Source: a virus (taxonomy: Duplodnaviria > Caudoviricetes). From it: a stretch of 58,119 nucleotides of DNA. Numbering within the stretch: position 1 is the first letter of the stretch; each line of letters begins with the position of its first letter. Below the pieces are notes generated by a model. The model had not been told where the DNA came from. It searched no databases and was given only the letters and a program-made list of their open reading frames with translations. This document shows, in pieces, positions 1 through 58,119 of this stretch. Position numbers and translations under genes: made by a program. The stretch is taken from positions 1 through 58,119 of the IMG/VR virus record IMGVR_UViG_3300029319_000051; one strand, 5' to 3'.

Positions 1-30
1 ACGCACCGACTGCGCTCCCTTGAAAAAGGT

Positions 31-62
31 GGGGGTGTAGTGACGTTTCACCAAGCACCCCC
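31..62 (-). terminator. Possible intrinsic terminator at the end of the early minus-strand gene chain
   Basis: GGGGGTG (31-37) pairs with CACCCCC (56-62); on the minus strand this is followed by a short U run (AAAAA at 23-27 on +). The loop is long. Confidence 0.4.
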
Positions 63-73
63 TTGGTCAAACT

Positions 74-217
74 TCAATCAACCAAATCCTTTTGTTCGTT
101 TTGCCATTTGTCGTGGGCTTTCTCTACGGCAGTGTTGATGGCCTCTGCCTGTGCGCGATCGATTGCCTGTCCCTGCATACGGGAGAGTTCGACGATTACT
201 TCGATGATGTCTTTCAT
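74..217 (-). CDS. Small early hypothetical protein (47 aa, MKDIIEVIVELSRMQG...)
   Basis: Read manually (below the ORF track cut-off); ATGA overlap with the upstream gene. Confidence 0.6.
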   Translation of the reverse strand: MKDIIEVIVELSRMQGQAIDRAQAEAINTAVEKAHDKWQNEQKDLVD

Positions 218-372
218 GTCATGTATAAGATTTCAGATGGGTTGTACCCAAGTTCGTATAGTGTTGATTCCAAATCCTCAACGTCGTCAAGGTTGGCGAT
301 GGTGATGATGTCCACCTCTCGTGTAGAGTAGTCGAGGATGGCTACTTGATTGTCTCCGAGTGTTACTTTCAT
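214..372 (-). CDS. Small early hypothetical protein (52 aa, MKVTLGDNQVAILDYSTREV...)
   Basis: Read manually; ATGA start/stop overlaps at both ends. Confidence 0.65.
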   Translation of the reverse strand: MKVTLGDNQVAILDYSTREVDIITIANLDDVEDLESTLYELGYNPSEILYMT

Positions 373-629
373 GAGTACTTTTCTTCGATTCGTTGTTTGG
401 TGTCCTCACAGCATGAGACCCATGCCTCGTGGTTGATGAGGGAGATTTTACCCTGCTCACGGATTCGTGCATCCTCGGCAAGGAGTTCATCCTTGTGTGA
501 GATGTAGTGGTCAAGACCACGTTGGAGGCAGTCAAGGACTACCATCTGCACGAGTGCCCCGTGCTTGTTGTACCCAGTCATGAGGTGTTCCATGAACTCC
601 CCGTTTGTCATGTCTTTGATGTCTTTCAT
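369..629 (-). CDS. Early hypothetical protein
   Basis: 86-aa ORF in the chain of ATGA-coupled minus-strand genes. Confidence 0.7.
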   Translation of the reverse strand: MKDIKDMTNGEFMEHLMTGYNKHGALVQMVVLDCLQRGLDHYISHKDELLAEDARIREQGKISLINHEAWVSCCEDTKQRIEEKYS

Positions 630-772
630 GTCAGTTTGAAGTTTGTGTTTTTGAATGCCTCTTCGAGGATGTTCTTGTTAATCATGTCTGCCTTGAACCA
701 CGCCTCGATGAGAGCACGTTCAAAGCTACCGCAGTGGGTTTGTCGGAGGGAAAGTCGTTCGTGTTGTGTCAT
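626..772 (-). CDS. Small early hypothetical protein (48 aa, MTQHERLSLRQTHCGSFERALIEAW...)
   Basis: Read manually; ATGA overlaps at both ends. Confidence 0.65.
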   Translation of the reverse strand: MTQHERLSLRQTHCGSFERALIEAWFKADMINKNILEEAFKNTNFKLT

Positions 773-966
773 GTCTTCAATGAGTTGGTTACTCCCCACC
801 ATTCGATTTCTTCGTCGTGGATGCGGAACTCATGGCAATCACCGAGGTCGTTGTTCCACACCTCAATCCACACGCCGTGGTCGTCAGGAGCACCCATCAC
901 ATGGGATGCGTGGTGACCCGCTTCTTGCAGTGCCTTGACTGCTGATTCGCATTGTTCTTGTGTCAT
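769..966 (-). CDS. Early hypothetical protein
   Basis: 65-aa ORF, ATGA-coupled. Confidence 0.65.
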   Translation of the reverse strand: MTQEQCESAVKALQEAGHHASHVMGAPDDHGVWIEVWNNDLGDCHEFRIHDEEIEWWGVTNSLKT

Positions 967-1175
967 GTCGTTGGGGCTTTCATGGTTTCGACAATCTCAC
1001 GCGCTTTGAGCAGGGCGTATGTCCGCTGTTGTGTGTACGTCCCTGAACGCTGTGGTGATGGCAAGTAAACCATCTTGTAGTTGATGTGGCAAAACTCTCG
1101 TCCTTCGACGATTCGTTGTGCGATGTACTCACACATTTGATTTTGTGTGGTTGATGTTGTTGCAATGAATCCCAT
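963..1175 (-). CDS. Early hypothetical protein
   Basis: 70-aa ORF just downstream of hairpin 1 and a TCAAACTTCAA motif; ATGA overlap with the next gene. Confidence 0.6.
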   Translation of the reverse strand: MGFIATTSTTQNQMCEYIAQRIVEGREFCHINYKMVYLPSPQRSGTYTQQRTYALLKAREIVETMKAPTT

Positions 1176-1201
1176 TGAAATTGGATTTGAAGTTTGACAT
1201 T

Positions 1202-1265
1202 GAGAGGTGTTGTATATATACTCTCTTCACTACGTTCAGAGAGAGTATATATACTAACACTCTCT
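1202..1265. repeat. Conserved hairpin element, copy 1
   Basis: Perfect 15-bp inverted repeat GTATATATACTCTCT (1212-1226) / AGAGAGTATATATAC (1240-1254) around TCACTACGTTCAG, with an imperfect outer stem. Confidence 0.9.
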
Positions 1266-1266
1266 A

Positions 1267-1350
1267 TTAAGATTGGAGGAGAGCCACCACAAAAAGCGTA
1301 GCCATCCACGCAAGGAACGCGAGGAACGCGAGGTTCATCTTCTTGTTCAT
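1267..1350 (-). CDS. Small hydrophobic single-TM peptide (27 aa, MNKKMNLAFLAFLAWMATLFVVALLQS)
   Basis: Read manually; basic N-terminus then one hydrophobic helix; fits between its neighbours. Confidence 0.45.
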   Translation of the reverse strand: MNKKMNLAFLAFLAWMATLFVVALLQS

Positions 1351-1365
1351 GTGAAAGGGTTTAAG

Positions 1366-1536
1366 TTATTCATTATCAACAACTTGGAAGCTGTTGTTCT
1401 TCACGGTCTGACCCGTACCTGCCCAAAAATCATGGGCATCATCGCGGGCTACGTCTACGCTCGGGGCGTAGAGGTAGTGGGCTGTCCAATCGTCGCGGTC
1501 GCGCCCAAAGTAGGTGATGTACCTGTACATATTCAT
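1366..1536 (-). CDS. Small early hypothetical protein (56 aa, MNMYRYITYFGRDRDDW...)
   Basis: Read manually; ATGA overlap with the upstream gene. Confidence 0.6.
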   Translation of the reverse strand: MNMYRYITYFGRDRDDWTAHYLYAPSVDVARDDAHDFWAGTGQTVKNNSFQVVDNE

Positions 1537-1910
1537 AGGTAGATGGCTTCAGAGTTGGCAAAATCGTAGATGGCCTTCTCACCCCGCGCTTTGGCAAGTT
1601 CGAGAGCCACTTGCTTGGACTTTACTACGTCAGAGAGTTCGAGGTAAGCTATACCTGCGGGGTCTTCGACCACATCCACCCACGCTCCGATGACTTGGTT
1701 GGGGTCACTCACCACCGACTGAAGTCGGTTCATTTCTCGGTTGAAGGTTCGGAACGAGAGTTCGTCGTTCTTGCACTTGAACGCGCCCACCGCTGGCTCT
1801 GCACCACCGACGGCATAGCCGTCCACGCCTCCATAGGTGAGGAGGTCTTCGCCTCGGACGCTGAAGCCCTCGCTCTCTTGAACGAGGAAGTATAAGGATT
1901 TGATTGTCAT
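1533..1910 (-). CDS. Early protein of the phage family with GxW-D...YLxxS...A...G-[EQ]-AIYD pattern (possibly SAM-lyase-like fold)
   Basis: ATG at 1910 preferred over the upstream GTG, which lies inside the ribozyme; motif IGAWVD...YLELSDVV...RGEKAIYDF. Confidence 0.65.
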   Translation of the reverse strand: MTIKSLYFLVQESEGFSVRGEDLLTYGGVDGYAVGGAEPAVGAFKCKNDELSFRTFNREMNRLQSVVSDPNQVIGAWVDVVEDPAGIAYLELSDVVKSKQVALELAKARGEKAIYDFANSEAIYL

Positions 1911-1930
1911 CGTAGATGAATTTGAAGTTT

Positions 1931-1980
1931 GATACAGACGCCTCACGGCGTTTCGTCCAGTCAGGACTCGTCAGTGTACC
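1931..1980 (-). ncRNA. Type I hammerhead ribozyme
   Basis: Minus strand reads GGUACA-CUGACGA-GUCC-UGACU-GGAC-GAAA-CGCC-GUGA-GGCG-UC-UGUAUC: complete CUGAnGA/GAAA core, three paired stems, GUC cleavage triplet (cut between 1937 and 1936). Confidence 0.92.
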
Positions 1981-2081
1981 TGAAATGCCTGTTGGCATTC
2001 TTCGCAAGTGTGCCTGCTTTCCGCGCTTTCGTCGGTGGGCACAAAATCTGCAAGGCAGATGGAGCATGGCTTCGTGTCCAT
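1971..2081 (-). CDS. Small zinc-ribbon protein (36 aa, MDTKPCSICLADFVPTDESAESRHTCEECQQAFQVH)
   Basis: Read manually; CxxC...CxxC; its TGA stop is the UGA of the hammerhead core. Confidence 0.6.
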   Translation of the reverse strand: MDTKPCSICLADFVPTDESAESRHTCEECQQAFQVH

Positions 2082-2082
2082 A

Positions 2083-2223
2083 TCAGCAGTCGATGAGGTC
2101 AGCCAAGGTCATCTGCTCGTCGCAGGTCAGCTCGTCCCACACAGCAGTGCAGGTGAGGAGGTCGAGGTCGAAAGAAGAGGTCAGGAGGTCAGCGATGAGC
2201 TGACGGCGCAGTTGCTTATCCAT
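2083..2223 (-). CDS. Small early hypothetical protein (46 aa, MDKQLRRQLIADLL...)
   Basis: ATG at 2223, downstream of hairpin 2 and the leader motif; the longer track ORF runs through the hairpin. Confidence 0.55.
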   Translation of the reverse strand: MDKQLRRQLIADLLTSSFDLDLLTCTAVWDELTCDEQMTLADLIDC

Positions 2224-2264
2224 AGGAATGGGGTTTGAATTGAAGTTTGAAAAATTGTTGTCTA

Positions 2265-2326
2265 AGAGTGTCTTGTATATCTCTCTCTTCACTACGTTCA
2301 GAGAGAGAGATATACTAAGACTCTCT
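2265..2326. repeat. Conserved hairpin element, copy 2
   Basis: Perfect 14-bp inverted repeat GTATATCTCTCTCT (2275-2288) / AGAGAGAGATATAC (2302-2315) around the identical TCACTACGTTCAG core. Confidence 0.9.
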
Positions 2327-2332
2327 AAAGGA

Positions 2333-2629
2333 TTAGCCGATGGAGCAACCGCTTCCAATGGCAAGCAAGCTTGGGGAGATGGCCATCTTCACAGCGCCCG
2401 CTGTTGCGTCATGCAGGAGGTCTTTCAGACCTTGCAAGTCCCACAGCATTCGGAGTTTGTCGCCGTCCTCTTCGTTATCAACGAAGGAGTCAAGAAAAGC
2501 GACAGCTTCGCTGAAGGTCGCGGAGTCGAGCGTCGCGTCCTGCGGGTAGGAAATGGTGATTTGGCTGATGTCTTCGACATCAAGGTCAGAAACTAAGTAG
2601 TTCATTTTCAATGAATTAAGGTGAAACAA
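2333..2629 (-). CDS. Acidic early hypothetical protein
   Basis: 98-aa ORF; the true start may be the internal MNYLV. Confidence 0.6.
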   Translation of the reverse strand: MFHLNSLKMNYLVSDLDVEDISQITISYPQDATLDSATFSEAVAFLDSFVDNEEDGDKLRMLWDLQGLKDLLHDATAGAVKMAISPSLLAIGSGCSIG

Positions 2630-2648
2630 TTAAACTAATCCTAAAGGA

Positions 2649-3197
2649 TTAGAAGGGGAGTTGGTCAAGTCCAACTTCGTTGGAAGGAGAAGGCAGAGTC
2701 GTAGACTCCATGTGCAGGGCGAGCACTGCGGTGAGAGCCTCAATCTTAGCTTCCAAGGAAGCTACTCTTGACTCGTCAACCGAAGGTTGAGCGGCAACTT
2801 CAGCCCTTTCAGCAGTAGCAGAACGAAGTTCTGCTTTCTTCGCTGCTTTAGCAGCGGCCCCAGTGGCCACCGAGACAGCTTTAGCTGACTCCCTAGCTTC
2901 CTTAACGGAAGCTGTCTTAGCCTTCTTCGAAGGCTTAATCGGACCAACTTCGTTGGTCTTGAGAGCCGCTTTGTCTTGGCGGTCTGCCACCTTCTGTGAA
3001 GGTGTTCTCTTCGTCGTCTTACGACGACGCTTCTTGCCAGCCTTCTTCGAAGGCTTGTCGGCAACCTCTTCGAGGTTGTTGATGAAGTCCAAAGCTTCTG
3101 AAAGAAGCTTGACAGCAAGAGCCTTACGGCTCTTGGTTGGACGGAAGATGGCTTGGTTGGTTGCCTTACGGCAAGCTGAGAAATTGAAGTTTGACAT
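2649..3197 (-). CDS. First early gene: Lys/Ala-rich histone-H1-like protein with an SSB-like C-terminal tail (DQLPF)
   Basis: KKAGKKRRRK and AAKAAKK tracts, a coiled coil and a terminal LPF; start directly follows hairpin 3. Confidence 0.7.
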   Translation of the reverse strand: MSNFNFSACRKATNQAIFRPTKSRKALAVKLLSEALDFINNLEEVADKPSKKAGKKRRRKTTKRTPSQKVADRQDKAALKTNEVGPIKPSKKAKTASVKEARESAKAVSVATGAAAKAAKKAELRSATAERAEVAAQPSVDESRVASLEAKIEALTAVLALHMESTTLPSPSNEVGLDQLPF

Positions 3198-3252
3198 GAG
3201 ATAATGTATTAAATGAAACTCATAGAGTTTCGTTTCATTTAATACATATCTC
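3198..3252. repeat. Hairpin 3, abutting the start of the first early gene
   Basis: Perfect 16-bp inverted repeat ATGTATTAAATGAAAC (3204-3219) / GTTTCATTTAATACAT (3232-3247); nested alternative GAAACTC-ATA-GAGTTTC. Confidence 0.85.
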
Positions 3253-3894
3253 TAGCAGTTTGGTGTCCTCACTACACTACCAAGGGTAGTAGTAGTGGAG
3301 CCAAAAGCCGCTAACACATTGAGATACAACTCGTTGTATCCGTATGTTAGCCAACGTGAAGGCCGACCAAAACGGCACCTTTGCCACCCCATAAAGGGGT
3401 GAAGTGATTCAACTAAAGGTTTAAGTTGGGGATTGTCCCACCCTGACAGACAGCGCGTCCCATCCTGCGGTCTCCTGCGGTGGTTGAGGAGAAGCTACCT
3501 AACTGACTGGTAGTCAGTAGGTAGGCAAAAGCTGGAATCTACAGCGCAAACACCGAAGGTGTTTGGGGGGTGGGGTCTGCCAAACCGTTTCGGCACGTAG
3601 TGCCGACCGCTACTATATACATATAATCCCCACGGTACATGTAACTGATCTCTTTTTTCGCAGTGATCTTGGATTATTGCCTTCAGAAACAATTTCACAC
3701 GAAAACATCTAAGCCTTTTGTTTACAGCAAGTTAGAGGCCTTGTCTTAAACTGTTACTAGACTATTGACTTTTAAGATTTTCCTTTATACCTTTACGGCA
3801 TCGAAGCGATTCAGATGAAGAAAGCAACCAAAGATGGTTTTTGTGTGTACACAAATGAATCCTTTATTCTTTATGGCGCGAGGATAGTAGTATC
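3253..3894. promoter_or_regulatory. Divergent non-coding control region (candidate origin or packaging/terminus region)
   Basis: Largest non-coding gap, at the early/late strand switch; several short palindromes and a GGGGGGTGGGG run near 3565. Confidence 0.5.
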
Positions 3895-4182
3895 ATGAAA
3901 GTAAAAAAGCGAGATCCCAAGGTTGGGACAGGTAAAAAACCCAAGGGGAGTGATCGCAGGCTGTATACTGACGAGAATCCCAAGGATACAGTAAGCATTA
4001 AGTTTGCTACACCTGCTGATGCACGTGCTACAGTGGCCAAAGTGAAGAGAATAAACAAGCCCTTTGCCAGAAAGATTCAGATATTAACTGTAGGGGAGCA
4101 GCGAGCTAAGGTTATGGGTAAAAAAGAAGTGGTTGGCATATTTAGAGCAGGGAAAGAAGCGCTAAGGCGTAACAGAAAATAA
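3895..4182 (+). CDS. Basic hypothetical protein of a type common in marine phages
   Basis: 95 aa; GTGKKPKGSxRRLYTDENPKDTV motif. Confidence 0.75.
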   Translation: MKVKKRDPKVGTGKKPKGSDRRLYTDENPKDTVSIKFATPADARATVAKVKRINKPFARKIQILTVGEQRAKVMGKKEVVGIFRAGKEALRRNRK

Positions 4183-4184
4183 GG

Positions 4185-4192
4185 TATATTTG
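4185..4192 (+). promoter_or_regulatory. Bacteroidetes -7 promoter element (TAnnTTTG)
   Basis: TATATTTG, 3 nt before the ATG at 4196. Confidence 0.75.
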
Positions 4193-4195
4193 CTT

Positions 4196-4789
4196 ATGAG
4201 ACTTCAAAGACGCGCTCAAGACGGGATGAAGGTTAAAAAAAACGGAGATCCCCCCAAAGGATACAGGAGGGATGCTGATGGATACCTTACCCCTGTAGAT
4301 TTTGATGAGTTTCACGAAGAATCACAGGACTCTTTGAATGTTGATGCCATCAAGAAAGGTATTTCTATGGCTGAGTCTCTTGGAGGGGTGCTTATGATGA
4401 ACCCAACCAGCACTGCTACTGGTATGTATGGTCAGAGGTACAGTGAAATTAAGGATCTCCCGATGATGAAGGGTATTAGTAGGGAACAGTTTGCCAAAAA
4501 CCTACCCCTGCAAGAGAAAGTCTTCAACATGAGAATGGAAGAAGGCATTGGTGGCCCTTCTTTGCGTAGAAATGCAATAGAGCTTACTGAAGAGTACGCC
4601 CCACAGCTTGGTGAGGACTGGAATTACAGCCTTGATGACGTAGCTTTTTTGAGCAACTTCCTAGGTAGGCAGCGCACAAGGGAGTTTTTTGCCAGCAAAA
4701 GAGATGGGACTAGATTTGAGGTGCCTGGGACTAACAAAACACCAGAAGAATATCTCCGCATTGCTAGAAAAGCGGCTTATCAAGATTGA
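4196..4789 (+). CDS. Lysozyme/lytic-transglycosylase-like protein
   Basis: MAESLGG...NPTSTATGMYG resembles the ES...N..S.A.G..Q pattern of SLT-like muramidases. Confidence 0.5.
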   Translation: MRLQRRAQDGMKVKKNGDPPKGYRRDADGYLTPVDFDEFHEESQDSLNVDAIKKGISMAESLGGVLMMNPTSTATGMYGQRYSEIKDLPMMKGISREQFAKNLPLQEKVFNMRMEEGIGGPSLRRNAIELTEEYAPQLGEDWNYSLDDVAFLSNFLGRQRTREFFASKRDGTRFEVPGTNKTPEEYLRIARKAAYQD

Positions 4790-4790
4790 T

Positions 4791-4798
4791 TATATTTG
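4791..4798 (+). promoter_or_regulatory. Bacteroidetes -7 promoter element
   Basis: TATATTTG immediately after the upstream stop codon. Confidence 0.75.
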
Positions 4799-4822
4799 CG
4801 TCAAACAAAACTCAAAAGAATT

Positions 4823-5056
4823 ATGGATCACGGAAACAAAAAAAAGATGCCAGGTGGAGGCAGAATGATGGTCGTTAAAAAAATGCCAGGTGGTGGCATG
4901 ATGAAGGACAAAATGATGAAGCATGGTGGCAAGCACAAGATGCCCATGTACATGTACGGTGGCAAGGTGTATGGTGAAAAAGGAGCCATGCTCAAGGCTA
5001 TCTTGGAAGATCCAGCTCAGGCTGCGATGGCAAGAAAAGAACTTGGCATGAAGTAA
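4823..5056 (+). CDS. Small Met/Lys/Gly-rich protein with KKMPGGG repeats
   Basis: ATG at 4823; repeated xxGG motifs. Confidence 0.7.
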   Translation: MDHGNKKKMPGGGRMMVVKKMPGGGMMKDKMMKHGGKHKMPMYMYGGKVYGEKGAMLKAILEDPAQAAMARKELGMK

Positions 5057-5134
5057 GCTTGAAAAAGCATTACTTCAATCCCAAGAAAAAAAGAAAAGCT
5101 CCCTCAGTGGAGAGAGAGCGAAGACGCTTAAACA

Positions 5135-5614
5135 ATGAAGCTGTCAAAAAATCTGTCACTCGCAGAGGTGACCAAAAGCATCACGGCTAAACGCCTTGGT
5201 ATAGACAACACACCAGATGAGTGGGTTACAGAGAATCTCAAAAAGGTTGCAGAGCACATTTTTCAACCTGTGCGCGACCATTTCGGAAAGCCTATATACG
5301 TGTCGAGCGGCTATCGTTCGGCTGATCTCAATGTTGCGATCGGGGGTTCGAAGCGTAGTCAGCATGTGGAAGGCAGAGCACTCGATCTTGATGGTGACGT
5401 ATACGGACGTGTGTCAAACAGTGACATCTTCCGCTACATACTCAACAATCTTACGTTTGATCAACTCATTTGGGAGTTTGGTGATGAAGATAATCCTGAT
5501 TGGGTTCACGTTTCTTTCGTTCATGATGGTGTTAATCGTGGTAGGTGCCTCAAAGCTTGTCGTGACGATAAGGGAAAGGTGTACTACGAAGTGATGTTTG
5601 GCAAAGGATTGTAA
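5135..5614 (+). CDS. Endolysin, peptidase M15 family (Zn peptidase)
   Basis: SSGYRS, SQH..G.A.D and WVHVS motifs of M15A-type peptidases. Confidence 0.9.
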   Translation: MKLSKNLSLAEVTKSITAKRLGIDNTPDEWVTENLKKVAEHIFQPVRDHFGKPIYVSSGYRSADLNVAIGGSKRSQHVEGRALDLDGDVYGRVSNSDIFRYILNNLTFDQLIWEFGDEDNPDWVHVSFVHDGVNRGRCLKACRDDKGKVYYEVMFGKGL

Positions 5615-5619
5615 TTGCT

Positions 5620-5627
5620 TATATTTG
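5620..5627 (+). promoter_or_regulatory. Bacteroidetes -7 promoter element
   Basis: TATATTTG, 4 nt before the ATG at 5632. Confidence 0.75.
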
Positions 5628-5631
5628 CATC

Positions 5632-6123
5632 ATGTCTACACTATCAGTAACAATAAGCGAGAGCATTACCATCAACGGAAAGGATAGAGGTAGTGACATC
5701 TCCCTCGATATCGATAACATCACGCAGGTAATGCACCGCATAGTAAGCCTGCCAGCTGATGGTGGTAGCGCAGCTACGCAAACCACAGTAGCTAATTTTA
5801 GAACAGCCGTCACTACTGCTGATAGCGCTATGGACGACGACGATGTCAGATACATCAGAATAACAAACCTGGATTCTAGCAACGACGTTCACCTGTCTTT
5901 GCAGCTGGCTGCCAACGGTGACGCTGATGCGTCAACCCAGGCAAGCATCCGCCTAAACGCGGGAACCAGTTTTATCTTAAGCAAGTCTGTAGGTGTTGCT
6001 GCTGTTGATGACGATGCAGCCACCGCTACTGCTATTGGAAGCTTGGTGGATCTAGAAAGCATCATTGCTGTCAATGACAACAACGCTGACGTAGACGTAG
6101 AAGTCTTTGTAGCTAGCGTTTAA
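5632..6123 (+). CDS. Putative virion structural protein (beta-rich, acidic)
   Basis: 163 aa; YIRITNLD motif and composition like small structural proteins. Confidence 0.6.
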   Translation: MSTLSVTISESITINGKDRGSDISLDIDNITQVMHRIVSLPADGGSAATQTTVANFRTAVTTADSAMDDDDVRYIRITNLDSSNDVHLSLQLAANGDADASTQASIRLNAGTSFILSKSVGVAAVDDDAATATAIGSLVDLESIIAVNDNNADVDVEVFVASV

Positions 6124-6542
6124 GAATTAAGTTTCTTGTAAAAGGCCTGAACAAGCAGGCGCCCTCTTTGAGACAGGGCATATCTCACCCTATAGTTGTA
6201 TTTTGTTTCCTCTCTAAACAAGTGGTCCTCCAACTTGTTGGATGGAGTCATCTTGTCAAAGTGTTTGTAGAGGTAACCCTCCTTAACTAACGGATACACA
6301 AGTCTTTCCGCTAGTTTTTTCTCTGAGTATTCGTAATCCTTAGCTGCATACTTTAGGGTGAAGAACTCTAGGTCGTAACACCACAGCATAAAAAGCATCT
6401 CTCTTTCAAAGATGTCCCTCTTGTCGCAGAAGGACATCATAGTAGTTCTCAACCGCTTGAGGTAGTTGTTTTTTACGTACCTTTGGTTAAGGTGGGAGAA
6501 GTCGCGGAAGAGCTTCTTTTTGGAAACTAAACTTTTAGGCAT
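6120..6542 (-). CDS. Putative winged-helix DNA-binding protein
   Basis: LVYPLVKEGYL...YALSQRGRLLV resembles a MarR-like wHTH wing; isolated antisense gene in the late block. Confidence 0.55.
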   Translation of the reverse strand: MPKSLVSKKKLFRDFSHLNQRYVKNNYLKRLRTTMMSFCDKRDIFEREMLFMLWCYDLEFFTLKYAAKDYEYSEKKLAERLVYPLVKEGYLYKHFDKMTPSNKLEDHLFREETKYNYRVRYALSQRGRLLVQAFYKKLNS

Positions 6543-6546
6543 AGTT

Positions 6547-6852
6547 ATGGATTACAAAGATATAGAAGAAGAGGGGTTTTGGTCTGAAGTTCAAGAAATT
6601 TCTCAAGCTTTTTTGGAGATATGTCACAAGTATGACATGAACGACAGAGTCATTTCGGCTTTTGTTGTAGGTTTGCTTGAAGAAATTGATGAGGACAAAA
6701 GCAACATGCGAGCTTTTTTCCACTACAACATTCAAAACGAACTTGAATTAGATGTAATAACTGGGTTTATGCAGGACTCTTACAGTCCGCCCGAAGACCA
6801 AGGTCCAGATCTAAACGATCTATTAGATGGACTGGGTATATCATTAAATTAA
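6547..6852 (+). CDS. Acidic hypothetical protein
   Basis: ATG at 6547 (MDYKDIEEEG); the track start overlaps the divergent gene. Confidence 0.65.
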   Translation: MDYKDIEEEGFWSEVQEISQAFLEICHKYDMNDRVISAFVVGLLEEIDEDKSNMRAFFHYNIQNELELDVITGFMQDSYSPPEDQGPDLNDLLDGLGISLN

Positions 6853-6853
6853 A

Positions 6854-7090
6854 ATGGAAGGACTTATTAGAAAAATCATCATTGGCAGAGATCCTAAAGA
6901 TGCCATGGCCTACTACGTGGGGATGAGAGCAGGAGACGGGAAGGTCTCTGCTATAGTTATGGATGAAGAGCATCTGTATAGATATCAGAAAAAAAGATAT
7001 CTCGTATATTTACAATCAGAAAATGGACAAGTGCTGTGGAAGTCTGTAGATGACATGCCCTGCATTGTTGAATATGACTGTAACTTCTGA
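6854..7090 (+). CDS. Conserved small protein of crAss-related phages
   Basis: IRKIIIGRDPKDAMAYYVG...LWK...MPCIVEY pattern, recalled from genes upstream of the terminase in Bacteroidetes phages. Confidence 0.65.
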   Translation: MEGLIRKIIIGRDPKDAMAYYVGMRAGDGKVSAIVMDEEHLYRYQKKRYLVYLQSENGQVLWKSVDDMPCIVEYDCNF

Positions 7091-7095
7091 CAAAC

Positions 7096-7407
7096 ATGAA
7101 CAACCTATCTACCAACGGCTCTGAGTTTCTTCTTCCAAATGGAAGGCCATACCGTGGTAGGTATCACATTCATGTTCGTCAAGGGGCTATGGTTGGGGCA
7201 ACACACACTTCGGCCCCCCACGCCAGACTAAGACCAGTAAACAGAACTGTAGCTGAAAGGGTAGCTAGCATTCAGCGTCAGCTTAGAGGTCAACAAGCAA
7301 GTGCAAATAAAATTCAATCAACTAGAGCTACCAACCGAAGACTTACAAGAAGGGCACCACAAAGGCGTCCTTCAGCAGGAAGGTCCAGCGGCAGTAGCGG
7401 CTACTAA
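7096..7407 (+). CDS. His-rich motif protein with an Arg-rich tail
   Basis: YRGRYHIH...MVGATH...PH motif. Confidence 0.6.
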   Translation: MNNLSTNGSEFLLPNGRPYRGRYHIHVRQGAMVGATHTSAPHARLRPVNRTVAERVASIQRQLRGQQASANKIQSTRATNRRLTRRAPQRRPSAGRSSGSSGY

Positions 7408-7412
7408 TTAAA

Positions 7413-8018
7413 ATGAAAACACTAGACATTTTTGTTGTTGAGTTAGAAAAAAAACTCAACGACACAATTACCACGGACGGTGGTTTAGAGCTTTATGTAG
7501 ATTCAAGATTTAATGAATTTGAACATAGAGTAAATGAGGCGACCGTTGTGTGTTCTCCTTTGAAACACAATACAGGAGTTAAAGTTGGTGATACACTATA
7601 CTTTCACCACCTCGTTGTAATCAATGATGGTCAACCTTTAACTGGTAATGACAACCACTATCTTGTTCGTTACGACCCAGATCATACTGTAAACAACCAA
7701 GCTATAGCATATAAGAGTGCAAAAAGTGGACACATATATAGTCTTGGCGGTTGGACTCTTCTCTCGCCTGTTGAAGAAGGTCCTGATCCTGGGGAACAAA
7801 GCGACCTTATCGAAGTGGTCAAGCTTACCGACTCTCCTGTTCGCAAAGCTCGCGTTGCTTTTAACGCTCCTTGGATTGAAGAGCTTGGGCTCTCTGTTGG
7901 CGATGTGGTGGGCATTAAGAAGAACAGAGACTACGAGCTAACCATTGACGGCAACAAGTACTTTAGAGTTAGAGCTGAAGATATCCTTTATGTCGAAGAA
8001 GAAGTTCACAACGATTGA
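7413..8018 (+). CDS. GroES/Cpn10-like co-chaperonin with two tandem domains
   Basis: Two GroES-type signatures: VKVGDTLYF and LSVGDVVGI...YELTIDGNKYFRVRAEDIL. Confidence 0.7.
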   Translation: MKTLDIFVVELEKKLNDTITTDGGLELYVDSRFNEFEHRVNEATVVCSPLKHNTGVKVGDTLYFHHLVVINDGQPLTGNDNHYLVRYDPDHTVNNQAIAYKSAKSGHIYSLGGWTLLSPVEEGPDPGEQSDLIEVVKLTDSPVRKARVAFNAPWIEELGLSVGDVVGIKKNRDYELTIDGNKYFRVRAEDILYVEEEVHND

Positions 8019-8280
8019 CGCCGCCGAGCGCCTTATGAAGTCGATGGAGGTCGCTATAGACAACATGATCGACGAAGTAAGAAAGCCTGTTGATCCTGAG
8101 ATCAACGGTAGCGCACGTAAAGCTGAGCTTCAGTCCATCAAGCAAACAGCTACAGATTGCAAAGAACTGATCGTTGAAAGACAGCGATTAGAGCAAATGA
8201 TAAAAGACCTACAAACAAATGGAGGAATCGAAGAAGCCAAAGACTACAGCGGAGGTTTCGCTGAGAGATACTCTAAATGA
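7990..8280 (+). CDS. Putative terminase small subunit
   Basis: Helical 96-aa protein upstream of TerL; ATG at 7990. Function inferred from position. Confidence 0.45.
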   Translation: MSKKKFTTIDAAERLMKSMEVAIDNMIDEVRKPVDPEINGSARKAELQSIKQTATDCKELIVERQRLEQMIKDLQTNGGIEEAKDYSGGFAERYSK

Positions 8281-8362
8281 TTGGAAAGAGATAGTATGGC
8301 AGTACAATAGAACAGATTTTAAGTTCTGGGAGGATTCCTGGAACGATGAGTTCGAGGACTGA
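8219..8362 (+). CDS. Small Trp/acid-rich hypothetical protein (47 aa)
   Basis: Read manually (MEESKKP...DWKEIVWQYNRTDFKFWEDSWNDEFED); overlaps the previous gene end. Confidence 0.35.
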   Translation: MEESKKPKTTAEVSLRDTLNDWKEIVWQYNRTDFKFWEDSWNDEFED

Positions 8363-8410
8363 GTTGTTGGTTTTCGTCAGGCGGCCCTCTACGCAAATGG
8401 GCTTATCAAC

Positions 8411-8484
8411 TGGGGCGTAGTTCAGTTGGTTAGAGCGTCTGTCTTATACACAGGAAGTCGCGGGTTCAAGTCCCGCCGCCCCAA
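8411..8484 (+). tRNA. tRNA-Ile, anticodon UAU
   Basis: Cloverleaf: TGGGGCG/CGCCCCA acceptor stem, TCTGT-CT-TAT-AC-ACAGG anticodon arm, GGTTCAAGTCC T arm; CCA not encoded. Confidence 0.92.
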
Positions 8485-8492
8485 CAATTTAT

Positions 8493-8500
8493 TATATTTG
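8493..8500 (+). promoter_or_regulatory. Bacteroidetes -7 promoter element
   Basis: TATATTTG, 4 nt before the ATG at 8505. Confidence 0.75.
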
Positions 8501-8504
8501 CAAT

Positions 8505-8732
8505 ATGAAAGTCAAAAAGCGAGACTACAAGAAGGAATATGCTAAGTATGGCAAAGGCGGCAAAGCCAAGCGATACAGGGCCCTCTTGAATCGCATCAAT
8601 CGCCGCAAGGGTACTTACGGCAATGGCGATGGTCTCGACGAAGCCCATGTAGGGTCGTCTGACAAGACTGCACCTCAGCCCGAATCTAAGAACAGAGCAA
8701 ACAATAGACCTAAGCGAAGACGCAGCAGGTAA
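8505..8732 (+). CDS. Small basic HNH-like protein, probably degenerate
   Basis: RDYKKEY...GDGLDEAH...SKNRA resembles short phage HNH-like proteins. Confidence 0.55.
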   Translation: MKVKKRDYKKEYAKYGKGGKAKRYRALLNRINRRKGTYGNGDGLDEAHVGSSDKTAPQPESKNRANNRPKRRRSR

Positions 8733-8738
8733 TCCTAT

Positions 8739-8812
8739 GCGCTCGTAGCTCAGTTGGATAGAGCATCTGCCTTCTAAGCAGACGGTCACAGGTTCGAATC
8801 CTGTCGGGCGTA
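8739..8812 (+). tRNA. tRNA-Arg, anticodon UCU
   Basis: Cloverleaf: GCGCTCG/CGGGCGT acceptor stem, TCTGC-CT-TCT-AA-GCAGA anticodon arm, GGTTCGAATCC T arm. Confidence 0.95.
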
Positions 8813-8826
8813 CAAAATTTAATACA

Positions 8827-8958
8827 ATGGCTAAAGTTAAAGTAAGCACTTACACTGCAAAGACTGTTAGAAGAAAAGGCGTTCACGCTAAGACAAAGCA
8901 GTCTAAGAACAAAAATTCAAAGAACTACAAGAAGCCTTATGCTTCACAAGGACGTTAA
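8827..8958 (+). CDS. Small basic protein (43 aa, ...RKGVHAKTKQSKNKNSKNYKKPYASQGR)
   Basis: Read manually; fills the gap exactly and ends in a YxxQG motif typical of marine phage peptides. Confidence 0.7.
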   Translation: MAKVKVSTYTAKTVRRKGVHAKTKQSKNKNSKNYKKPYASQGR

Positions 8959-8960
8959 TT

Positions 8961-9146
8961 ATGGCTGAATACATTTGCAAGTGTGAAGAAAAGCACGAAG
9001 ACTCTAAAAGCGGCGTTTCTATTAAGTTTGGGAATGACGGCGCTTATCACGACATCAAGTGTCCCTGCGGCAAATACATGGAGCTAAAGAACCCTAAGTC
9101 TGGAGCTCCTAGCTTTAGAAGCAACAGGTATGGACAAGTATTCTGA
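8961..9146 (+). CDS. Zinc-ribbon (FmdB-like) protein
   Basis: YICKC...CPCG cysteine pairs. Confidence 0.6.
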   Translation: MAEYICKCEEKHEDSKSGVSIKFGNDGAYHDIKCPCGKYMELKNPKSGAPSFRSNRYGQVF

Positions 9147-11238
9147 TGAGGACATTATCCGAATTTGTCCCAAGGGTACGGAAGGTGAAGTTCTTGAGAT
9201 CGGTGGGTTACTCATTGCACTTCCCGCTCAGCCTCCCGAGAAAGAAATTACAGGATATGGCCGTCCAGACGACATGCAGCTGTGGGAGAGGATTCCTATG
9301 CCACAAGAGCTGTCTCGGATTAAGTCTATGGATGAGTGGGGGGAGATGCCAAGGGAGTTTCGACAGAAGTTTTCTCCGTATATCGAGGAGGAGTTTCGCC
9401 GCAGGCGTGAAGGCTTTTGGTTTTTCAATGCAGGTGAGCCTACATATATTACGGGCAGGCATTACATGATGCTGCAATGGACCCGAATGGACATTGGGTA
9501 TCCAGATTATTTAGAGTTCCAAAGAGAAATTTTCTTACATTTGTGTGCGTGTGAGGCGGACCCACGCTGCATAGGGCAGCTGTACACCAAGTGCAGGCGT
9601 AGCGGATACACGAATATCTGCTCGTCTGTTCTTCTCGACGAGGCCACACAAGTCAAAGACAAGCTTCTGGGGATACAGTCAAAGACTGGTAAGGACGCCC
9701 AGGAGAATATATTCATGAAGAAGGTCGTGCAGATGTTCAGGCACTACCCCTTTTTCTTTAAACCTATTCAGGATGGAACGACCAATCCGCGCATGGAGCT
9801 GGCTTTTCGCGAGCCGTCTAAGAGAATCACGAAGAACAATAAGACTACGCAGAAGGGCGAGGCTCTTAATACGGTCATAAACTGGAAGAATACCACCAAC
9901 AACGCATACGATGGTGAGAAACTTCACTTGTTGTATCTAGATGAGGCTGGTAAGTGGGAGAAGCCTACGGACATAAGAGATGCCTGGAGGATACAGAGAA
10001 CCTGCTTGATCGTTGGCAGAAAGATTGTGGGAAAGGCCATGGTGGGGAGTACAGTAAACCCCATGGACAAAGGTGGGAAGGAGTACAAAGATCTCTGGAA
10101 AGATTCAGATCCCAACGAAAGAAACAAAAACGGGAGAACTAGAAGTGGCCTATACAGGCTGTTTATACCTGCTTACGATTCTCTAGAAGGGTTTTTTGAC
10201 AAACACGGTAGAGCTATTCACTCTGACCCAGAAGAGGTTGTTGCTGGCCTTGATGGGGAAGATATTGTCTTTGGGGCAAAGACTTACCTAAAGAATGAAA
10301 GAGAAAACCTCAAGAATGACGCTTCTGAGCTCAACGAGGTTATCAGGCAGTTCCCGTTCACAGAGGATGAAGCCTTTAGAGATAGCATTGATGGTAGTCT
10401 ATTTAATGTCGGACACATCTATGAGCAGATTCAATACAACGATGAACTGTTTCCAAACCCGATCGTAAGGGGTAACTTTGTTTGGAAAGGAGGGGTTCAG
10501 GACACCGAGGTTGTATTTAAGCCTGATGCCAACGGCAGGTTTAGAATAGCATGGATGCCTCCAGTAGAGCTGAGGAATCAAAAAAAGTTTGAAAGAAACA
10601 AACGCATTGCGCCTAATGCAGAGCTGGGGGTAGGCGGGGTTGACTCTTACGACCTTGACGCCACCGTCGATGGACGGGGGTCTAAGGGGGCACTACATCT
10701 GTACAACAAGTTTCACATGCAGCATCCTGCAAACATGTTTGTATTGGAGTATGCGTCCCGTCCGCCTTTGGCTAAAATATTTTATGAAGACTGCTTGATG
10801 GCTGCTGTTTTCTACGGTTACCCACTCTTAATTGAAAACAATAAGTACGGCATTGCAAGACACTTTGAGTCAAGGGGTTATGATGGTTACTTAATGGATA
10901 GGCCTCGCCACTTGATGAGCGCAAATGCTAAGGTAAATGTAAAAACCAAAGGCATACCCTCAAACTCTCAAGACGTAATCCAGGCTCATGCTCATGCCAT
11001 TGAGGAATACATACACAACAACGTTGGAGTCAACAGAGAAACTGGGGATTACGGCAAGATGTATTTCAACAGAACTTTAGAAGATTGGATTGGATTTAAA
11101 ATCAACGATCGAACTAAGTTTGACTTGACAATTAGCTCTGGCCTGTGTCTTCTTGCCGCACAAAAAGCAAGGGTAAAAAAGAAAGAATCCAAGTTTGATG
11201 AAAAGCGTTTTTTCCGCAGATATGAGGTACGCGGATGA
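9130..11238 (+). CDS. terL: Terminase large subunit
   Basis: Walker A-like KCRRSGYT, Walker B LLYLDE, motif III GST, RNase H-type nuclease GGVDSYD; directly upstream of the portal. Confidence 0.93.
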   Translation: MDKYSDEDIIRICPKGTEGEVLEIGGLLIALPAQPPEKEITGYGRPDDMQLWERIPMPQELSRIKSMDEWGEMPREFRQKFSPYIEEEFRRRREGFWFFNAGEPTYITGRHYMMLQWTRMDIGYPDYLEFQREIFLHLCACEADPRCIGQLYTKCRRSGYTNICSSVLLDEATQVKDKLLGIQSKTGKDAQENIFMKKVVQMFRHYPFFFKPIQDGTTNPRMELAFREPSKRITKNNKTTQKGEALNTVINWKNTTNNAYDGEKLHLLYLDEAGKWEKPTDIRDAWRIQRTCLIVGRKIVGKAMVGSTVNPMDKGGKEYKDLWKDSDPNERNKNGRTRSGLYRLFIPAYDSLEGFFDKHGRAIHSDPEEVVAGLDGEDIVFGAKTYLKNERENLKNDASELNEVIRQFPFTEDEAFRDSIDGSLFNVGHIYEQIQYNDELFPNPIVRGNFVWKGGVQDTEVVFKPDANGRFRIAWMPPVELRNQKKFERNKRIAPNAELGVGGVDSYDLDATVDGRGSKGALHLYNKFHMQHPANMFVLEYASRPPLAKIFYEDCLMAAVFYGYPLLIENNKYGIARHFESRGYDGYLMDRPRHLMSANAKVNVKTKGIPSNSQDVIQAHAHAIEEYIHNNVGVNRETGDYGKMYFNRTLEDWIGFKINDRTKFDLTISSGLCLLAAQKARVKKKESKFDEKRFFRRYEVRG

Positions 11239-11243
11239 TTTGT

Positions 11244-11251
11244 TATATTTG
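11244..11251 (+). promoter_or_regulatory. Bacteroidetes -7 promoter element
   Basis: TATATTTG between terL and the portal gene. Confidence 0.75.
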
Positions 11252-11268
11252 CACTAAATCAGCTGTAA

Positions 11269-13689
11269 ATGTACAATAAAGAGAACTCTAAGTCTGGTTT
11301 CCCAGATCCTCTTGCTAGTTCTATAGAGAAACAAGACAAGAGCTACGGGCTGCAATATGCAAAGGCCATTGAGGGGCAGTGGGGCAAAATGACCGACAAG
11401 AGTTCTTTGTATGGTAGCAGAAACGAGATATTCAAAAGAAACAGGCACTACGCCAACGGTACTCAAGACACTACCATATATAAGAAGCTTTTGACTTCTT
11501 TGAATCCAAATGATGGAGAGGGTAGTTTGTTGAACTTGGATTACACTCCAGTTCCTATTCTGCCAAAATTTGTGCGTATTGTAGTCAATAAGATTCTTTC
11601 TCGCAATCCATACCCCAACCTTGAAGCTGTTGATCCACTTTCTTCTTCTGAAAAGAACAAGCAAAAGCAAAGACTAAGAACTCAAGTAGCTTTAAAAAAA
11701 GATCTTCAAAACTTAAAACAGAAAACTGGGGGGTTGGTTTTAGATGTAGATCCAGATCAGCTGCCAGACTCATTAGAGGAAGCAGATATCTTTTTGGACA
11801 CAAACATAAAAACTGACGCTGAAGTTGCGGCACAGGTCGCAACAAATATGACTCTGTCATGGAACAACTTTAATGACGGCACATACAGGCGTTGTGTTAA
11901 TGATCTGGCTGCGCTCGGTATGGCCGTTGTTAAAAGAAACAACGATCCCAACTATGGCATAAGCACCGAGTATGTCGATCCTGCAATGTTTATTCACGGA
12001 TATACAGAGGATCCTTTTTTTGAAGACATTGTTTATGCAGGTCACATTAAAGAAATGACAGTTAGTGAGTTAAAGAGACTTGCTGGCAACGAGCTTTCTG
12101 ATGATGATTTGAAAAAAATCTTGAAGGTTGCTTCAAAAAGATCAGACAAATATTCCCCATATAACGACTATAGAAGCTACAACTCCAAGAATGATTACAG
12201 CCAGTACATGGTTCAGGTCTTGGACTTCGAGTTTATTTCTGTAGACTGCATGCACTTTCAAGAAAAACAAAACCGCCACGGAAACGTAGGGTTTTACTAT
12301 GAAGGCTTTCAGTTTAAAGAGCGTCAAGGATCTGTTTACGAGCGCATACCACATAAGATGGAGATGCAAATGCTTTACGGGGGGACCTATGTGTTGGGTA
12401 CAAACTACATAGTCAACTATGGCAAGAGCGCCAACGTTCCTAAAAACGTTCACGACTTGTCTCGGTGTAAGCTTTCATACTCTCCTGTTGCCACCAATTT
12501 AATGGACAACATGCCAAAGTCTATGGTTGATAGCTGTGTTGGGTTTGCAGATATGTTGCAGATTACTCATCTTAAGCTTCAGCAAGCTATTGCTAAGGCT
12601 AAACCTGATGGACTTATCATTGATATTGAGGGTCTAGAGAATGTGCAGCTTGGTAAGGGGGGAGAGCTTCAACCACTAGAGCTTCATGACATTTATGAGC
12701 AGACTGGTGTTTTTTATTACAGAAGTAAAAATCCAGAGGGTGGCTTTCAAAACCCTCCAGTCAGAGAGCTTGGAAACAGCATTAGAAATATCAATGAGCT
12801 TATTGGGTTGTACAACCACTACTTAAGACTGATTAGGGATACGACAGGCATCAATGAAGCTATGGATGCCAGCTCACCTAAGGGTGATGCCCTCGTGGGA
12901 GTTAGGCAGCAAGCCATCTCTGCTGGCAACAATGCTATCTATGATATTACAAACTCAGCGATGGTGCTCTTCAAAAAAGTTTGCGAAGACATTGTCAAGT
13001 GCATACAGATTATACCAGAGGATTCTGTTTTGATGAAGGTCTATCAAAATGCTATTGGAGAGACCAACATGAAAGTCCTTTCTTCTTTTAGTGATCTTCC
13101 CATGTATAACTTTGGGGTTCAGGTTCACAAAGAGATGGAGGACGAAGAAAAGCAGTACCTGGAGCAAAACATTCAAGTTGCGTTAGCTCAGAAAGAAATA
13201 GATCTTGAAGACGCTATTTCTATTAGAGATCTCAAAGACATAAACCAAGCAGAGCGTTTGTTGATTGTAAGGAGAAAGAAAAGAATGAAGCAGCAGCAAG
13301 AGATTGCTATGCAGAACTCTCAGATGCAATCTCAGCAGGCCCAGCAAGCTGCCATGTCTGCCAGCCAAGCTAGACAGCAAGAAATGCAAATGGAGTCACA
13401 ACTCAAGGCTCAAGAGATGCAAATGAAAAACCAGCTAGAGGCACAGCTGGAGGGCGTCAAGCATGAGTTTAGAAAAGAGATAGAAATAATTAGAGCTCAG
13501 GCCACTCTTGGATTCAAGACCGATGATCAAGAATTTAAAGAAAAAATAGAGATTCTTAAGGAGGATAGAAAAGACGAGAGGGTTGACAAACAGGCATCAA
13601 AGCAATCTAAGCTTATCTCACAAAGAAAAGGTGAGAGAGGTGAGTTAGAGGAGGCTAGCTCTGGATTTGATATAAGCGAAATGTTATAA
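11269..13689 (+). CDS. Portal protein
   Basis: 806 aa after TerL; PVPILPKFVRIVVN motif and Gln-rich C-terminal coiled coil as in crAss/P22-type portals. Confidence 0.88.
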   Translation: MYNKENSKSGFPDPLASSIEKQDKSYGLQYAKAIEGQWGKMTDKSSLYGSRNEIFKRNRHYANGTQDTTIYKKLLTSLNPNDGEGSLLNLDYTPVPILPKFVRIVVNKILSRNPYPNLEAVDPLSSSEKNKQKQRLRTQVALKKDLQNLKQKTGGLVLDVDPDQLPDSLEEADIFLDTNIKTDAEVAAQVATNMTLSWNNFNDGTYRRCVNDLAALGMAVVKRNNDPNYGISTEYVDPAMFIHGYTEDPFFEDIVYAGHIKEMTVSELKRLAGNELSDDDLKKILKVASKRSDKYSPYNDYRSYNSKNDYSQYMVQVLDFEFISVDCMHFQEKQNRHGNVGFYYEGFQFKERQGSVYERIPHKMEMQMLYGGTYVLGTNYIVNYGKSANVPKNVHDLSRCKLSYSPVATNLMDNMPKSMVDSCVGFADMLQITHLKLQQAIAKAKPDGLIIDIEGLENVQLGKGGELQPLELHDIYEQTGVFYYRSKNPEGGFQNPPVRELGNSIRNINELIGLYNHYLRLIRDTTGINEAMDASSPKGDALVGVRQQAISAGNNAIYDITNSAMVLFKKVCEDIVKCIQIIPEDSVLMKVYQNAIGETNMKVLSSFSDLPMYNFGVQVHKEMEDEEKQYLEQNIQVALAQKEIDLEDAISIRDLKDINQAERLLIVRRKKRMKQQQEIAMQNSQMQSQQAQQAAMSASQARQQEMQMESQLKAQEMQMKNQLEAQLEGVKHEFRKEIEIIRAQATLGFKTDDQEFKEKIEILKEDRKDERVDKQASKQSKLISQRKGERGELEEASSGFDISEML

Positions 13690-13691
13690 CA

Positions 13692-14117
13692 ATGGCAAGT
13701 AAACTAAACTTAGACGTATCTGAGAAGCTCGATATTACCTGCAAGAAGGGTGATACTTTTAATCTTGCTTTGTTGTTGAAAGATTCATCAGGCACAGCCC
13801 TAACTCTTAGCACCTCTAACTATGAGTTTTTGATGCAGGTTAGAGGCAGGAAGTCTGGAGCTCGCAAGCTAAGACCTCTTATTATGGGCACTGCTTCAAA
13901 AGGCAAGTCGGCAGAAACTAGAGAGGGTGTCAACAATTTTACTGTTACTATAGACGACAGCGGAAACGCAACCTTTTCTGCTTCTGACAAAATCATGTCT
14001 AGGATTGCTGCTGGCAGATACGTATACGACATTCAACAAACAGTGAATGAGGTATCAACCACTATTCTTGAGGGCAACTTTATTGTGAATGATGATATCT
14101 CAAATCCTGATTCATAA
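13692..14117 (+). CDS. Tail fibre adaptor-like protein (BppU-like)
   Basis: GDTF...GRYVYDIQ...ILEGNFIV pattern; precedes the fibre gene. Confidence 0.6.
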   Translation: MASKLNLDVSEKLDITCKKGDTFNLALLLKDSSGTALTLSTSNYEFLMQVRGRKSGARKLRPLIMGTASKGKSAETREGVNNFTVTIDDSGNATFSASDKIMSRIAAGRYVYDIQQTVNEVSTTILEGNFIVNDDISNPDS

Positions 14118-15406
14118 TGTCTATAACTGTAAATTCATCTGCATCAAACACCATAACCATAACGGCCAGTACGCCAAGCACAACAACAGTTCTTGGCAAG
14201 GGCGTTAAGGGCGATAAGGGTGACACTGGAGCTACAGGAGCTACTGGGGCCACTGGACCAGCTGGTGCCGACGGCACTTCCCCCAACGCTTTTACCACAA
14301 TAGCGGTAGCTGGACAAGACAATGTCGTTGCAGATGGCACAAGCGACACCCTAACTATTGCTGGTGGGTCTAACGTTACTGTGACAACTAACGCTTCAAG
14401 CGATACAGTAACTATAGCCTCTACCGATACGAACACTCAGCTTAGCACTGAGGAGGTTCAAGACATCGTGGGGGCTATGTTTACTGGCAACACAGAGACT
14501 CGTATTGCTGCAACGTATGAAGACTCTGACGGCACTATTGATTTGGTGGTGGATGCCATCCCTGTTGATCTTACTTCTGACGGGGCTGGAACCATTCACG
14601 CAAACAATGTCCCCACACTAAATCAAAACACTAGCGGAACAGCAGCTGGACTTTCGTCAACGTTGGCTGTAAGTAGCGGGGGCACAGGTGCCACTACACT
14701 TACAGATAACGCTGTTCTTACTGGCACAGGAACTAGCGCTATCACTGCTGAAGCAAACTTGACCTTTTCAAGCGACACGCTTACTATTGGAGCTGCCAGT
14801 GAGATTACGCCTACTATTTCGCTAGTCAATGACGAAAATACAGCTGTCATAGCTATAGCTGACTCTACCAATAATTTGTTGTTTGGAGTTTCAGATGGTG
14901 ACTTGTTAATTGAGTCTGAAGGCGACCACAGCGTTGTGATTGGTCAGAACGATACCATACACATCAAAGTTACGGCTAAGGGGGCTGAAATAAATAAAAG
15001 GCACTTTCAAGTAACAAGTAACATAGACGGAGATCATGATGGAGATGTCGTGTATCTAGGCAGCACAACCTCTATGACAAGAGGTGCTTTGTATCACTTT
15101 AAGTCTGATGGCACATGGGAACTTGCCGACGCTAATGCAGTTTCAACTTGTGATGGATTGCTTGGGATTGCTCTTGGCACCTCATCTGATTCTAATGGTG
15201 TTTTGCTTCGCGGCATGGTAACTATTGATCACGACCCAGGGGCTGTAGGTGACGTCTTATTTGTTTCTACGACACCAGGAGATATTACATCTACACCTCC
15301 TTCTGGAAATCAAGATGTAGTTAGAGTGGTTGGATATTGTCTTGACGCATCAAATGGTCAGATCTGGTTTAATCCAGACGGAACGTTTGTAGAGGTTAGT
15401 GCATAA
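14117..15406 (+). CDS. Tail fibre protein with a collagen-like segment
   Basis: G-X-Y run GVKGDKGDTGATGATGATGPAGADG, Thr/Ser/Gly-rich shaft, C-terminal VRVVGYC..WFNPD domain. Confidence 0.75.
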   Translation: MSITVNSSASNTITITASTPSTTTVLGKGVKGDKGDTGATGATGATGPAGADGTSPNAFTTIAVAGQDNVVADGTSDTLTIAGGSNVTVTTNASSDTVTIASTDTNTQLSTEEVQDIVGAMFTGNTETRIAATYEDSDGTIDLVVDAIPVDLTSDGAGTIHANNVPTLNQNTSGTAAGLSSTLAVSSGGTGATTLTDNAVLTGTGTSAITAEANLTFSSDTLTIGAASEITPTISLVNDENTAVIAIADSTNNLLFGVSDGDLLIESEGDHSVVIGQNDTIHIKVTAKGAEINKRHFQVTSNIDGDHDGDVVYLGSTTSMTRGALYHFKSDGTWELADANAVSTCDGLLGIALGTSSDSNGVLLRGMVTIDHDPGAVGDVLFVSTTPGDITSTPPSGNQDVVRVVGYCLDASNGQIWFNPDGTFVEVSA

Positions 15407-16369
15407 ATGAGCATAAATAAAATATCCTTTGTCGATTTTTCTTCGATAAGTAAAGTCTCTGGTGTAGCCAAGGCAAATGTATCAAAGGTTTTAGGAGTTT
15501 CTGCCCCTGTTGCTTTTTCTAACACAAAATCTCTAAGCACTGACGGTGTTAACGATTTCTTTGAGATAAGCCTTGGATCTGATATCATACCTCACACTGC
15601 TGGGTCTATTTCCTATTGGGTAAAAGTCGATGCTAACGAGCAAGGAAGTGTAAGGTTTTTCAGCATCTTTGATTCTTCCCAAACTACGTCTGGGAGGATT
15701 GATATGTTTTTTTTCGGTCAAAGCGGCACCACAGTCAAAGGGCTTATTGCCACCTACAGAGATGAAACCAGTGACGGTACATTTGCTGGAAGGTTTTGTG
15801 CGACACGGACAGGTAGCTCTCACCTAGGAAAAGCATGGAGTAGGGTTACAAGTGACCACGGTGACTTTGGCTCTGCCTCAGACAGCATGTACAATGCGGC
15901 AAACATGAGGGGTGTTTGGAAGCATGTTGTTTTGACGTGGGATACCTCTGCGTCTTACACAAATCCTAGCACTTCTGTTACTTACTCAGGCGCTATGAAA
16001 ATTTATGTTGATGGAGTCCTTAGGGGTGAAGGGCAGTCAAACTTTCCGTCACACAACACCACTGGAACTTCCCACAATCTTGTCGGTATAGATTCAGGAA
16101 CTGTTTTTGACACTATAAGAATAGGAGCGAACTTTAATGACTCTCAACACATGGATGCCCTCATAGATGAGTGGGCTTTGTTTGATAAGGTGTTGAGCGC
16201 AAGTGAGGTTTCAAATATTTACAACTCTGGAGTTCCTGCTGATCTTTCTGGAGAATCTGATTTGATTGGATGGTGGAGATTTGAAGATGACACTAGCGAC
16301 TCTTCGTCTAACTCTAATTCAGGAACTCTAACCAATGGAGCTACATTTAGTTCTACGACACCATCATGA
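15407..16369 (+). CDS. LamG/concanavalin A-like lectin domain virion protein
   Basis: SISYWVK, WKHVVLTW, KIYVDG, IDEWALFDKVLS and WWRFE motifs. Confidence 0.8.
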   Translation: MSINKISFVDFSSISKVSGVAKANVSKVLGVSAPVAFSNTKSLSTDGVNDFFEISLGSDIIPHTAGSISYWVKVDANEQGSVRFFSIFDSSQTTSGRIDMFFFGQSGTTVKGLIATYRDETSDGTFAGRFCATRTGSSHLGKAWSRVTSDHGDFGSASDSMYNAANMRGVWKHVVLTWDTSASYTNPSTSVTYSGAMKIYVDGVLRGEGQSNFPSHNTTGTSHNLVGIDSGTVFDTIRIGANFNDSQHMDALIDEWALFDKVLSASEVSNIYNSGVPADLSGESDLIGWWRFEDDTSDSSSNSNSGTLTNGATFSSTTPS

Positions 16370-16599
16370 GTACTTACTGCATTATCAATTCCTCTGAAGT
16401 ATCTTCTCTTGATTTTTCGCAAATTCAAGACGATAGCGTAAACACTCTTCGATACAGTTTAGATCAAACTCAAGTTGTAGTGGAGTATCTGGGAGACCAG
16501 CCATCATTCCTGTCTGGCAAAACAGAATACACTCACTCTGAAATTTTGGCTATCATAAATGACTATGATCAGGGTTGGAAAGACCAAAGTGTAGAATAG
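16366..16599 (+). CDS. Small fibre-associated protein
   Basis: 77 aa; DFSQ...LRYSLD...P.FL...YTHSEIL pattern; coupled to the LamG gene. Confidence 0.65.
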   Translation: MSTYCIINSSEVSSLDFSQIQDDSVNTLRYSLDQTQVVVEYLGDQPSFLSGKTEYTHSEILAIINDYDQGWKDQSVE

Positions 16600-16600
16600 T

Positions 16601-16608
16601 TATATTTG
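16601..16608 (+). promoter_or_regulatory. Bacteroidetes -7 promoter element
   Basis: TATATTTG, 4 nt before the ATG at 16613. Confidence 0.75.
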
Positions 16609-16612
16609 CATT

Positions 16613-16918
16613 ATGAGTAAAGAGGCGCTAAGGTCAAGAATCAAGCGCATGCTGAAAAAGCATGGGCTTGCTGGTGTCAACAAACCAAAGCGCACTCCTA
16701 GCCACCCCAAGAAGTCACACATAGTACTTGCTAAACAAGGGGATAGAGTAAAACTTATTCGTTACGGACAGCAGGGGGCTAAGACCGCAGGTAAGCCCAA
16801 GGCTGGAGAGAGCGAGCGCATGAAAAAGAAAAGAGCCAGCTTCAAAGCTAGGCATAGGCGTAACATTGCAAAAGGCAAAATGAGCGCAGCTTTTTGGGCC
16901 AACAAATCCAAGTGGTAA
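16613..16918 (+). CDS. Highly basic conserved phage protein
   Basis: NKPKRTPSHPKKSH...IRYGQQG...SFKARH...SAAFWA pattern. Confidence 0.75.
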   Translation: MSKEALRSRIKRMLKKHGLAGVNKPKRTPSHPKKSHIVLAKQGDRVKLIRYGQQGAKTAGKPKAGESERMKKKRASFKARHRRNIAKGKMSAAFWANKSKW

Positions 16919-17112
16919 TGAAAACAGTCAAGGCAAAAAAGGGGGCTAAGTTCTCTATAACGAACAAAACCATGTCTATCGACCCGCCAAAAGGTTTTCA
17001 CTGGATGGAGGATAGCGGCAGATATTACTTGATGAAGGGTGAGTATGCCCCTCATCCAGGCGCTGTTGCAAAGGCAAAGTTTAAAATGGCTGACCACCCA
17101 AAGAAGAAGTAA
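16918..17112 (+). CDS. Small basic protein
   Basis: ATG at 16918 (TAATG overlap); PPKGFHWM...LMKG.Y.PH motif. Confidence 0.7.
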   Translation: MKTVKAKKGAKFSITNKTMSIDPPKGFHWMEDSGRYYLMKGEYAPHPGAVAKAKFKMADHPKKK

Positions 17113-17381
17113 TGGCCAAGAGTGCAGCACAACAAGCAGCGATAGCAATCGCCATGAAAAAGGCAGGGAAGAAACCCAAGTCCGCTAAGAAGGGGATGAA
17201 GTTCAACCCTAAATACACTCGTGGTAGCGCTAACGTAGGCGAAAGAAAAAGATTGATGCAGAAGATTTCTGACATCTACAAAAAGCATAGAGGCACCAAA
17301 GAAAAAAGAAAAAAGAAAGGATTCCCACCAGCCGTAGCTGCAAGATTAAAGAAGCTTATGGCAAGAAGAGATAAGATATGA
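17112..17381 (+). CDS. Small Lys-rich protein
   Basis: 89 aa; AAQQAAIAIAMKKAGKKPK motif. Confidence 0.7.
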   Translation: MAKSAAQQAAIAIAMKKAGKKPKSAKKGMKFNPKYTRGSANVGERKRLMQKISDIYKKHRGTKEKRKKKGFPPAVAARLKKLMARRDKI

Positions 17382-17623
17382 GGGTAATGAAAAAGGGAGG
17401 TAAGGCATCCTCCAAGAAAAAGAAAGGCAAGGGCAAAGGCTACGCGAGCCTGACAGCGGCACAAAAGGAAGTTTATCGTAGAGGCCTTGCCGCTTACATG
17501 AGCTCAGGCAACAGACCAAAGGTGTCCCAGCATGCCTGGGCTATGGCTAGAGTAAAGTCAGCTTTTGGAAAGCGTGAAGCAGCAAAGATTGCAGCTGGCA
17601 AAGGAAAAAAGAAAAAGAAATAA
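17378..17623 (+). CDS. Basic protein, DUF5824-like
   Basis: VYRRGLAAY...RP...WAMARV pattern recalled from DUF5824. Confidence 0.6.
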   Translation: MRVMKKGGKASSKKKKGKGKGYASLTAAQKEVYRRGLAAYMSSGNRPKVSQHAWAMARVKSAFGKREAAKIAAGKGKKKKK

Positions 17624-17630
17624 TAATTAG

Positions 17631-17638
17631 TATATTTG
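17631..17638 (+). promoter_or_regulatory. Bacteroidetes -7 promoter element
   Basis: TATATTTG ahead of the head gene cluster. Confidence 0.75.
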
Positions 17639-17657
17639 CCAAAACAAAAACACTAAA

Positions 17658-18053
17658 ATGGCTACAACAACCGCAACTCTTACATTGTCCAGCTCAGACC
17701 TCACTGGGGATGCTTTGGCTTTGTCAACTACAACAACTCTCACCAAGGCTGGAACAGTTACTGGCCTTGACCAGAGCACTGGTGTCGCTAGAAAAACCTT
17801 TACAACCACAAGCATTCAGACTCTTGTCGATAAAGCAGACTTCACTGCCGATAGAGCTCACAAAGTGTATGTGAAAAACATAAGCACCACTGCATCAGAA
17901 AACTTGATTATCACTGTTGAATCTCAGCAGTTGGGCAGGCTTTACGCTGGAGACTTTATGTTTATCCCCTTCAATGGAGAGCAAGACATTAAGGTAACTC
18001 CAAGCGTTGCTACAACTATGACTGTGGAGTTCTTGGTAATTTACGAAGCATAA
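17658..18053 (+). CDS. Putative structural protein
   Basis: Thr-rich; VYVKN...G[DE]FxFIP motif shared with the next gene. Confidence 0.7.
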   Translation: MATTTATLTLSSSDLTGDALALSTTTTLTKAGTVTGLDQSTGVARKTFTTTSIQTLVDKADFTADRAHKVYVKNISTTASENLIITVESQQLGRLYAGDFMFIPFNGEQDIKVTPSVATTMTVEFLVIYEA

Positions 18054-18460
18054 TGGCTTCAGTTCGGGCAACATTAAGCCTTTCGAGTGTTGGTGTTCTC
18101 AGCAGCCCTCTAAACATTTCTGTCAACTCGTTGCTTGTCGTTGACTCTGGTTCTTTGATCAGAGCTAAAGTCAAGGGGACGGCGGCTGACGCAAATGACC
18201 TTGCTATATACATAGAGAACCAGTGCTCAGAGAGAGCATACCTCTACATCAAAAATATGGAAGGTGAGCTTGAGAACTACATCTACATTCACAACGATAC
18301 TGACACGGGTCTAGTAGCCAAGATCGGTGGTGGTGAGTTTGCGTTTATTCCTATAAACCCAGACAAGAAGCTCGAGGTGTATGCTACCAAGGTTGATACT
18401 ATGGTTGAGTACGGTGTATTTGGAAATGACGATTCATCTAATCCTTACGGAGGGTCCTAA
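18053..18460 (+). CDS. Putative structural protein, paralog of the previous gene
   Basis: MAxxxATLxLSS start and LYIKN...GEFAFIP motif. Confidence 0.7.
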   Translation: MASVRATLSLSSVGVLSSPLNISVNSLLVVDSGSLIRAKVKGTAADANDLAIYIENQCSERAYLYIKNMEGELENYIYIHNDTDTGLVAKIGGGEFAFIPINPDKKLEVYATKVDTMVEYGVFGNDDSSNPYGGS

Positions 18461-18470
18461 TAAATAAGAT

Positions 18471-18953
18471 ATGGCAAAGAATTTTAAAACAGTAAGAATA
18501 ACGCCTACTTGCTTTAACGGTACAACTGATGCTCAAAGCCAGGTTTTGTTTAATCCTACAGAAATTAAAAATGCTGTAGCGCACAATGGTGGCGCCGCCT
18601 TGTTGAAGTCAGTAAGTATTGTAGACTTTGATGACAACGCCAGTGATGATTATGAATTGTATTTCTCTCAGCTAGGAACAAATGATTTAGGCACACTGGG
18701 CGGCGTTATAGATATTACAGACCCAGAGCTTGTTACGAATAAGTCTTTGGGTTGGGTTGCTGTCCCTGGTGTTGCCAACAATGAAATTGGTGATATGGTT
18801 CTATCAAGAATTTCAACAGTTACTGGTATAGATTTAGTTGTGCAAGCTGAAAGTGGCAGCTCTTCTATTTTTGTTGGGTGTGTTTGCGGCACAGCCGAAA
18901 CAGTTTCAACGACCTCTGGACTAGAACTTATTCTTGGCTTTGAGCAACTCTAA
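18471..18953 (+). CDS. Putative structural protein
   Basis: 160-aa beta-rich ORF in the head cluster. Confidence 0.65.
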   Translation: MAKNFKTVRITPTCFNGTTDAQSQVLFNPTEIKNAVAHNGGAALLKSVSIVDFDDNASDDYELYFSQLGTNDLGTLGGVIDITDPELVTNKSLGWVAVPGVANNEIGDMVLSRISTVTGIDLVVQAESGSSSIFVGCVCGTAETVSTTSGLELILGFEQL

Positions 18954-18975
18954 GAACACAATTAATTTAATATAA

Positions 18976-20094
18976 ATGGAAAATCAACCTAGCGAAATTG
19001 CAGGTATGAAGGTCTTCAGCAACCCTGAGGACCTTGCTGCATCTATGGCCTCTGAACAGGAGCCACAAGTCGAAACAACTGAGCCAGCGGCTGAGCCCGT
19101 TGCTGAACCCGTAGCGGAACCCGTAGCGGAGCCAGCACCAGAGCCAAGCCCAGAGCCAGCTGTCGAAGCACAACCTCAAGAGTCTTCATACGTAGACCCT
19201 GAGGCTGCACCAATAGAAGAAACTGAGGAGTACAGTGATTCTGATTACGAACAAGCTGTTCTTTCATACATGAGCGAGAGGCTCGGTAGAGAGTTCAGTT
19301 CGTTTGACGATTTTAGCACTCCACAACAAAAAGCTCTTGATGAGCGCATTGAATCTATTGCTCGTTTTGTAGAAGAAACTGGCAGGTCACCACAAGACTG
19401 GTTTGCTTACCAGTCGTTGAATCCTTCCGAGATGGATGATGCAACGGCTATCCGTGTAAGCATGGCAAGTGAGTACCCCAGCCTCTCTCCTGAAGAGCTC
19501 AATGTGTTGATCAATAGCAAATACAAAGTGGACCCCGATCTCAACAGTGAGGAAGAGGTTCGCTTGGCTCAAGTCCAACTCAAGGTTGACGCCCAGAATG
19601 CTAGACAAAAGATCGAGGAGCTTCGATCTCAGTACAAAGCACCTGAAGTTCAGCAGAGCACAGACGTAGAGTCTATCGTTGACGAGGCATGGGTCTCTAA
19701 GATGTCAAACGAAGTTGATCAGATGACTGGGTTGGAGTTCGACCTGGGCGGTGATAAGAGCTTTACGTTTGCCCTAGATGACGCATACAAGTCACAACTC
19801 AAACAAAAAAATGCTCGTCTTGACGAGTACTTCGATCCCTATATCCGTGAGGACGGAAGCTGGGACTATGACTCGCTCTCTTCTCACAGAGCTGTCATTG
19901 ACAACATTGATGCTATTGTGGCTTCGGCTTACAAGCAAGGCCTTGGTGATGGTCAAAAGACTCTCGTGAATAAGGCGGCCAATGTCCAAGCTCAGACACC
20001 TACGGAAACGGGGATAAATCAAACTAATCCGCTAGCTGACCAGTTAAAAAACATTCTGGGTAAACAGTCTAGCACATTGACTTTTAAAATCTAA
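18976..20094 (+). CDS. Putative capsid scaffold/assembly protein
   Basis: Very acidic, directly upstream of the major capsid gene; disordered N-terminus with EPVA repeats. Confidence 0.65.
   Translation: MENQPSEIAGMKVFSNPEDLAASMASEQEPQVETTEPAAEPVAEPVAEPVAEPAPEPSPEPAVEAQPQESSYVDPEAAPIEETEEYSDSDYEQAVLSYMSERLGREFSSFDDFSTPQQKALDERIESIARFVEETGRSPQDWFAYQSLNPSEMDDATAIRVSMASEYPSLSPEELNVLINSKYKVDPDLNSEEEVRLAQVQLKVDAQNARQKIEELRSQYKAPEVQQSTDVESIVDEAWVSKMSNEVDQMTGLEFDLGGDKSFTFALDDAYKSQLKQKNARLDEYFDPYIREDGSWDYDSLSSHRAVIDNIDAIVASAYKQGLGDGQKTLVNKAANVQAQTPTETGINQTNPLADQLKNILGKQSSTLTFKI
19081..19160 (+). repeat. Coding tandem repeat (EPAA/EPVA/EPAP/EPSP)
   Basis: 12-nt period, e.g. GAACCCGTAGCG twice, encoding EP-x-x units. 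Confidence 0.8.
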
Positions 20095-20107
20095 AAACTA
20101 AAATATT

Positions 20108-21517
20108 ATGGCTACTACTGCTGCTGCGGCTGGAGGCTTGGATGGCGCACCCGCCAATCTTAGACTAACGCCCGAAAAATATACTACTATTGACACTCTG
20201 CTTGATCACAACAAGCCAGATGTCATGCCACAGCTCGTAGAAACTTACGGTGATCAAGGCATCACTGGTTTCTTGAAGCTCACTGGCGCAATCAACTCTG
20301 GAGGATCTGCCGACCAGATTGAGTACTTTGAAGTTGGAAGACGTCACAGACTTGTAACTGGTGTTACTGATAGTGCTGATGACGACCAAATTACATTGTC
20401 TGTTGCCGCTGATGGCACTGACGGCACTGCCATCGGTCCTAACGATGTGGTTATGGATAGTGCTAACGGTCAACGCTTTGTTGTTATTTCTGCTGATGGA
20501 TCTCCAACAGCTGCTGATGACTACGTTTTGATGACACTTGATGGAGGTGCTGCCAGTAACAACTCTACTTCACGTAGCTTTATTGTACTTGGAAACATGT
20601 ACGGGCAGGGCACTGAGCAACCATCTCACTTCACTGATGCTGATGTTGTTAGACGCAAGAACCCCTACATGATCGTAAAAGATCGTTTCCAGGTAAATGG
20701 TTCACAGGCAACTAACATCGGTTACATTGACGTAGGCGGAGGCGACTTCCGCTGGTTTATGTATGGTGAGCAAGAGGCTCGGAGACGTTTTGAGGATCGC
20801 CGTGAGATGATGTTGTTGTTTGCTGAAAAGGGCAACGATGACAATAATACGGATGCTACTTCTGCTGTCTACGCTGGCAACGCTCAAGATGCAGGCAAGG
20901 GTTCAGAGGGATACATCTCTGCTGTTGAGTCTAGAGGTATTGTTGTTTCTAACGCTAACGCTAATCCATTGGATAGCTTTGCTGAGTTTGACGATATCAT
21001 CTTGGAGCTCGACAACAATGGAGCCACTTCTGAGTACGCTATGTACTTGAACAGAAAGCAAGACCTCGCTATTGATGACATGCTTGCTTCTGGTGTTTCT
21101 ACTGGTGTCACTGCTGGATTGACTGGTCAGTTTGGCGCATTTAACAACGACGCTGACATGGCCGTTAAGTTGGGCTTTAAGTCCTTTACTCGCGGTGGTT
21201 ACACGTTCCACAAGCATGACTTTAAGTTGTTGAATGATCCTACTCTCTTGGGTGCTTCTAACTTCTTGCAAGGTTGCATGGTTCCTATGAGCCAGGTGAC
21301 TGACCCACGTACAGGCTACAAGGCTCCTGCTTTGTCTATGTACTACAAAGAAGCAAACGGCTACTCTAGAGAGATGGAGCACTGGGTAACTGGTGGTGGC
21401 GTTTTGGGACACACAAACAATGGAGATGCTGGTAGAGACGTTGCTACGTTCCACTACCGCTCTGAGATTGCTTTGGTGACTCGTGCTGCTAACCAACACG
21501 TTATCATTAAGGGATAA
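20108..21517 (+). CDS. Major capsid protein
   Basis: 469 aa after the scaffold; GSEGY...RG and LGFKSFTRGGYTFHK motifs typical of crAss-related capsid proteins; strongly biased codon use. Confidence 0.85.
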   Translation: MATTAAAAGGLDGAPANLRLTPEKYTTIDTLLDHNKPDVMPQLVETYGDQGITGFLKLTGAINSGGSADQIEYFEVGRRHRLVTGVTDSADDDQITLSVAADGTDGTAIGPNDVVMDSANGQRFVVISADGSPTAADDYVLMTLDGGAASNNSTSRSFIVLGNMYGQGTEQPSHFTDADVVRRKNPYMIVKDRFQVNGSQATNIGYIDVGGGDFRWFMYGEQEARRRFEDRREMMLLFAEKGNDDNNTDATSAVYAGNAQDAGKGSEGYISAVESRGIVVSNANANPLDSFAEFDDIILELDNNGATSEYAMYLNRKQDLAIDDMLASGVSTGVTAGLTGQFGAFNNDADMAVKLGFKSFTRGGYTFHKHDFKLLNDPTLLGASNFLQGCMVPMSQVTDPRTGYKAPALSMYYKEANGYSREMEHWVTGGGVLGHTNNGDAGRDVATFHYRSEIALVTRAANQHVIIKG

Positions 21518-21536
21518 TAATAACAGTTAGGTAGAC

Positions 21537-21558
21537 GGGAGGGGCTTCGTCCCTTCCC
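21537..21558 (+). other. GC-rich hairpin after the capsid gene (stabiliser or weak terminator)
   Basis: GGGAGGGG-CTTCGT-CCCTTCCC, with no U tract. Confidence 0.55.
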
Positions 21559-21586
21559 CTCTAGCTACAAAAAATAACTAGTTACT

Positions 21587-21901
21587 ATGGAAAAATTTTT
21601 GTATTTCGAAAACGCGGCCACAGACTCCACCTGTATCCCAGCAAGGCATCTTGTTGAGATGGAAATGGATGGAAGTGGAACTGCTTTAGACATAAGGTTC
21701 TCAGTCGGTTCTGGCACTTCTCTAAAAGAGTATGAAGTGGCAGTAACTATTTCTGACAACACGGGGACAGAAGTCATGAGAGCTATCTCAGAAGAAATTA
21801 GATTCGGGAAAGACCCGTTTATTATCATCGCTGATGACACTAACAGTGTTTATGCTCACTCAAGCATCACTGCTGTGGCAACACTGCCTGCAATCAGCTA
21901 A
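21587..21901 (+). CDS. Putative capsid decoration protein (paralog 1)
   Basis: KFLYF...P...V.I...VM.AI...IAD domain shared with the next two genes. Confidence 0.65.
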   Translation: MEKFLYFENAATDSTCIPARHLVEMEMDGSGTALDIRFSVGSGTSLKEYEVAVTISDNTGTEVMRAISEEIRFGKDPFIIIADDTNSVYAHSSITAVATLPAIS

Positions 21902-21913
21902 ATATTAGAAACC

Positions 21914-22594
21914 ATGGACGTAAATAAGAAATTTCTTTTTGTAAACCCAGCGGCTTCTAATGAGGATGAGGCCCGCATGTTTCCTTTGTCTAGCCTTCGT
22001 GCTTTTCACATGGATAACACTGACAGCTTAATTGCAACATTTAATGATGCTGGAACAAGCGATCACACAACTGTAGACATTACCATCACAGATGGTGCTG
22101 GGCAGACAGTCATGAGAGAGTTTGTTGAGGCCATTAACTTTTCAAAAGACGCTGTTGTTGTTCTTGCGAATAATGCTGATGATTCTTCTGTCTCTGCTAA
22201 CATTGACTTTGATACTGCCCCAACAATTACTGATGGGTCTGGAGTAACAAGTGTTACTGCTACAGATGATGGAACAGGAACAGGTACAATTCCAGAAGGA
22301 GCGACATTTGTTGCTGTGGACGCAGACGGTGATGCTAATCACATTGTGATTTTGCCATCTCCTGTTGTAGGAACAGTTCTTCATATTGCAGAAACTGGAA
22401 CTACTGGATTTGAGCTTAGAACCAGCGCTCCTGCTACTATTGGTATTAACGCTGGCACTGCTACTAATGCTGAATCTGAGATTGCTGGTGCAATTACGCT
22501 AGTTAGGTGCGTTTGTGTTTCAGCTACTAACTGGGTAGCTACTCAGTTTGACGCTGATGGAGACGAATCTAAAGTTGAGCAGGCAGCAGCCTAA
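21914..22594 (+). CDS. Putative capsid decoration/head fibre protein (paralog 2)
   Basis: Same N-terminal domain plus a C-terminal ILPSPVVG...NW fibre-type domain. Confidence 0.65.
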   Translation: MDVNKKFLFVNPAASNEDEARMFPLSSLRAFHMDNTDSLIATFNDAGTSDHTTVDITITDGAGQTVMREFVEAINFSKDAVVVLANNADDSSVSANIDFDTAPTITDGSGVTSVTATDDGTGTGTIPEGATFVAVDADGDANHIVILPSPVVGTVLHIAETGTTGFELRTSAPATIGINAGTATNAESEIAGAITLVRCVCVSATNWVATQFDADGDESKVEQAAA

Positions 22595-22612
22595 TACTAA
22601 ACAGTTTATTGG

Positions 22613-22643
22613 AAAGGGGGACTTCGGTCCCCTTTTTCTTTTT
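22613..22643 (+). terminator. Rho-independent terminator
   Basis: AAAGGGGGAC-TTCG-GTCCCCTTTT followed by a T-rich tract. Confidence 0.9.
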
Positions 22644-22646
22644 CGC

Positions 22647-22654
22647 TATATTTG
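22647..22654 (+). promoter_or_regulatory. Bacteroidetes -7 promoter element
   Basis: TATATTTG directly after the terminator. Confidence 0.75.
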
Positions 22655-22669
22655 CACTACTTAAATACA

Positions 22670-23905
22670 ATGAAGAAGTTTTTCCTATTTAGAAGAGAGT
22701 CAGAAACCGCAGGATCTGGGGCAACCACATCAAACACAGGTGTAGGTATATCTAGCCTCTCTATCCCTGCAGACAGCATGGCTTATATGACCACCAAGGT
22801 TGGTGGTTTGATTATTACTTTTAACCAGTCTTCTGCCTTTGAGTCTTCTTTCTTGAACCCAGGGGAGTCTATACCAAAGACGAGCGTAGAGGTGGGCTGT
22901 GCCAAAGGAGAAGAGACTGCCCTCATGGAGAGCATACTCAACTTTATTTCCTCTGAATCAAAAAAAAGCATCATGCGATTTGATGCTGTAAACCAGAACT
23001 CCACGTTTTCTCAGTTCGTTCAAGAGAAAGAGTCTGTATCTCCTGTTATACCTACGCTTGCTGTTGAGACAGTGAGTGGTGAGATCAGCCAGGGGACTCA
23101 GGAACAGAAGTTCCAAAACACCATAGCTGGTATCAACTTCCAAGGGAACCTCCCCATAGTGGACTACAACCACCTTGGGCTTGCTTCTTTCTCAGCATCA
23201 GCTACGATAACTTCTTGGCAAAACTCTGGCACAGGAGGCTCAACTTACAACCTTACCCCAACGTCGGGTGATACTCCGTCTGCTGTCAAGGCAGCTGACC
23301 AACTCAACTTCTCTACAGATGCTGTGAACTTTGGGCTTAATGAGTCCTTTGACGTTCCCGCCCTTACAATTCAAAACGACTACACTATATATGTTGTCAT
23401 AGGCACCGCTAACACCGTTGGGGTTGCCCCCATGTATGGGGACTCAAGCGAAGAATGTATTGGTTTTTCTGGAGTGTTTATGAAAAACGGAGCAAGTGCA
23501 GCACCTGAAATCTCAAACAAGACATTTAGTGTTAGACACAAAGGCAGAACTGGAGCTGTAGCTAGTGTTAAAACTTCAGTTGATACTATTGACAACAATT
23601 TTAACTCTACAGTACACAACGGGTGTCATGTCTTTGTCATTCGGAGAGACAAGAACTTCAATATGATGCTTCATGCGGCAAACCGAACAGAAAAAACAGG
23701 AGACATCATAGGCGTTATAGACGCTGTGACGGGAAAGTCAAACACTTCGGGGGCAACAGATGGAAACTTGCTTATAGAGCGCCTTGGACATGTAGGTGGA
23801 CTCTTTAAGGGTCAGATACCAAGATTTGGAATCATTGAAAAAGACATTGGAGCTAACGCGGCTTCTACTCTGGCAACAGATTTGTTTAATTTATACACAC
23901 TTTAA
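22670..23905 (+). CDS. Putative virion protein (paralog 3) with a C-terminal lectin-like domain
   Basis: ATG at 22670; KKFFLF N-terminal domain; WQNSG...YTIYVV...FKGQI pattern of LamG-like folds. Confidence 0.65.
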   Translation: MKKFFLFRRESETAGSGATTSNTGVGISSLSIPADSMAYMTTKVGGLIITFNQSSAFESSFLNPGESIPKTSVEVGCAKGEETALMESILNFISSESKKSIMRFDAVNQNSTFSQFVQEKESVSPVIPTLAVETVSGEISQGTQEQKFQNTIAGINFQGNLPIVDYNHLGLASFSASATITSWQNSGTGGSTYNLTPTSGDTPSAVKAADQLNFSTDAVNFGLNESFDVPALTIQNDYTIYVVIGTANTVGVAPMYGDSSEECIGFSGVFMKNGASAAPEISNKTFSVRHKGRTGAVASVKTSVDTIDNNFNSTVHNGCHVFVIRRDKNFNMMLHAANRTEKTGDIIGVIDAVTGKSNTSGATDGNLLIERLGHVGGLFKGQIPRFGIIEKDIGANAASTLATDLFNLYTL

Positions 23906-23916
23906 TTCATTTAATC

Positions 23917-24759
23917 ATGGCTGAACAAGCTAAAAAAAGACGGGCTCCAGGCCGCCCCAAAAAGGCCGAGACAGTGGAAAACGTGCAGCCCATTACGCCT
24001 GCCGTTAAACCTACAGTAAAACCTAAAAAGCGCACAATTAAGCGCAAAGAGGTTGTAAACGAAAACAAAGAGTACGAAATCATCAAGGGTGGTGGTGTTG
24101 TATACATGCTTCCACAAAAGGGAGTTACAGTGTACGACGAAGACAACGACACTGTTCGTGAAATACGTTACTGCCCTAACGAACCTTCTATTTACGTTGA
24201 CGAACAAAGCGAAAACGCTGTCAGGCAATCTGTCGCATTTAGGGACGGAAGAATTTTTGTCCCCAAAGAAAAGCCTAACTTGCGTAAATTTTTAGAGGTA
24301 CACCCTCAGAATGGCCCTGTATTTAGAGAGGTCAATAAGCGTAAAAGTGCTGAACAAGAGCTACAAAAAGAGTTTTTGCTCACAGACGCTATTTCTAAAG
24401 TTCGTGACACAGATATCAATGACTTGTTGCCAGTAGCTATTTACTTTGGCATTAACATCAACTCACCTGTATCAGAGATTCGTTACAATCTTTTGAATAT
24501 CGCAAAGCGTAAGACTGAAGAGTTTCTGCAATCCTTTGATTCACCTCAAGTTATGACTCGAAGCATAGTGCAGCAGGCTAAAGATTATCAAATCTTGAAC
24601 GTAAAAAATAATGGTGTATTCTGGTTCGACAGCAACAACTTGATTGTATCGGTACCTGTGGGTCAAGACCCGATGGATGTTATGGTTAGGTTCTGTCTCA
24701 CAGAGAAAGGAGCCTCGGTTCTATCCAACTTGGAAGAACGACTAGACAAGCTAGGATAA
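23917..24759 (+). CDS. Conserved protein of the crAss-related head/tail cluster
   Basis: REIRYC..E.SIYVDEQ...F.DG...V...NL..FL..HP.N pattern. Confidence 0.7.
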   Translation: MAEQAKKRRAPGRPKKAETVENVQPITPAVKPTVKPKKRTIKRKEVVNENKEYEIIKGGGVVYMLPQKGVTVYDEDNDTVREIRYCPNEPSIYVDEQSENAVRQSVAFRDGRIFVPKEKPNLRKFLEVHPQNGPVFREVNKRKSAEQELQKEFLLTDAISKVRDTDINDLLPVAIYFGININSPVSEIRYNLLNIAKRKTEEFLQSFDSPQVMTRSIVQQAKDYQILNVKNNGVFWFDSNNLIVSVPVGQDPMDVMVRFCLTEKGASVLSNLEERLDKLG

Positions 24760-24762
24760 AAG

Positions 24763-24788
24763 AAAGGCCCGAAGGGGCCTTTTTTTTT
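24763..24788 (+). terminator. Rho-independent terminator
   Basis: AAAGGCCC-GAAG-GGGCCTTT plus a long T run. Confidence 0.92.
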
Positions 24789-24793
24789 GTTTG

Positions 24794-24801
24794 TATATTT
24801 A
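24794..24801 (+). promoter_or_regulatory. Variant -7 promoter element
   Basis: TATATTTA directly after the terminator, 4 nt before the ATG at 24806. Confidence 0.6.
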
Positions 24802-24805
24802 CAGC

Positions 24806-25585
24806 ATGGTTAAGGTAGCAGTTGTATACAACATTGTACGTGATCTGTGCAACAAAGATCAAAAGGGTTTTGTAACCCCAGCGGTGTTTAATACACTCGC
24901 AAGGGCCGCTCAGATGAATGTCTACAATGAGATGTTCAATGAGTTGAAGATTGCTACACGTTTGAGAAAGTCTGGGGGCGACGCTGGCAGAGACAAGTCC
25001 GCATACAAGATGGTCGAGGAAGACCTTTCGTACTTCATAACGAGCAAGCGTTTGAATGTTTCTGGAGAAGAAGAGCCTGTGCAAGACGAAGACCCCCAAG
25101 GCAACCCCCTTTTTGACGAAGACGGAGAAGAAATAATGGTGGCTGTAGAGGAAGTGGCTAGGGTAAACAAGCCAGCAGATCTCTCAAGGATTATAAGCAT
25201 GAACGTGTTTGAAACCAACACTTCAGTTGAAATCATATATGACTCTGAAAAAGCAAAGAGGGTTCTAAACAGCAATCTTTCTGCCCCTAGTGAAGAGTTT
25301 CCTATAGCCCTCATTGATGGTATTAACATCGAGATCTTCCCTCAAACCATAACCTCTGATATAAACATCAAGTACTACAGATACCCTGTAGAGCCAAAAT
25401 ATGTTGCCTTATCAATAGGTGGGTCGACAGGCTTTGTTGTTGAAGACCCTATCAACTGCACAAACTTCGAGTTGCCAGATCACTACCTGACAGAGCTCGT
25501 AGGTGAGATTGCTAGGATGATTGGTGTAAGGCTTAGGGACGATGTTTTAATGCAGTACGGCGTTACTGAAACTACGAATAGATAA
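24806..25585 (+). CDS. Tail ring/tubular protein
   Basis: NKDQKGFVTP..FN..A..AQ and Y.R.P..P...FELP motifs of crAss-type ring proteins. Confidence 0.75.
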   Translation: MVKVAVVYNIVRDLCNKDQKGFVTPAVFNTLARAAQMNVYNEMFNELKIATRLRKSGGDAGRDKSAYKMVEEDLSYFITSKRLNVSGEEEPVQDEDPQGNPLFDEDGEEIMVAVEEVARVNKPADLSRIISMNVFETNTSVEIIYDSEKAKRVLNSNLSAPSEEFPIALIDGINIEIFPQTITSDINIKYYRYPVEPKYVALSIGGSTGFVVEDPINCTNFELPDHYLTELVGEIARMIGVRLRDDVLMQYGVTETTNR

Positions 25586-26469
25586 TGGCATTTGAAGACG
25601 TAACATATAGCGGCGAGAGGTCAACTAATGGCACCAAAAGTGAAACGATGAACTTCGTTTCTCTTAGGCAGCTGATTGATGACTTTATTGTGACAATGGA
25701 CAGTGATGACTACATCAGCAACGTGTCCGACACAGCCATAAGAAACATCGCACTTCGTGGCATTAGAGAGTTTGGCTTTGACGTCAGCAGCCGCGTGCGC
25801 TCTATAAAAAGAACGATTCAGTCTAACAACACCGTGATCTTGCCTGAGGACTATGTAGATCTCGTTAAGATTGGAGTCGTAGACAGCGACGGCATACTCA
25901 GGGTTTTGGGTCAGAACAAAAACTTAAACTACTCTAGGAAGTTAACTACTGAAGTCGCTACAACAGACAGCGAGGCTGGCCCATTGAATCTAACCTCAAA
26001 CATAATTAAAAACAGGGAAGACGACAAGAATGCTACTGCTGGAAGCAACAGCGGCAACGGAGACCTTGATCACTTTATCTTTGAGAACTACTTGTTTCAA
26101 GGGGGGATAGGAAGGCTCTACGGCTTAGGTGGTGGACACCTTGCTGGGGAGTACAGAATCAATCTTGATCAAAACAGAATAGAGATAGACACTGACTCAG
26201 GCAGCAGTGAGATTGTCTTGGAGTATATTGCTGACGAAGCCAGGTCTACCAATCCCGTTATACATGTGTACGCTGAGGAAGCTTTGAGGAGCTACATGTA
26301 CTACAAGCTTTGCGAAAGAAAGTCTACGGTGCCAGCCAACGAAAAGGCCAGAGCCCGACGTGAGTATTACAACGATCGTCGATTGGCTAAGGCTAGACTC
26401 AGTAACTTCAGTAAAGATGAAGCACTGAAGACAATTCGTAAAAATTACCTACTGGCACCTAAGTACTGA
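25585..26469 (+). CDS. Tail ring/tubular protein 2
   Basis: RGIREFGFD, LPEDYV, IVLEYI.D and AEEAL..Y motifs. Confidence 0.75.
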   Translation: MAFEDVTYSGERSTNGTKSETMNFVSLRQLIDDFIVTMDSDDYISNVSDTAIRNIALRGIREFGFDVSSRVRSIKRTIQSNNTVILPEDYVDLVKIGVVDSDGILRVLGQNKNLNYSRKLTTEVATTDSEAGPLNLTSNIIKNREDDKNATAGSNSGNGDLDHFIFENYLFQGGIGRLYGLGGGHLAGEYRINLDQNRIEIDTDSGSSEIVLEYIADEARSTNPVIHVYAEEALRSYMYYKLCERKSTVPANEKARARREYYNDRRLAKARLSNFSKDEALKTIRKNYLLAPKY

Positions 26470-29400
26470 TGATAGATAAGATATTTCCTCGGAAGCTTAA
26501 TCGTTCAAAAGATGCAAGGCTTCTCGACAAGACAGAGATGTACAATGCCATCAATATTTCTATTGATGACTTTGACACGGCTGTAGATGACACTTCGGAC
26601 ACAGGTGACGCTGGTGTTATAAAGCCAGTAAAAGGCAATGACGCTATAGATCAAGACACAACTGTTCTTGAATCGGGTGAAAGCGCTAGAGTCATTGGCA
26701 GTGTTGTTGATGAAGTTAATGGGCAGATATACTTATTTGTTTTTTCTACAAATGCTGAGAAGCAAGGTGTATACAGGATAACCGCTGATGACAACGTTGA
26801 GGCCATCTATGTTTCTGAATACTTTGAGTTTCAAAATGACGACTTTGTAAAAGGAGATATCGTATACCACAGTGATGGCAACGTCATATTGTATTTTACT
26901 GACGGACGTAATGAGCCCAAAAAACTCTCTCTTGATGATACGGCTATTGCTGCGGCAACTGGCGCTAGCGCTAGCAGAGTAAAGGACTTTATTACAGCGT
27001 GCCCCAAAACACCTATGCACCCACCTACGTGGGAGTTTTTTTCAGAGCCCACAAAGCCTATAAACTTCAGGTCCGTTGAGGGCTTTCAGTTTGCATACCA
27101 GTGTATATACAGCACAGGAGAAGAAAGTGCAATATCAACTTACTCTGATGTTGCAATTCCAACGCCTTACTTGACTCAAGGGTCTCTTACTGAGCCAAAC
27201 CTTGAGGCAGCCAATGGCTTGCTTGTCAAAATACCTAAAGAGGTAAGGGGCATACCAAACTACACCGACAACATCGAAAGAATTAGACTTTTGGTGCGTA
27301 TTGGAAACGATGGGGCGTTTTTTACTGTTTCTGAAAAAGACGCTGCCACAGGATCAGATGAATTGACATTTGAATTTTACAACGACTCTGTCTTAACAGG
27401 AGTCCCTCAAGAGGATCAAGACAAGCTCAATGATGCCCTCCCCAGGATAGCTAGAGCGCAAACAGTAATTAACGACAGGCTCATATATGGGAACTACACG
27501 GAGGGGTATGAAACAAATTCTGTTAATGCCACCCTTACCACAGTCAATACACCAAGGCCTGAAGATTTCGTAGACCTAAAGATTGGAGTAAGGCCCTTGA
27601 TTTCTCCAGCCTTTGCTGATTCGCCAGCGTTTTCCGAAGAATCACCTAGCAACATATCTGTATCTCTCAATGGGGAAAACTTTGACATCACTCAAGAGGG
27701 TGTTGGAAATAAAGTGTTTAACAGGAGGGCTTCTTACCAGTTTGACCTCTCTGACCTTCCGTCTGTTTTGCCTGAAGGAGCTATTGTAGACATATCTTTT
27801 GCTATAGAGCCTGACGGAAACTTTGAGCTATACGATAGTGACCGAAGCTTTCACGCTTTTAAAAACAATGGTTTTGGTTTGTCTTCAAATGTTGGTGACA
27901 ACAAAAGTATTTTTGATGACTATAGGGGAGTAAAAAAAAGTGGAACTACGCATGAGTACCTTATCGGAGATGGTTCTCCTACCAGGTTCCAAGACAATAG
28001 CGGAGTTGGGGCAACTGGTCTGACATGGAATGTAGTTGACCCTGGTGACGAAGTGGGTATTGTTCAGGGACCTATTCAAAACATTACGTTCGGCACCTCC
28101 CCTTCAAATCCATTTATTATACCCCAAGCTCTAGTGAAGTTTAGAGCAAGGTTTAAAATTATAAATGGTGTAGAGGGTTCTACCTCGGTAAAGGCTTTTG
28201 TTACCAATGTTTTAAAGGGTTACTTTAGCGACGGTGACACAAGCTTGGCTGGAGTTGATTTTTTCCCACCTGAAATAGCTGTTGAATTGACTCCTGGGCA
28301 AGATAGATCTCCTACTGTGTCTATTGATCAGTTTATGAACAGCTCTAACGGATATGGGTTCATACCCGACACCGACAAAAGAGCCAGAACAGTTGTAAGT
28401 TGTTTTAGCAAAGATGAATACAACACCCCATTGGGTGTAACTGACTTTGAAAACGCTTTTTCTGCTGTTGGTTACTTTGCTGTAAACAAAGCTGATGTAA
28501 CGTTTTCTCTCAGATATAGCGAAGACGTCAATAATGCAGTTTCTGGAGATGCAGAGTATGATGTTGGACCTATATTCTCTCTTCATATAGATGAGGTTTC
28601 TAATGTTGAAACCGTCACTATGATACCTAGAATCACAAGAAGCGGGTCTAGGGGTTGGATATATTTCACTAAATTTTATCTTAGCGGCGGCGGTTCTCCA
28701 GGAGCCCCCCTCGCGCCTGGAGCTAATGACGCAAACATCCGAAAAATATGTCTTCTTGACTCTCCGCAACAGCCTGATCCTGACATATCTATTGAAGATA
28801 ATGATTACAATATTTTCTTTTTATCTAGGCACTTTTGTCCAATAACAGACAACACTACAAATGCTGCCCAAACGCTTTCTGATGCGGGAGTTGGTGGAAA
28901 CTTTTTAAGAAGCCTTACAGTCAGACCTCTAGACTTTCTAAATGCAGGTGCGCTAGAAGTTATCCCCGTAGATCCATCTACTGGATTTGAAATTGGGGAC
29001 ACGAGGCTTGGCAGAAGCAACCAAGCCTTTGAAGGTTTTCAGGGCACTAGCAAAAACTTTATAGGAGGCGGATCCGTTGTCCTTAGTGTTTCTGGAAGTA
29101 CAGAGCTAGACAATGATTTTAGGGTTGAGTCAGGCAAGTCTACATATCCTGGAGCACAAACATATCTAAGCCAAAAGCTAAGGCACATAGGATACCTTGA
29201 GCTAAACCCCGAACCTGACAGCGTTAATGGAGAGATAATTAGAATTGCTGACCCAGTGGCTCCGTCTGGGATCATCTACTCCATTATAGATGGGGAGGTT
29301 AATATTAGACAAAACTATCAAGCAGGAAGGCTTTCTCCATCTTACTGGTATGGAGTATATTATGATACTGAGTACGGCGGAAGAAACAACAATCAGTTTG

Positions 29401-32400
29401 CTCTGTCGGAGGGGTCAAACTCATCGAGCCCTGAAGGACTTCATCACGGCAAGTTTTCTTACAAGACTTTTGCGGGCCAAGAGGCCACCAACATCTTGGA
29501 TGAGTTGATACCTGAAATCGAACCAGGAAGAGCTTCATTTTCTCTCACGTCAACCTCTATCTCTTCGGGGGCTACAGGCAGGTCCTTTAAAAGAAATTGT
29601 AGCCACAGCTTTGCGCTTTTGTACTATGACGAGAGGGGCAGGCCAGGAGAGCCCGTGCCCCTAGGCTCGCACTTTGTTGCTCAGGTTGCCAACCCAGGGT
29701 TAGCGTCTATTCGCTTGGATATAGACCCCGACACCACTTTGCCTGATTGGGCCCATACGTACAAGGTTTTGTACGGGGGTAACAACTCTATATCTGATTT
29801 TGTCCAATACACCGCTGGGGGTGCATTTACACCACCAATATCAGATGACAAAAACGGCGTTATATATGTGTCTCTTAATTACTTGCAGCACAACAATGAA
29901 GTGTCTTACTCTAAATCTTTTGGCGCTGTTAAATCTGATGGGGACAAGGACTTGTACACGTACTCTGAGGGTGACATACTAAGGATTATCAGCTATTACA
30001 ACGATGACTCTGAGGTTGTTTATCCTAGAATTGCAAACCCTCATGAGTTTCAAGTCATAGATACAGTGACGCTGAATGATGATCCCGTTCAAAATCCACT
30101 AGCTGTTGAGGGAGAAGAGGTACACCCCGCTAAGACTGGTCAATTTGTTATCATAAAAGACAACAAAAACGCCTCAGGATTTAGCTTCCAGGATGTTTCT
30201 AACTCTGGTTCAGACGGTCAAACTTCTGACGAGATATACAATCCAAACAACTACTGGAATAGAAGGTGCGTATTTGAGATATTTACTCCTCAAAAGAAAA
30301 AAGAAGTAGAAAGCCGCGTATACTACGAAATCGGCAAAAGCTACAATGTCGTTAGGGGGAATGAAAACTCCGACGCCATTCACCAGACCACATCTATACT
30401 TATCGATCAGGGTGATGTTTATTTCCGCAAGATGGCCGTCAACATGCCTGACTTTGATTTTGAGACTCAGTCTTTTGCAGGTCTTATAGGTGATGGGACA
30501 GACACTATAGATGAAAAAACGTCCCCCAACTTTAGGTCATACCACCTAGAGTCTAAAGCTTTTACGGATATATTCCCCAATGCAGATGTACTCCCGTATG
30601 GGAAGCCCAGGGTTGCCCTTCAAAAGGTTCAACCTACAACACCTACAATAGCAACACCGAATATACAGTCGGGCAGCAGTTCTAATCAATACACTCGCAA
30701 GAGCTCTCTTAAGTTTTCTGACAGATCTAATGCCAACTCAAACATTGTTAGATACACGTCTTTCAATGACTCTAAGTTGCCATTTAAAGACTTGCAGGCC
30801 AATGACGGGGAGATATTTTACCTAGTAAACTACGCTGACAGTATATTCTGCATACAAAGGCTTAAATGCAGCAGCATACCAGTATCTAGAAACATCCTTT
30901 CAGATGCCCTTGGCAACGAAACTGTGATAAACACAGCAAAAGTTTTGGGCACGGAAAAGTACTACGCAGGCAACTATGGCACCGATGTGCCAGAGTCTGT
31001 TACTGAGGCCGATTCTGCAGTTTACTTTGTGTCTGTAAGAAACAAAGAAGTCTATAGATTTAACCCCAACTCAGGCATAGAGGTAATCTCTGAAAAGGGT
31101 ATGGGTTCATTCTTTGACTCTGTTCTGTCTGATGCAGAAACAAAAGGTTCTTATAAGGTTACTGGTGGATTTGATGCTGACCAACAAGAGTTTATCTTGA
31201 GCGTCACGGCACCTCTTACCACGTTAGAGAACCCTGACCGCCCAGCACCTTTCAACACTGTACCTGCCCAACAAACTTCAATACAAGACTTCTTGGAGGA
31301 ACCAGCAGAGGTGGGTCCAGTAGTGACGGTCAACGAAACAGAAATATCTCAAAATGAACAGATTGCTGACTTGCAGCAAGAGGTGTTTGAGCTTCAAGAT
31401 GAAAATAACGATCTTATTGAAATAAACGAGGAGTTGAGCGCTCAAGACTTTGTCGGAGTTACTCAAGCACAAGTTGACGACCAAATAGACTTTGTGGTTA
31501 GTACCATAATCGGCGCGGTTGGTGATGGCGGCTTAACTCCTGATCAATACGCCAACCCTGGGCCTCTAACTCCAGAACAGCTACAAGATATTGAGAATGT
31601 CATCACTGCTGCGCTTGAGGCCGCAAGAGACGATGGTGCAGATAGTGTAGACTTTAACGTCCCCGACACCCTTAACGACGATCAACAAGCTCAGCTGACT
31701 TCCATAATAGACAATGCTGCTGCTGACTTTGATTTGACCGATACGGACGGGTTTACGCTTGAGCAGCAGAATCAATTCGACCAGATACAAACGGAGGCGG
31801 TACAAGCATTTGGGAATACTCCTTTTGAAGAGTTGACTCCTGATCAACAAGACATATACACAGGCATTGAAGAGTCAAATGACGCTCAAATTGAGGCAGA
31901 CGCTATTCTTCAGGCAGACGGGGATTACACAGCGGGTCTTGAGGCTGGGCAAGATTCGGTGGACCTTACAGACTTCGACAGCCTCACAGCTGTACAGCAG
32001 GGTCAATACAATCAAATTTTTAATACTGGTTTTACCGACGGTCAAATCTCTGTAGACCTTGGTCAGCCTGGAGTTTCAGCAGGCAACCTGAACGCAGCGC
32101 AGCTAGAATCTCTTACGGCATACGTATCTGCTGCTGCAGGAAATCTTGATATATCTGATTTCAATAATCTTAATGAAGCTCAGCAAGAGCAATACAATGC
32201 AATAATTGCGCTGGGTGTAGAGAACTTGTTGACTAGATTTGATCAAGCAGACCCAAACAACCTAGAGGCAACATTAACTCCTCAAGAATCAACGCTTTAT
32301 CTTGAAATTCGATCTAGCAACGACCAAGAGATTATAAACTTTGCCAACCAGCAAGCGTTCCAGTCATTCTATAATCAGTTTAGTCTACAAGCTGTAGCTG

Positions 32401-32762
32401 ATGCAGCACAAAACAATGATACTACTAACTTTTCTCAAGAAGTACTAAACGAATATAATGACCTGGTTGCTGGCGAACCTGTTGATTTTGACGATGTAAG
32501 AGCCTTGTTTGAAAGCGGGGGTGTTTCAGGCCCTGAGGCAGCAGATTTGCTAGATGCTTTGTTGACGGCAAACCCTTCAGCTGGGTTTGACTTGGATGGC
32601 GACGGATCGCTCGGCGTGTCCGACCTTTTGGGCTTCTTGGGCGGCTTCGGCCTACCTGTGGATCCCATTCAGGCCCCTGAATCTATAGGATCTGTATTTA
32701 CCGACGCCGACGCCGACGCCGCTGCCGACTCAGGGGGAACACCACCCGACCAGAATACATAA
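26469..32762 (+). CDS. Tail stabilisation/muzzle protein (P22 gp10-like), N-terminal part, with a long acidic C-terminal extension
   Basis: LYFTDGRNEPKK, RLIYGNYTEGY, YYDERGR and YGT..PES motifs; the homologous part ends at GGFDADQQEFIL near 31200. Confidence 0.8.
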   Translation: MIDKIFPRKLNRSKDARLLDKTEMYNAINISIDDFDTAVDDTSDTGDAGVIKPVKGNDAIDQDTTVLESGESARVIGSVVDEVNGQIYLFVFSTNAEKQGVYRITADDNVEAIYVSEYFEFQNDDFVKGDIVYHSDGNVILYFTDGRNEPKKLSLDDTAIAAATGASASRVKDFITACPKTPMHPPTWEFFSEPTKPINFRSVEGFQFAYQCIYSTGEESAISTYSDVAIPTPYLTQGSLTEPNLEAANGLLVKIPKEVRGIPNYTDNIERIRLLVRIGNDGAFFTVSEKDAATGSDELTFEFYNDSVLTGVPQEDQDKLNDALPRIARAQTVINDRLIYGNYTEGYETNSVNATLTTVNTPRPEDFVDLKIGVRPLISPAFADSPAFSEESPSNISVSLNGENFDITQEGVGNKVFNRRASYQFDLSDLPSVLPEGAIVDISFAIEPDGNFELYDSDRSFHAFKNNGFGLSSNVGDNKSIFDDYRGVKKSGTTHEYLIGDGSPTRFQDNSGVGATGLTWNVVDPGDEVGIVQGPIQNITFGTSPSNPFIIPQALVKFRARFKIINGVEGSTSVKAFVTNVLKGYFSDGDTSLAGVDFFPPEIAVELTPGQDRSPTVSIDQFMNSSNGYGFIPDTDKRARTVVSCFSKDEYNTPLGVTDFENAFSAVGYFAVNKADVTFSLRYSEDVNNAVSGDAEYDVGPIFSLHIDEVSNVETVTMIPRITRSGSRGWIYFTKFYLSGGGSPGAPLAPGANDANIRKICLLDSPQQPDPDISIEDNDYNIFFLSRHFCPITDNTTNAAQTLSDAGVGGNFLRSLTVRPLDFLNAGALEVIPVDPSTGFEIGDTRLGRSNQAFEGFQGTSKNFIGGGSVVLSVSGSTELDNDFRVESGKSTYPGAQTYLSQKLRHIGYLELNPEPDSVNGEIIRIADPVAPSGIIYSIIDGEVNIRQNYQAGRLSPSYWYGVYYDTEYGGRNNNQFALSEGSNSSSPEGLHHGKFSYKTFAGQEATNILDELIPEIEPGRASFSLTSTSISSGATGRSFKRNCSHSFALLYYDERGRPGEPVPLGSHFVAQVANPGLASIRLDIDPDTTLPDWAHTYKVLYGGNNSISDFVQYTAGGAFTPPISDDKNGVIYVSLNYLQHNNEVSYSKSFGAVKSDGDKDLYTYSEGDILRIISYYNDDSEVVYPRIANPHEFQVIDTVTLNDDPVQNPLAVEGEEVHPAKTGQFVIIKDNKNASGFSFQDVSNSGSDGQTSDEIYNPNNYWNRRCVFEIFTPQKKKEVESRVYYEIGKSYNVVRGNENSDAIHQTTSILIDQGDVYFRKMAVNMPDFDFETQSFAGLIGDGTDTIDEKTSPNFRSYHLESKAFTDIFPNADVLPYGKPRVALQKVQPTTPTIATPNIQSGSSSNQYTRKSSLKFSDRSNANSNIVRYTSFNDSKLPFKDLQANDGEIFYLVNYADSIFCIQRLKCSSIPVSRNILSDALGNETVINTAKVLGTEKYYAGNYGTDVPESVTEADSAVYFVSVRNKEVYRFNPNSGIEVISEKGMGSFFDSVLSDAETKGSYKVTGGFDADQQEFILSVTAPLTTLENPDRPAPFNTVPAQQTSIQDFLEEPAEVGPVVTVNETEISQNEQIADLQQEVFELQDENNDLIEINEELSAQDFVGVTQAQVDDQIDFVVSTIIGAVGDGGLTPDQYANPGPLTPEQLQDIENVITAALEAARDDGADSVDFNVPDTLNDDQQAQLTSIIDNAAADFDLTDTDGFTLEQQNQFDQIQTEAVQAFGNTPFEELTPDQQDIYTGIEESNDAQIEADAILQADGDYTAGLEAGQDSVDLTDFDSLTAVQQGQYNQIFNTGFTDGQISVDLGQPGVSAGNLNAAQLESLTAYVSAAAGNLDISDFNNLNEAQQEQYNAIIALGVENLLTRFDQADPNNLEATLTPQESTLYLEIRSSNDQEIINFANQQAFQSFYNQFSLQAVADAAQNNDTTNFSQEVLNEYNDLVAGEPVDFDDVRALFESGGVSGPEAADLLDALLTANPSAGFDLDGDGSLGVSDLLGFLGGFGLPVDPIQAPESIGSVFTDADADAAADSGGTPPDQNT

Positions 32763-32777
32763 CACTTAAACCAAGAC

Positions 32778-33797
32778 ATGTCTACAACTATAGCATACAG
32801 CCACAAAGGAGGCTACTGGAAAACCAAGTACAGCTTCGTCGCTTGTTTTATGAGAAGCGTAGGTAGGAAGTTTTTTTCATCCGCATCTGTAGGAGCCACA
32901 GCTCTTCCTGAAGAGGCTTCAAGGGCTCTAAATGAAGAGCAAAAAAGCACTATTGAATCTTTGATTTGGAAGCACAACTCTAAAGACGACAGCAAAAGGA
33001 CTAATTTTTATGGGGTTCTTGGAAACAGCGGTATATCTGTGGCCTTTAACGACAGGGTGTCGTCAAACAAGATATACAAGTCTATATCTTTAGAGGGGTC
33101 TAACAACATCGCCAACAACTCAGTAAACACCTTTGTGGTAAACTCAGACAACAACCCCAACAAGCAGTTCAGCATAGGGCCTGTTAAGGACAAAGGGGGT
33201 ATGCTTTACGGGCATATCGGTTTGTCAAATTTGATTGCTGCTGGAAGTAACGTAAGGGTTTTAGGGACCTTTGAGGTGTCCGACAGCGCACCATTTTTTA
33301 CTTCAGTTGATGGGGGTCAGAATGCTATAGCGATTAGAATAAATTCCAAAACAAACATACCAGTTACAAAAAGCTCTGTTACAGGAAACAGTAATCTTGG
33401 GGTATCGCCTTTATCAAAGTACTTTTTTGTTTCTGAAAATGGCGACGCATATTCTATAGATGGAAAGCTAATAAGCACTGGTGCTGATATTTCAAGCGCC
33501 TCATATAACGACAATAAGTTTGGATTGCCGTATGATTTAGACTTTTCACTTGTAAATAGCTCTCCTGCTTTTATACTATTCAGAAACAGCAGCTTAGAAT
33601 CGGAGGATGTAACAGCTATAGGAGGGGGGGAATACACCAAAATAGTAACTCTTTGTGAAATTACCCCTCAAGACATCAACGGAGCGCCACCACGGGGTCA
33701 GTATGCACAAGCAGAAATAGTCTTTGGCAATCAGCCCTATGAACTTTTTGCTTTGAATGTAAACTATGAAACCACTGACTTAGACCATTCTAAGTGA
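32778..33797 (+). CDS. Muzzle protein, C-terminal part (split gene)
   Basis: TIAYS...W...YSF...IWKHN...RTNFYG...FN...KIYKSISLEG...RGQYA...ELFA match the usual C-terminus of this family. Confidence 0.7.
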   Translation: MSTTIAYSHKGGYWKTKYSFVACFMRSVGRKFFSSASVGATALPEEASRALNEEQKSTIESLIWKHNSKDDSKRTNFYGVLGNSGISVAFNDRVSSNKIYKSISLEGSNNIANNSVNTFVVNSDNNPNKQFSIGPVKDKGGMLYGHIGLSNLIAAGSNVRVLGTFEVSDSAPFFTSVDGGQNAIAIRINSKTNIPVTKSSVTGNSNLGVSPLSKYFFVSENGDAYSIDGKLISTGADISSASYNDNKFGLPYDLDFSLVNSSPAFILFRNSSLESEDVTAIGGGEYTKIVTLCEITPQDINGAPPRGQYAQAEIVFGNQPYELFALNVNYETTDLDHSK

Positions 33798-33804
33798 TAA
33801 TAAG

Positions 33805-33812
33805 TATATTTG
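33805..33812 (+). promoter_or_regulatory. Bacteroidetes -7 promoter element
   Basis: TATATTTG, 5 nt before the ATG at 33818. Confidence 0.75.
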
Positions 33813-33817
33813 CAGCT

Positions 33818-34987
33818 ATGATCGACTTTGTACACAATATTTTGTTTGGGATTGATTACCCAGGACTTGTAAAAGCGCTCGATCCCATCACTCTTGGACT
33901 TCTAGTCGGTCAGGGAATACAGCAGTTTGGCAAGATGAAAGAGGCCAAGCAGCAAGAACAGGCTGCACAAACTCAAATGGATCAAGGCCAAGACCTCTAC
34001 GACAAGATGGTTTCTGAGTTTGAGTCAGGTAAGTATGATGTTTCTCTGAGTCAAGATGTTAGAGATACTGCTGAACAACAAAGGATTCTGGCGGAGCAAT
34101 TCACTGATGCTGCTACAGAAAGAGCTGTTCAAGCTCAACAATCAGCTTTGGCTGCTGCTAAATATGGTGATGCTAGATCTGCGGCTCTCATTCCGTCTCA
34201 AGTTAGACAGCTTGAGGCGGGTGTGCAGCAAGCGGAAATTCAGGGACTCCAAGAAAAAGTTGCCTCTGATGCAGCCCTAGCTTCTGCACAACAGCTTGTT
34301 GACGAACAAAACAAACAGTTGCAACAAAGCCTTGGGGCTATGAAGCTAAAGAGGGGGGCTGCAGGAATAGATGCTGGACAGCTTGCTGCTCAGCAAGCTA
34401 GAGCTGCAGGTGCAGCTGCCAAATCAGCGCTATTTGCTACCATTGGACAAGGCCTTACTGCGGGGCTTGCTGGAAGAAGTGGCGATGGAGGAGATAATAA
34501 CAGCACATCAGAAGTTAATAGCCTGCTTAGGCGTCTTGAGACTAATCCATCAAATACACTTGATGCAACATTAAGACGTCAATTATCAGATCCATTGTTT
34601 GAAAATGAAGAAGAAGATATCCCTTTGGATTTTAACATAGGAGATGTTTTTCAACAAAGAGCTAGACAGCAGGGTGTTGACACTTTCCAAGGCTCAGGCA
34701 AAAAAGGCATGCGGTACGAGTTTGCAGATAAAGGAGGCGAGGTTCACATGACCGAGGGCGAGTTTAGCCACAAGACAAACAAAAAGGCTTTGATTGATGA
34801 AGAGACAGGGGTCAAAGAGGCTGAACTTACTGGCAACGAAGCGATGGTAAGAGACGGAGAAAACGTACTTGTTTTTAATCCAAACCAGCAAAGCACCATA
34901 GAAAGCCTTGTAAACAAAGGTGACTCTAAGGGTCTTATGAAGAAGATGAAAGCGTTGCTGAAAAAATTTAACAAGCAAAATGTCTAA
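33818..34987 (+). CDS. Ejection/internal virion protein 1
   Basis: Ala/Gln-rich helical protein with DPITLGL and Gly-rich hydrophobic segments; GEFSH...ELTGNE C-terminal domain; follows the muzzle. Confidence 0.7.
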   Translation: MIDFVHNILFGIDYPGLVKALDPITLGLLVGQGIQQFGKMKEAKQQEQAAQTQMDQGQDLYDKMVSEFESGKYDVSLSQDVRDTAEQQRILAEQFTDAATERAVQAQQSALAAAKYGDARSAALIPSQVRQLEAGVQQAEIQGLQEKVASDAALASAQQLVDEQNKQLQQSLGAMKLKRGAAGIDAGQLAAQQARAAGAAAKSALFATIGQGLTAGLAGRSGDGGDNNSTSEVNSLLRRLETNPSNTLDATLRRQLSDPLFENEEEDIPLDFNIGDVFQQRARQQGVDTFQGSGKKGMRYEFADKGGEVHMTEGEFSHKTNKKALIDEETGVKEAELTGNEAMVRDGENVLVFNPNQQSTIESLVNKGDSKGLMKKMKALLKKFNKQNV

Positions 34988-36659
34988 CTTATTTGCTGGG
35001 GCTCCCCTACCTGGTCGCTTTGATGAAGTTCAGCAAGCAGATCTTTCTCAAGTTACCACTACGTTTAGGGCTATGGACATTCGGGACAAAGAAGCTGCCC
35101 GAAGATTTGAGAGGGCTGAAGACATGCGTCGTGAAGACCTGGATAAAATTGCTGGGTTTGATATATCTAGCCTTGGTCAGATGGGATCTGAAATTTTTCA
35201 AGTTGACGCTGAAGCTCTTGCTGAACAAATAAAAAACGGAGAGCTTGACCCTACTGAAGCTAGAGCCGCAATAACAAAGCTTACTTCTGATTACGGTCAA
35301 TACAAAGCTCATGGCGACGCCATGTTGGAGCGCAGCACCTACGCTAAAAATGTGGCTACGGATGCAAAAGCAAGACAAGCTCACAATGATGGTCTTGCAG
35401 TAGGCTATCAAACCACTTATGGTGTTGATGATTACGGCATTCAAAAAAACCTATCTATGAACCAACTTTTTTTGCCAGGCAGTGCGAAAAAAGGAAGAGA
35501 TGGTAATTGGACCGTTATAGACCCCAACACAAATCAAAGAGTTCCTATAACGCAGGTTACTGGGTATGCAAATCCAAACCACTTTTACAGATTTGGTGAG
35601 GAAAAAATTGATGTGGGTGATTTGCAGACTAGCGCCATGAGTGAGCCCATACAAAACAGAATACTTAAAAGAGGTAACAACGTATTTTATGAGGAAAACG
35701 CCATCATAGAGTATGACACTCTGACTGAAAACAGCAATAAAACAGGCCAAACTTTAAGACTTCAAATACTTGAAGACTATCAAGATGAGTCTGGCAAAAG
35801 CACATATTTTAACGAGTCTGATGAGCAAAGAGCGTTTCAATTTGGGCCCAATGGATACAACAGAATCCAAGGCATTCAAAACGAAGACGAAAAAATAAGG
35901 CTTCAACAAGCTTGGTTAAGTGTGTGGGGACCTCCTGGACAAAACAGAACGAAAGACGAGTCTGGAAATATTGTTGCAGAAGGTAGCGGTTGGGATCTTT
36001 TAAATTCAGAAAGATCTAAGTTTGTTGAGTATGCAAGAACTAAGACCTCTACCGATGAGCTTATGAAGAGAGAAAGATTGCGAACCTCTCGAACATCTGG
36101 CGATGGAACTAGTGTGGAAGATCTTTATGGGTTTGAAGAAACCATAGAAGATGTTGCTGCTGGCATGGGTCCTCAGCCAGAAACTGCTATGTCTTATGGT
36201 ATGACTACAATAAAAACACCCATACAAGTAGAGGCTAGTAGCTTTGGCGATGGTGGAGATTATGAAATACACGCCTTTGGAGTTGACCCAAGAAATGGAA
36301 ACATTACAGCCAGAGTGTTTGATGATGTCAACATAACACTACACCAGTATACTGATGAAAACGGATCTGTGTTGTTTGCAACATCAGCTCAAGAGGCGAA
36401 TGCACTAGCTAAAGAAAAAGGTGGCATTTACGAGGGTAAAACATCAAAAGTTAAAAACCCCAACCCGCCACAAAGAACAATAGTTATATCTCCTGGCAAT
36501 CAAACCTTTGGTAACGAAGTTTACAATCGTATATTTGGTGTTGACCCCAAAACGGGAGGCCCAACGAATGCAACAGCAATTGAGCTTTTGAATGCTCACA
36601 AACAAAAAGCCAATAGAATGGTTGCTCAAGATGCTGGAATACCCATACCCAATCAATAA
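34980..36659 (+). CDS. Ejection/internal virion protein 2
   Basis: 559 aa, between ejection protein 1 and the giant protein; function inferred from position. Confidence 0.6.
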   Translation: MSNLFAGAPLPGRFDEVQQADLSQVTTTFRAMDIRDKEAARRFERAEDMRREDLDKIAGFDISSLGQMGSEIFQVDAEALAEQIKNGELDPTEARAAITKLTSDYGQYKAHGDAMLERSTYAKNVATDAKARQAHNDGLAVGYQTTYGVDDYGIQKNLSMNQLFLPGSAKKGRDGNWTVIDPNTNQRVPITQVTGYANPNHFYRFGEEKIDVGDLQTSAMSEPIQNRILKRGNNVFYEENAIIEYDTLTENSNKTGQTLRLQILEDYQDESGKSTYFNESDEQRAFQFGPNGYNRIQGIQNEDEKIRLQQAWLSVWGPPGQNRTKDESGNIVAEGSGWDLLNSERSKFVEYARTKTSTDELMKRERLRTSRTSGDGTSVEDLYGFEETIEDVAAGMGPQPETAMSYGMTTIKTPIQVEASSFGDGGDYEIHAFGVDPRNGNITARVFDDVNITLHQYTDENGSVLFATSAQEANALAKEKGGIYEGKTSKVKNPNPPQRTIVISPGNQTFGNEVYNRIFGVDPKTGGPTNATAIELLNAHKQKANRMVAQDAGIPIPNQ

Positions 36660-39600
36660 TGAACGGAGAAGATCTTACACAAGTAGGCGCTGAGGTTTCA
36701 GACATTGAAAAGAGCATTGACCTCCTGTCAGAAAAAGGATATGACTCCAATAGGATCATGGAGGTCATGTCCTCTGTTGGCTATGACTCAAATCAGGTTT
36801 ACAATGAGTTCGTTCGTCGTCACGAAGATGAGCGCCAGAGAATGTTGGAGGAGAAAGAGAGAGCAGACGCTTTGTTTCAGCAACAGCGTGACGCATACGA
36901 CGCGCTATTAAAAAAAAAAGACTTACCATCAGAACAAGATGGGGAGTCCTTGGATTTAGATCCCCAATTACCTGGAGCCCAAGCATCGGTAGCTGACCCA
37001 CGTTTGTTCGAGATTCGTCAGAACGACGAGTTGGCAATGAATGGTGTGACAAACAGCAGGATTGGCAATGAGCTTGTCCGTGCTGTAAGTTTCAATGACT
37101 CTCAGGCAGTAACTAAAGCGCTTGAAAGCGCTCAGTCAAATGGACTTCTTACTGAATTTTCTATCGAAGACGAGTACGATCAGGAAACCCTGCAAAAGAT
37201 ACAAGGTGCTGGTAATGAGATGATTGGCTTTGGAAAGAGCAGCTATCAGCTGGCTCTTAGCAAGGCCAACGAGATTAATAAGTCTTTAGGTATAGACATT
37301 GAGTACGACATCAACAGTGAAACAGACTTTGGTTTGTTCCTAAGAGAGTCTGTAGAAAGAGTAGAAAGGAACGAGGAGGACTTTAACAAGAGGACAGAGC
37401 AGTTTATCCAGCAGATCCCAGGCATGAGAGATGAGGAGGTGGGATTTGGCAGCATCCTTCTTGATGACTTAAGTTTTTCTAACATGGTGTCTGGCATGGC
37501 AGCATTTCAGGCTGATGTGTTCGGAGAGGGGGCTGGTCTTAAGAGTCTTTATGGGGATTCAGTAACCTCAGAGTACTATCAGGAAAAGATTAGAAAAACA
37601 AATCAGGCCAACGCCCAGCGCGAAAAGCTTTTTTACGAAGATCTTGAGGTGGCTGAAGAGGCATACTCTATGGGCAGCACAGAAAGGGTTGCGGCTGCAT
37701 GGAGAGGGGACATATCAATGGGTGATTACCTAGCTGCTACTACCGTAGAAACCAGCAGAGTAATGGTCGATGGCATAAAGTCTATTGCAGAGTATATAAT
37801 AAACCCAGCTGTTTTAGCTATTGATGTGTTTGGAGAAAGCTATGGAAACACTAGGACTTACTCTCCACATCTGAGCATTACTGAAGCGGCTGTTACATCT
37901 GCTGCCAAGGCTACGACTGAAGTCGTAATGGAAAGGATTATGATGGGCCTTGGTGTCGGCGCTGAAGCCCTTGTGAAAGGGTCTCTAAAAACTGCAAAGC
38001 AAACACTAAGAGGATCAAAACGTGCAGCTATAGATAAGGCTAGAAAAGACCTTGCTGGTAAGCTGACAGGTAGTTTGTCTGGTAAAATTATTGGAAACAC
38101 CGCTATTGAAGGGCTTGAAGAGGGGTTGGTAGAGATAACAAACTGGGCTATTGATGCTGCCGACAATGTCGCAATGGGCAGAAATGTTAAAGACCTAAAC
38201 TTCAGCGAAGTAGGTGATGCCTTCTTTGCTGGTATGGCTGGTGGGTTTGGTCCAATCGCCGTTACACAGCTGCCTTCTCACAGGGGGCACATTAAGTTTA
38301 TGTCCGACAGGTCTAACGTAATGAAGGCGATAGCCGAGCTTAGAAAGGACTATGAAGCTGAAACAGACCCCGTTAGAAAAAAAGAGCTAGAAAAAGACTT
38401 GATGAATGCAATGGTTAGATCCAATGTGATCACCAATGCAGAAAACAAAATGTACGAGGACTTTTCTCCAGAAGAGAAGAGGACAGTCATCATGTACAAT
38501 CAGGAAATATCTAATCTTCAACAGACTCTAGACACAGGCAAGTACTGGAACGGAGACAAGGTTACTTCTGAAGAGCGTACTGCTCTTGAAGCTAGGCTTA
38601 AGAACGCCATAGATAGGAAGGCTAAGATTGAAGCTGGTGTAGAGGCAAGACAGGGTGAGGAACAGTCTAAGGAAGAGGTTGAAACACCCCCAACTGTAGA
38701 GAACGCAGCAGAGACCAAGGCAGAAACAAAGACAAGGAAGGTGCCTAAGTCTGAAAAAGATATCCATAAGGATATCCCTGTCCCTACAGAGAAGGCACCT
38801 CAGGGTCAAGAGCAGGAGGCTGTTCAGCTTTCTTTGTTTGATGAGAACACTGTTCTCGATCCAGTAGCTGAGCCTGAAACTCAGCCAGAAGTACAAGAGG
38901 AAGCTCCTGTACAGGAAGAAGTAAAGACAGAGGCCGAGCAAGAAGCAGACAAACCAGTAGAGGAGCAAGGCTTCTTTGAGCTAAATGCAGAAGAAGCTCA
39001 GAAGTTTGACCTCAAGGACACTAAAGTAGTCGGTGATGGTGCTGGCCAAATATCTATACCCCTTGCCTCTAAAATAAACAAAGTCATTGATGCCTTTGGG
39101 AAAAGGGGACTTAAGGGTATCAAGGTTAGATACCACAGAAACACAGAGTCGTTGAGAAATGTTGACCCCGAGGTGGCTCAACAACTTGACCAAATTGAGT
39201 TGCAGAACCAGCAGAGTGGAAAAAAAGCAAGACTTGGTGGGTATTTTTTAAACGGTACGATTCACCTACACAAAGACAGCGATGCTCTTGATGTGCTAGA
39301 GGAGTTTAGTCACGGGGTGCTGAAAGATGTTATCGGAAAGGAAGCTAAGTCTAGAGAAAGACTTTACAATGAGCTGGTTGATATGTCTAAGGGCAAGTCA
39401 AAAGCTGCTCAGGAAGTAAAGAAAGTTCTTGATGAAAGAGAGAGGCTTTATAAGGGTGTGAGTGATGCTACAATGCAAGAAGAGTCTATTGTTTTCTTCT
39501 TGGTAAACTACGCTCAAAATCCTTCTTCGTTCTCCTCCTTAAAGTCTAGGATAAAGTCTGCTTTGAACAGATTTTTTAAAAGCGTCGGAGCTAAAAGCAA

Positions 39601-42600
39601 CATTATAAAAACCGACGACTCGCTATTGAGACTTGCCAACAAGTTTAGAGATGCAGCACAGGGAGTAGAAACTCAAGTACAACCTGAGACACGGGCAGAA
39701 ACAGAGCCTGAAACAGAAGTAGCTCAAGAAACAGTAACTCCTGACAAGGACCCTGCCGACATGACCCCTGAAGAGCTTGAGGCATACACCAATCAGCTTG
39801 TTGAGGGGGCCGAGGGGGTGGAAACCTCACAGGACGACGCTCTATCTAAAAGCACCCAAGACATTGATGTGACACCTGGCATGGCGTCAATTAGGCAAAA
39901 GCAGAACTTTAACTACTTAAAAGACACTGAGATATTCTACACTCACTATCCAACTCTTGGTGCTGGCGACTTACCCTTGACTAGCAGCAGATACACTACG
40001 TACAGTGTAGAGAAGTCAGTAAAGGTAAATGACTACTTTCACTTCAGGAACTGGTACAACTATCAAACTGGCAATCAAGTGTCTAGAAGAATTGCCAACA
40101 TGTACTTTATCAAAGATGGTAAAAAGTACAATGTTAATCCGCCAAGACCAAAGGTTGATCGGAATGGCAAGATAGTCCCTATGGATCTGCCGTTAACTTT
40201 TAGGCAGAGACAAAGACAAGAGTCTTTTCAAAAAGCAAAAGATTCTAAAAATATTCTTGCCAGAGTAAAAGACATCAATGACACCAACAGGAAGCTATTT
40301 GACACAATTCCTTGGAATGGGCTTGTAAATGCCAGGGAGTTTGCGCCAGCAACCAAGCCTCTATATGAGATGACTGCAAATGACAAGTACGTTGCTGCAG
40401 TTATTGAGCAAAAAAACTTGCAGGCTGCCATTGATATGGGGCTTACAAAAGAAGAGGTACAAGAGAGAGTTAACAAGCCAGACCGTGGCGGAGTCACAGG
40501 GAAGCTTAATAGGCTTATGGATGGTGACATTGTAAATGCTACTGGACTAGTGCCATTTGAGCAGGCAGAGACTGGAGACACCGTAGGTATGTTTGCTCTT
40601 AGAGACCTCAATGTTGAAAAGTTAGGTAAGCCCGATCACGTGGCGTCTAATGAAGAGCTTGCTGATTTAAAAGAGGGTAATATCGAAAGAATAAAGAATT
40701 TATTTATGAAGTTCTTCGGGTATGATAGAAGCATGCCCAATCAAGAAAAAGGAATTACCTCTGGCATTAGAGCGGTTCAGAGGCTGGACGAGACAGACAT
40801 TCCTGAACTCAAAGAAGGGGAAAGAGTTTTATCTACCCACGTCAGCTTTAGTCACGCCCAAAAAGGCATAGAGGCATATAGAAAAGAAGCTCAGGCACGC
40901 TACAGACAAGACAACAGTGTAACCTCTGGAGAGTTTGGGGCTGGATTTACTGTGCTTCTCCCCGAAGCCACAAGAGGCAACCCAGATGTCGTTAAAGCGT
41001 ACTTAAATGGCCTTTTGGCAAGGTCTAAAGATAGGGAGGCTGGTTTGCCTGGTCCTGCATTGTACAATAAGTTTACTTCAACAGGGAAGAGACTTATTAG
41101 ATCAATGGTAAAACAAGCTGAGGCTGAACAATACGAGGGGTTGTCTCCAGAAACCGCAAGGTTATTTTCTTCACCTGAATTTGATCGCCCTGTTACAACT
41201 GAAAAACAGTTTCAAGAAATAATAGATGTAGCAATCAATTTTAACGAAAAGCTTCCAGATCAATTTGAGGCCAGAAAAAGTCTATTTTCAGAGGATCTTT
41301 TGGAAGAATTTTTGGGGCATGAATCTTATGAGATGGCAAGAGAAATACCCCACCCGTCTCTTAAAATGGACGACCAAATAGCAGAGTATTTTAACGACCC
41401 GTCTCTTAGCAATCAAGCTGCAGGCACTCTTATAGGATACAAAACTTTTTCCTACGAAGTAGAGGTAGTAGAAGGCGCTAAAGCAAGATCAAAAGGCGGA
41501 GAAGAGTTTGTTGACTTTAAAGAAGGAACTATAAGAGCCGTCAAACTAGATGGTTATGGTTTTGCAGGGGCTATTGTTGTCAAGGGAGAGGTTAGCGATT
41601 TAGAGGTTTTGAAGGAGCAATACACTCTTGATAGACTAGACCCAGATCAGTTTAAAGATCCAGAGCTAGTCCCCACCACTGAGCCCGATCCAGAAACAGG
41701 GATAAGGGTGGCCAAAGACACCAAAACTCCGTACCAAAGAATGGAGGAGCGCAACAGATATAGTCGGATTGAGATGAACTCAGTCAGAAATGACTATGAT
41801 GGGAACGCATCTATCAGAGAGGGAAGAGGCCTTACGTCTATTCGTACTGACCAAGGTACATTCGAACTGTCGGATCTCAACTCTTATCAAGAGTGGAGAA
41901 ACAAGTGGATCAAAAGGCTTCAAGACAAATACGTAGACATCTTCAAAATACAGCAGGATGTAGAGACTGCTAGAGGCAAAATAGATAGAACTCAAGACTT
42001 CCGCATGGCCGAAGAGCTCATGTACGGTAAGGCAGCAGAGGATCTGCGTAAACTTGACGAGAAGGTTGACGGTATTACAAGTGAGCTCAAAGCAAACAAG
42101 ATATCTCCAAGTGAAATATCAGAATACCTATATGCTTTACATGCTCCTGAACGAAACCAGCTGATTAGTGAAAGGTCTGAAGGTAAAATTACTGAGGGAT
42201 CTGGAATGAGCAATGCTAGGGCTAAAGAGATTATAAACGCTATCCCATCAGGCAAACAAAAGGCCTACGACAACATCGTCAAGATGGTTAGAGAGATTCA
42301 GCAGGACACTAGAGACACGATGGTAAACTTTGGCCTTGAGTCAAAAGAAACCATTGACGCATTTGAGGCTATGTATGAAAACTACACGCCTCTATCTGGT
42401 ATCGCAACAGATGAAGAAACGTCATTTGATTCTTCTTACCCAACGGGTGGGGCTGGACTTTCTGTGTTTGGGCCAACCACCAAAAGGGCGGAGGGCAGAA
42501 AGACAGAGGCAACAGATATACTAGCCCAGGTAATCGCTCAAAACGCTTCGATACATATTAAGTCAAGAACCAATGAGGCTCTTCAATCTTTGTACAACTT

Positions 42601-44509
42601 GGTTGAACAAAACCCCAACCCAAAGGTTTGGAGAATTGTTGATGCAGAAAAAGCAAGACAACAAGACCCTCATTCTGTTGGTGTTAGAGTGGGCGGTGAG
42701 CAGAAGTTTATTAGATTCAAGGACGCCAGCCATGCTGAGACACTAAGGAATCTAAATCTGCCAGCCACAACCACCTTAATTAGAGTTCTTCGAGCTCCAT
42801 CTAACTGGTTGAGAAGGTCGTTTACAACTTTGAACCCAGAGTTCATGGTGTCTAATTTCTCTAGAGATATCCAAGCCGCCCTGTTCAACGCTGCGGCGGA
42901 GGCTGATATCCCAGGAGGACTTGTAGAAGGCAATGCAATTATTGCTGACATGATTAAGACGGTGCCAGCAACTCTGAAAGCCTTGACTAGAGATGAGGTG
43001 GGGGCTTTGAAAAAAGTTTTTAAAGACAACCCAGAGATAGAGCGGTACTACAACGACTTCAGAGAAGACGGGGGAAAGACGGGTTGGAGCTATGCAAAGC
43101 CATTGTCAGACATAGCTAAAGACCTAGAAGGCAAGACTGGTGAGAAGACTAGGATGCAAGAAATTCTAGGCAAGGGGAAAAACTTCCTTGATACTATTGA
43201 GGGAGTAAATGATGCCTTTGAAAATAGCATCAGGCTGTCAGCATACATTGCTGCAAGAGAAAAGGGTGTAGGCAGGGAGAAGGCAGCACAGCTGGCAAAG
43301 AACATTACCGTGAACTTTAACAAGTCTGGCGAATATGGACAGGCTATCAATGCGGCATATTTGTTTTTCAATGCTTCTGTTCAGGGAACTGCAAGATTAG
43401 GTAAATCCTTGCTCACTTTCAAGGAGCCAACATATCCAGACGGAAGCCGAAGAAGACCCATAGACAGAATAAACAACGCACAGAAGATGGCAGCTGCCCT
43501 CACTGTGTTTAATGGTCTTCTCACAATGTTGGGTCTCGCTATGTCTGGAGAGGATGAAGATGGAGAGCTTTACTACAACAAGATCCCCGCTTACATAAAA
43601 GAAAGAAACCTCATAATCATGAGGCCTGATGGCGAAAACTACTACAAAATTCCTATGCCTTATGGGTTTAGCGTCTTTGCTAACCTAGGTAACCTATCTG
43701 TAGAGGTCGGTGCGGGACACAAAGAAATAGACGAGGCGATGTTCCAAATGATATCGTCAACCATAAACTCCTTCTCTCCAGTAAGTTTTGGTCAGTCTGA
43801 AGATTTGATTACAAAAGTTGGAAAAACAATAACTCCAACATTCTTTACGCCAATTATAGACTATATGGCCAACGAAACATACTTTGGCACTCCAGTTAGA
43901 GCCAAGAACTTGCCGTATGGTTTGCAAAAGCCTGAGTCATCATTGTCATTTAGATCTCCAGAATCTGTTCAACAGTTTTTTAGGTGGTTGAATGAAGCTA
44001 GTGGTGGATCAACAGAAGTCAAGGGGGATATAGATATCAACCCAGATGCTTACTGGTACTTCTTCGAATACTTTATTGGAGGTGCGGGTAAGTTTGTTAC
44101 AAGAACAGGAGAGGCTACCAGAAGGTTGGCAGCTAAGGCTTCCGACACTGACGTGCAGATAGAGGCAAATGATATTCCATTCTTGAGGCTGCTTTACGGT
44201 GAGCCATCTAAGTTCATGGACGTTGAGGACTACAGAAAGAGACGCGATATAATTAAGTCCCTGAGGTCTGAGATGAAAGCGGGCAGGAGAGACGACCCAG
44301 GAAGATATGATGGTGTTCTCCTCCTAAATCAAAGGCTTGACTTCTTTGACAAGCAACTTAAAAATATCAGGGCTCAAAAAAGAAAGGCCTTGAACATAAA
44401 GGATTACGCACAGAGAACAATAAGGATAGAGGAGTTAAGAGAAAAAGAAAGAAGTATAGTTATGAACTTTAATGAGCAATATGAAAAACTCAGAGGGAAA
44501 AAAGATTAA
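36659..44509 (+). CDS. Giant ejection/polyvalent protein with a C-terminal LPD38-like domain
   Basis: 2616 aa; NP.F...NF.RD, ITVNFN..G, YLFFNASVQG and IP.YIKERN...YKIPMPYG motifs; degenerate zincin-like LEEFSH. Confidence 0.75.
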   Translation: MNGEDLTQVGAEVSDIEKSIDLLSEKGYDSNRIMEVMSSVGYDSNQVYNEFVRRHEDERQRMLEEKERADALFQQQRDAYDALLKKKDLPSEQDGESLDLDPQLPGAQASVADPRLFEIRQNDELAMNGVTNSRIGNELVRAVSFNDSQAVTKALESAQSNGLLTEFSIEDEYDQETLQKIQGAGNEMIGFGKSSYQLALSKANEINKSLGIDIEYDINSETDFGLFLRESVERVERNEEDFNKRTEQFIQQIPGMRDEEVGFGSILLDDLSFSNMVSGMAAFQADVFGEGAGLKSLYGDSVTSEYYQEKIRKTNQANAQREKLFYEDLEVAEEAYSMGSTERVAAAWRGDISMGDYLAATTVETSRVMVDGIKSIAEYIINPAVLAIDVFGESYGNTRTYSPHLSITEAAVTSAAKATTEVVMERIMMGLGVGAEALVKGSLKTAKQTLRGSKRAAIDKARKDLAGKLTGSLSGKIIGNTAIEGLEEGLVEITNWAIDAADNVAMGRNVKDLNFSEVGDAFFAGMAGGFGPIAVTQLPSHRGHIKFMSDRSNVMKAIAELRKDYEAETDPVRKKELEKDLMNAMVRSNVITNAENKMYEDFSPEEKRTVIMYNQEISNLQQTLDTGKYWNGDKVTSEERTALEARLKNAIDRKAKIEAGVEARQGEEQSKEEVETPPTVENAAETKAETKTRKVPKSEKDIHKDIPVPTEKAPQGQEQEAVQLSLFDENTVLDPVAEPETQPEVQEEAPVQEEVKTEAEQEADKPVEEQGFFELNAEEAQKFDLKDTKVVGDGAGQISIPLASKINKVIDAFGKRGLKGIKVRYHRNTESLRNVDPEVAQQLDQIELQNQQSGKKARLGGYFLNGTIHLHKDSDALDVLEEFSHGVLKDVIGKEAKSRERLYNELVDMSKGKSKAAQEVKKVLDERERLYKGVSDATMQEESIVFFLVNYAQNPSSFSSLKSRIKSALNRFFKSVGAKSNIIKTDDSLLRLANKFRDAAQGVETQVQPETRAETEPETEVAQETVTPDKDPADMTPEELEAYTNQLVEGAEGVETSQDDALSKSTQDIDVTPGMASIRQKQNFNYLKDTEIFYTHYPTLGAGDLPLTSSRYTTYSVEKSVKVNDYFHFRNWYNYQTGNQVSRRIANMYFIKDGKKYNVNPPRPKVDRNGKIVPMDLPLTFRQRQRQESFQKAKDSKNILARVKDINDTNRKLFDTIPWNGLVNAREFAPATKPLYEMTANDKYVAAVIEQKNLQAAIDMGLTKEEVQERVNKPDRGGVTGKLNRLMDGDIVNATGLVPFEQAETGDTVGMFALRDLNVEKLGKPDHVASNEELADLKEGNIERIKNLFMKFFGYDRSMPNQEKGITSGIRAVQRLDETDIPELKEGERVLSTHVSFSHAQKGIEAYRKEAQARYRQDNSVTSGEFGAGFTVLLPEATRGNPDVVKAYLNGLLARSKDREAGLPGPALYNKFTSTGKRLIRSMVKQAEAEQYEGLSPETARLFSSPEFDRPVTTEKQFQEIIDVAINFNEKLPDQFEARKSLFSEDLLEEFLGHESYEMAREIPHPSLKMDDQIAEYFNDPSLSNQAAGTLIGYKTFSYEVEVVEGAKARSKGGEEFVDFKEGTIRAVKLDGYGFAGAIVVKGEVSDLEVLKEQYTLDRLDPDQFKDPELVPTTEPDPETGIRVAKDTKTPYQRMEERNRYSRIEMNSVRNDYDGNASIREGRGLTSIRTDQGTFELSDLNSYQEWRNKWIKRLQDKYVDIFKIQQDVETARGKIDRTQDFRMAEELMYGKAAEDLRKLDEKVDGITSELKANKISPSEISEYLYALHAPERNQLISERSEGKITEGSGMSNARAKEIINAIPSGKQKAYDNIVKMVREIQQDTRDTMVNFGLESKETIDAFEAMYENYTPLSGIATDEETSFDSSYPTGGAGLSVFGPTTKRAEGRKTEATDILAQVIAQNASIHIKSRTNEALQSLYNLVEQNPNPKVWRIVDAEKARQQDPHSVGVRVGGEQKFIRFKDASHAETLRNLNLPATTTLIRVLRAPSNWLRRSFTTLNPEFMVSNFSRDIQAALFNAAAEADIPGGLVEGNAIIADMIKTVPATLKALTRDEVGALKKVFKDNPEIERYYNDFREDGGKTGWSYAKPLSDIAKDLEGKTGEKTRMQEILGKGKNFLDTIEGVNDAFENSIRLSAYIAAREKGVGREKAAQLAKNITVNFNKSGEYGQAINAAYLFFNASVQGTARLGKSLLTFKEPTYPDGSRRRPIDRINNAQKMAAALTVFNGLLTMLGLAMSGEDEDGELYYNKIPAYIKERNLIIMRPDGENYYKIPMPYGFSVFANLGNLSVEVGAGHKEIDEAMFQMISSTINSFSPVSFGQSEDLITKVGKTITPTFFTPIIDYMANETYFGTPVRAKNLPYGLQKPESSLSFRSPESVQQFFRWLNEASGGSTEVKGDIDINPDAYWYFFEYFIGGAGKFVTRTGEATRRLAAKASDTDVQIEANDIPFLRLLYGEPSKFMDVEDYRKRRDIIKSLRSEMKAGRRDDPGRYDGVLLLNQRLDFFDKQLKNIRAQKRKALNIKDYAQRTIRIEELREKERSIVMNFNEQYEKLRGKKD

Positions 44510-44924
44510 AGACACGGGCCTTGGCAAGTGGCTCAAGTCAAAAGCACCTAACGTGCTTGATGTTGTAGGCGATCTGCTGCCTGACAGCGGTGGCCTTGGT
44601 GTGGTCAAAAACCTCATAGACAAAGAGCCCAATATTGATCCAGCTGAAGCCAAAGCTGCCATCGATGCAGAGGTAAAGTTTCAGGAAAATGTCACCGAAA
44701 GATGGAAGGCTGACATGGGGAGCGACGTAAAGTTGGCGAAGCTCATCAGGCCAGTGACACTCATCGCTTTGATGAGCATGTTTATGGTGACCATGGTTGC
44801 CGACAGCATGGACAACTGGCCATTTAACGTAAAAGATTCCTACGTATCTTTGCTTGAAATCCTGATGCTCACTGCTTTCGGTGCGTATTTCGCAGGCAGA
44901 ACCATAGAAAAAGCCAAAAAATAA
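44472..44924 (+). CDS. Holin (3TM GTA-type family)
   Basis: RWKADM.SD..LAKLIRP, hydrophobic helices and AYFAGRTIEK. Confidence 0.8.
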   Translation: MSNMKNSEGKKIKDTGLGKWLKSKAPNVLDVVGDLLPDSGGLGVVKNLIDKEPNIDPAEAKAAIDAEVKFQENVTERWKADMGSDVKLAKLIRPVTLIALMSMFMVTMVADSMDNWPFNVKDSYVSLLEILMLTAFGAYFAGRTIEKAKK

Positions 44925-44925
44925 C

Positions 44926-45057
44926 ATGGAAGAGGACTTCGACGATATCAGCTTTTTGGATCAAGACAAGCTCAAGAAGCAAGAGAAGAAGATTGAAGAC
45001 GGTGAGATCACCTGCAACATCGACAACCCAGAGGATTGCGAGTCATGCAGCGGATAA
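44926..45057 (+). CDS. 43-aa peptide ending in an RNR-alpha-like redox tail (CNIDNPEDCESCSG)
   Basis: Read manually; starts 1 nt after the holin stop and overlaps the next start. Confidence 0.7.
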   Translation: MEEDFDDISFLDQDKLKKQEKKIEDGEITCNIDNPEDCESCSG

Positions 45058-47465
45058 TCTCCTTGCTATTTTTGTTGCCGATGTTGGCTTCGGCCCAAAC
45101 AGGTTGGATAAACTTTGAGTTTCAAGCCGATCAGTACGGGGGTGAGAGCACCTGGGAGATCTATATGGTTGGCTCTGACAGCATATATGCTGCTGGAGGA
45201 CCATACGAGTCAAACTCATACACTGAGCAGCTGATTACCCTGCCAGCTGGTGAGTACAACCTAGTGGTAAACGACGAGTTTGGAGATGGCATTTGTTGCG
45301 AGTTCGGAGAGGGGTGGTTTGGTTTTGAAAACAGCTGCGGAGTCAACACATACGTATATGACTTTGCATCAGAACAGGTAACTGTACCCTTCAACCTATT
45401 GCCATGTCCTCCGCCAGTATCTGGCTGCATGGATGAAGACGCGAACAACTACAACCCACAAGCGTATTTCGACGCGAACAACTGCCTTTATGACGTTACC
45501 TTCAGGCTGGATCTTAATGGACCGCATCCGCCTGAGATAGACATCCCAGAGGTAAACTCATCGGCTAACGCATGGTGCGGGAATTGTTGGCCCATGTCTG
45601 ACGAAGACGGGGATGGCGTTTGGGAGGTCACAGTAGAGATGCCAGAAGGAGAACACCTTTGGAAGTTTTCTGCTGACGAATGGGAGGTTCAGGAATTGCC
45701 AGTAGGCGTTTCTGAGTCTCCTTGTTTTTTGTTCGATGAGTTTGGGTATGTCAACAGAACAATAAACGTGCAGGGGGACATGATGCTGCCTCCATTTTGC
45801 TGGGAAAGCTGTCTGCCCTGTGGTGCTATTCCAGGGTGTACAAATCCTAACGCTAGCAACTGGAGTCCTTGGGCAAACTTTGACAACGGATCGTGTAGTG
45901 GACTTGGGGCTAACTGCCAGCCTTGGGAGACAGAGATTACAACCATTCTTGTTTCAGACAACTATCCTGAAGAGACAAGCTTCAATGTTTACAACGTAAC
46001 GTCAGGCGAAGAGCTGCTGGACGTATCTATCGGGGATGTGTCTCAGCTAGTTGTTGGGGTTCCGATGGCGTTCTCTACATGCGCCACAGTAGGCGATGTT
46101 GTTGAGGTAGAAATATCTGACAGCTTTGGTGACGGACTTGGGGCTTCTCAGTGGGGTGGTCAAGACGGAACAGCACTTGTCGTGGCTTGTGGAGACACTC
46201 TGTGGGAGTTGCCTGAAGCAGACTTCGGATACACTGTGTTTACAGATTTTAACACCCCTGCTTGTATTGGCGTTGAAGATGTGGTGGGGTGCGGAGACCC
46301 AGACTACCTGGAGTACAACCCAGACGCAACGATCCAGCTTGACGTCTTGTGTGAGACTCTCGCTGTGTATGGGTGCGTAGATGATTCATACTTCAACTAC
46401 GATTCACTTGCAAACACAGAAGATGCGATAGACTCTTGTTTTTATACGCTGACGATTACAGACGGTGTTGGAGACGGTTGGTTTGGGAGCTGGCTTGGGA
46501 TTTACCAAGACGGATGGACATCTCCTCAGTACAAAATGGGGCCGAATGACGGAAACGAAGAAACCTTTGATGTGTATCTGTCATCTGAGGAGGAGATAGA
46601 GCTGTTCTTCTTTACGACTCCTCAGTCTCAAAACCAAGTGGCTCAGTGCGGTTTCATGCTTGTGGGCCCAACAGGTGATACCCTCATCGATGTTTCGCAG
46701 TGGAGCATCACACCCTTCCCAAACACATACACGGTAACTCCTTACTGCGGAAACAGCTGCATTCCTTTTGTCTACGGATGCACCGACGATCTCGCACAGA
46801 ACTACAGCTCATCAGCAAACGCAGACGACAACAGCTGCTACTACAACGCTGGATGCACTCAGGCTGGATATTTAGAGTACTACACTCAAGGCTATGAAGC
46901 CGACTACGATGACGGCAGCTGCCTTACCCTAGCGCTGTTCGGTTGCACAGATCCAGATGCCTTGAACTACGATCCAGAAGCCAACGTGGACATTGACTCT
47001 TGCATAGACGTTGTTGAGGGGTGCATGGACATATACGCTTACAACTACAACGAAGACGCAAACACACCGACAAATGATTGCCTGTATGATGCTGGCTGTG
47101 TGACTGGACCAGGAGAGCCATACTGGGCTAACGACTACTGCTACTCATGGGTTATAGAGGTTGACCCGTACTGCTGCGAAACAGCGTGGGATGGAGTGTG
47201 TGAGCAGATGTATGACTACTGCGAGCAGGGAGTAACTTCAGTTGATATTGTTGATAGATCAGAGCTGCACTTTTTCCCAAACCCTACGTCTGGCATCGTA
47301 AACATTCAAGCACCCACAGGCACAAGAGTAAAGGTGTTTGATGCTAGGGGGAGGTTTGTTGCGACAACCACGGGCAGCACCGTAGAGCTACCATCTCCAG
47401 GCCTTTATGTTGTCACAGCTAACTACAAAGGTGTAATCAAGAGAGAAACAATCATAAGACAATGA
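45045..47465 (+). CDS. Secreted Cys-rich repeat protein with a T9SS type A C-terminal sorting domain
   Basis: Signal peptide (...LASA/Q), eight GCxD..A.NY-type repeats, three D.xGDG modules, a CBM-like domain, and terminal FPNPT.G...VFDARGR...PGLYVV. Confidence 0.85.
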   Translation: MQRIISLLFLLPMLASAQTGWINFEFQADQYGGESTWEIYMVGSDSIYAAGGPYESNSYTEQLITLPAGEYNLVVNDEFGDGICCEFGEGWFGFENSCGVNTYVYDFASEQVTVPFNLLPCPPPVSGCMDEDANNYNPQAYFDANNCLYDVTFRLDLNGPHPPEIDIPEVNSSANAWCGNCWPMSDEDGDGVWEVTVEMPEGEHLWKFSADEWEVQELPVGVSESPCFLFDEFGYVNRTINVQGDMMLPPFCWESCLPCGAIPGCTNPNASNWSPWANFDNGSCSGLGANCQPWETEITTILVSDNYPEETSFNVYNVTSGEELLDVSIGDVSQLVVGVPMAFSTCATVGDVVEVEISDSFGDGLGASQWGGQDGTALVVACGDTLWELPEADFGYTVFTDFNTPACIGVEDVVGCGDPDYLEYNPDATIQLDVLCETLAVYGCVDDSYFNYDSLANTEDAIDSCFYTLTITDGVGDGWFGSWLGIYQDGWTSPQYKMGPNDGNEETFDVYLSSEEEIELFFFTTPQSQNQVAQCGFMLVGPTGDTLIDVSQWSITPFPNTYTVTPYCGNSCIPFVYGCTDDLAQNYSSSANADDNSCYYNAGCTQAGYLEYYTQGYEADYDDGSCLTLALFGCTDPDALNYDPEANVDIDSCIDVVEGCMDIYAYNYNEDANTPTNDCLYDAGCVTGPGEPYWANDYCYSWVIEVDPYCCETAWDGVCEQMYDYCEQGVTSVDIVDRSELHFFPNPTSGIVNIQAPTGTRVKVFDARGRFVATTTGSTVELPSPGLYVVTANYKGVIKRETIIRQ

Positions 47466-47665
47466 GAGTTAGAAAGAAGAAAAAAAACAAAGTAGATTAC
47501 AGCACTGCATACGAAGGCGCCATTGGCAAAAGCAGTAGTCGGCAAGCCGCAGAAAAAATGTGGGCTAGCAAGGCTTCTGCTGAAGAAATGAGTCTTGGGT
47601 CAAAGACAACCATGGATCAAGACGGTAATTACATAGTAAGAACTAGACTTTCGTCAAAGGCATGA
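47462..47665 (+). CDS. Small basic protein
   Basis: 67 aa; ATGA overlaps at both ends. Confidence 0.6.
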   Translation: MRVRKKKKNKVDYSTAYEGAIGKSSSRQAAEKMWASKASAEEMSLGSKTTMDQDGNYIVRTRLSSKA

Positions 47666-48708
47666 AACACTTAGCCGCCATAGTTCTTTTTGTTTTGCCT
47701 TTTGTTGCAAACGGCCAAAGCAACTTCTACAAAGAAGTGCTGAGAAGAGCTACGTTTTATGCAGCTGTAAACGGAGGTAACTCTGTATCGGACGAAGATG
47801 TTTTTTCCGTGGCCACAGGACCGCTCACCACTGATGTTGTAGAGACTCCGTTTGATTACTCTCTGACCCTAGGGGTAAGAAAGATTGCAAGGTTTGGTTA
47901 CGAGAACAGAGCCAACGTGTTTTACGACGGCACAGAGAAGACATACGGCGATGCAGCCACCGTAGGTAAGTACGACGGTTTTGAGTTCTTAGCTGAGGCT
48001 GACTGGCGCAGACAGCAGGGTAAAAACTTCTTGGATCAAGATTACTTTGCCAGATACGTCGCAGATAGCTGGGTGGTAAAAACAGAATACCTTCAGGACG
48101 GGTTCGCAGACGTCAGATACTTTGAGGCTTCAGAAAGACTCAGAGTAAAGATTGGTAAAAAGCTGTCGTTCAACGCTGGTGTGGTCCAAAGGATTTCTCA
48201 GCCATACGGGTACGACCCTCTTCAGATATGGTTGTTGGACAACAATCAAATACACTATACAGCACTGGCTCTGGAGCAGGGGTACAGCGTTGATGTAAAC
48301 ACAGGAGAGTTCTTTTCCCCAGATGGAGAGATGGTTGCAAACGATCAGGCGGTATGGGAGCAGGTGGTGATACCTCAGGTGATTGACGAATACGTATCTG
48401 AAAAAAGAGCAGAGCTGGACAACCAGTGGCTTTACTCAGCGGTGTTGGGGTTTGACTTCTACCACTACGAAAAGGACTTTTGGCTGCACTCGTGGGGTAA
48501 CGTGATGCCTTATCACCTTGACACTGGCGATGAATACTCTTACCACAATTTCGTGAACAGCAGTCAGTGGGTAGACTTGGGCTTTGGTTTGGTGTTCGGA
48601 ACTAAGCTTACCAAGAGCTTTGGTATATTTGCAGAGGGCAAATACAACAGATACTGGAACAGAGAGTGGCATGACTTCTCTGTGGGACTCAACTACATAC
48701 TATTGTAA
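47662..48708 (+). CDS. Putative outer-membrane beta-barrel protein
   Basis: Signal peptide (...VANG/Q), aromatic-rich alternating strands, C-terminal FSVGLNY beta-signal-like strand. Confidence 0.7.
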   Translation: MKHLAAIVLFVLPFVANGQSNFYKEVLRRATFYAAVNGGNSVSDEDVFSVATGPLTTDVVETPFDYSLTLGVRKIARFGYENRANVFYDGTEKTYGDAATVGKYDGFEFLAEADWRRQQGKNFLDQDYFARYVADSWVVKTEYLQDGFADVRYFEASERLRVKIGKKLSFNAGVVQRISQPYGYDPLQIWLLDNNQIHYTALALEQGYSVDVNTGEFFSPDGEMVANDQAVWEQVVIPQVIDEYVSEKRAELDNQWLYSAVLGFDFYHYEKDFWLHSWGNVMPYHLDTGDEYSYHNFVNSSQWVDLGFGLVFGTKLTKSFGIFAEGKYNRYWNREWHDFSVGLNYILL

Positions 48709-48992
48709 TGGCACAACAAATTGGAGAAGACACTAAGGTAACGCTCGATCTCAAGACGCTTGGGATGGTGGCGGCAGGGATAGGCACTGTTGTGGCTATG
48801 TGGTTTGCGTTGCAAGCGGACATTGCTGAGGCAAAGGAGCTGCCCCTTCCTGCTGAGCCAGAGATCACGCGCATGGAGTTTGACATGAAAGATCAGCTGG
48901 TTCGCCAAACAATCATGACGACTCAAGAAGATGTGACTGAAATCAAAGAAGATATCAAGCGCATCGAAGAGAAAATAGACCAACTAAAATGA
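48708..48992 (+). CDS. Single-TM coiled-coil membrane protein
   Basis: One hydrophobic helix followed by a heptad-rich C-terminus. Confidence 0.7.
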   Translation: MAQQIGEDTKVTLDLKTLGMVAAGIGTVVAMWFALQADIAEAKELPLPAEPEITRMEFDMKDQLVRQTIMTTQEDVTEIKEDIKRIEEKIDQLK

Positions 48993-48995
48993 CAA

Positions 48996-49361
48996 ATGAA
49001 ACTCATATCAACCCTGTATGTGTGCTTTGCATTATTTCTGGCGGCGGTTTTTGTAACGCCTGCAGAAAATAATCAGGTATGCAGTTCTGGCATTTGTGTT
49101 GTTGAGTTCAACGCGAGCTTCAACGCATCAAACACTGTGCCCTGGATCGAAGATCTAAACGACTGTTATACAAGTCGAGTTGACATTGTGGCCTCTCCTG
49201 AACTGCAAAGAGAGCACAAGATTGTTGTAGTCCCAACCATCGTTGTCTTCAACGAGGGAGAGGAGGTAAAAAGGTTTCAAGCAAACATCATGATGTCAAT
49301 GGAGGCATCAAAAGAAGATGTTCAAGAAGCCATTGATGAGGTAATACTCAACGACTTTTAA
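48996..49361 (+). CDS. Exported thioredoxin-fold protein lacking the canonical CxxC
   Basis: Signal peptide; VVEFNASFN at the WCxxC position; cis-Pro motif VVPTIVVFNEGEEVKRF. Confidence 0.7.
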   Translation: MKLISTLYVCFALFLAAVFVTPAENNQVCSSGICVVEFNASFNASNTVPWIEDLNDCYTSRVDIVASPELQREHKIVVVPTIVVFNEGEEVKRFQANIMMSMEASKEDVQEAIDEVILNDF

Positions 49362-49600
49362 ACCCACGTCACCTTGATGGTGAGTGCCATGTCTTTGAGG
49401 TCGTAGAACTCCTCTCTAACCATCTTCTCGATGATTGGGTAGAGGTAGCAGTGAGCTACTTCTTCTTCACTTGTTTCCGTAAAGATCCGTTGGAATCCAT
49501 TCTTGTTTATCCCAGCATCGACGTGGATAAACTTAAAGTCCTTTGATACTACTGCCTTCACGACTTGGTGGTATTGTTTGTCGGGGCTAAAATCACTCAT
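49358..49600 (-). CDS. Hypothetical protein
   Basis: 80 aa; last gene of the minus-strand block, convergent with the late block. Confidence 0.6.
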   Translation of the reverse strand: MSDFSPDKQYHQVVKAVVSKDFKFIHVDAGINKNGFQRIFTETSEEEVAHCYLYPIIEKMVREEFYDLKDMALTIKVTWV

Positions 49601-49602
49601 GC

Positions 49603-49764
49603 TTAGACTATTGGAGGCTGTCTAGACAGCATTTCTAAAAAGTCAACCATGTCGATGATGCCGTTGCTATTGAAGTCCAGCGCATACGCATCATCCTCGG
49701 GATCGGGAGATGAACCATACGCCTGAAGCAAAAGAAGCAAATCCATTATGTAAGTTGACCACAT
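49603..49764 (-). CDS. Small dockerin/EF-hand-like peptide (53 aa)
   Basis: Read manually: DLLLLLQAYG...LDFNSNGIIDMVDFLEML. Confidence 0.6.
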   Translation of the reverse strand: MWSTYIMDLLLLLQAYGSSPDPEDDAYALDFNSNGIIDMVDFLEMLSRQPPIV

Positions 49765-49794
49765 ACCTTTGGTACGTTGTTTAACGTAAAAAAG

Positions 49795-50055
49795 TTACGG
49801 GCGCTCTACCCTTACTCTCAAGACGTAGACGTCAGGTACGTCAGTCTCAACAAGAGTGTAGGCCGTTCCCATGTAGTCATACTCAGTGGCCCCCAACAAA
49901 ATCTCACACTCAAAGTATTTAACTGGATGGTTACCGTCCCACTTAGTGGCGATAAGCAAATCACAGTTGTACTTCTCTGGGTGAACGAAAAGTTTCTTTG
50001 GTGCTGTGCTGCATCCAGCAGCAAGCAAGGTCAATAACAGTGCTGTTGTTCTCAT
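49795..50055 (-). CDS. Small lipoprotein
   Basis: MRTTALLLTLLAAG-C lipobox. Confidence 0.7.
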   Translation of the reverse strand: MRTTALLLTLLAAGCSTAPKKLFVHPEKYNCDLLIATKWDGNHPVKYFECEILLGATEYDYMGTAYTLVETDVPDVYVLRVRVERP

Positions 50056-50111
50056 GGGGCTAAACTAGATGAGCCCTAAACAACAACCAAGAAAAACCTA
50101 TATAATGATGA

Positions 50112-50321
50112 TTATGTGTCGCTCTGTTTTGCTATTAGAGCGTATGTCCTGCAATCGATCTGCCTGATCGGTTCGATAAAGTTTTTGTCGCAGTAATCAT
50201 TGATCTTTTTCTGCTCGTCAGGTGTGTTCGTAATACACACATTGGCGGCTTGATACTTAGCATTCTGCTCAAGAAGGGCGTCTATTTTGCGCTTCAATCT
50301 TTTGTGTTTATTAGTTTTCAT
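50112..50321 (-). CDS. Hypothetical protein
   Basis: 69-aa ORF co-oriented with its neighbours. Confidence 0.6.
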   Translation of the reverse strand: MKTNKHKRLKRKIDALLEQNAKYQAANVCITNTPDEQKKINDYCDKNFIEPIRQIDCRTYALIAKQSDT

Positions 50322-50337
50322 GGACCGATAAAGATAG

Positions 50338-50841
50338 TCAATATCTTTGATCGTATTCCCAAACTCTATAAGACATTAACGACTTGAGATCGTGTAACTT
50401 AAGGATAGAGATGACATCCTGCCTATCTTTCCGAGTGTACTTTTTGAGGTATGCTTCCTTCTTGTTTGTCACTTTTTCGTTACGAACATGCTTCTCACAA
50501 AAAAAGGCGAGTTCCTCACGATCAACGATCGAGAACCCACCTTCCTCAGGCATATCAAAAGCTATAATTGTAGCGCCCCCATACATCCAGCCATCGTTTC
50601 CTCTGACGTTCTTGAACTCAACCCATATCTCATCAGGCAAGTTGTTTCCTTTTACATCGACCCCCCATCTTTTGCCGTTTGAAGACATAGCAAGCCAATA
50701 GTCTATGTGTTCATGTATGTCTTCAGTGTGGGTGGATTTGGTGACAAGGAGTCCTTTATGTCTTGCTGCCCTGATAAACCTAACCTCAGCCACACGGCCA
50801 GTAGCGTTACTGTACGTCCTTCGCTTCTGACTCGTGCTCAT
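50338..50841 (-). CDS. PD-(D/E)xK superfamily nuclease
   Basis: G..AE..F, HID, VDVKG and WVEFKN motifs. Confidence 0.7.
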   Translation of the reverse strand: MSTSQKRRTYSNATGRVAEVRFIRAARHKGLLVTKSTHTEDIHEHIDYWLAMSSNGKRWGVDVKGNNLPDEIWVEFKNVRGNDGWMYGGATIIAFDMPEEGGFSIVDREELAFFCEKHVRNEKVTNKKEAYLKKYTRKDRQDVISILKLHDLKSLMSYRVWEYDQRY

Positions 50842-51034
50842 CGACGGCTGATTTGATTAGATCTAACTCGTGGTAGATTGCCGTCCTCACACCTTCCATC
50901 GCCTCTTCTACTTCACCTGTAAGCTCCATGGGAATGCCTTCCTCTTTGTGCAAGGCCTCATAAAGATCGTCTACGATCTCATGAATCTTATCACAAGCAT
51001 GGTAGTAATACCAGCTTAGTTTAGATATCTCCAT
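50807..51034 (-). CDS. Acidic helical hypothetical protein
   Basis: 75-aa ORF overlapping both neighbours. Confidence 0.6.
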   Translation of the reverse strand: MEISKLSWYYYHACDKIHEIVDDLYEALHKEEGIPMELTGEVEEAMEGVRTAIYHELDLIKSAVDEHESEAKDVQ

Positions 51035-51494
51035 CCTTGATTGATTTTAGGATTTCCTGAATAGCGTGATCCACTTGACCGCCGTTCTTGGCTAAAAATA
51101 CAATCGTTTTTGCTTGGTTTCCAACTAAATGCTGTAAAAAAAGTTTCCACCGCATGGGAAAGTCGTGGTGAGAAGGAAGGTATCCCTTTGTTTCAATGAT
51201 CCAATCATGATCCCTGCCCACGAAATCAGGCTTGTATGTGATAGGGAGTACGACCGACCCTGACTTGTCGGTCATCTCCTTACTCTTTGCAGTCATCTTA
51301 AAATACTTGTTAGGGAATCGAAACCTTTCCATCAGTTCAAACTGATGTTCTTCATAATCGAAAGCTAACCCGTATTCTTTAAGCTGGTCAGCACAATACT
51401 TCTCAAGAGAACTAGCGTACTTCCCCAGTTGTTTTTTTTTGGCTGAACGCCTTTTCGGAGTCCTTGTACGTTTCTTCATATTCGAAGGTACCAA
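51021..51494 (-). CDS. T7 endonuclease I-like Holliday junction resolvase
   Basis: YASSLE...YE...YKPDF...IIETKG. Confidence 0.8.
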   Translation of the reverse strand: MVPSNMKKRTRTPKRRSAKKKQLGKYASSLEKYCADQLKEYGLAFDYEEHQFELMERFRFPNKYFKMTAKSKEMTDKSGSVVLPITYKPDFVGRDHDWIIETKGYLPSHHDFPMRWKLFLQHLVGNQAKTIVFLAKNGGQVDHAIQEILKSIKDGDI

Positions 51495-51509
51495 GGATTT
51501 TTTTGAAAA

Positions 51510-53318
51510 TCAACTCAGAAAACTCATGTTGATAGGCATGGTGGCTTCTTCGACAAACGTAATTGGCTGATACAGAGCCCTGTGGCCAATCATTGTTGTG
51601 AATCCAGTGTGAGAAAGATTCATCTGAATGCGGTATGGATCTTCAAGTGGGGTTGGTGCCCCACCTGTTTCTACCTCACGCACCTTTCGAACGTGTAACT
51701 CACTCATTTTGCGTATCTCAGGGTCCATTGCTTGAACCTTTCGGTGAATTGTCATGAAGCAATCCGCTCTGTTTACGAACTTTCCACCACCCTCTGTGTC
51801 TTCAGCATACGGAGCCACAGGCAATCCGTCGTCACCTTTGCGTCGTTGCGCCTCAGTGACGGCGTGCATGTTGAGCCATACAGCAACGTTGTTGGCCTTA
51901 CTGAATGTCAGGAACTCACTGGCCGCTTCGTAGTGGTAGTCGTGTACACCGATGCCACTCCCTTTCATGTCCAGCTTGAGGCTGTTGTAGGGGTCAACAA
52001 AGATCGCGTCTACTGGCTGCTGGCGCATCACTTTCTCCATGAATAGGATAATGTCACTGTAGCTGTAAATCTGATTGTTGTTGATGATAGTGAAATGTTC
52101 TTGCACCCACTTGTAAGCCTGCTTACGCTCAAGGTATGTCATGTCAGAAACCTTCTTGTCCATTGCGAACTGCATAAGGTTCATCTTGACGGATGCGGTG
52201 CGGTTCTCAGACGAGTAGATAACCCACTTCCACCCATGACGCACGGCTGAGTTGGCAATCAGGTACAGCATGGTTGTGGTTTTGCCCACGTTGGAGTGTC
52301 CGTTGACAATGACAAACTCTTTCTTGTATCGGAAGAACTGGTCGAGCTTCGGGTCACCTGTGTCAAGGCCAATCTCCACCTTGCCCTGCGAAAAGTCGTC
52401 AATCCATCGGAAGTCCTCGTCATCAGAAGAGATGAAGGACATATCTCCGTCATTCAGCAACATCTCACGCTTAGCTGACTTCTCCTCTGCAATGATGTCT
52501 TTGATAGGGGTCTGCTTGCCCTTCTCGATCCCTGCGATGATTGTCTGCTTGGCATGATCCTCGTTGTCCACCTCGCGCTTACACACCTCACGAAAAAGGA
52601 CTCGGATAACCTCCTCCTCCTCCATACGTCCAGCCGCTACATATCCTCCGCACAGAATAGCTGCTCGGTTGAGTGTAACCCACTTCTCCCCATCCTGTGC
52701 CTGCCGAATCATGCGGCAAGCAAGGTTGAGCTTCATGTAGTCGGTGTGGTCGTAGGCTTCGTTGGTTGGCACCTGAGCCTCTGCATGCTCAGTAGTGAAG
52801 TGACCAAACTTCTTGCAATCATCTTTGATGATGATGTCTGGGTCATACGACTCAAAGCATGCGCGAGATTCGTTGATACCCGATTCGTCTAGTTCTAGTC
52901 CGTGTGTTCTTTCGAAGTATTTGACAAGCGCTCTAAAGTGGTCTCTATGTCGCTCAGGGTTTGTAACCTTGACGAGAGCTTTGACTCCCGCTCCACTAGG
53001 CGAAGTCCAGCATGAATGAATGAAATCATCCGTGGCAAGAGCCCTTTTGGTCTGGTCAACATCAACGTGGTCAAAGTCCAGAATAATAAATCCCGAATGT
53101 TCGAAGAGCGCGTCATCGGAACGCGACGAAAACTCCCCGCTGAAACAGACAACGGGGAGCTCTTGTTTTTTCGTCTTGTCGCCATCTCTGACTTTAGATA
53201 CTAGCGTACTGGACTTCCCATTCTGTATCCTCTCCAGCGCTTGATGTAGTGGAATGTGATGGGGTGCTTTTTTGTCGAATACGTTCTTGAATATCGTGAC
53301 TTTCATTGTCTTTGGCAA
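51510..53318 (-). CDS. Primase-helicase (BT4734/VirE-N-like domain plus DnaB-like helicase)
   Basis: K..LP.V.FSG.F...HSG.IILDFD...SPSG.GVK N-terminal domain; Walker A GHSNVGKT, Walker B IFVDPYN. Confidence 0.85.
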   Translation of the reverse strand: MPKTMKVTIFKNVFDKKAPHHIPLHQALERIQNGKSSTLVSKVRDGDKTKKQELPVVCFSGEFSSRSDDALFEHSGFIILDFDHVDVDQTKRALATDDFIHSCWTSPSGAGVKALVKVTNPERHRDHFRALVKYFERTHGLELDESGINESRACFESYDPDIIIKDDCKKFGHFTTEHAEAQVPTNEAYDHTDYMKLNLACRMIRQAQDGEKWVTLNRAAILCGGYVAAGRMEEEEVIRVLFREVCKREVDNEDHAKQTIIAGIEKGKQTPIKDIIAEEKSAKREMLLNDGDMSFISSDDEDFRWIDDFSQGKVEIGLDTGDPKLDQFFRYKKEFVIVNGHSNVGKTTTMLYLIANSAVRHGWKWVIYSSENRTASVKMNLMQFAMDKKVSDMTYLERKQAYKWVQEHFTIINNNQIYSYSDIILFMEKVMRQQPVDAIFVDPYNSLKLDMKGSGIGVHDYHYEAASEFLTFSKANNVAVWLNMHAVTEAQRRKGDDGLPVAPYAEDTEGGGKFVNRADCFMTIHRKVQAMDPEIRKMSELHVRKVREVETGGAPTPLEDPYRIQMNLSHTGFTTMIGHRALYQPITFVEEATMPINMSFLS

Positions 53319-53559
53319 TCATTAAGAGAATTAGGTAACCAGCGAGGTCGAGCAAGGTGTCCTCCATATCATCGATAGGACCCGAGGTTTGAATGCGTTT
53401 GAGTTTGTCGTCGATGCGAGCCTTGATGCTCGTCACAGCGTTACACTTGGAGAAGATGTTCACTGGATCCAGTGATGCGTCTCCATACCTAGCGCTCTTC
53501 TGCAACAACAGGTCTTCAACCCTCTTGCATTTTGCCTTGATTTTGCTTCTTGTGTTCAT
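53194..53559 (-). CDS. DUF1599-like (nucleotide-modification-associated) protein
   Basis: K...YGD...RIDDKLKRI...EDTLLDLAGYLIL. Confidence 0.75.
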   Translation of the reverse strand: MNTRSKIKAKCKRVEDLLLQKSARYGDASLDPVNIFSKCNAVTSIKARIDDKLKRIQTSGPIDDMEDTLLDLAGYLILLMIAKDNESHDIQERIRQKSTPSHSTTSSAGEDTEWEVQYASI

Positions 53560-53782
53560 CTAGGGATATAGTTGAGTGTGAAATAAATTTTTTAGTGAGA
53601 ATGTCTCTGATGATAATGTGCTTGTCTGCTTTGCTGTTCTTCCCGAATATCTCTAACTCTAGTCGGGACATAGTCTTGTGGTCATACGAAGCAATGTCAC
53701 TAGGATTCTCGAACACAGAAACTATCCACACGACACGCTCGTGTACAGCCTTCCGTTTCTTGAAGGCGACACGAGCGGTCAT
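53516..53782 (-). CDS. Hypothetical protein
   Basis: Likely start at MTARVAF (53782); the longer track ORF overlaps the SSB gene. Confidence 0.55.
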   Translation of the reverse strand: MTARVAFKKRKAVHERVVWIVSVFENPSDIASYDHKTMSRLELEIFGKNSKADKHIIIRDILTKKFISHSTISLDEHKKQNQGKMQEG

Positions 53783-53801
53783 GTAATGGATAGGTGCGCC
53801 C

Positions 53802-54104
53802 TTAGAACGGGAGGGCATCCTCCGTAGAGGTCTCTGCTGCCTTGGCTGCGCGACGCTCCTTAGCAGCTGCGCTGTTAGGATCGAACACACGGCAGCAAGG
53901 CTTTCCGTTCTTGGACATGAACATGGTGACGTAGAGGTTACCCCCTTGACCCTGTTCGTTGCGAGAAGTTGCATACTTCTCAATCATCTCTTTGAGCTCT
54001 GTGTCCTTGAAGCGGACGTTCCAGCTCAACAACTCGCCTTCGTCGTTGTAACGAGGCTCTTCTGCGTACCCTACGAGTACTGAATCATATTGTTTATCGT
54101 TCAT
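53802..54104 (-). CDS. Putative single-stranded DNA-binding protein
   Basis: 100 aa, beta-rich, acidic tail EDALPF; located between the recombination genes and the primase-helicase. Confidence 0.65.
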   Translation of the reverse strand: MNDKQYDSVLVGYAEEPRYNDEGELLSWNVRFKDTELKEMIEKYATSRNEQGQGGNLYVTMFMSKNGKPCCRVFDPNSAAAKERRAAKAAETSTEDALPF

Positions 54105-54167
54105 GATAAAATAAATTTGTAAAAAAGGTTGTCAAAAATATAGAACGCTACTGCGTAAATCAAAATC

Positions 54168-54935
54168 TTACACCACAAATTCAGCGTAGTGTGTTTTGGT
54201 TGGTCTATTTCCATTGAGGTAGTCCTGGATGTTTTCAAGGGCTTGGTGAAACTTCATTTCGCCTCGGAACAGAGTTTCCTCTGAACACTTCACATCAGCA
54301 GGGTAGTAGGGGTAAGCCTTCTCCTGTACCACCCAATAAAAATCAGATATATCAAATACCTTGGTATACACATAGGCCTGAATGTCGTAGCTCCAGCTGT
54401 TGACATCGTACCTAAACCTTTCGATTGACCTCGAAGACTTGGAGTCTACGATGTAATCTCCCTCCTGCAAGCAATCAAGAAACCCTTTGAGCGGGACGCC
54501 ATCAAGATCCACGTTGAACTCTACCTGGAACTTGCCCCCAGCAAATCTCTTGTCATAGAGACCGCAGTCCTTGAGGCGATGAATCATGTCCTCCGCTTTT
54601 TTGACGTCCTCCTGAGGTGCCAGGAGCTTTTCCGCATTGGCTTCTTGCGCCTTTGCTTTCCACTCTTTATATCGCTTCGTATTTCTAGGATACTTGCCAC
54701 CAATATCAGCAATGATATCAGCATCGTCAAGAATATAGTAAGTGTCTTCAAACTTTTCGGGTTCAAACAACAACAAGTCATACAGGGAGCCGAAGTACAA
54801 GGCATCAGACTCTTTCTTCAGTTGCCCACGCATGTACATCTCCCAGAGACGCATGTCCCCAAGAGCGTACTTGAGAGAGGAGTAGGAGAGGTGGGGCTTA
54901 CCCACCCGCTCCGTCAACTGCTCCCGCATGCTCAT
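54168..54935 (-). CDS. RecE/DUF3799-like PD-(D/E)xK exonuclease
   Basis: LSYSSLK, FGS...LLFEP, KGFLD...IVDSKS and YDIQAYVY. Confidence 0.82.
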   Translation of the reverse strand: MSMREQLTERVGKPHLSYSSLKYALGDMRLWEMYMRGQLKKESDALYFGSLYDLLLFEPEKFEDTYYILDDADIIADIGGKYPRNTKRYKEWKAKAQEANAEKLLAPQEDVKKAEDMIHRLKDCGLYDKRFAGGKFQVEFNVDLDGVPLKGFLDCLQEGDYIVDSKSSRSIERFRYDVNSWSYDIQAYVYTKVFDISDFYWVVQEKAYPYYPADVKCSEETLFRGEMKFHQALENIQDYLNGNRPTKTHYAEFVV

Positions 54936-55486
54936 CGCACAAACTTCTTGAGTCCAGCCACTTGCTTCTCGGTGAGTTGGTCACCATACTTCTTGGTGAT
55001 ACTATCAAATGCTTTCTTCTTGTCTGTCTGAGTTTTGATGTAACCTACTGCTTTGTCCATGATGTTCTCTACTGGTGCATCCAGCTTTTTAGATAGCTTC
55101 TGTACCTGAGGGTTGTCCACGATCGCTTGTTGCTTTGCGATTGCTTCTTCGACTTCATTAGCTGACGCAATAGACGTGTCGATTCCGATTCCGAGCATTG
55201 CCAATGCCCTTCCAACGGCTGACGTTTCGCAGTTTTCGACATAGCTTGTTTTGTTGATGTTGGATGATGACTTGACTTCGTGAGCGTGGCCCTGAGCCAT
55301 GACCTCACCACTTGCGTTTACAATAGTGCATTTGCACAGGCACTGCTCGCCATCGAGCATGTTGATATCAGTGTGGATACCCCACCCGTCATACTTGTTT
55401 TCTTGACGGAAGAATTTGATGCGCTCGTTGACTTCAACATACGCTTTACCACGGATGTTCGTGGTTTTGAACTTGTAGTTCGACAT
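54932..55486 (-). CDS. Rad52/Sak-like ssDNA annealing protein
   Basis: GKAYVEVNERI...ENCETSAVGRALAMLG; paired with the exonuclease. Confidence 0.75.
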   Translation of the reverse strand: MSNYKFKTTNIRGKAYVEVNERIKFFRQENKYDGWGIHTDINMLDGEQCLCKCTIVNASGEVMAQGHAHEVKSSSNINKTSYVENCETSAVGRALAMLGIGIDTSIASANEVEEAIAKQQAIVDNPQVQKLSKKLDAPVENIMDKAVGYIKTQTDKKKAFDSITKKYGDQLTEKQVAGLKKFVR

Positions 55487-55498
55487 GATGATAATGAA

Positions 55499-55690
55499 TT
55501 AAATAAATGTGTGACAAATACAGTCGTTGCAGTAATCAGAATCTAGTGGGTGTCCACACCTAAGGCATCTCTTGTCCTTGTATACCCGCGGGTACTTGAA
55601 CTTCCAGAAGAACCAATCCTCAATCCAGTAGAGGATGTCTTCGTTCCAGATGACCTTTAACTTCCGTGCAAACTTACGTATCCGATTCAT
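55499..55690 (-). CDS. Small Cys-rich hypothetical protein
   Basis: Likely start at MNRIRK; CLRCG...CNDC. Confidence 0.5.
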   Translation of the reverse strand: MNRIRKFARKLKVIWNEDILYWIEDWFFWKFKYPRVYKDKRCLRCGHPLDSDYCNDCICHTFI

Positions 55691-56114
55691 TGATTCCAAG
55701 GGATGTCTCGATTTTTTTCTGAAATGATTGTAGGTTTTTGATTGTTTTCTTGATTGTTCGTAGCTCGTTGTGCAGGTTCCTGTTTCTGCCAATCTTGACT
55801 TGCGGGATGATGGCGAACCTATCTGCCACCTTGTTGGTGAGCTCTATCGCAAGCTGGTATCTAGAGATGTAGCTAGGATATGTATTCACCATGGGCTCGT
55901 GCTCCCTTGTGTAGTGTATGATGGTTGCGTGGTCTTTGCCGAACACGGCACCGATTTTAGCAAACGTGGTGTAGGGCCTGAACGCATTTGAAAGGGCTAC
56001 CCTGTCTTGCACGTAGTGCGAGAGTCTAGACTTGTCGTCAATGGTGTACCCTTGCCTTTGTTCGTATTCATGACGCACCTCGCGCATCATGTCTTCAATT
56101 TGATTGTTCTCCAT
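55674..56114 (-). CDS. DnaA C-terminal-like HTH protein
   Basis: TFAKIGAVFGKDHATIIH matches the DnaA domain IV IG..FG.DH.TV signature. Confidence 0.8.
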   Translation of the reverse strand: MENNQIEDMMREVRHEYEQRQGYTIDDKSRLSHYVQDRVALSNAFRPYTTFAKIGAVFGKDHATIIHYTREHEPMVNTYPSYISRYQLAIELTNKVADRFAIIPQVKIGRNRNLHNELRTIKKTIKNLQSFQKKIETSLGINESDT

Positions 56115-56475
56115 AGTATGCTCTTGCCATTTCCTGTGTGGTGAGATAGATAAGCATTGAGTTCATAACGTCCATAACTCCGTCTTTGAAAGCAACAAGG
56201 CATTCTGGTTCTTTGAGCGCATAGGATTGCCCAATGCCAGCCTGACCAATGATGTCTTCTACACCCTTGATTGTGCTGTAGTCTTGAATGAGTTGGTCTG
56301 CCACTTCTTCGGTGGCTGATATGTACCACTCTACGATAGGGATGGCTGGTAGTTCAACCCAGTTATCAAATCCGTGCTCGTCGATGTCAAGCTTTATCAT
56401 CCCGAGGGCTGTCTCCTCTGCTTTCGTCCCGTCGAGATACTTTTCCATCCACTCCATCACTTGTTCTTGTGTCAT
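56095..56475 (-). CDS. Hypothetical protein
   Basis: 126-aa ORF in the gene chain. Confidence 0.65.
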   Translation of the reverse strand: MTQEQVMEWMEKYLDGTKAEETALGMIKLDIDEHGFDNWVELPAIPIVEWYISATEEVADQLIQDYSTIKGVEDIIGQAGIGQSYALKEPECLVAFKDGVMDVMNSMLIYLTTQEMARAYYGEQSN

Positions 56476-56570
56476 TCTTTTTTTGTAATCTTTTGAGTTC
56501 TCTTTGCATGAGGCGTCGTCGTTGGCGTCTGCTTCCGTACTGACCTCTTTTTATTGCTTCTATAAATTTC

Positions 56571-57005
56571 TTAATTGACTCGTCCATAAAGTGCTCTGCT
56601 GTTTGTGTGCATCTTGACCAGCTCCTTGTCGTCCACATTGGATTGCTTGCTGGTAAACCAGTGCAGGTTTTTCTTGGGGTTGTACTTGTACTTACGCAGG
56701 TTCTTTGTGTCTACCTCCTTGAACGAAGGGTCTTTCTTGTAATGTACGTCCACCATGTCGCACTCTACCCAAGCACACACGGTCTTGTGTTCCCCGTCAT
56801 AAATACGCTTGGCTGTTGTTGGTGAGTTCTTAAGCACGCACTTGGTTAGCTCAAGGGATACGTTAGACGGGGCGTAGTAGTCGGTGTCAGGTCTGCCGTT
56901 GTTGGCGGCAGGGTTGAGCCCGTAGTCCTTTACTTGCCAACACATGTAGTTGGGTCCTTTACCAAGGTGAAATCTCACCTGGAAACGTTTCTTTTTCTTT
57001 CTCAT
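56571..57005 (-). CDS. Conserved phage hypothetical protein
   Basis: VRFHLGKG...KTVCAWV...YNP pattern. Confidence 0.65.
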   Translation of the reverse strand: MRKKKKRFQVRFHLGKGPNYMCWQVKDYGLNPAANNGRPDTDYYAPSNVSLELTKCVLKNSPTTAKRIYDGEHKTVCAWVECDMVDVHYKKDPSFKEVDTKNLRKYKYNPKKNLHWFTSKQSNVDDKELVKMHTNSRALYGRVN

Positions 57006-57150
57006 TTTGAATTTTTAGCTTCATTTTAGCTTCCCAATCCCTGACCATGCAGTCAAGAATCATCTTGTCTTGATGTGATGCAGTCTCTTCGAAATGCTTC
57101 ATGCGGGCCTCGATCTTCGCCCATAGTTCGTCCATGTATTCGTCAGTCAT
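56959..57150 (-). CDS. Small hypothetical protein
   Basis: 63 aa; ATGA overlap with the upstream gene. Confidence 0.55.
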   Translation of the reverse strand: MTDEYMDELWAKIEARMKHFEETASHQDKMILDCMVRDWEAKMKLKIQNEKEKETFPGEISPW

Positions 57151-57539
57151 GAGTATAGGTTGTCAATAATCTCACACATGTCTGAATGCGACATCTTGTT
57201 CTCACGAACCAACTGAGAACACTTTACAATTACGTTCTTAGTCATTGATTCATTTGTGGCCTTGGGCTTTTGCTCTTCTTGTTTCCCGAGAAATAGGTTT
57301 CCCTTCCTGACTCGTGAATTGATTTGAGTTTGCACAACCTTGAAAGAGTTGCCAAGCTTGTTGACTGAAAAGTCTTCCAAGATTTTCTTTTGCTCAGGGT
57401 TTAAGTATCTATATGATACGTATAGCTGACCTTCGCTGTCTCCAGACTGAACGCGATTGATAGATGTTTGATTGAAATTCGACTGAAAAAAGTCTTCGAT
57501 TTCTGAAATGGTTTCTTGTGTGTATTTGGGCTGTGTCAT
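57147..57539 (-). CDS. Hypothetical protein
   Basis: 130 aa with an AT-rich leader. Confidence 0.65.
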   Translation of the reverse strand: MTQPKYTQETISEIEDFFQSNFNQTSINRVQSGDSEGQLYVSYRYLNPEQKKILEDFSVNKLGNSFKVVQTQINSRVRKGNLFLGKQEEQKPKATNESMTKNVIVKCSQLVRENKMSHSDMCEIIDNLYS

Positions 57540-57553
57540 TGTTTTAATTTGTT

Positions 57554-58114
57554 TTAGTCATTCTTCTTTTCTTTTTGGTCGTCCACCCCGTGGATACGGC
57601 ACTCGAACTCTTTGTCTGCACACAGGTTGCTGAGTGCGTCAGTGACGAACCCTTCGTCGTACCGCCCAAGCTTGCCACGCATCCAGTCAAGGTCAAGCTC
57701 GTCGTCGAGGTCAATCTCTTTGGTGAAGCTCACCTCGAAGTTGCTGACGTACTCACTCTCTTCGACCATAATGGTTTGCCCTTCAAGCTCGGTGCATGCG
57801 GCCTCTACCCCGTGTTGTACCCCCTCACGGAAGATGGCGATGGCGACTGCCTTGGGGATGACGGGCATGGTGGGTTTGCCTTCGGCAAGACTTACATTCT
57901 GCTTGCTTAGCTCAGCATTAAACTCTTCGAGCTCTTTGATGGTACCCTGAAGAAGTTCAACCTCACCCTCTGCACGGCCTCGCGCTTCTTCGAGGTCGCG
58001 GTATGCTTGGCATCCGCATGGTCCGCTTGATGCTTCCTTCTGACGCTTCAGTCGGTCGTTCTCTTCGTTGAGGAACTTGATGGTGACTGAATCGCCCTTG
58101 GCGTCGTCACCCAT
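57554..58114 (-). CDS. Coiled-coil acidic hypothetical protein, possibly 5'-truncated by the window edge
   Basis: 186 aa running to the window end. Confidence 0.6.
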   Translation of the reverse strand: MGDDAKGDSVTIKFLNEENDRLKRQKEASSGPCGCQAYRDLEEARGRAEGEVELLQGTIKELEEFNAELSKQNVSLAEGKPTMPVIPKAVAIAIFREGVQHGVEAACTELEGQTIMVEESEYVSNFEVSFTKEIDLDDELDLDWMRGKLGRYDEGFVTDALSNLCADKEFECRIHGVDDQKEKKND

Positions 58115-58119
58115 TCGGT

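Follow-up and report, generated by a model that had tools for sequence, protein, structure and literature searches.

Hammerhead ribozymes have been described in several viral settings close to the one analyzed here. Perreault et al. (2011; PMC3088659), in the accessible part of their paper, report hammerheads that flank prophage genes, with tandem copies cleaving in vitro and in E. coli, and propose that they process long phage transcripts into single-gene mRNAs. The same part of that paper describes HHphage of the haloviruses HF1 and HF2, located 13 nt before the start codon of an early gene, with a transcript 5′ end mapped near the cleavage site. According to the accessible part of Lopez-Galiano et al. 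(2026; PMC13725137), translation in eukaryotic RNA viruses with type I hammerheads in their UTRs depends on these ribozymes: mutation of a catalytic base abolishes translation of the downstream ORF, and one of these hammerheads lies 7 nt before the start codon. A 2019 review (PMC6765202), in its accessible text, treats what most hammerheads of bacteria and phages do as an open question. The open-access literature yielded no paper on hammerheads of Bacteroidota phages or on a fixed ribozyme–leader module.

The window considered here (the whole stretch of DNA that was analyzed, 58,119 nucleotides) is an entire 58-kb contig. Terminase, portal, and virion/structural proteins are encoded on the plus strand, and small ORFs, a primase–helicase, and a PDDEXK nuclease on the minus strand; given this division, the description of the minus-strand block as an early operon in the original prediction is reasonable. 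The host is probably a Bacteroidota (flavobacterial) bacterium, since the window contains a match to Por_Secre_tail, the T9SS sorting domain (below the Pfam cut-off), and a BT4734-like domain, and since the nearest cultured relatives are phages of Maribacter, Cellulophaga, and Flavobacterium (31–34% at the amino acid level). The phages carrying this hammerhead are marine and appear to be lytic. When 50,697 phage records were searched by blastn with 1.2 kb and with the 75-nt module, no relative came up, the matches being short and weak (E 0.05–7); no cultured phage is similar at the DNA level, and a pattern scan of 185,579 prokaryote genomes gave 0 matches. A scan for sigma-70 promoters and terminators gave nothing informative for a phage of the Bacteroidota type. 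Two phage tRNAs, Ile (TAT) at positions 8411–8485 and Arg (TCT) at positions 8739–8813, are located on the plus strand just upstream of the terminase gene.

The hammerhead occupies positions 1931–1980 on the minus strand, which reads from 1980 to 1931 GGUACA–CUGACGA–GUCC(UGACU)GGAC–GAAA–CGCC(GUGA)GGCG–U–C–UGUAUC. The 5′ strand of stem I, GGUACA (1980–1975), pairs with the 3′ strand, UGUAUC (1936–1931), in an open helix of 6 bp. The catalytic core CUGACGA (1974–1968) is followed by stem-loop II (1967–1955; 4 bp, GUCC/GGAC, loop UGACU), by GAAA (1954–1951, with GAA at 1954–1952), and by stem-loop III (1951–1938; CGCC/GGCG with the GNRA loop GUGA), which comprises five pairs including the closing A15.1–U16.1 pair (A1951–U1938). 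The cleavage-site nucleotide is C17 at position 1937, the last base of the GUC site, and cleavage is predicted between 1937 and 1936. All hammerhead-defining positions are canonical: the core C3–U4–G5–A6–N7–G8–A9 and G12–A13–A14 are present, G10.1–C11.1 forms the base of stem II, A15.1–U16.1 is intact, and position 17 is not G. The topology is that of type I, with stem I open and stems II and III capped by loops. A tertiary contact between stem I and loop II, of the kind that gives fast cleavage at physiological Mg2+, may be hinted at by the geometry of the 6-bp stem I and the 4-bp stem II, by the invariant A residues at −1 and +1, and by the U...U loop II; the putative partners do not vary and show no covariation.

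Folded alone, the 50-mer adopts the hammerhead fold as its minimum free energy (MFE) structure (−16.0 kcal/mol). In a 101-nt context the MFE structure (−30.4 kcal/mol) contains a small UCAG/CUGA hairpin that displaces stem I, and the hammerhead-constrained fold (−28.6 kcal/mol) lies 1.8 kcal/mol above it. The original prediction of a complete type I hammerhead at this place is upheld in its core, stems, and topology, and its coordinates for the GUC site (1937/1936) are correct, as is its 26-nt leader, which spans 1936–1911 and precedes the ATG at 1910. On sequence grounds, the identification of positions 1931–1980 as a genuine canonical type I hammerhead, for which self-cleavage is predicted, can be regarded as confirmed.

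A structural descriptor that demands the core, the GAAA, the A–U closure, H17, and three stems has 1931–1980 as its single match on both strands of the 58,119 bases. Among dinucleotide-preserving shuffles, a match as good (stems of 6/4/5 pairs) appears in 0 of 1000 and any relaxed match in 2 of 1000; the core motifs by themselves are no rarer than chance (17 matches vs. 12.6 expected). A search with Rfam hammerhead models, proposed with the original prediction as a check, gives a divided answer: RF00163 aligns the window copy end to end, but with 23.7 bits, below the gathering score of 34, which is the cut-off of one Rfam model and not a property of the ribozyme class. The E-value is 0.00092 in a 211-base search and 0.25 over the whole window, where the E-value scan returns nothing besides the hammerhead at E 0.25. 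Because the score is below gathering, Rfam alone would not call this copy. The same holds for its relatives: at the gathering threshold no Rfam ribozyme is found in the window or in 12 related loci, and 0 of the 25 related copies scored in these 12 loci reach the Rfam hammerhead thresholds, so standard Rfam annotation misses them. Model R1, described below, gives the window copy 72.0 bits, a high score that is expected, as R1 was partly built from that copy. A second R1 match in the window (54009–54070; 13.7 bits, E 0.19) lacks the CUGANGA core and was rejected.

Relatives of the protein encoded downstream of the ribozyme (59–88% identity) were taken from 10 IMG/VR loci, picked by protein only and blind to RNA. 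A hammerhead is located immediately upstream of the homologous gene in seven of these loci (L001, L004–L008, and L010); L009 has two copies further upstream, while L002 and L003 have none. In this protein-anchored set of 13 copies, 5 of the 15 pairs show changes on both sides. Covariance model R1, derived from this set of 13, identified 84 copies (63 distinct rows) in 59 further IMG/VR stretches gathered by a degenerate pattern. The pattern fixed the 5′ strand of stem I, the core, and part of stem II, hence conservation there is by construction, and the invariance of the core among relatives partly reflects the search; the 3′ strand of stem I, stem III, the free positions of stem II, and all flanks were unconstrained. 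The R1 alignment follows the model by fitting; of its 934 pair cells, 99.7% contain standard pairs, and compensatory changes are seen at 10 of the 15 pairs. Cells altered on both sides number 144; shuffles give 40.7 ± 7.0, with 0 of 500 reaching the observed value, and the signal vanishes when the pairing partners are slid. Covariation supports all three helices around the core, and the A15.1–U16.1 pair is retained in 62 of 63 rows. Judged by these comparisons, the hammerhead family is a real, selected RNA structure.

The 84 matches and the window copy reduce to 75 distinct contexts, of which 72 were counted; those dropped are a copy truncated where a contig stops, one whose stem III is decayed, and a tandem copy with A–A at positions 15.1/16.1. 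Position 17 is C in 70 of the 72 contexts, A in two, and G in none, and the bases immediately before and after stem I are A in all 72. Stem III hairpins occur in 27 forms and loop II in 13, with the leader constant; inspection by eye for base pairing of loop II with the leader accordingly gave no covariation. Up to four copies are found within 3 kb (L067, four in 2,980 bases); L006 and L059 have three copies each, and several other loci have two. Locus L012 carries a decayed copy. Head-to-tail hammerheads, 1 nt apart, are observed in L017 (4213–4311) and L068 (5568–5666); the second copy (L017:4266 in the former) scores 23.2 bits and has A–A in place of A15.1–U16.1, and so is probably inactive.

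Cleavage would leave a 26-nt leader, UGUAUC followed by AAACUUCAAAUUCAUCUACG (1911–1936, minus strand), in front of the ATG (1910–1908) of a gene for a 125-aa protein (1533–1910, minus strand), the putative recipient of the processed leader. Due to the type I topology, just 6 nt of the ribozyme stay on the downstream mRNA. The leader is G-poor, has no Shine–Dalgarno motif, and is predicted to be unstructured; the fold of 1880–1936 has −2.9 kcal/mol (z −0.51). None of the 171 homologous clusters of the 125-aa protein has a Pfam domain, and the only PHROG match is a weak one to phrog_17808. In 57 of the 72 contexts, 24–28 nt separate the cleavage site from the ATG of an ORF with 30 or more codons; the interval is 19–30 nt in 62. 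The same leader precedes many unrelated genes, the downstream ORFs having 58 distinct 12-residue N-termini. The consensus of the 46 distinct leaders is AAACUUCAA(A)UUCAUCUACG, with a G content of 2.3%; Shine–Dalgarno-like 4-mers and internal AUGs are each found in 0 of 46, and A stands at −3 in 27. Since the start-codon spacing is fixed and the leader conserved, the ribozyme belongs to the 5′ UTR of the downstream gene.

Some database homologs of the 125-aa protein are 141–147 aa long, and in the window a longer, GTG-started ORF (1533–1946) extends through the leader into the ribozyme. We read the longer homologs as starts called upstream; gene callers may read through these ribozymes.

Assembled contigs from four seawater metatranscriptome runs, representing relatives at 85–99%, served as RNA data; contigs cannot show RNA ends. 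None has at least 31 letters on both sides of 1936/1937, which says nothing on cleavage, and where contigs end roughly 15 nt inside the ribozyme, the repeat has probably interrupted the assembly.

On the upstream side, the hammerhead overlaps a 36-aa ORF with an ATG start (1971–2081, minus strand). Its last codons, GUA CAC UGA, fall in stem I and the first core bases, so that the core UGA (1973–1971) is its stop codon, in agreement with the original prediction. The ORF had also been named a zinc ribbon; the spacing CxxC-16-CxxC is indeed present and is the sole basis for that name, the best Pfam match (zf-H2C2_2, E 0.027) having 15.3 bits vs. a cut-off of 40, and no significant match is seen in Pfam or PHROG. 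A near-identical copy of the ORF is found in L065, while L009 and L028 have a different, 57-aa ORF, for which the part in common with the 36-aa ORF is the tail ...QQAFKVH* only. Further upstream lies a 46-aa gene (2083–2223, minus strand) ending in ...DEQMTLADLIDC*, and in many relatives the hammerhead comes directly after this gene; the RNA-library contig of one relative joins 1939 to 2085, with the small ORF missing.

In 23 of the 72 contexts the longest upstream ORF terminates at the core UGA; in the other 49 it does not. The stop is located 10–47 nt upstream in 44 and at +10/+11 in three, and two contexts have no ORF of at least 30 codons; the upstream-stop distance is thus variable (0–47 nt). 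Homologous loci had been proposed as a check on both stem covariation and the stop-codon overlap, and they bear out the former and not the latter as a general feature; translation-coupled cleavage, as originally proposed, does not emerge as a trait of the family. The conserved trait is the tie to the downstream gene, by distance and leader, and not the overlap with a stop codon.

In the window, a 7-bp hairpin, GAAUGCC–AACA–GGCAUUU (1983–2000, minus strand), is situated 2 nt 5′ of stem I, within the small ORF. Hairpins of at least 6 bp are found beside stem I in 23 of 72 contexts, compared to 17 of 71 at the −60 nt control and 6 of 70 at −120 nt, and hairpins of at least 4 bp in 48 of 72, compared to 47 of 71 at −60. 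The frequency is not clearly above the control, and the hairpin as a general part of the ribozyme was rejected. Before many hammerheads there is a conserved gene (...LIDC*/...LIDM*) whose stop codon lies inside the triloop of a small hairpin (e.g., L011 10640–10665 and L018 4010–4033); the stem of this hairpin has at least three unrelated sequences, ACUGCU/AGCAGU, GAUUGAUAU/AUAUCAAUU, and ACAGC/GCUGU.

The hammerhead is not the only structured element in front of this leader. A long perfect hairpin with the conserved loop CUGAACGUAGUGA is located at 2275–2315 (minus strand), followed by a AAACUUCAA leader and the ATG at 2223; its arms measure 14 bp by repeat search and 16 bp by a script allowing one mismatch. 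A second long-hairpin module with the same loop lies at 1199–1267 (minus strand), again with the leader after it and then an ATG, at 1175. Over the loci and the window, 32 distinct copies of the module are found, two of them in the window. The hairpin is mostly 15–17 bp long, its loop CUGAACG(U/A)AGUGA is conserved while the stems vary by matched changes, and without exception it is found on the strand of the early genes, with the AAACUUCAA leader and an ATG after it. In L002 (2900–2960), a long hairpin with the loop GAACGAAGUGA replaces the hammerhead before the homologous gene, with the same leader after it. At the thresholds used, the long hairpin has no counterpart in Rfam; it may serve in processing, as a promoter, or in protein binding. 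In four relatives the order is hammerhead, about 35 nt, a tRNA-like element, and the standard leader. These elements (L065 224–289, L051 682–747, L029 12239–12304, and L020 7528–7596), all just upstream of the leader, score 36–39 bits to RF00005, and ARAGORN calls one of the four, with an odd anticodon; L065 has the window’s small ORF upstream. As three kinds of structured element stand before one kind of leader, the ribozyme is read as transcript punctuation.

A further perfect hairpin, of 16 bp and with 12 nt in its loop, is found on the minus strand at 3204–3247 of the window, 6 nt ahead of the ATG at 3197. The first codons of the 182-aa ORF that starts there (AUGUCAAACUUCAA...) coincide with the leader motif, and the same 14-mer occurs at 1187–1200; because of this motif, the 182-aa ORF may have been annotated with the wrong start.

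The explanation that we consider likely is that an active hammerhead punctuates the early polycistronic transcript and gives the 125-aa gene a defined leader. The motif, its conservation and covariation, its position relative to the start codon, the leader, and the interchange of modules are observed; from these we infer cleavage in vivo, as well as effects on stability and translation. The ribozyme would be part of the 5′ UTR of the 125-aa gene, inside a block of co-directional early genes. Once the polycistronic RNA is made, the ribozyme would fold co-transcriptionally and cut itself after GUC. The upstream product would retain its stop codon together with nearly all of the ribozyme (stem-loops II and III) and end in a 2′,3′-cyclic phosphate; the downstream product would begin with a 5′-OH, followed by the G-poor, unstructured 26-nt leader and the AUG. 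An altered stability of the 5′-OH product, which was part of the original prediction, is plausible. The downstream cistron would be uncoupled from the upstream content, and the leader would suit a host that does not use Shine–Dalgarno pairing: in the accessible part of PMC6847099, mRNAs of Bacteroidetes are without Shine–Dalgarno sequences, and initiation relies on low structure and A at −3. Cleavage would not unmask the start region, as only 6 nt of the leader are paired beforehand, and so structure alone does not readily explain a benefit for translation. Common descent of a ribozyme-plus-leader module, and not independent selection, could also account for part of the fixed spacing.

Several other readings have to be weighed against punctuation of the transcript. 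The ribozyme and its leader might form a cassette boundary for recombination or exchange of early genes, with cleavage incidental or selfish, as near-identical modules of about 75 nt stand before many unrelated genes, several per genome; moreover, two different ORFs have only the module-proximal tail ...QQAF(Q/K)VH* in common, and a second repeated module, the long hairpin, occupies equivalent places. Repeats serving recombination alone, however, would need no compensation in three helices, no invariant core, and no H17, which makes this reading unlikely; it is in any case compatible with processing as a by-product and is not a true alternative. Somewhat less probable still is the gating of cleavage by translation of the small ORF, in which a ribosome terminating on the core UGA would block folding. 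Given its footprint size, a terminating ribosome would often cover the 5′ strand of stem I; the stop in the window is the core UGA, the 23 contexts with the same overlap include ORFs of up to 142 open codons, and by the longest-ORF criterion the stop is at the core UGA or at most 24 nt upstream in 61 of 72. The overlap is nevertheless missing in the 49 other contexts and is therefore not what selection keeps, and it is expected from tight gene packing, with the ribozyme supplying stops at 0 and often at +10. In addition, cleavage is irreversible, so transient occlusion could at most delay it, and in a type I hammerhead the stop stays on the upstream product, so coupling is not needed for correct termination.

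The upstream RNA could instead be the selected product, its structured cyclic-phosphate 3′ end stabilizing or terminating the message, and the leader being secondary. Type I topology does leave stem-loops II and III on the upstream fragment, with stops within 0–47 nt; yet it is this upstream spacing that varies, while the ATG spacing and the leader downstream are conserved, and in the four relatives noted above the ribozyme precedes a tRNA-like RNA, with no particular gene before it. We regard this account as very improbable. A chance match or an inactive relic is hardly credible: the Rfam score below gathering would fit it, as would the decayed L012 copy and the A–A tandem copy L017:4266 among the relatives, but the absence of an equal match in 1000 shuffles, the intact core, and the covariation over 63 distinct sequences argue against it.

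Transcript punctuation by the hammerhead could be extended further, to a scheme that we put forward as speculative and, on balance, doubtful. Self-cleavage would here be a natural insulator and an enabler of translation in hosts that ignore Shine–Dalgarno sequences, the cut, by which an internal cistron would become an mRNA with a free 5′-OH end and a G-free leader of about 25 nt, being required for efficient initiation; the hammerhead, the long hairpin, and the tRNA-like element would be interchangeable punctuation, and early-gene cassettes could be swapped with their expression unchanged. If true, prokaryotes would thereby have a counterpart to the ribozyme-dependent translation of eukaryotic RNA viruses.

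Compared with known RNA families, the window copy resembles RF00163 (clan CL00010) in its full core, GAAA, A15.1–U16.1, C17, three helices, open stem I, and looped stems II and III, whereas the phage family differs in a stem I of exactly 6 bp with invariant flanking A residues and without bulge or loop. The hairpin just 5′ of stem I in the window copy recalls RAGATH-1 (RF03152), but the score is 22.9 bits vs. a gathering score of 56.3, and the 5′ hairpin is inconsistent in the phage family. Among functional analogs, the RNase III sites between the early genes of T7 and the synthetic insulator RiboJ are, like this hammerhead, RNA elements between cistrons that cut the transcript and standardize its ends. 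RNase III sites require a host enzyme, unlike the hammerhead, while RiboJ keeps the ribozyme on the downstream RNA, of which just 6 nt would be left here.

The comparison with described viral hammerheads shows both likenesses and differences, as far as the accessible parts of the sources go. Similar to the prophage hammerheads of PMC3088659, those described here are intergenic in polycistronic units of phages, with relatives that have clustered copies; they differ in the fixed distance of about 25 nt to the start codon, in the conserved leader, and in their occurrence in contigs of apparently lytic marine phages. Under the array criterion of that paper, the window has one copy, and arrays are seen in relatives (L006/L059, L067, and others); the sequences may already be listed in its datasets. 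HHphage, too, is a hammerhead placed a few nucleotides before an early gene's start codon, but has a variant core, belongs to archaeal viruses of salterns, and serves the first gene of a transcript and not an internal cistron as here. In the viruses of PMC13725137, the type I hammerhead likewise sits shortly before a start codon; these systems differ in being eukaryotic and cap-independent, with RNA genomes. The present family provides clean test material for the role of hammerheads: it comprises dozens of natural variants in which the core is intact, the start codon lies at a fixed distance, and the leader is conserved, with the hairpin and the tRNA-like element as natural replacement alleles at the same position. 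Phage hammerheads are already known; what is well defined here is a genomic grammar of a fixed leader and interchangeable modules.

Follow-up and report, generated by a model that had tools for sequence, protein, structure and literature searches.

In other Gram-negative phages, the outer-membrane step of lysis is carried out by spanins. Two-component spanins, such as lambda Rz/Rz1, are encoded in or beside the holin-endolysin cassette, and in separated pairs the gene for an N-terminally anchored inner-membrane coiled coil is followed by a gene for an exported protein. To our knowledge, the passage of Bacteroidota phages through the outer membrane at lysis has been poorly described. Among outer-membrane barrels that work with T9SS substrates, the PorV shuttle binds type A sorting domains, and Flavobacterium johnsoniae possesses SprB-SprF gene pairs, SprF being PorP-like. 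Among the lysogenic-conversion proteins that lambda targets to the outer membrane are Lom, whose 8-stranded barrel is of the Ail/OmpX type and has cellular relatives, and the lipoprotein Bor. Two reports describe phage-encoded T9SS cargo, one in 'Cryophage' (PMC7468147), the other in crAss-like gut phages (PMC6949934).

We analyzed the record IMGVR_UViG_3300029319_000051 (hereafter the window, the whole stretch of 58,119 nt), which carries, directly 3' of a holin gene, a block encoding a Cys-rich T9SS cargo, a beta-barrel, a bitopic membrane protein (tm94) and an exported thioredoxin (Trx) fold; the last three are referred to as the triad. The block resembles spanin genes in lying in or beside holin-endolysin cassettes, in the succession of a predicted inner-membrane coiled coil and an exported protein, and in its presumed task at the outer-membrane step of lysis. 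It differs from them in having a beta-barrel and a soluble Trx fold in place of a small lipoprotein, three or four parts in place of two, and a short periplasmic helix, and no sequence relation to spanins was found. With the PorV and SprB-SprF systems it shares a T9SS substrate gene directly 5' of an outer-membrane barrel gene and possibly a contact between sorting-domain region and barrel, here a weak co-folding signal, whereas the signature of PorV/FadL and PorP/SprF barrels is absent from the phage barrel, which is phage-specific, has a 12-strand model and is also found without T9SS cargo. Like Lom and Bor, the barrel is phage-encoded, predicted to reach the outer membrane of the host and located near late or lysis genes; unlike Lom, it belongs to no cellular family. 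The reported phage cargo proteins (PMC7468147, PMC6949934) likewise have type A sorting domains, a presumed hijack of the host T9SS and variation between phage variants, but they are enzymes, PA14 or BACON proteins and, as far as these descriptions go, are not linked to barrel, TM, Trx or lysis genes. Thus, phage T9SS cargo as such is already on record, while the first-pass annotation was right that no characterised phage system resembles the block; the literature searched contained no description of the barrel-TM-Trx triad.

Gene layout of the block

The window contains terminase, portal and virion protein genes, in agreement with its initial description as a phage, and its completeness is estimated at 94% by IMG/VR. 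By portal, its closest cultured relatives are without exception phages of Flavobacteriia, their hosts being Flavobacterium, Cellulophaga, Tenacibaculum and Maribacter; the phage's own host is uncultured. The gene upstream of the block was assigned to the phrog_3427 holins by the family match and the membrane-spanning C-terminal half of its product, and tblastn with this protein matched nine phage records, four of which annotate the gene as holin. All six plus-strand genes proposed to follow the holin directly are present as ORFs (Table 1). From the holin to the Trx gene, the junctions comprise four overlaps of 1 to 22 nt and two gaps of 1 and 3 nt. The scan of positions 44000-50200 for promoters and terminators was uninformative (two promoter-like sites, 7.2 expected; six terminator-like sites, 4.1 expected) and gave no clear terminator 3' of the Trx gene.

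Table 1. Features of the post-holin block and its upstream neighbour (window coordinates)
Feature	Coordinates	Strand	Basis or remark
Holin, 150 aa	44472..44924	+	phrog_3427 1.9e-22; weak GTA_holin_3TM match; upstream neighbour of block
Acidic peptide, 43 aa	44926..45057	+	ORF; ends CESCSG
T9SS cargo, 809 aa, 39 Cys	45036..47465	+	ORF; likely ATG at 45045
T9SS type A sorting domain, cargo residues 747-808	47274..47459	+	TIGR04183
Basic protein, 67 aa	47462..47665	+	ORF; optional insert between cargo and barrel
Predicted outer-membrane beta-barrel, 348 aa	47662..48708	+	12-strand model; Foldseek
Bitopic membrane protein (tm94), 94 aa, single TM and coiled coil	48708..48992	+	Read from sequence
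Exported thioredoxin fold, 121 aa, without CxxC	48996..49361	+	Profile, model, Foldseek

Proteins encoded in the block

The cargo, the barrel and the Trx protein all have signal-peptide-like N-termini, as first proposed. Signal peptides were called, present or absent, by reading the sequence, and the layout of tm94 was read in the same way. The C-terminal domain of the cargo matches TIGR04183 with 26.3 bits (cutoff 23), PF18962 scoring 22.6 (under its cutoff of 27), and the domain is present in 25 of 26 cargo homologs (best match 8.8e-15). The HMM check therefore upholds the suggested type A sorting domain, and its sequence marks the protein as a true type A substrate of the T9SS. Its hydrophobic N-terminus ends in ASA/Q, the Gln being invariant across the 26 homologs. 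The signal peptide is followed by beta-rich DxFGDG-type domains with an optional CBM48-like insert, by Cys repeats of ~25 aa, by a Cys-rich stalk (residues 661-720) and, last, by the sorting domain. Conservation peaks at the stalk, and the middle part is variable. The search of one bacterial order found the Cys-rich repeats also in giant chromosomal proteins (ORFs of up to 7517 aa), in 73 of its 201 genomes covered. Some cargo homologs have added MAM or CBM48 modules, CBM48/AMPK1_CBM being found in 2 of 26 (best match 8e-08).

The AlphaFold2 model of the barrel protein (pLDDT 67, pTM 0.62) has 12 strands. Its best Foldseek matches are NanC (5.4e-08), then KdgM, NalP, EspP and FapF, and there are 106 matches at E<=0.001, those listed being outer-membrane barrels without exception; with TM values of just 0.38-0.60 and 8-11% identity, these matches may reflect strand number alone. 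The model and the fold matches bear out the earlier call of a beta-barrel and, together with the signal peptide and a hydrophobic C-terminal strand (GLNY[IV][IL][LF] across 30 homologs), point to the outer membrane; these homologs also share a nearly invariant Gln behind the predicted cleavage site. A PorV-like or PorP-like identity, PorV having been named earlier as an example of barrel shuttles, was rejected: PorV (8gl6_F) ranks 48th with a TM of 0.30, and the Pfam search with 28 barrel members returned no family, PorV/FadL and PorP/SprF included, except one chance SH3_5 match at 0.0048. Likewise, the barrel profile had 0 matches among PDB sequences.

An insert of 75 residues at positions 180-254 of the barrel is predicted by the model to lie on the outer side, and strand parity places segment 75-106 on the periplasmic side. 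In a diverse alignment, the conservation of this segment is 0.53, and that of the outer loops 0.27-0.37; the topology argument is soft because model confidence is modest (pLDDT <50 at 77-104).

The best 30 Atlas clusters for the barrel are viral without exception, and a search of 201 genomes from one bacterial order gave matches to its profile in just 2. A bacterial home was considered for six genome-contig loci and rejected, as they sit on MAG contigs of discordant taxa together with the same phage genes. For two distant barrel relatives (P0067 and P0060), viral contigs were sought and none was found. Among GenBank phage records (INPHARED), neither the block DNA, the cargo nor the barrel, queried both as the window's protein and as that of one divergent relative, had a match, and these searches revealed no cultured phage with the barrel.

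The membrane protein tm94 is the most conserved gene product of the block. Its 17-aa N-terminus precedes a single TM helix, which a Pro-rich linker joins to a heptad-repeat helix with hydrophobic spacing 3-4-3-4-3; the predicted periplasmic part of tm94 is ~58 residues long. With at least 8000 tm94 clusters at 90% identity, marine metagenomes being among the sources of the matches listed, and 293 barrel clusters at 50% identity, the triad is very widespread. No functional name appears among the best 120 tm94 matches listed, and PDB sequences gave no match. A language-model search places tm94 near the small phage TM families DUF7365 (0.90) and DUF2730 (0.83), which are to be read as leads only.

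For the Trx protein, the first-pass annotation of a thioredoxin fold agrees with the family profile (thioredoxins at 3.4e-07; 168 chains at E<=1), with the model (pLDDT 83.5) and with Foldseek (thioredoxins at 5.7e-06, TM 0.62/0.72). The cis-Pro loop VVVPT is retained, with V78, V79, P80 and T81 invariant and V77 nearly so. The CxxC motif is absent, the WCGPC position being replaced or deleted (FNAsFNxxN) in 73 of 73 distinct homologs, and the Cys residues of the N-terminal part are not conserved. Therefore, the folding helper once suggested is not supported, and a redox role as helper was rejected; the fold is also kept in clades without cargo.

When the barrel was co-folded with residues 655-809 of the cargo, ipSAE values were 0.54, 0.59 and 0.54, the best of three controls reaching 0.00, with a partner pLDDT of at least 77 and at least 62% of contacts common to the runs. 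Of 80 solved complexes, 58 reached the mark in the calibration, as did 2 of 110 mismatched pairs; just 7 of the 80, but both passing mismatches, did so with a score of 0.60 or less. For the idea of a phage-encoded barrel partner, the tool grades this result as weak support, and the pass may go back to solved complexes of PorV with sorting domains.

Distribution of the block and its lysis-gene neighbourhood

The block, with the cargo no more than 500 nt from the triad, is present in 87 of 95 non-duplicate related loci, even where the gene order is permuted, in line with the expected co-occurrence of the gene set across related phages. Contigs of two other studies tile positions 44000-50000, with 0-1 differences per piece listed. 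Because of this recurrence and the independent tiling, the block is neither a chance arrangement nor misassembled host DNA, an artifact against which the initial description had cautioned. Judged from sequence comparison, the barrel, TM and Trx genes form a phage-specific triad.

In two other phage clades, this triad recurs without a T9SS cargo gene and often immediately precedes endolysin and holin genes. In the first, where the barrel is 31% identical to that of the window, the order is barrel-TM-Trx-endolysin-holin in all five loci; the endolysin belongs to Peptidase_M15_3 (3e-14; phrog_894, 1.6e-24) or to DUF5675 (3e-27), and the holin (phrog_3427, 8e-25) to the same family as that of the window. 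For the second clade, 80 loci were fetched, of which 79 had matches. Both TM and Trx genes are present in 65 of these loci; in 27 of the 65, no more than 150 nt separate the end of Trx from the start of an endolysin gene, which is followed by the holin in 26 of the 27, and 56 loci have a lysis gene at a distance of up to 3 kb. The holin family of the window is found beside the triad in this clade too. In this clade, the barrel is followed by a Cys-rich protein of ~220 aa, in which our own sorting-domain HMM found 0 of 73 matches even at E<=10. TM and Trx genes abut in 65/65, 79/90 and 4/5 loci of the three clades, often next to endolysin and holin as well. Since the triad neighbours the lysis cassette in other clades, which had been overlooked earlier, a part in lysis is favored at least as much as surface display.

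In the clade of the window, 28 of 95 loci have a holin or endolysin gene no more than 500 nt from the block, 39 have one at up to 3 kb, and in 53 three lysis HMMs gave no lysis-gene match. One relative (L093) has a peptidoglycan-binding-domain protein after the block (7rum endolysin, 7e-09), and several others have 1.5-4 kb of other genes between holin and block. The endolysin candidate of the window is located at 5135-5614, 39 kb from the block. Neither the barrel nor, by profile, tm94 was found in the near-complete relatives G205 and G206 (completeness 100% and 91%, holin identity 80% and 69%, respectively); thus, the triad and the block are not core. Among ten portal relatives on contigs of at least 30 kb, the barrel is present in three, and it is missing from both records with a completeness of 90% or more. 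The post-holin slot is variable in relatives and also carries unrelated exported proteins, as expected of accessory 'moron' genes. In G205, a distant TM-like protein (own HMM, 5e-07) occurs among small TM proteins after the holin.

Read from sequence, the predicted TM and heptad layout of tm94 is that of an i-spanin, and its gene lies in the lysis cassette in 27/65 and 5/5 loci of the two cargo-less clades; no spanin model matched it. A strict lipobox scan of the whole window gave no plus-strand candidate. Within 1.5 kb of the module, candidates were found in 11 of 184 related loci, and a lipobox lies in frame in the gene after the TM gene, the position of an o-spanin, in just two of the 184 (L098 and L163). 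These scans of the window and the related loci revealed no canonical spanin pair. The sole plausible lipobox match in the window belongs to a minus-strand lipoprotein at 49795-50055.

Candidate functions of the block and its sporadic genes

We propose, with a probability of roughly 0.38, that the triad is a trans-envelope lysis accessory in the usual spanin slot and that the cargo is a clade-specific add-on. The older, phage-specific layer would comprise the outer-membrane barrel, the inner-membrane coiled coil and the periplasmic Trx fold, which together may bridge inner membrane, periplasm and outer membrane and act at the last step of lysis, breaching or loosening the outer membrane once holin and M15 endolysin have done their work. 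In favor of this reading are the lysis-gene neighbourhood in the three clades, the i-spanin-like layout read in tm94, the scarcity of lipobox candidates, the conserved barrel segment on the predicted periplasmic side and the phage specificity of the triad. The second layer would be the Cys-rich surface protein, probably glycan-binding, which may be exported by Sec and then through the host T9SS via its type A sorting domain, and would probably dock on the outer face of the barrel through the conserved stalk preceding that domain. Speaking against a lysis accessory are the non-core status of the triad, the window-clade loci without a detected lysis gene, the genes between holin and block in several relatives, the distant endolysin candidate of the window, the non-lipoprotein in the o-spanin position, the short periplasmic part of tm94 and the modest confidence of the barrel model. 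Were the triad to serve as a lysis device, it would represent a new solution to the outer-membrane step and a marker for flavobacterial phages.

A bolder formulation, which we regard as doubtful, sees in the block a four-part envelope-spanning device of abundant marine flavobacterial phages, with, from outside to inside, a cargo mimicking giant host adhesins, a phage-only barrel, a dead Trx fold and an inner-membrane coiled coil encoded next to the holin. Such a device could replace spanins, breaking the outer membrane by means of a barrel, or couple surface events to lysis timing; for example, further phages binding the cargo as a decoy could affect the time of lysis.

In an extended form of the first-pass annotation, the block would remodel the cell surface: an adhesin-like cargo would be displayed via the host T9SS and anchored on the phage barrel, in order to exclude other phages, to mask or compete for receptors (also on post-lysis debris) or to alter the sticking of infected cells, with TM and Trx proteins as assembly helpers. 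The sorting domain of the cargo, its proximity to the triad irrespective of gene order, the co-folding signal, the repeats shared with giant host proteins, the added MAM or CBM48 modules, and the variable middle above a conserved stalk are all consistent with such a role, as are the exported proteins in the post-holin slot and the absence of the block from near-complete relatives, which give it an accessory-like character. Furthermore, Flavobacterium mutants defective in the T9SS or in gliding frequently resist phages. Surface remodelling is nevertheless rather unlikely as the main function, given that two clades keep the triad without detectable T9SS cargo and welded to endolysin and holin, that the Trx fold is redox-dead, and that a place at the end of a presumably late operon ill suits exclusion, the known exclusion genes of lytic phages being early. 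Display of the cargo on infected cells would be a clear example of a lytic phage that exploits the T9SS by copying surface modules of its host, with a bearing on the attachment of particles and on marine carbon flow.

It is distinctly unlikely that TM and Trx, perhaps with the barrel, regulate lysis as an antiholin, a releasin-like protein or a timer of the lysis-inhibition type acting on holin or endolysin and possibly relaying a surface signal. The abutting TM and Trx genes, often beside the lysis genes, the proximity of tm94 to DUF7365 and DUF2730, the TM-like protein after the holin of the barrel-less G205 and, by analogy, the likeness of a surface protein, a barrel and a single-pass inner-membrane protein to trans-envelope signalling systems would agree with regulation, but homology to known antiholins, RI or releasins was not found and the barrel and cargo are hard to fit as regulators. 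An auxiliary nutrient uptake system that boosts host metabolism during infection, with the barrel as a small substrate-specific porin fed by a glycan-binding cargo, is very improbable: the best Foldseek matches, NanC and KdgM, are 12-stranded oligosaccharide channels and a few cargo homologs carry CBM48 modules, but the fold matches are low, the barrel has no sequence relation to any porin family and is nearly absent from the host genomes searched, and the TM and Trx partners and the link to lysis genes would be left unexplained.

For lysis and surface display alike, the block offers four defined proteins and is simple to test by expression. The two remaining small genes, counted as cassette parts at first, are sporadic. 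The 43-aa peptide, whose coding sequence overlaps the cargo start at its 3' end, has no signal peptide and no match in family searches; by tblastn it occurs in 13 of 94 related loci, in five of them upstream of the holin. An origin as the remnant of a 378-aa gene found 3' of the holin in some relatives was rejected, as the two do not align. The 67-aa basic protein, also without a signal peptide, is present in 6 of 94 related loci, and natural variants in two runs (X7 and X11) skip positions 47465-47694/5.

The gene block behind the holin

The virus record in IMG/VR consists of the 58,119 bases of the entire window and has an estimated completeness of 94%. Its terminase, portal and virion proteins are encoded on the plus strand; from about 49.4 kb on, the minus strand carries the replication genes. 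The portal has 87 matches among GenBank phage records, all below 60% identity (about 30% among the matches listed). Since 86 of these phages carry flavobacterial host names (Flavobacterium, Cellulophaga, Tenacibaculum or Maribacter; the remaining one is a Caudoviricetes sp.), the host, as far as sequence can tell, most likely belongs to the Flavobacteriia, a group with T9SS.

The six ORFs after the holin are present where the first-pass annotation had placed them, and its anatomy of the block (ORFs, T9SS domain, barrel, signal peptides and thioredoxin fold) is right, with one correction concerning the redox role of the thioredoxin fold. The block junctions consist of four overlaps of 1–22 nt and two gaps of 1 and 3 nt, and the genes are predicted to be translationally coupled. 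Misassembled host DNA is ruled out as the source of the block by conserved synteny and independent contigs. Positions 44000-50000 are tiled by contigs of two other studies with 0–1 differences per listed piece, including one 2189-base contig that covers the cargo, the 67-aa gene and the start of the barrel.

Of 125 barrel relatives identified in IMG/VR, we kept 80. Across related phages the four large genes remain clustered, as judged by tblastn and our own HMMs: a sorting-domain gene lies within 500 nt in 87 of the 95 non-duplicate loci that hold the barrel, the transmembrane (TM) and the thioredoxin-fold genes, and three of the other eight loci are truncated by a contig edge. This clustering is kept despite permuted gene order (barrel-TM-Trx-cargo in L062 and L098; TM..Trx-cargo-barrel in L080, L097 and L100). 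By tblastn, the 43-aa peptide and the 67-aa gene are optional, being present in 13 and 6 of 94 loci, respectively. The gene set is thus genuine, conserved and found very widely in uncultured marine phages. The basic 67-aa gene is a natural presence/absence polymorphism: contigs of two runs hold the form without it, joining 47465 to 47694/5 with 28–29 other letters between.

Features of the window and of related loci (L-numbers, loci on other contigs)
Feature	Position	Strand	Remarks
Endolysin candidate	5135-5614	+	Peptidase_M15_3, 6.2e-20; sole candidate found in window; 39 kb from holin
Giant protein, 2616 aa	36659-44509	+	LPD38 'large polyvalent protein' domain; phrog_14770 and phrog_616 matches
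Giant protein, 2097 aa	26469-32762	+	Virion structural PHROG match
Holin	44472-44924	+	phrog_3427 'holin' match, 1.9e-22
T9SS cargo, 809 aa	45036-47465	+
67-aa gene	47462-47665	+
Barrel, 348 aa	47662-48708	+
TM protein, 94 aa	48708-48992	+
Thioredoxin fold, 121 aa	48996-49361	+
53-aa ORF	49603-49764	-
Lipoprotein, 86 aa	49795-50055	-	Lipobox LAAGC, three Cys; sole plausible lipobox match in window
Acidic Cys-rich post-barrel protein	L158:7017-7697; L155:6899-7561; 71 other loci
Pro-rich lipoproteins adjoining barrel	L115:6778-6963; L118:7053-7214; L124, L125, L130, L131, L076, L077
Thioredoxin-fold proteins with in-frame lipobox	L098:2915-3253; L163:8011-8379		ALASC; FLTSC
Three paralogous ~200-aa genes	L279 (G205:C1:49000-58000), 3995-6290		Ending ...GTRFV.LGSNNW.

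The cargo and the barrel

The cargo has a hydrophobic N-terminus ending in ASA|Q and contains 39 Cys. The T9SS type A sorting domain at its C-terminus is confirmed by NCBIfam (26.3, cutoff 23), the Pfam score being below cutoff (22.6, cutoff 27), and is found in 25 of 26 cargo homologs (best 8.8e-15). For the Cys-rich repeats of the cargo (residues 560-745), 4871 of 5534 candidates proved to be relatives; of the best 120 listed, most carry the sorting domain. Such repeats are also present in 73 of 201 genomes sampled from a single bacterial order, that of the MAG holding locus L099, so the cargo amounts to an abridged host surface protein; the host-genome ORFs with these repeats reach 7517 aa and lie on large contigs. 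The G+C content is about 0.50 across the cargo gene (45000-47000) versus 0.43–0.45 in the flanking regions, in line with a gene assembled from host-type repeats.

With the barrel it is the other way round: its profile matched in only 2 of these 201 genomes. The six barrel loci from genome contigs lie on phage-like contigs that had been assigned to MAGs of unrelated taxa, the 30 nearest Atlas clusters are without exception viral, and no Pfam family was detected in 28 barrel members. The protein opens with a signal peptide and a Gln after it; PMC10367356 describes such a 'Q rule' for substrates of signal peptidase I in Bacteroidetes. AlphaFold2, with a 30-sequence alignment, models the protein as a 12-stranded barrel with a 75-residue insert at 180-254 (pLDDT 67, pTM 0.62). 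A Foldseek search with this model returned outer-membrane barrels only, with NanC first (5.4e-08) and KdgM, autotransporter beta domains and FapF behind it. PorV ranks no higher than 48, and a PorV/PorP signature was not found in the barrel. Segment 75-106 is more conserved than the outer loops and, by strand parity in the model, which is unsure there, would face the periplasm.

The first-pass annotation suggested that the barrel may be the cargo's own partner, and co-folding gives this idea weak computational support: ipSAE was 0.54, 0.59 and 0.54 versus 0.00 for the best control. In calibration, scores no higher than 0.60 came from 7 of 80 solved complexes and also from both of the mismatched pairs that had passed. 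The partners had pLDDT values of 77 or more, and the runs agreed on at least 62% of contacts. The signal may be an echo of solved complexes between PorV and sorting domains.

Phage-encoded T9SS cargo is already known from print. A sorting-domain gene was reported in the Arctic/Alpine 'Cryophage', where its occurrence was called unique (PMC7468147), and such domains are reported in crAss-like gut phages (PMC6949934); the passages of these two papers that deal with the domains mention no linked barrel, TM or thioredoxin gene and no link to lysis. No account of a module with barrel, TM protein and thioredoxin fold emerged from full-text literature searches, as far as their hit lists and the cited passages show.

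The TM and thioredoxin-fold proteins

The 94-aa protein consists of a single TM helix, a Pro-rich linker and a heptad-spaced helix. Its family has at least 8000 relatives (8000 of 8000 scored candidates pass) from sources including Tara, ENA and JGI, and none of the best 120 relatives listed bears a functional name. In the 121-aa protein, a signal peptide precedes a thioredoxin fold (3.4e-07 in a profile search against PDB; model pLDDT 83.5; Foldseek TM 0.62/0.72 to thioredoxins). However, the suggestion that it acts as a folding helper fails: the WCGPC loop, of the CxxC type, is missing in all 73 distinct homologs examined. The N-terminal Cys residues are likewise not conserved among them. 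Without this loop, judged from the sequence, the protein is ruled out as a conventional thiol-disulfide enzyme. The protein in this position has an in-frame lipobox in only 2 of 184 loci (L098 and L163), and in these two phages the fold may be lipid-anchored.

A possible role in lysis

Following divergent barrels (31% identity) into other viral contigs revealed two further clades. In the first, all five loci have the order barrel-TM-Trx-endolysin-holin; tail genes precede it, and a cargo is absent. The endolysins belong to Peptidase_M15_3 or DUF5675 and the holins to phrog_3427 or phrog_1544. The second clade comprises 96 relatives, for which 80 loci were fetched and 79 had matches. Its usual order is barrel, an exported Cys-rich acidic protein of about 220 aa, TM, Trx, M15 and holin. 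The TM and thioredoxin genes adjoin in all 65 loci that have both. In 27 of these an endolysin begins no more than 150 nt past the thioredoxin gene, with a holin next in 26 of the 27, and 56 of the 65 have a lysis gene within 3 kb. In the window clade, 28 of 95 loci have a holin or endolysin no more than 500 nt from the block; the number rises to 39 for a distance of 3 kb, and in 53 loci three HMMs of our own found no lysis gene. These profiles do not cover every family: they overlook, for example, the protein with peptidoglycan-binding domain that follows the block in L093.

The partner of the barrel varies: in the window clade it is the T9SS cargo, in other places an acidic Cys-rich protein or a lipoprotein, and one clade has no such partner. 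These arrangements suggest that the stable units are two pairs, (i) TM and thioredoxin fold, and (ii) barrel and a variable exported partner, both gravitating to the lysis cassette.

The very acidic post-barrel protein of the second clade is exported and mostly about 180–260 aa long, with DT[IV]-rich repeats and a tail resembling the end of a sorting domain. Our sorting-domain HMM matched none of 73 such proteins at E<=10. Their DGWxDCVDxSDE motif is reminiscent of LDL-receptor class A repeats. A family of small Pro-rich lipoproteins (about 55–63 aa) directly adjoins the barrel gene in eight loci of the window and second clades.

We tentatively favor, with a probability of about 0.4, an envelope-spanning complex in which the inner-membrane coiled coil, the periplasmic thioredoxin fold and the outer-membrane barrel would together serve the outer-membrane step of lysis, with the cargo docked through its stalk (655-745) on the outer insert of the barrel; the 94-aa protein would have its C-terminus outside the inner membrane. 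It is favored because both pairs gravitate to the lysis cassette, because the TM protein has, as read from its sequence, an i-spanin-like layout, with an exported protein encoded by the next gene, because a strict lipobox scan of the window gave no plus-strand candidate, and because the barrel segment predicted to face the periplasm is more conserved than the outer loops. By presumed mode of action, the closest parallels to the block are spanin systems and T9SS cargo-barrel pairs, but it belongs to neither: it has no lipoprotein o-spanin, and its barrel has no PorV/PorP signature. Surface display of the cargo, the role originally proposed, is possible; we consider it unlikely, and it is not the best-supported reading. 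The link to lysis is a new lead.

These estimates take into account relatives that lack the barrel, a variable gene slot and the distant endolysin. Only 3 of 10 portal relatives on contigs of at least 30 kb have the barrel. In the two records at least 90% complete, whose holins are 80% and 69% identical to that of the window, neither the barrel nor, by profile, the 94-aa protein was found. In one, the holin is followed by a 236-aa protein and several small TM or coiled-coil proteins, one of them distantly TM-like (own HMM, 5e-07); in the other, by a single 377-aa exported protein. Because such proteins occupy it, the slot after the holin is a variable site for exported proteins, which fits accessory genes and mosaic lysis cassettes equally well. 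A regulatory function of the block is improbable, and a porin function very improbable.

The 86-aa lipoprotein gene is convergent with the block, about 430 nt past the thioredoxin gene, and is kept at 46–66% identity in 14 related loci. The protein may act like an o-spanin or serve as an exclusion lipoprotein and is only superficially similar to the small 'YNPNP' lipoproteins flanking the barrel in another clade. The nearby 53-aa ORF combines a hydrophobic N-terminus with a DFNSNGIIDMVDF stretch, which we take to recall EF-hand or dockerin calcium loops. In L279, part of a near-complete relative without the block, the holin is followed by a series of small TM proteins and then by three paralogous genes.

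What the first reader, a model, noticed from the sequence alone, without database searches (positions are those of the whole stretch)
44926..45057. Stand-alone peptide resembling the redox tail of ribonucleotide reductase alpha
Seen: an unannotated 43-aa ORF, MEEDFDDISFLDQDKLKKQEKKIEDGEITCNIDNPEDCESCSG. Established: many class I RNR alpha subunits end in a flexible C-x-I-D-N-P-x-x-C-x-x-C-(S/G)-(G/S) tail whose cysteines shuttle electrons from thioredoxin/glutaredoxin to the active site. I recognise no RNR gene in the window. Inference: the peptide could boost host RNR in trans, act as a thioredoxin decoy, or serve as a redox/metal carrier for the adjacent Cys-rich cassette.
Basis: partly seen in the sequence, partly recalled or inferred. 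Interest (0 to 1): 0.72.

Follow-up and report, generated by a model that had tools for sequence, protein, structure and literature searches.

The report
Free-standing RNR redox-tail peptide in phages
A marine phage that has no ribonucleotide reductase carries a conserved 43-residue gene that is a free-standing copy of the cysteine tail by which the host's reductase is recharged, and similar unannotated peptides sit beside lysis genes in many other phage sequences.

Summary
The ORF is real (44926..45057, +, 43 aa). It is conserved in at least 138 viral contigs and under purifying selection (pN/pS 0.14 in frame, above 1.4 in the other frames).

The likeness to the RNR alpha tail is significant in an unbiased test. 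A profile of 28 Bacteroidia NrdA tails, chosen by barrel-domain score alone, ranks this ORF first of 1612 window ORFs (30.1 bits, E 5.5e-8). Both sequences end at the same C-x7-C-x2-C-x2 terminus.

The window is a whole phage record, 94% complete, with no RNR gene.

- **Lysis context.** The gene lies directly after a holin here, and after a holin or an M15 endolysin-type peptidase in 65 of 78 related loci.
- **RNR versus peptide.** Relatives with their own nrdB-nrdA lack the peptide (0 of 14). One of 15 peptide-bearing relatives has an RNR fragment.
- **Second family.** A 32-40 aa family shares only the 16-residue tail (134 clusters) and also sits in lysis cassettes.

Best reading (about 0.4): a trans-acting copy of the host NrdA tail that plugs into the thioredoxin-to-RNR electron relay of RNR-less phages. 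Rivals are a competitor or decoy, or a lysis-linked redox or metal peptide. I found no published description.

The parts
44926..45057 (+). 43-aa peptide gene, a free-standing RNR-alpha-tail homologue
   Evidence: ORF confirmed. Conserved, with pN/pS 0.14. NrdA-tail profile gives 30.1 bits, E 5.5e-8, top of 1612 ORFs.
44926..44961 (+). Acidic N-terminal segment (residues 1-12, MEEDFDDISFLD) with nearly invariant F10, L11 and D12
   Evidence: Alignment A1. MAFFT places it against the D-A-I-K-F-T-V-D segment of NrdA that follows the YY pair. That placement is an alignment suggestion only; the local profile match does not reach it.
44962..44997 (+). Predicted helix (residues 13-24, QDKLKKQEKKIE), much better conserved than the equivalent variable linker of NrdA tails
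   Evidence: AlphaFold2 on A1 gives helix 13-24, with block pLDDT 86 for residues 11-20. Conservation is shown. The NrdA linkers vary in length and sequence.
45004..45054 (+). Tail module (residues 27-43, EITCNIDNPEDCESCSG). Cys codons lie at 45013-45015, 45037-45039 and 45046-45048
   Evidence: 13 of 17 residues are identical to the yeast Rnr1 C-terminus. It matches Bacteroidia NrdA tails. It is the only part shared with the second peptide family (hhalign probability 96%, 16 columns).
44472..44924 (+). Context: holin gene directly upstream (stop one base before the peptide ATG)
   Evidence: phrog_3427 holin, E 1.9e-22. A holin homologue ends at most 17 nt upstream of the peptide gene in 31 of 78 related loci.
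45045..47465 (+). Context: secreted Cys-rich protein with a weak type IX secretion sorting domain. Its start overlaps the peptide's last codons. Not a conserved neighbour
   Evidence: Por_Secre_tail 22.6 bits, below the cut-off of 27. It is downstream in only 8-10 related loci. In the RNR-bearing relative G019 the holin stop abuts this gene's start, with no peptide gene between.
5135..5614 (+). Context: M15 peptidase (endolysin type), 39 kb away in this genome. In many relatives the peptide gene sits directly after this gene instead
   Evidence: PF08291, E 6.2e-20. An M15 homologue ends at most 12 nt upstream of the peptide gene in 34 of 78 related loci.

Best explanation
The gene encodes a free-standing copy of the flexible C-terminal redox tail of the host-type (Bacteroidota, eukaryote-like) class Ia RNR alpha subunit. 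It has an acidic anchor, a short helix and the terminal C-x7-C-x2-C-SG module.

Proposed mechanism, none of it shown here: the peptide is made with the late and lysis genes in a phage that has no RNR of its own. Host thioredoxin or glutaredoxin reduces it, as they reduce the enzyme's own tail. Its cysteine pair then enters the active site of host NrdA in trans. That adds a diffusible electron shuttle to the re-reduction half-cycle and supports dNTP supply when phage DNA synthesis peaks.

Shown here: the ORF is real and under selection, it is homologous to the NrdA tail, RNR is absent from this phage, and the peptide is near-exclusive with phage RNR among relatives.

Inferred: which partners it binds, and whether the effect is stimulation rather than blockade.
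For: 1. **Homology.** An unbiased NrdA-tail profile gives 30.1 bits, E 5.5e-8, top of 1612 window ORFs, and both sequences end at the C-terminus. The best PDB match is the last 17 residues of yeast Rnr1. 5 of 5 tail-bearing ORFs of about 800 aa that I tested are full RNR alpha subunits.
2. **Shared conserved positions.** The residues fixed in the peptide (C, I/L, D/E, N, P, E, C, E, C, S/G) are the ones fixed in NrdA tails. That argues for the same partners. Two peptide families with unrelated N-termini share only this module.
3. **Host-type tail.** 25 of 30 barrel-selected Bacteroidia NrdAs carry C-x7-C-x2-C-x2. Among named genomes, endings in SG were seen in Flavobacteriales and in records named only Bacteroidota. 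The phage's weak type IX secretion sorting domain points to Bacteroidota.
4. **No RNR in this phage**. PF02867 occurs in 1 of 15 long peptide-bearing relatives, as a fragment at a contig end. It occurs in 0 of 15 records bearing the second peptide family.
5. **Relatives with their own RNR lack the peptide.** Relatives of the same phage family (terminase 72-82% identical) that encode nrdB-nrdA lack it in 0 of 14 records. The positive control found the peptide in 5 of 5. Five further family members, chosen by terminase alone, are 3 RNR only, 1 peptide only and 1 neither.
6. **Repeated switches.** On the terminase tree the peptide label changes 5 times. In G019 the peptide gene is cleanly absent between holin and the next gene.
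7. **Established RNR biochemistry.** The tail cysteine pair re-reduces the active site and is itself reduced by thioredoxins (passages of PMC11903788; PMC4078304).
Against: - The gene sits in lysis cassettes, after a holin or an M15 peptidase in 65 of 78 loci. The second family sits beside amidase, M15, holin and spanin-like genes. A nucleotide-supply role does not predict this. In RNR-bearing relatives nrdAB lies beside the replication module instead.
- A free peptide must compete with a tethered tail. Tail and substrate binding are mutually exclusive in the active site (passage of PMC11903788), so an excess of free tail could just as well inhibit.
- The exclusion with phage RNR is not statistically secured once relatedness is allowed for. 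There are only 2 independent pairs on well-supported branches (5 on all branches), and the sign test cannot reach significance.
- Several 'absent' records are incomplete, at 46-81%. Most records were chosen for carrying one of the two traits.
- One record (G005) carries both the peptide and an RNR fragment.
- The peptide's linker helix is far more conserved than NrdA linkers. That implies an extra partner this model does not name.
- No binding, redox or expression data exist. The only RNA hint is one 151-nt contig in an RNA library that may contain DNA.
Confidence: 0.4

Rival explanations
1. Competitor or decoy. The free tail blocks the relay instead of feeding it. It could occupy the NrdA active-site pocket or tail-docking site, as yeast Sml1 competes with the R1 C-terminal domain. 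Or it could soak up or trap thioredoxin or glutaredoxin late in infection, shutting down host RNR and other thioredoxin-dependent processes before lysis.
For: - The homology evidence is the same as for the best explanation.
- Tail and substrate compete for one pocket (passage of PMC11903788).
- Precedents exist. Sml1 is described as blocking R1 regeneration (passages of PMC6382339 citing Zhang et al. 2007). A 135-aa C-terminal fragment of Neurospora UN-24 RNR expressed in yeast forms a non-reducible complex with Rnr1 and is toxic (abstract of PMC3618301).
- Late, lysis-linked expression suits a shut-off function better than a supply function.
- A reductant decoy would harm a phage's own RNR, which would also explain the exclusion with phage nrdAB.
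- The strongly conserved helix could supply the extra affinity an inhibitor needs.
Against: - A specific inhibitor of host-type NrdA should coexist happily with a phage RNR whose tail is different (it ends N-C-A-V-C-E-A/G). Yet co-occurrence is rare, 1 of 15 and 0 of 14.
- No benefit is evident for an RNR-less phage in cutting off its only de novo dNTP source.
- A plain dithiol peptide is a substrate that thioredoxin turns over, not a trap.
- Nothing here measures binding.
Confidence: 0.25
2. Lysis-linked redox or metal peptide. The tail module was borrowed for a job in the lysis cassette. It might hold or deliver zinc for the zinc-dependent endolysins (M15 peptidase, Amidase_2) or mask them by thiolate ligation until release. 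Or it might act as a small cytoplasmic regulator of the holin, an acidic peptide against the holin's lysine-rich N-terminus. Host RNR would not be the target.
For: - The peptide gene occupies two different genome positions in one phage family, each directly after a lysis gene: holin in 31 and M15 peptidase in 34 of 78 loci. These two genes lie 39 kb apart in the window.
- The second family lies next to an Amidase_2 endolysin (phrog_822, E 1.6e-56), M15 peptidase, a holin homologue, small membrane proteins and a lipoprotein with a C-terminal membrane segment.
- Longer relatives add an N-terminal four-cysteine cluster, as metal sites do.
- Downstream neighbours are highly variable, so the upstream lysis gene is the only constant partner.
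Against: - It does not explain why the non-cysteine residues of the NrdA tail (N, I/L, D, N, P, E, D, E) are kept in two families.
- It does not explain the exclusion with phage RNR.
- The partners would be four unrelated lysis proteins.
- The ends of lysis cassettes are common sites for accessory genes, so adjacency may reflect insertion or co-expression rather than function (my knowledge, not tested here).
- I recall no precedent for such a regulator, and none turned up in the RNR-focused paper searches.
Confidence: 0.2
3. Relic or chance ORF: a decaying 3' end of a captured nrdA gene, or a spurious ORF with no function.
For: - It is short and has no Pfam or PHROG family.
- It was clearly derived from an nrdA 3' end.
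- Some database entries are frameshifted or fused.
Against: - pN/pS is 0.14 with saturated synonymous sites, against more than 1.4 in the other frames.
- 79 of 80 loci hold the intact motif ORF.
- Single variants are seen on up to 204 contigs.
- Gene packing is tight, and the peptide's upstream region differs from NrdA linkers yet is conserved.
Confidence: 0.03

Closest known systems
C-terminal redox tail of class Ia RNR alpha (NrdA / eukaryotic R1 'CX2C' tail)
   Same: It has the same terminal motif, C-x-(I/L)-(D/E)-N-P-(E/D)-x-C-x-x-C-(SG/GS), at the very C-terminus. It may also share the preceding aromatic anchor. The tail is disordered or flexible in both (passages of PMC9669993 and PMC11903788).
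   Different: The peptide is not attached to an RNR. No barrel domain is found in the genome. Its linker is a conserved helix, not a variable spacer. It is virus-encoded and sits in a lysis cassette.
Yeast Sml1 (and related small disordered RNR regulators)
   Same: Both are small proteins without a stable fold that would act on the large subunit at the step where the C-terminal tail regenerates the active site (passages of PMC6382339 citing Zhang et al. 2007).
   Different: I neither found nor tested any sequence relation. Sml1 is not a copy of the tail and is a cellular checkpoint target, not a viral gene. I could not read Zhang et al. 2007 itself.
Neurospora UN-24 C-terminal incompatibility domain expressed on its own
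   Same: A stand-alone C-terminal piece of an RNR large subunit acts in trans on a full-length RNR large subunit (abstract of PMC3618301).
   Different: That piece is a 135-aa experimental fragment of a fungal allele which forms a toxic non-reducible complex. The peptide here is a natural 43-aa viral gene family whose effect is unknown.
Phage auxiliary nucleotide-metabolism genes (nrdA/nrdB in relatives of this phage)
   Same: The presumed pathway, dNTP supply, is the same. Their distribution within one phage family is near-complementary.
   Different: The relatives carry a whole enzyme: nrdB of 327 aa plus nrdA of 548 aa with no ATP cone and a different tail, placed next to the replication genes. 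The peptide here is only a tail of the host's type.
C-terminal zinc-finger plus cysteine-pair tail of class II RNR
   Same: Longer members of the second peptide family combine a four-cysteine cluster with a terminal cysteine pair. Class II tails are described the same way (passages of PMC9669993; listing and abstract of PMC5704485).
   Different: Sequence likeness to class II tails was not tested. The window's own peptide has no four-cysteine cluster.

Membership tests
Class I RNR alpha C-terminal redox tail | Cysteine pair (CxxC) within the last six residues, in the tail sequence context | tested here: met
   The peptide ends C-E-S-C-S-G. A profile of 28 barrel-selected NrdA tails aligns to its very end (30.1 bits, E 5.5e-8). 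The yeast Rnr1 terminus is the best PDB match.
Class I RNR alpha C-terminal redox tail | Part of a polypeptide with the RNR barrel domain (PF02867) | tested here: not met
   The ORF is 43 aa between stops. PF02867 is not found in the whole record. The search for longer relatives gave 4 proteins, none an RNR.
Class I RNR alpha C-terminal redox tail | Is reduced by thioredoxin or glutaredoxin and reduces the active-site disulfide | not testable with these tools
   This needs enzyme assays. The one complex prediction sent in was not folded.
Split or fragmented nrdA gene | The remainder of nrdA is encoded nearby or elsewhere in the same genome | tested here: not met
   No PF02867 match in the window or in 14 of 15 long relatives. 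The neighbours are lysis genes.
Thioredoxin / glutaredoxin / NrdH redoxins | Thioredoxin fold of about 75-110 aa with a CxxC at the start of helix 1 | tested here: not met
   No Pfam hit at E up to 1. The model shows one helix and coil. The CxxC is at the extreme C-terminus.
Ribosomally made modified-peptide precursor (lanthipeptide-like leader plus Cys/Ser/Thr core) | Modification enzyme genes next to the precursor gene | tested here: not met
   The immediate neighbours in 78 loci cluster into holin, M15 peptidase and variable structural or secreted proteins, with no enzyme cluster. The window ORFs I scanned gave no such family, but not every window ORF was scanned.
Phage communication peptide (arbitrium AimP type) | N-terminal signal sequence for export | tested here: not met
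   The sequence has no hydrophobic stretch and is strongly acidic throughout. Whether a receptor gene lies nearby was not examined.
Antiholin or lysis regulator | Gene within the lysis cassette | tested here: met
   It lies directly after the holin here. It lies after a holin (31) or an M15 peptidase (34) in 65 of 78 loci.
Antiholin or lysis regulator | Binds the holin or alters lysis timing | not testable with these tools
   This needs genetics or biochemistry.
Sml1-like RNR inhibitor | Binds the RNR large subunit and competes with its C-terminal domain | not testable with these tools
   No assay is available. The complex prediction was not folded.

The most novel reading that the evidence does not exclude
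Phages of Bacteroidota, and perhaps other phages, encode a large, so far undescribed class of 'enzyme-tail' mini-proteins. These are free-standing copies of the RNR alpha redox tail, made together with the lysis genes. They would let an RNR-less virus take direct control of the electron relay from thioredoxin to host RNR, by feeding it, throttling it, or coupling it to the timing of lysis. It would be the first natural case I know of in which a catalytic shuttle arm of an enzyme is supplied in trans as a separate, virus-encoded peptide. At least two families would have been built independently on the same 16-residue module.
Probability: 0.55. Interest if true: 0.85.

Novelty: new variant of a known kind. 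Interest (0 to 1): 0.77.

Why it matters
- **RNR enzymology.** How the alpha tail finds the active site and the reductant is still poorly seen structurally. A natural tail that works as a separate peptide would be a ready-made probe for that step. It would also test directly whether re-reduction limits dNTP supply in vivo.
- **Phage biology.** It would add a new type of auxiliary gene: a 130-nt gene in place of a 2.7-kb nrdAB operon. It is common in ocean viromes; single variants are seen on up to 204 contigs, and the second family has 134 clusters.
- **Lysis link.** Its constant place in lysis cassettes hints at an unrecognised link between redox or nucleotide metabolism and lysis.
- **Annotation.** These ORFs fall below usual gene-calling and family thresholds. 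Every named copy seen here is called 'hypothetical protein'.

Tried and rejected
- **Complex prediction.** I sent host-type NrdA residues 1-744 (alignment A2) with the peptide (A1). The tool did not fold the pair, because one chain looks eukaryotic and the other viral.
- **GenBank phages.** There was no DNA match to 40000-48000 and no tblastn match to the peptide. The second-family peptide gave only 2 weak hits in uncultured megaphage records. So there is no cultured relative and no named host.
- **Fused forms.** The search for longer relatives gave 4 proteins that are read-through or mis-called fusions with neighbouring genes, not RNRs.
- **Biased profile.** An HMM built from tails fetched with a motif-derived DNA pattern scores the peptide at 22-31 bits. 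That is circular, so I replaced it with the unbiased test.
- **Type-2 selection estimate.** The pN/pS of 0.18 is biased low, because the fetching pattern fixed several residues. I do not use it as evidence.
- **Beta-tail mimicry.** I considered that the acidic N-terminus (E-E-D-F) mimics the NrdB C-terminus. Host-type NrdB ends in F-S-L-D-E-D-F and similar. The likeness is only compositional and lacks the free C-terminus, so I dropped it.
- **Other peptide classes.** The modified-peptide precursor and arbitrium-like readings were rejected (see membership tests).
- **Expression.** One RNA library holds a 151-nt contig over 44981-45131. The library may contain DNA, and contigs show neither strand nor level.
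- **Independent-pairs test.** The test of exclusion between peptide and RNR is underpowered, with 2 starred pairs.
- **Papers.** Zhang et al. 2007 is not held. Supplements were not consulted.
- **Literature.** Searches for a prior description found none, and motif strings gave no hit.

Full report
**1.

The window has an ATG at 44926 and a TAA at 45055-45057, which give the quoted 43-aa peptide. The ORF is wedged between two genes. The upstream 150-aa ORF stops at 44924. The probable ATG of the downstream gene (45045) lies inside the peptide's last codons. The window is an entire IMG/VR virus record of 58,119 bases, 94% complete by CheckV, and it holds no RNR barrel domain.

PHROG and Pfam scans show a tailed phage. 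It has a large terminase, a portal, virion proteins, a primase/helicase, an exonuclease, an M15 peptidase and a holin. Nothing in GenBank phages resembles it at the DNA level, and none encodes the peptide.

**2. It is a real gene**

- The 5.8-billion protein set holds 76 short homologues.
- IMG/VR holds at least 138 encoding contigs, of which 80 loci were kept.
- 79 of those 80 loci carry the intact motif ORF, 78 of them with an ATG start. Together with the window they give 46 distinct peptides.
- Over the last 34 codons of 62 distinct nucleotide versions, synonymous sites are nearly saturated (pS 0.81) while pN is 0.12. That gives pN/pS 0.14, against 1.43 and 1.60 in the two other frames.
- C30, C38, C41, P35, E36 and E39 never change, although their codons do.
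- Single variants occur on up to 204 contigs, and every name attached to a copy is 'hypothetical protein'.
- AlphaFold2 on the family alignment gives one helix (residues 13-24) and coil elsewhere, with mean pLDDT 75.

**3. It is homologous to the RNR alpha tail**

A profile of the family finds the last 17 residues of yeast Rnr1 as its best match among solved structures, with 13 of 17 identical. Alone this is borderline (E 0.065).

A degenerate DNA pattern for the motif retrieved more than 120 places in one-per-species genomes. The 80 listed all lie at the 3' end of ORFs. Apart from those cut by the locus edge and one 77-aa ORF, these are 586-1186 aa long. They come from Bacteroidota, Bdellovibrionota, Actinomycetota and some Proteobacteria. 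All 5 of the 5 that I tested are ATP-cone or RNR_lgN plus barrel proteins.

Because that set was chosen by the motif, I made an unbiased one. I found RNR alpha genes by PF02867 in 61 genomes of the class that holds one of the Flavobacteriales genomes and took the 30 best-scoring.

- 25 of these 30 end in C-x7-C-x2-C-x2.
- 10 of the 30 have the exact P-E version.

A profile of 28 of these tails, run from the YY pair to the end, was searched against all 1612 stop-to-stop ORFs of at least 20 aa in the window. It puts the peptide ORF first at 30.1 bits and E 5.5e-8. The next hit has E 0.031. Profile and peptide both end at the last residue.

MAFFT also lines up the peptide's D-D-I-S-F-L-D with the conserved D-A-I-K-F-T-V-D that follows the YY pair of NrdA. 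So the peptide may correspond to the whole flexible tail. That part rests on the alignment alone.

Among named genomes, endings in SG were seen in Flavobacteriales and in records named only Bacteroidota. The orders Cytophagales, Sphingobacteriales and Chitinophagales, and Bdellovibrionota, end in GS.

**4. Context**

The upstream gene is a holin (phrog_3427, E 1.9e-22).

Among the 78 related loci with an ATG-started ORF:
- a holin homologue ends at most 17 nt upstream in 31;
- an M15 peptidase gene ends at most 12 nt upstream in 34.

In the window that peptidase (PF08291, E 6.2e-20) lies at 5135-5614, 39 kb from the holin. So the peptide gene occupies two different genome positions in this family, each directly behind a lysis gene.

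Downstream genes are highly variable.

**5. Relation to phage-encoded RNR**

One long relative (G005) begins inside the 3' end of an nrdA. That gene belongs to a phage nrdB-nrdA operon. Its NrdA has 548 aa, no ATP cone and a different tail. The operon is found at full length in viral contigs of about 60 kb, next to the replication genes. These contigs belong to the same phage family, with terminase 72-82% identical to the window's.

- None of 14 RNR-bearing records has the peptide. The same search finds it in 5 of 5 positive controls.
- 1 of 15 peptide-bearing long records has an RNR match.
- Five more family members, picked by terminase alone, are 3 RNR only, 1 peptide only and 1 neither.
- On a terminase tree of 28 records there are 14 peptide only, 12 RNR only, 1 both and 1 neither. 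The peptide label changes 5 times, at least 2 of them forced by well-supported branches. Only 2 independent pairs lie on supported branches, so a sign test cannot reach significance.
- In the RNR-bearing genome G019 the holin stop abuts the start of the next gene. The peptide gene is therefore a clean insertion or deletion.

Caveats: most records were chosen for carrying one of the traits, several are incomplete, and terminase history need not be genome history.

**6. The phenomenon is wider than this family**

Its 79 newly listed loci gave these matches:
- 22 phage-encoded NrdA C-termini or ORFs cut by the locus edge;
- 11-12 members of the window's family;
- about 40 ORFs of a second family, mostly 32-40 aa and up to 87 aa. 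They have an acidic aromatic N-terminal motif (consensus F-x-D-F-x-x-E-L-E), then Q-P, then the same tail ending in C-G-S.

Profile-profile comparison aligns the two families only over the 16-residue tail (probability 96%).

A profile of the second family finds 134 representative clusters at E up to 0.001, and 29 at 1e-10, among 1.84 billion proteins. Nearly all are 32-123 aa with the match at the very C-terminus. Some longer ones add an N-terminal four-cysteine cluster.

Their neighbours are again lysis genes:
- an Amidase_2 endolysin (phrog_822, E 1.6e-56);
- an M15 peptidase;
- a homologue of the window's holin;
- small membrane proteins;
- a lipoprotein with a C-terminal membrane segment, whose start overlaps the peptide ORF;
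- a secreted thioredoxin-like protein that scores below the Pfam threshold.

None of 15 records with this second family holds PF02867, though only 3 of them are at least 90% complete.

In the genome sample, stand-alone forms were essentially absent. One 77-aa ORF of 80 matches was found, and it has nearly the same tail as a full-length NrdA from another record (one difference in the last 40 residues).

**7. What it most likely does**

Established biochemistry: after each turnover the active-site disulfide of class I RNR is reduced by the cysteine pair on the flexible alpha tail, and thioredoxin or glutaredoxin reduces that pair (passages of PMC4078304, PMC9669993 and PMC11903788).

The peptide keeps not only the cysteines but also the other conserved residues of the host-type tail. 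Two families built on different N-termini keep the same module. This is what one expects if the module still meets the tail's natural partners, namely the NrdA active site and the reductant.

My best reading (about 0.4) is a trans-acting tail that an RNR-less phage adds to the host relay. The near-exclusion with phage nrdAB fits a helper or a reductant decoy, and fits a specific inhibitor of host NrdA less well.

Against the helper reading:
- a free tail competes with a tethered one;
- tail and substrate exclude each other in the pocket;
- the gene's steady place in lysis cassettes is unexplained;
- the conserved helix implies a further, unnamed contact.

The rivals are a competitor or decoy (0.25; precedents in Sml1 and the UN-24 fragment), a lysis-linked redox or metal peptide (0.2), and a functionless relic (0.03, nearly excluded).

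**8. Known or new**

No Pfam or PHROG family covers either peptide. The ESM Atlas neighbours are unnamed viral clusters.

Full-text searches for RNR tail, phage, mimic and small-protein terms, and for the motif strings themselves, found no description. Subscription papers and supplements were not searchable.

I file it as a new variant of a known module, the RNR alpha redox tail, in a new genetic form: free-standing, virus-encoded and in the lysis cassette. It is not a member of the RNR alpha family, because the defining barrel domain is absent.

**9. Limits**

No binding, redox, metal or phenotype data exist. The single complex prediction was not folded by the tool. Expression rests on one 151-nt contig in an RNA library that may contain DNA. 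The host is inferred only from a sub-threshold type IX secretion sorting domain and from the tail type.

Noticed in passing
window 45045-49361: The phage carries a run of envelope-directed genes after the peptide. They are an 806-aa Cys-rich protein with a signal peptide and a sub-threshold type IX secretion sorting domain, a 348-aa protein with a signal peptide, a 94-aa protein, and a 121-aa protein with a weak thioredoxin-family match (20.7 bits, cut-off 23.5) and no hit to any PHROG. Homologues occur in RNR-bearing relatives too. A phage-encoded cargo for the host's type IX secretion system would be unusual.
   Followed up: partly
window 26469-32762 and 36659-44509: There are two giant ORFs of 2097 and 2616 aa in a 58-kb phage genome. 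The second ends just before the holin. Neither was scanned against family libraries.
   Followed up: no
L206 1719-4348 (record G019) and relatives: Members of the same phage family carry a compact nrdB (327 aa) and nrdA (548 aa, no ATP cone, tail ending N-C-A-V-C-E-G). The operon is convergent with the thioredoxin-like late gene. Other members (G030, G033) carry a much more divergent RNR of 632-635 aa.
   Followed up: partly
L081 1-348 (start of record G005): This record, rated 100% complete, begins inside the 3' end of the phage nrdA and also carries the peptide. It is the only co-occurrence seen. It may be a contig broken inside nrdA or an assembly chimera.
   Followed up: partly
L403 1382-1477 and 1407-1814: In 14 loci of the second peptide family, the 3' part of the peptide ORF is overlapped out of frame by the start of a lipoprotein gene (lipobox L-S-G-C, C-terminal membrane segment; possibly a spanin). 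It recalls the overlapping gene pairs of lysis cassettes.
   Followed up: partly
proteins P0103, P0114, P0119, P0128, P0129, P0139, P0144: Longer relatives of the second family carry an N-terminal four-cysteine cluster (C-x-C ... C-x-C or C-x5-C-x4-C-x-C). Several also carry a K-S-K-Y-Y-Y-D-Y-T-R-N-M motif upstream of the tail module.
   Followed up: no
window 45011-45121, minus strand: The antisense ORF over the tail region is the second-best hit to the NrdA-tail profile (11.7 bits, E 0.031). I read it as a composition artefact of the complementary strand.
   Followed up: no
window 43500-46500: Near-identical DNA occurs in marine metagenome runs of several studies and years, and in runs labelled with a coded organism name (96% of sampled words). 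Depth rises locally over 44700-45100 in three DNA runs, as expected where related strains share a conserved stretch.
   Followed up: no
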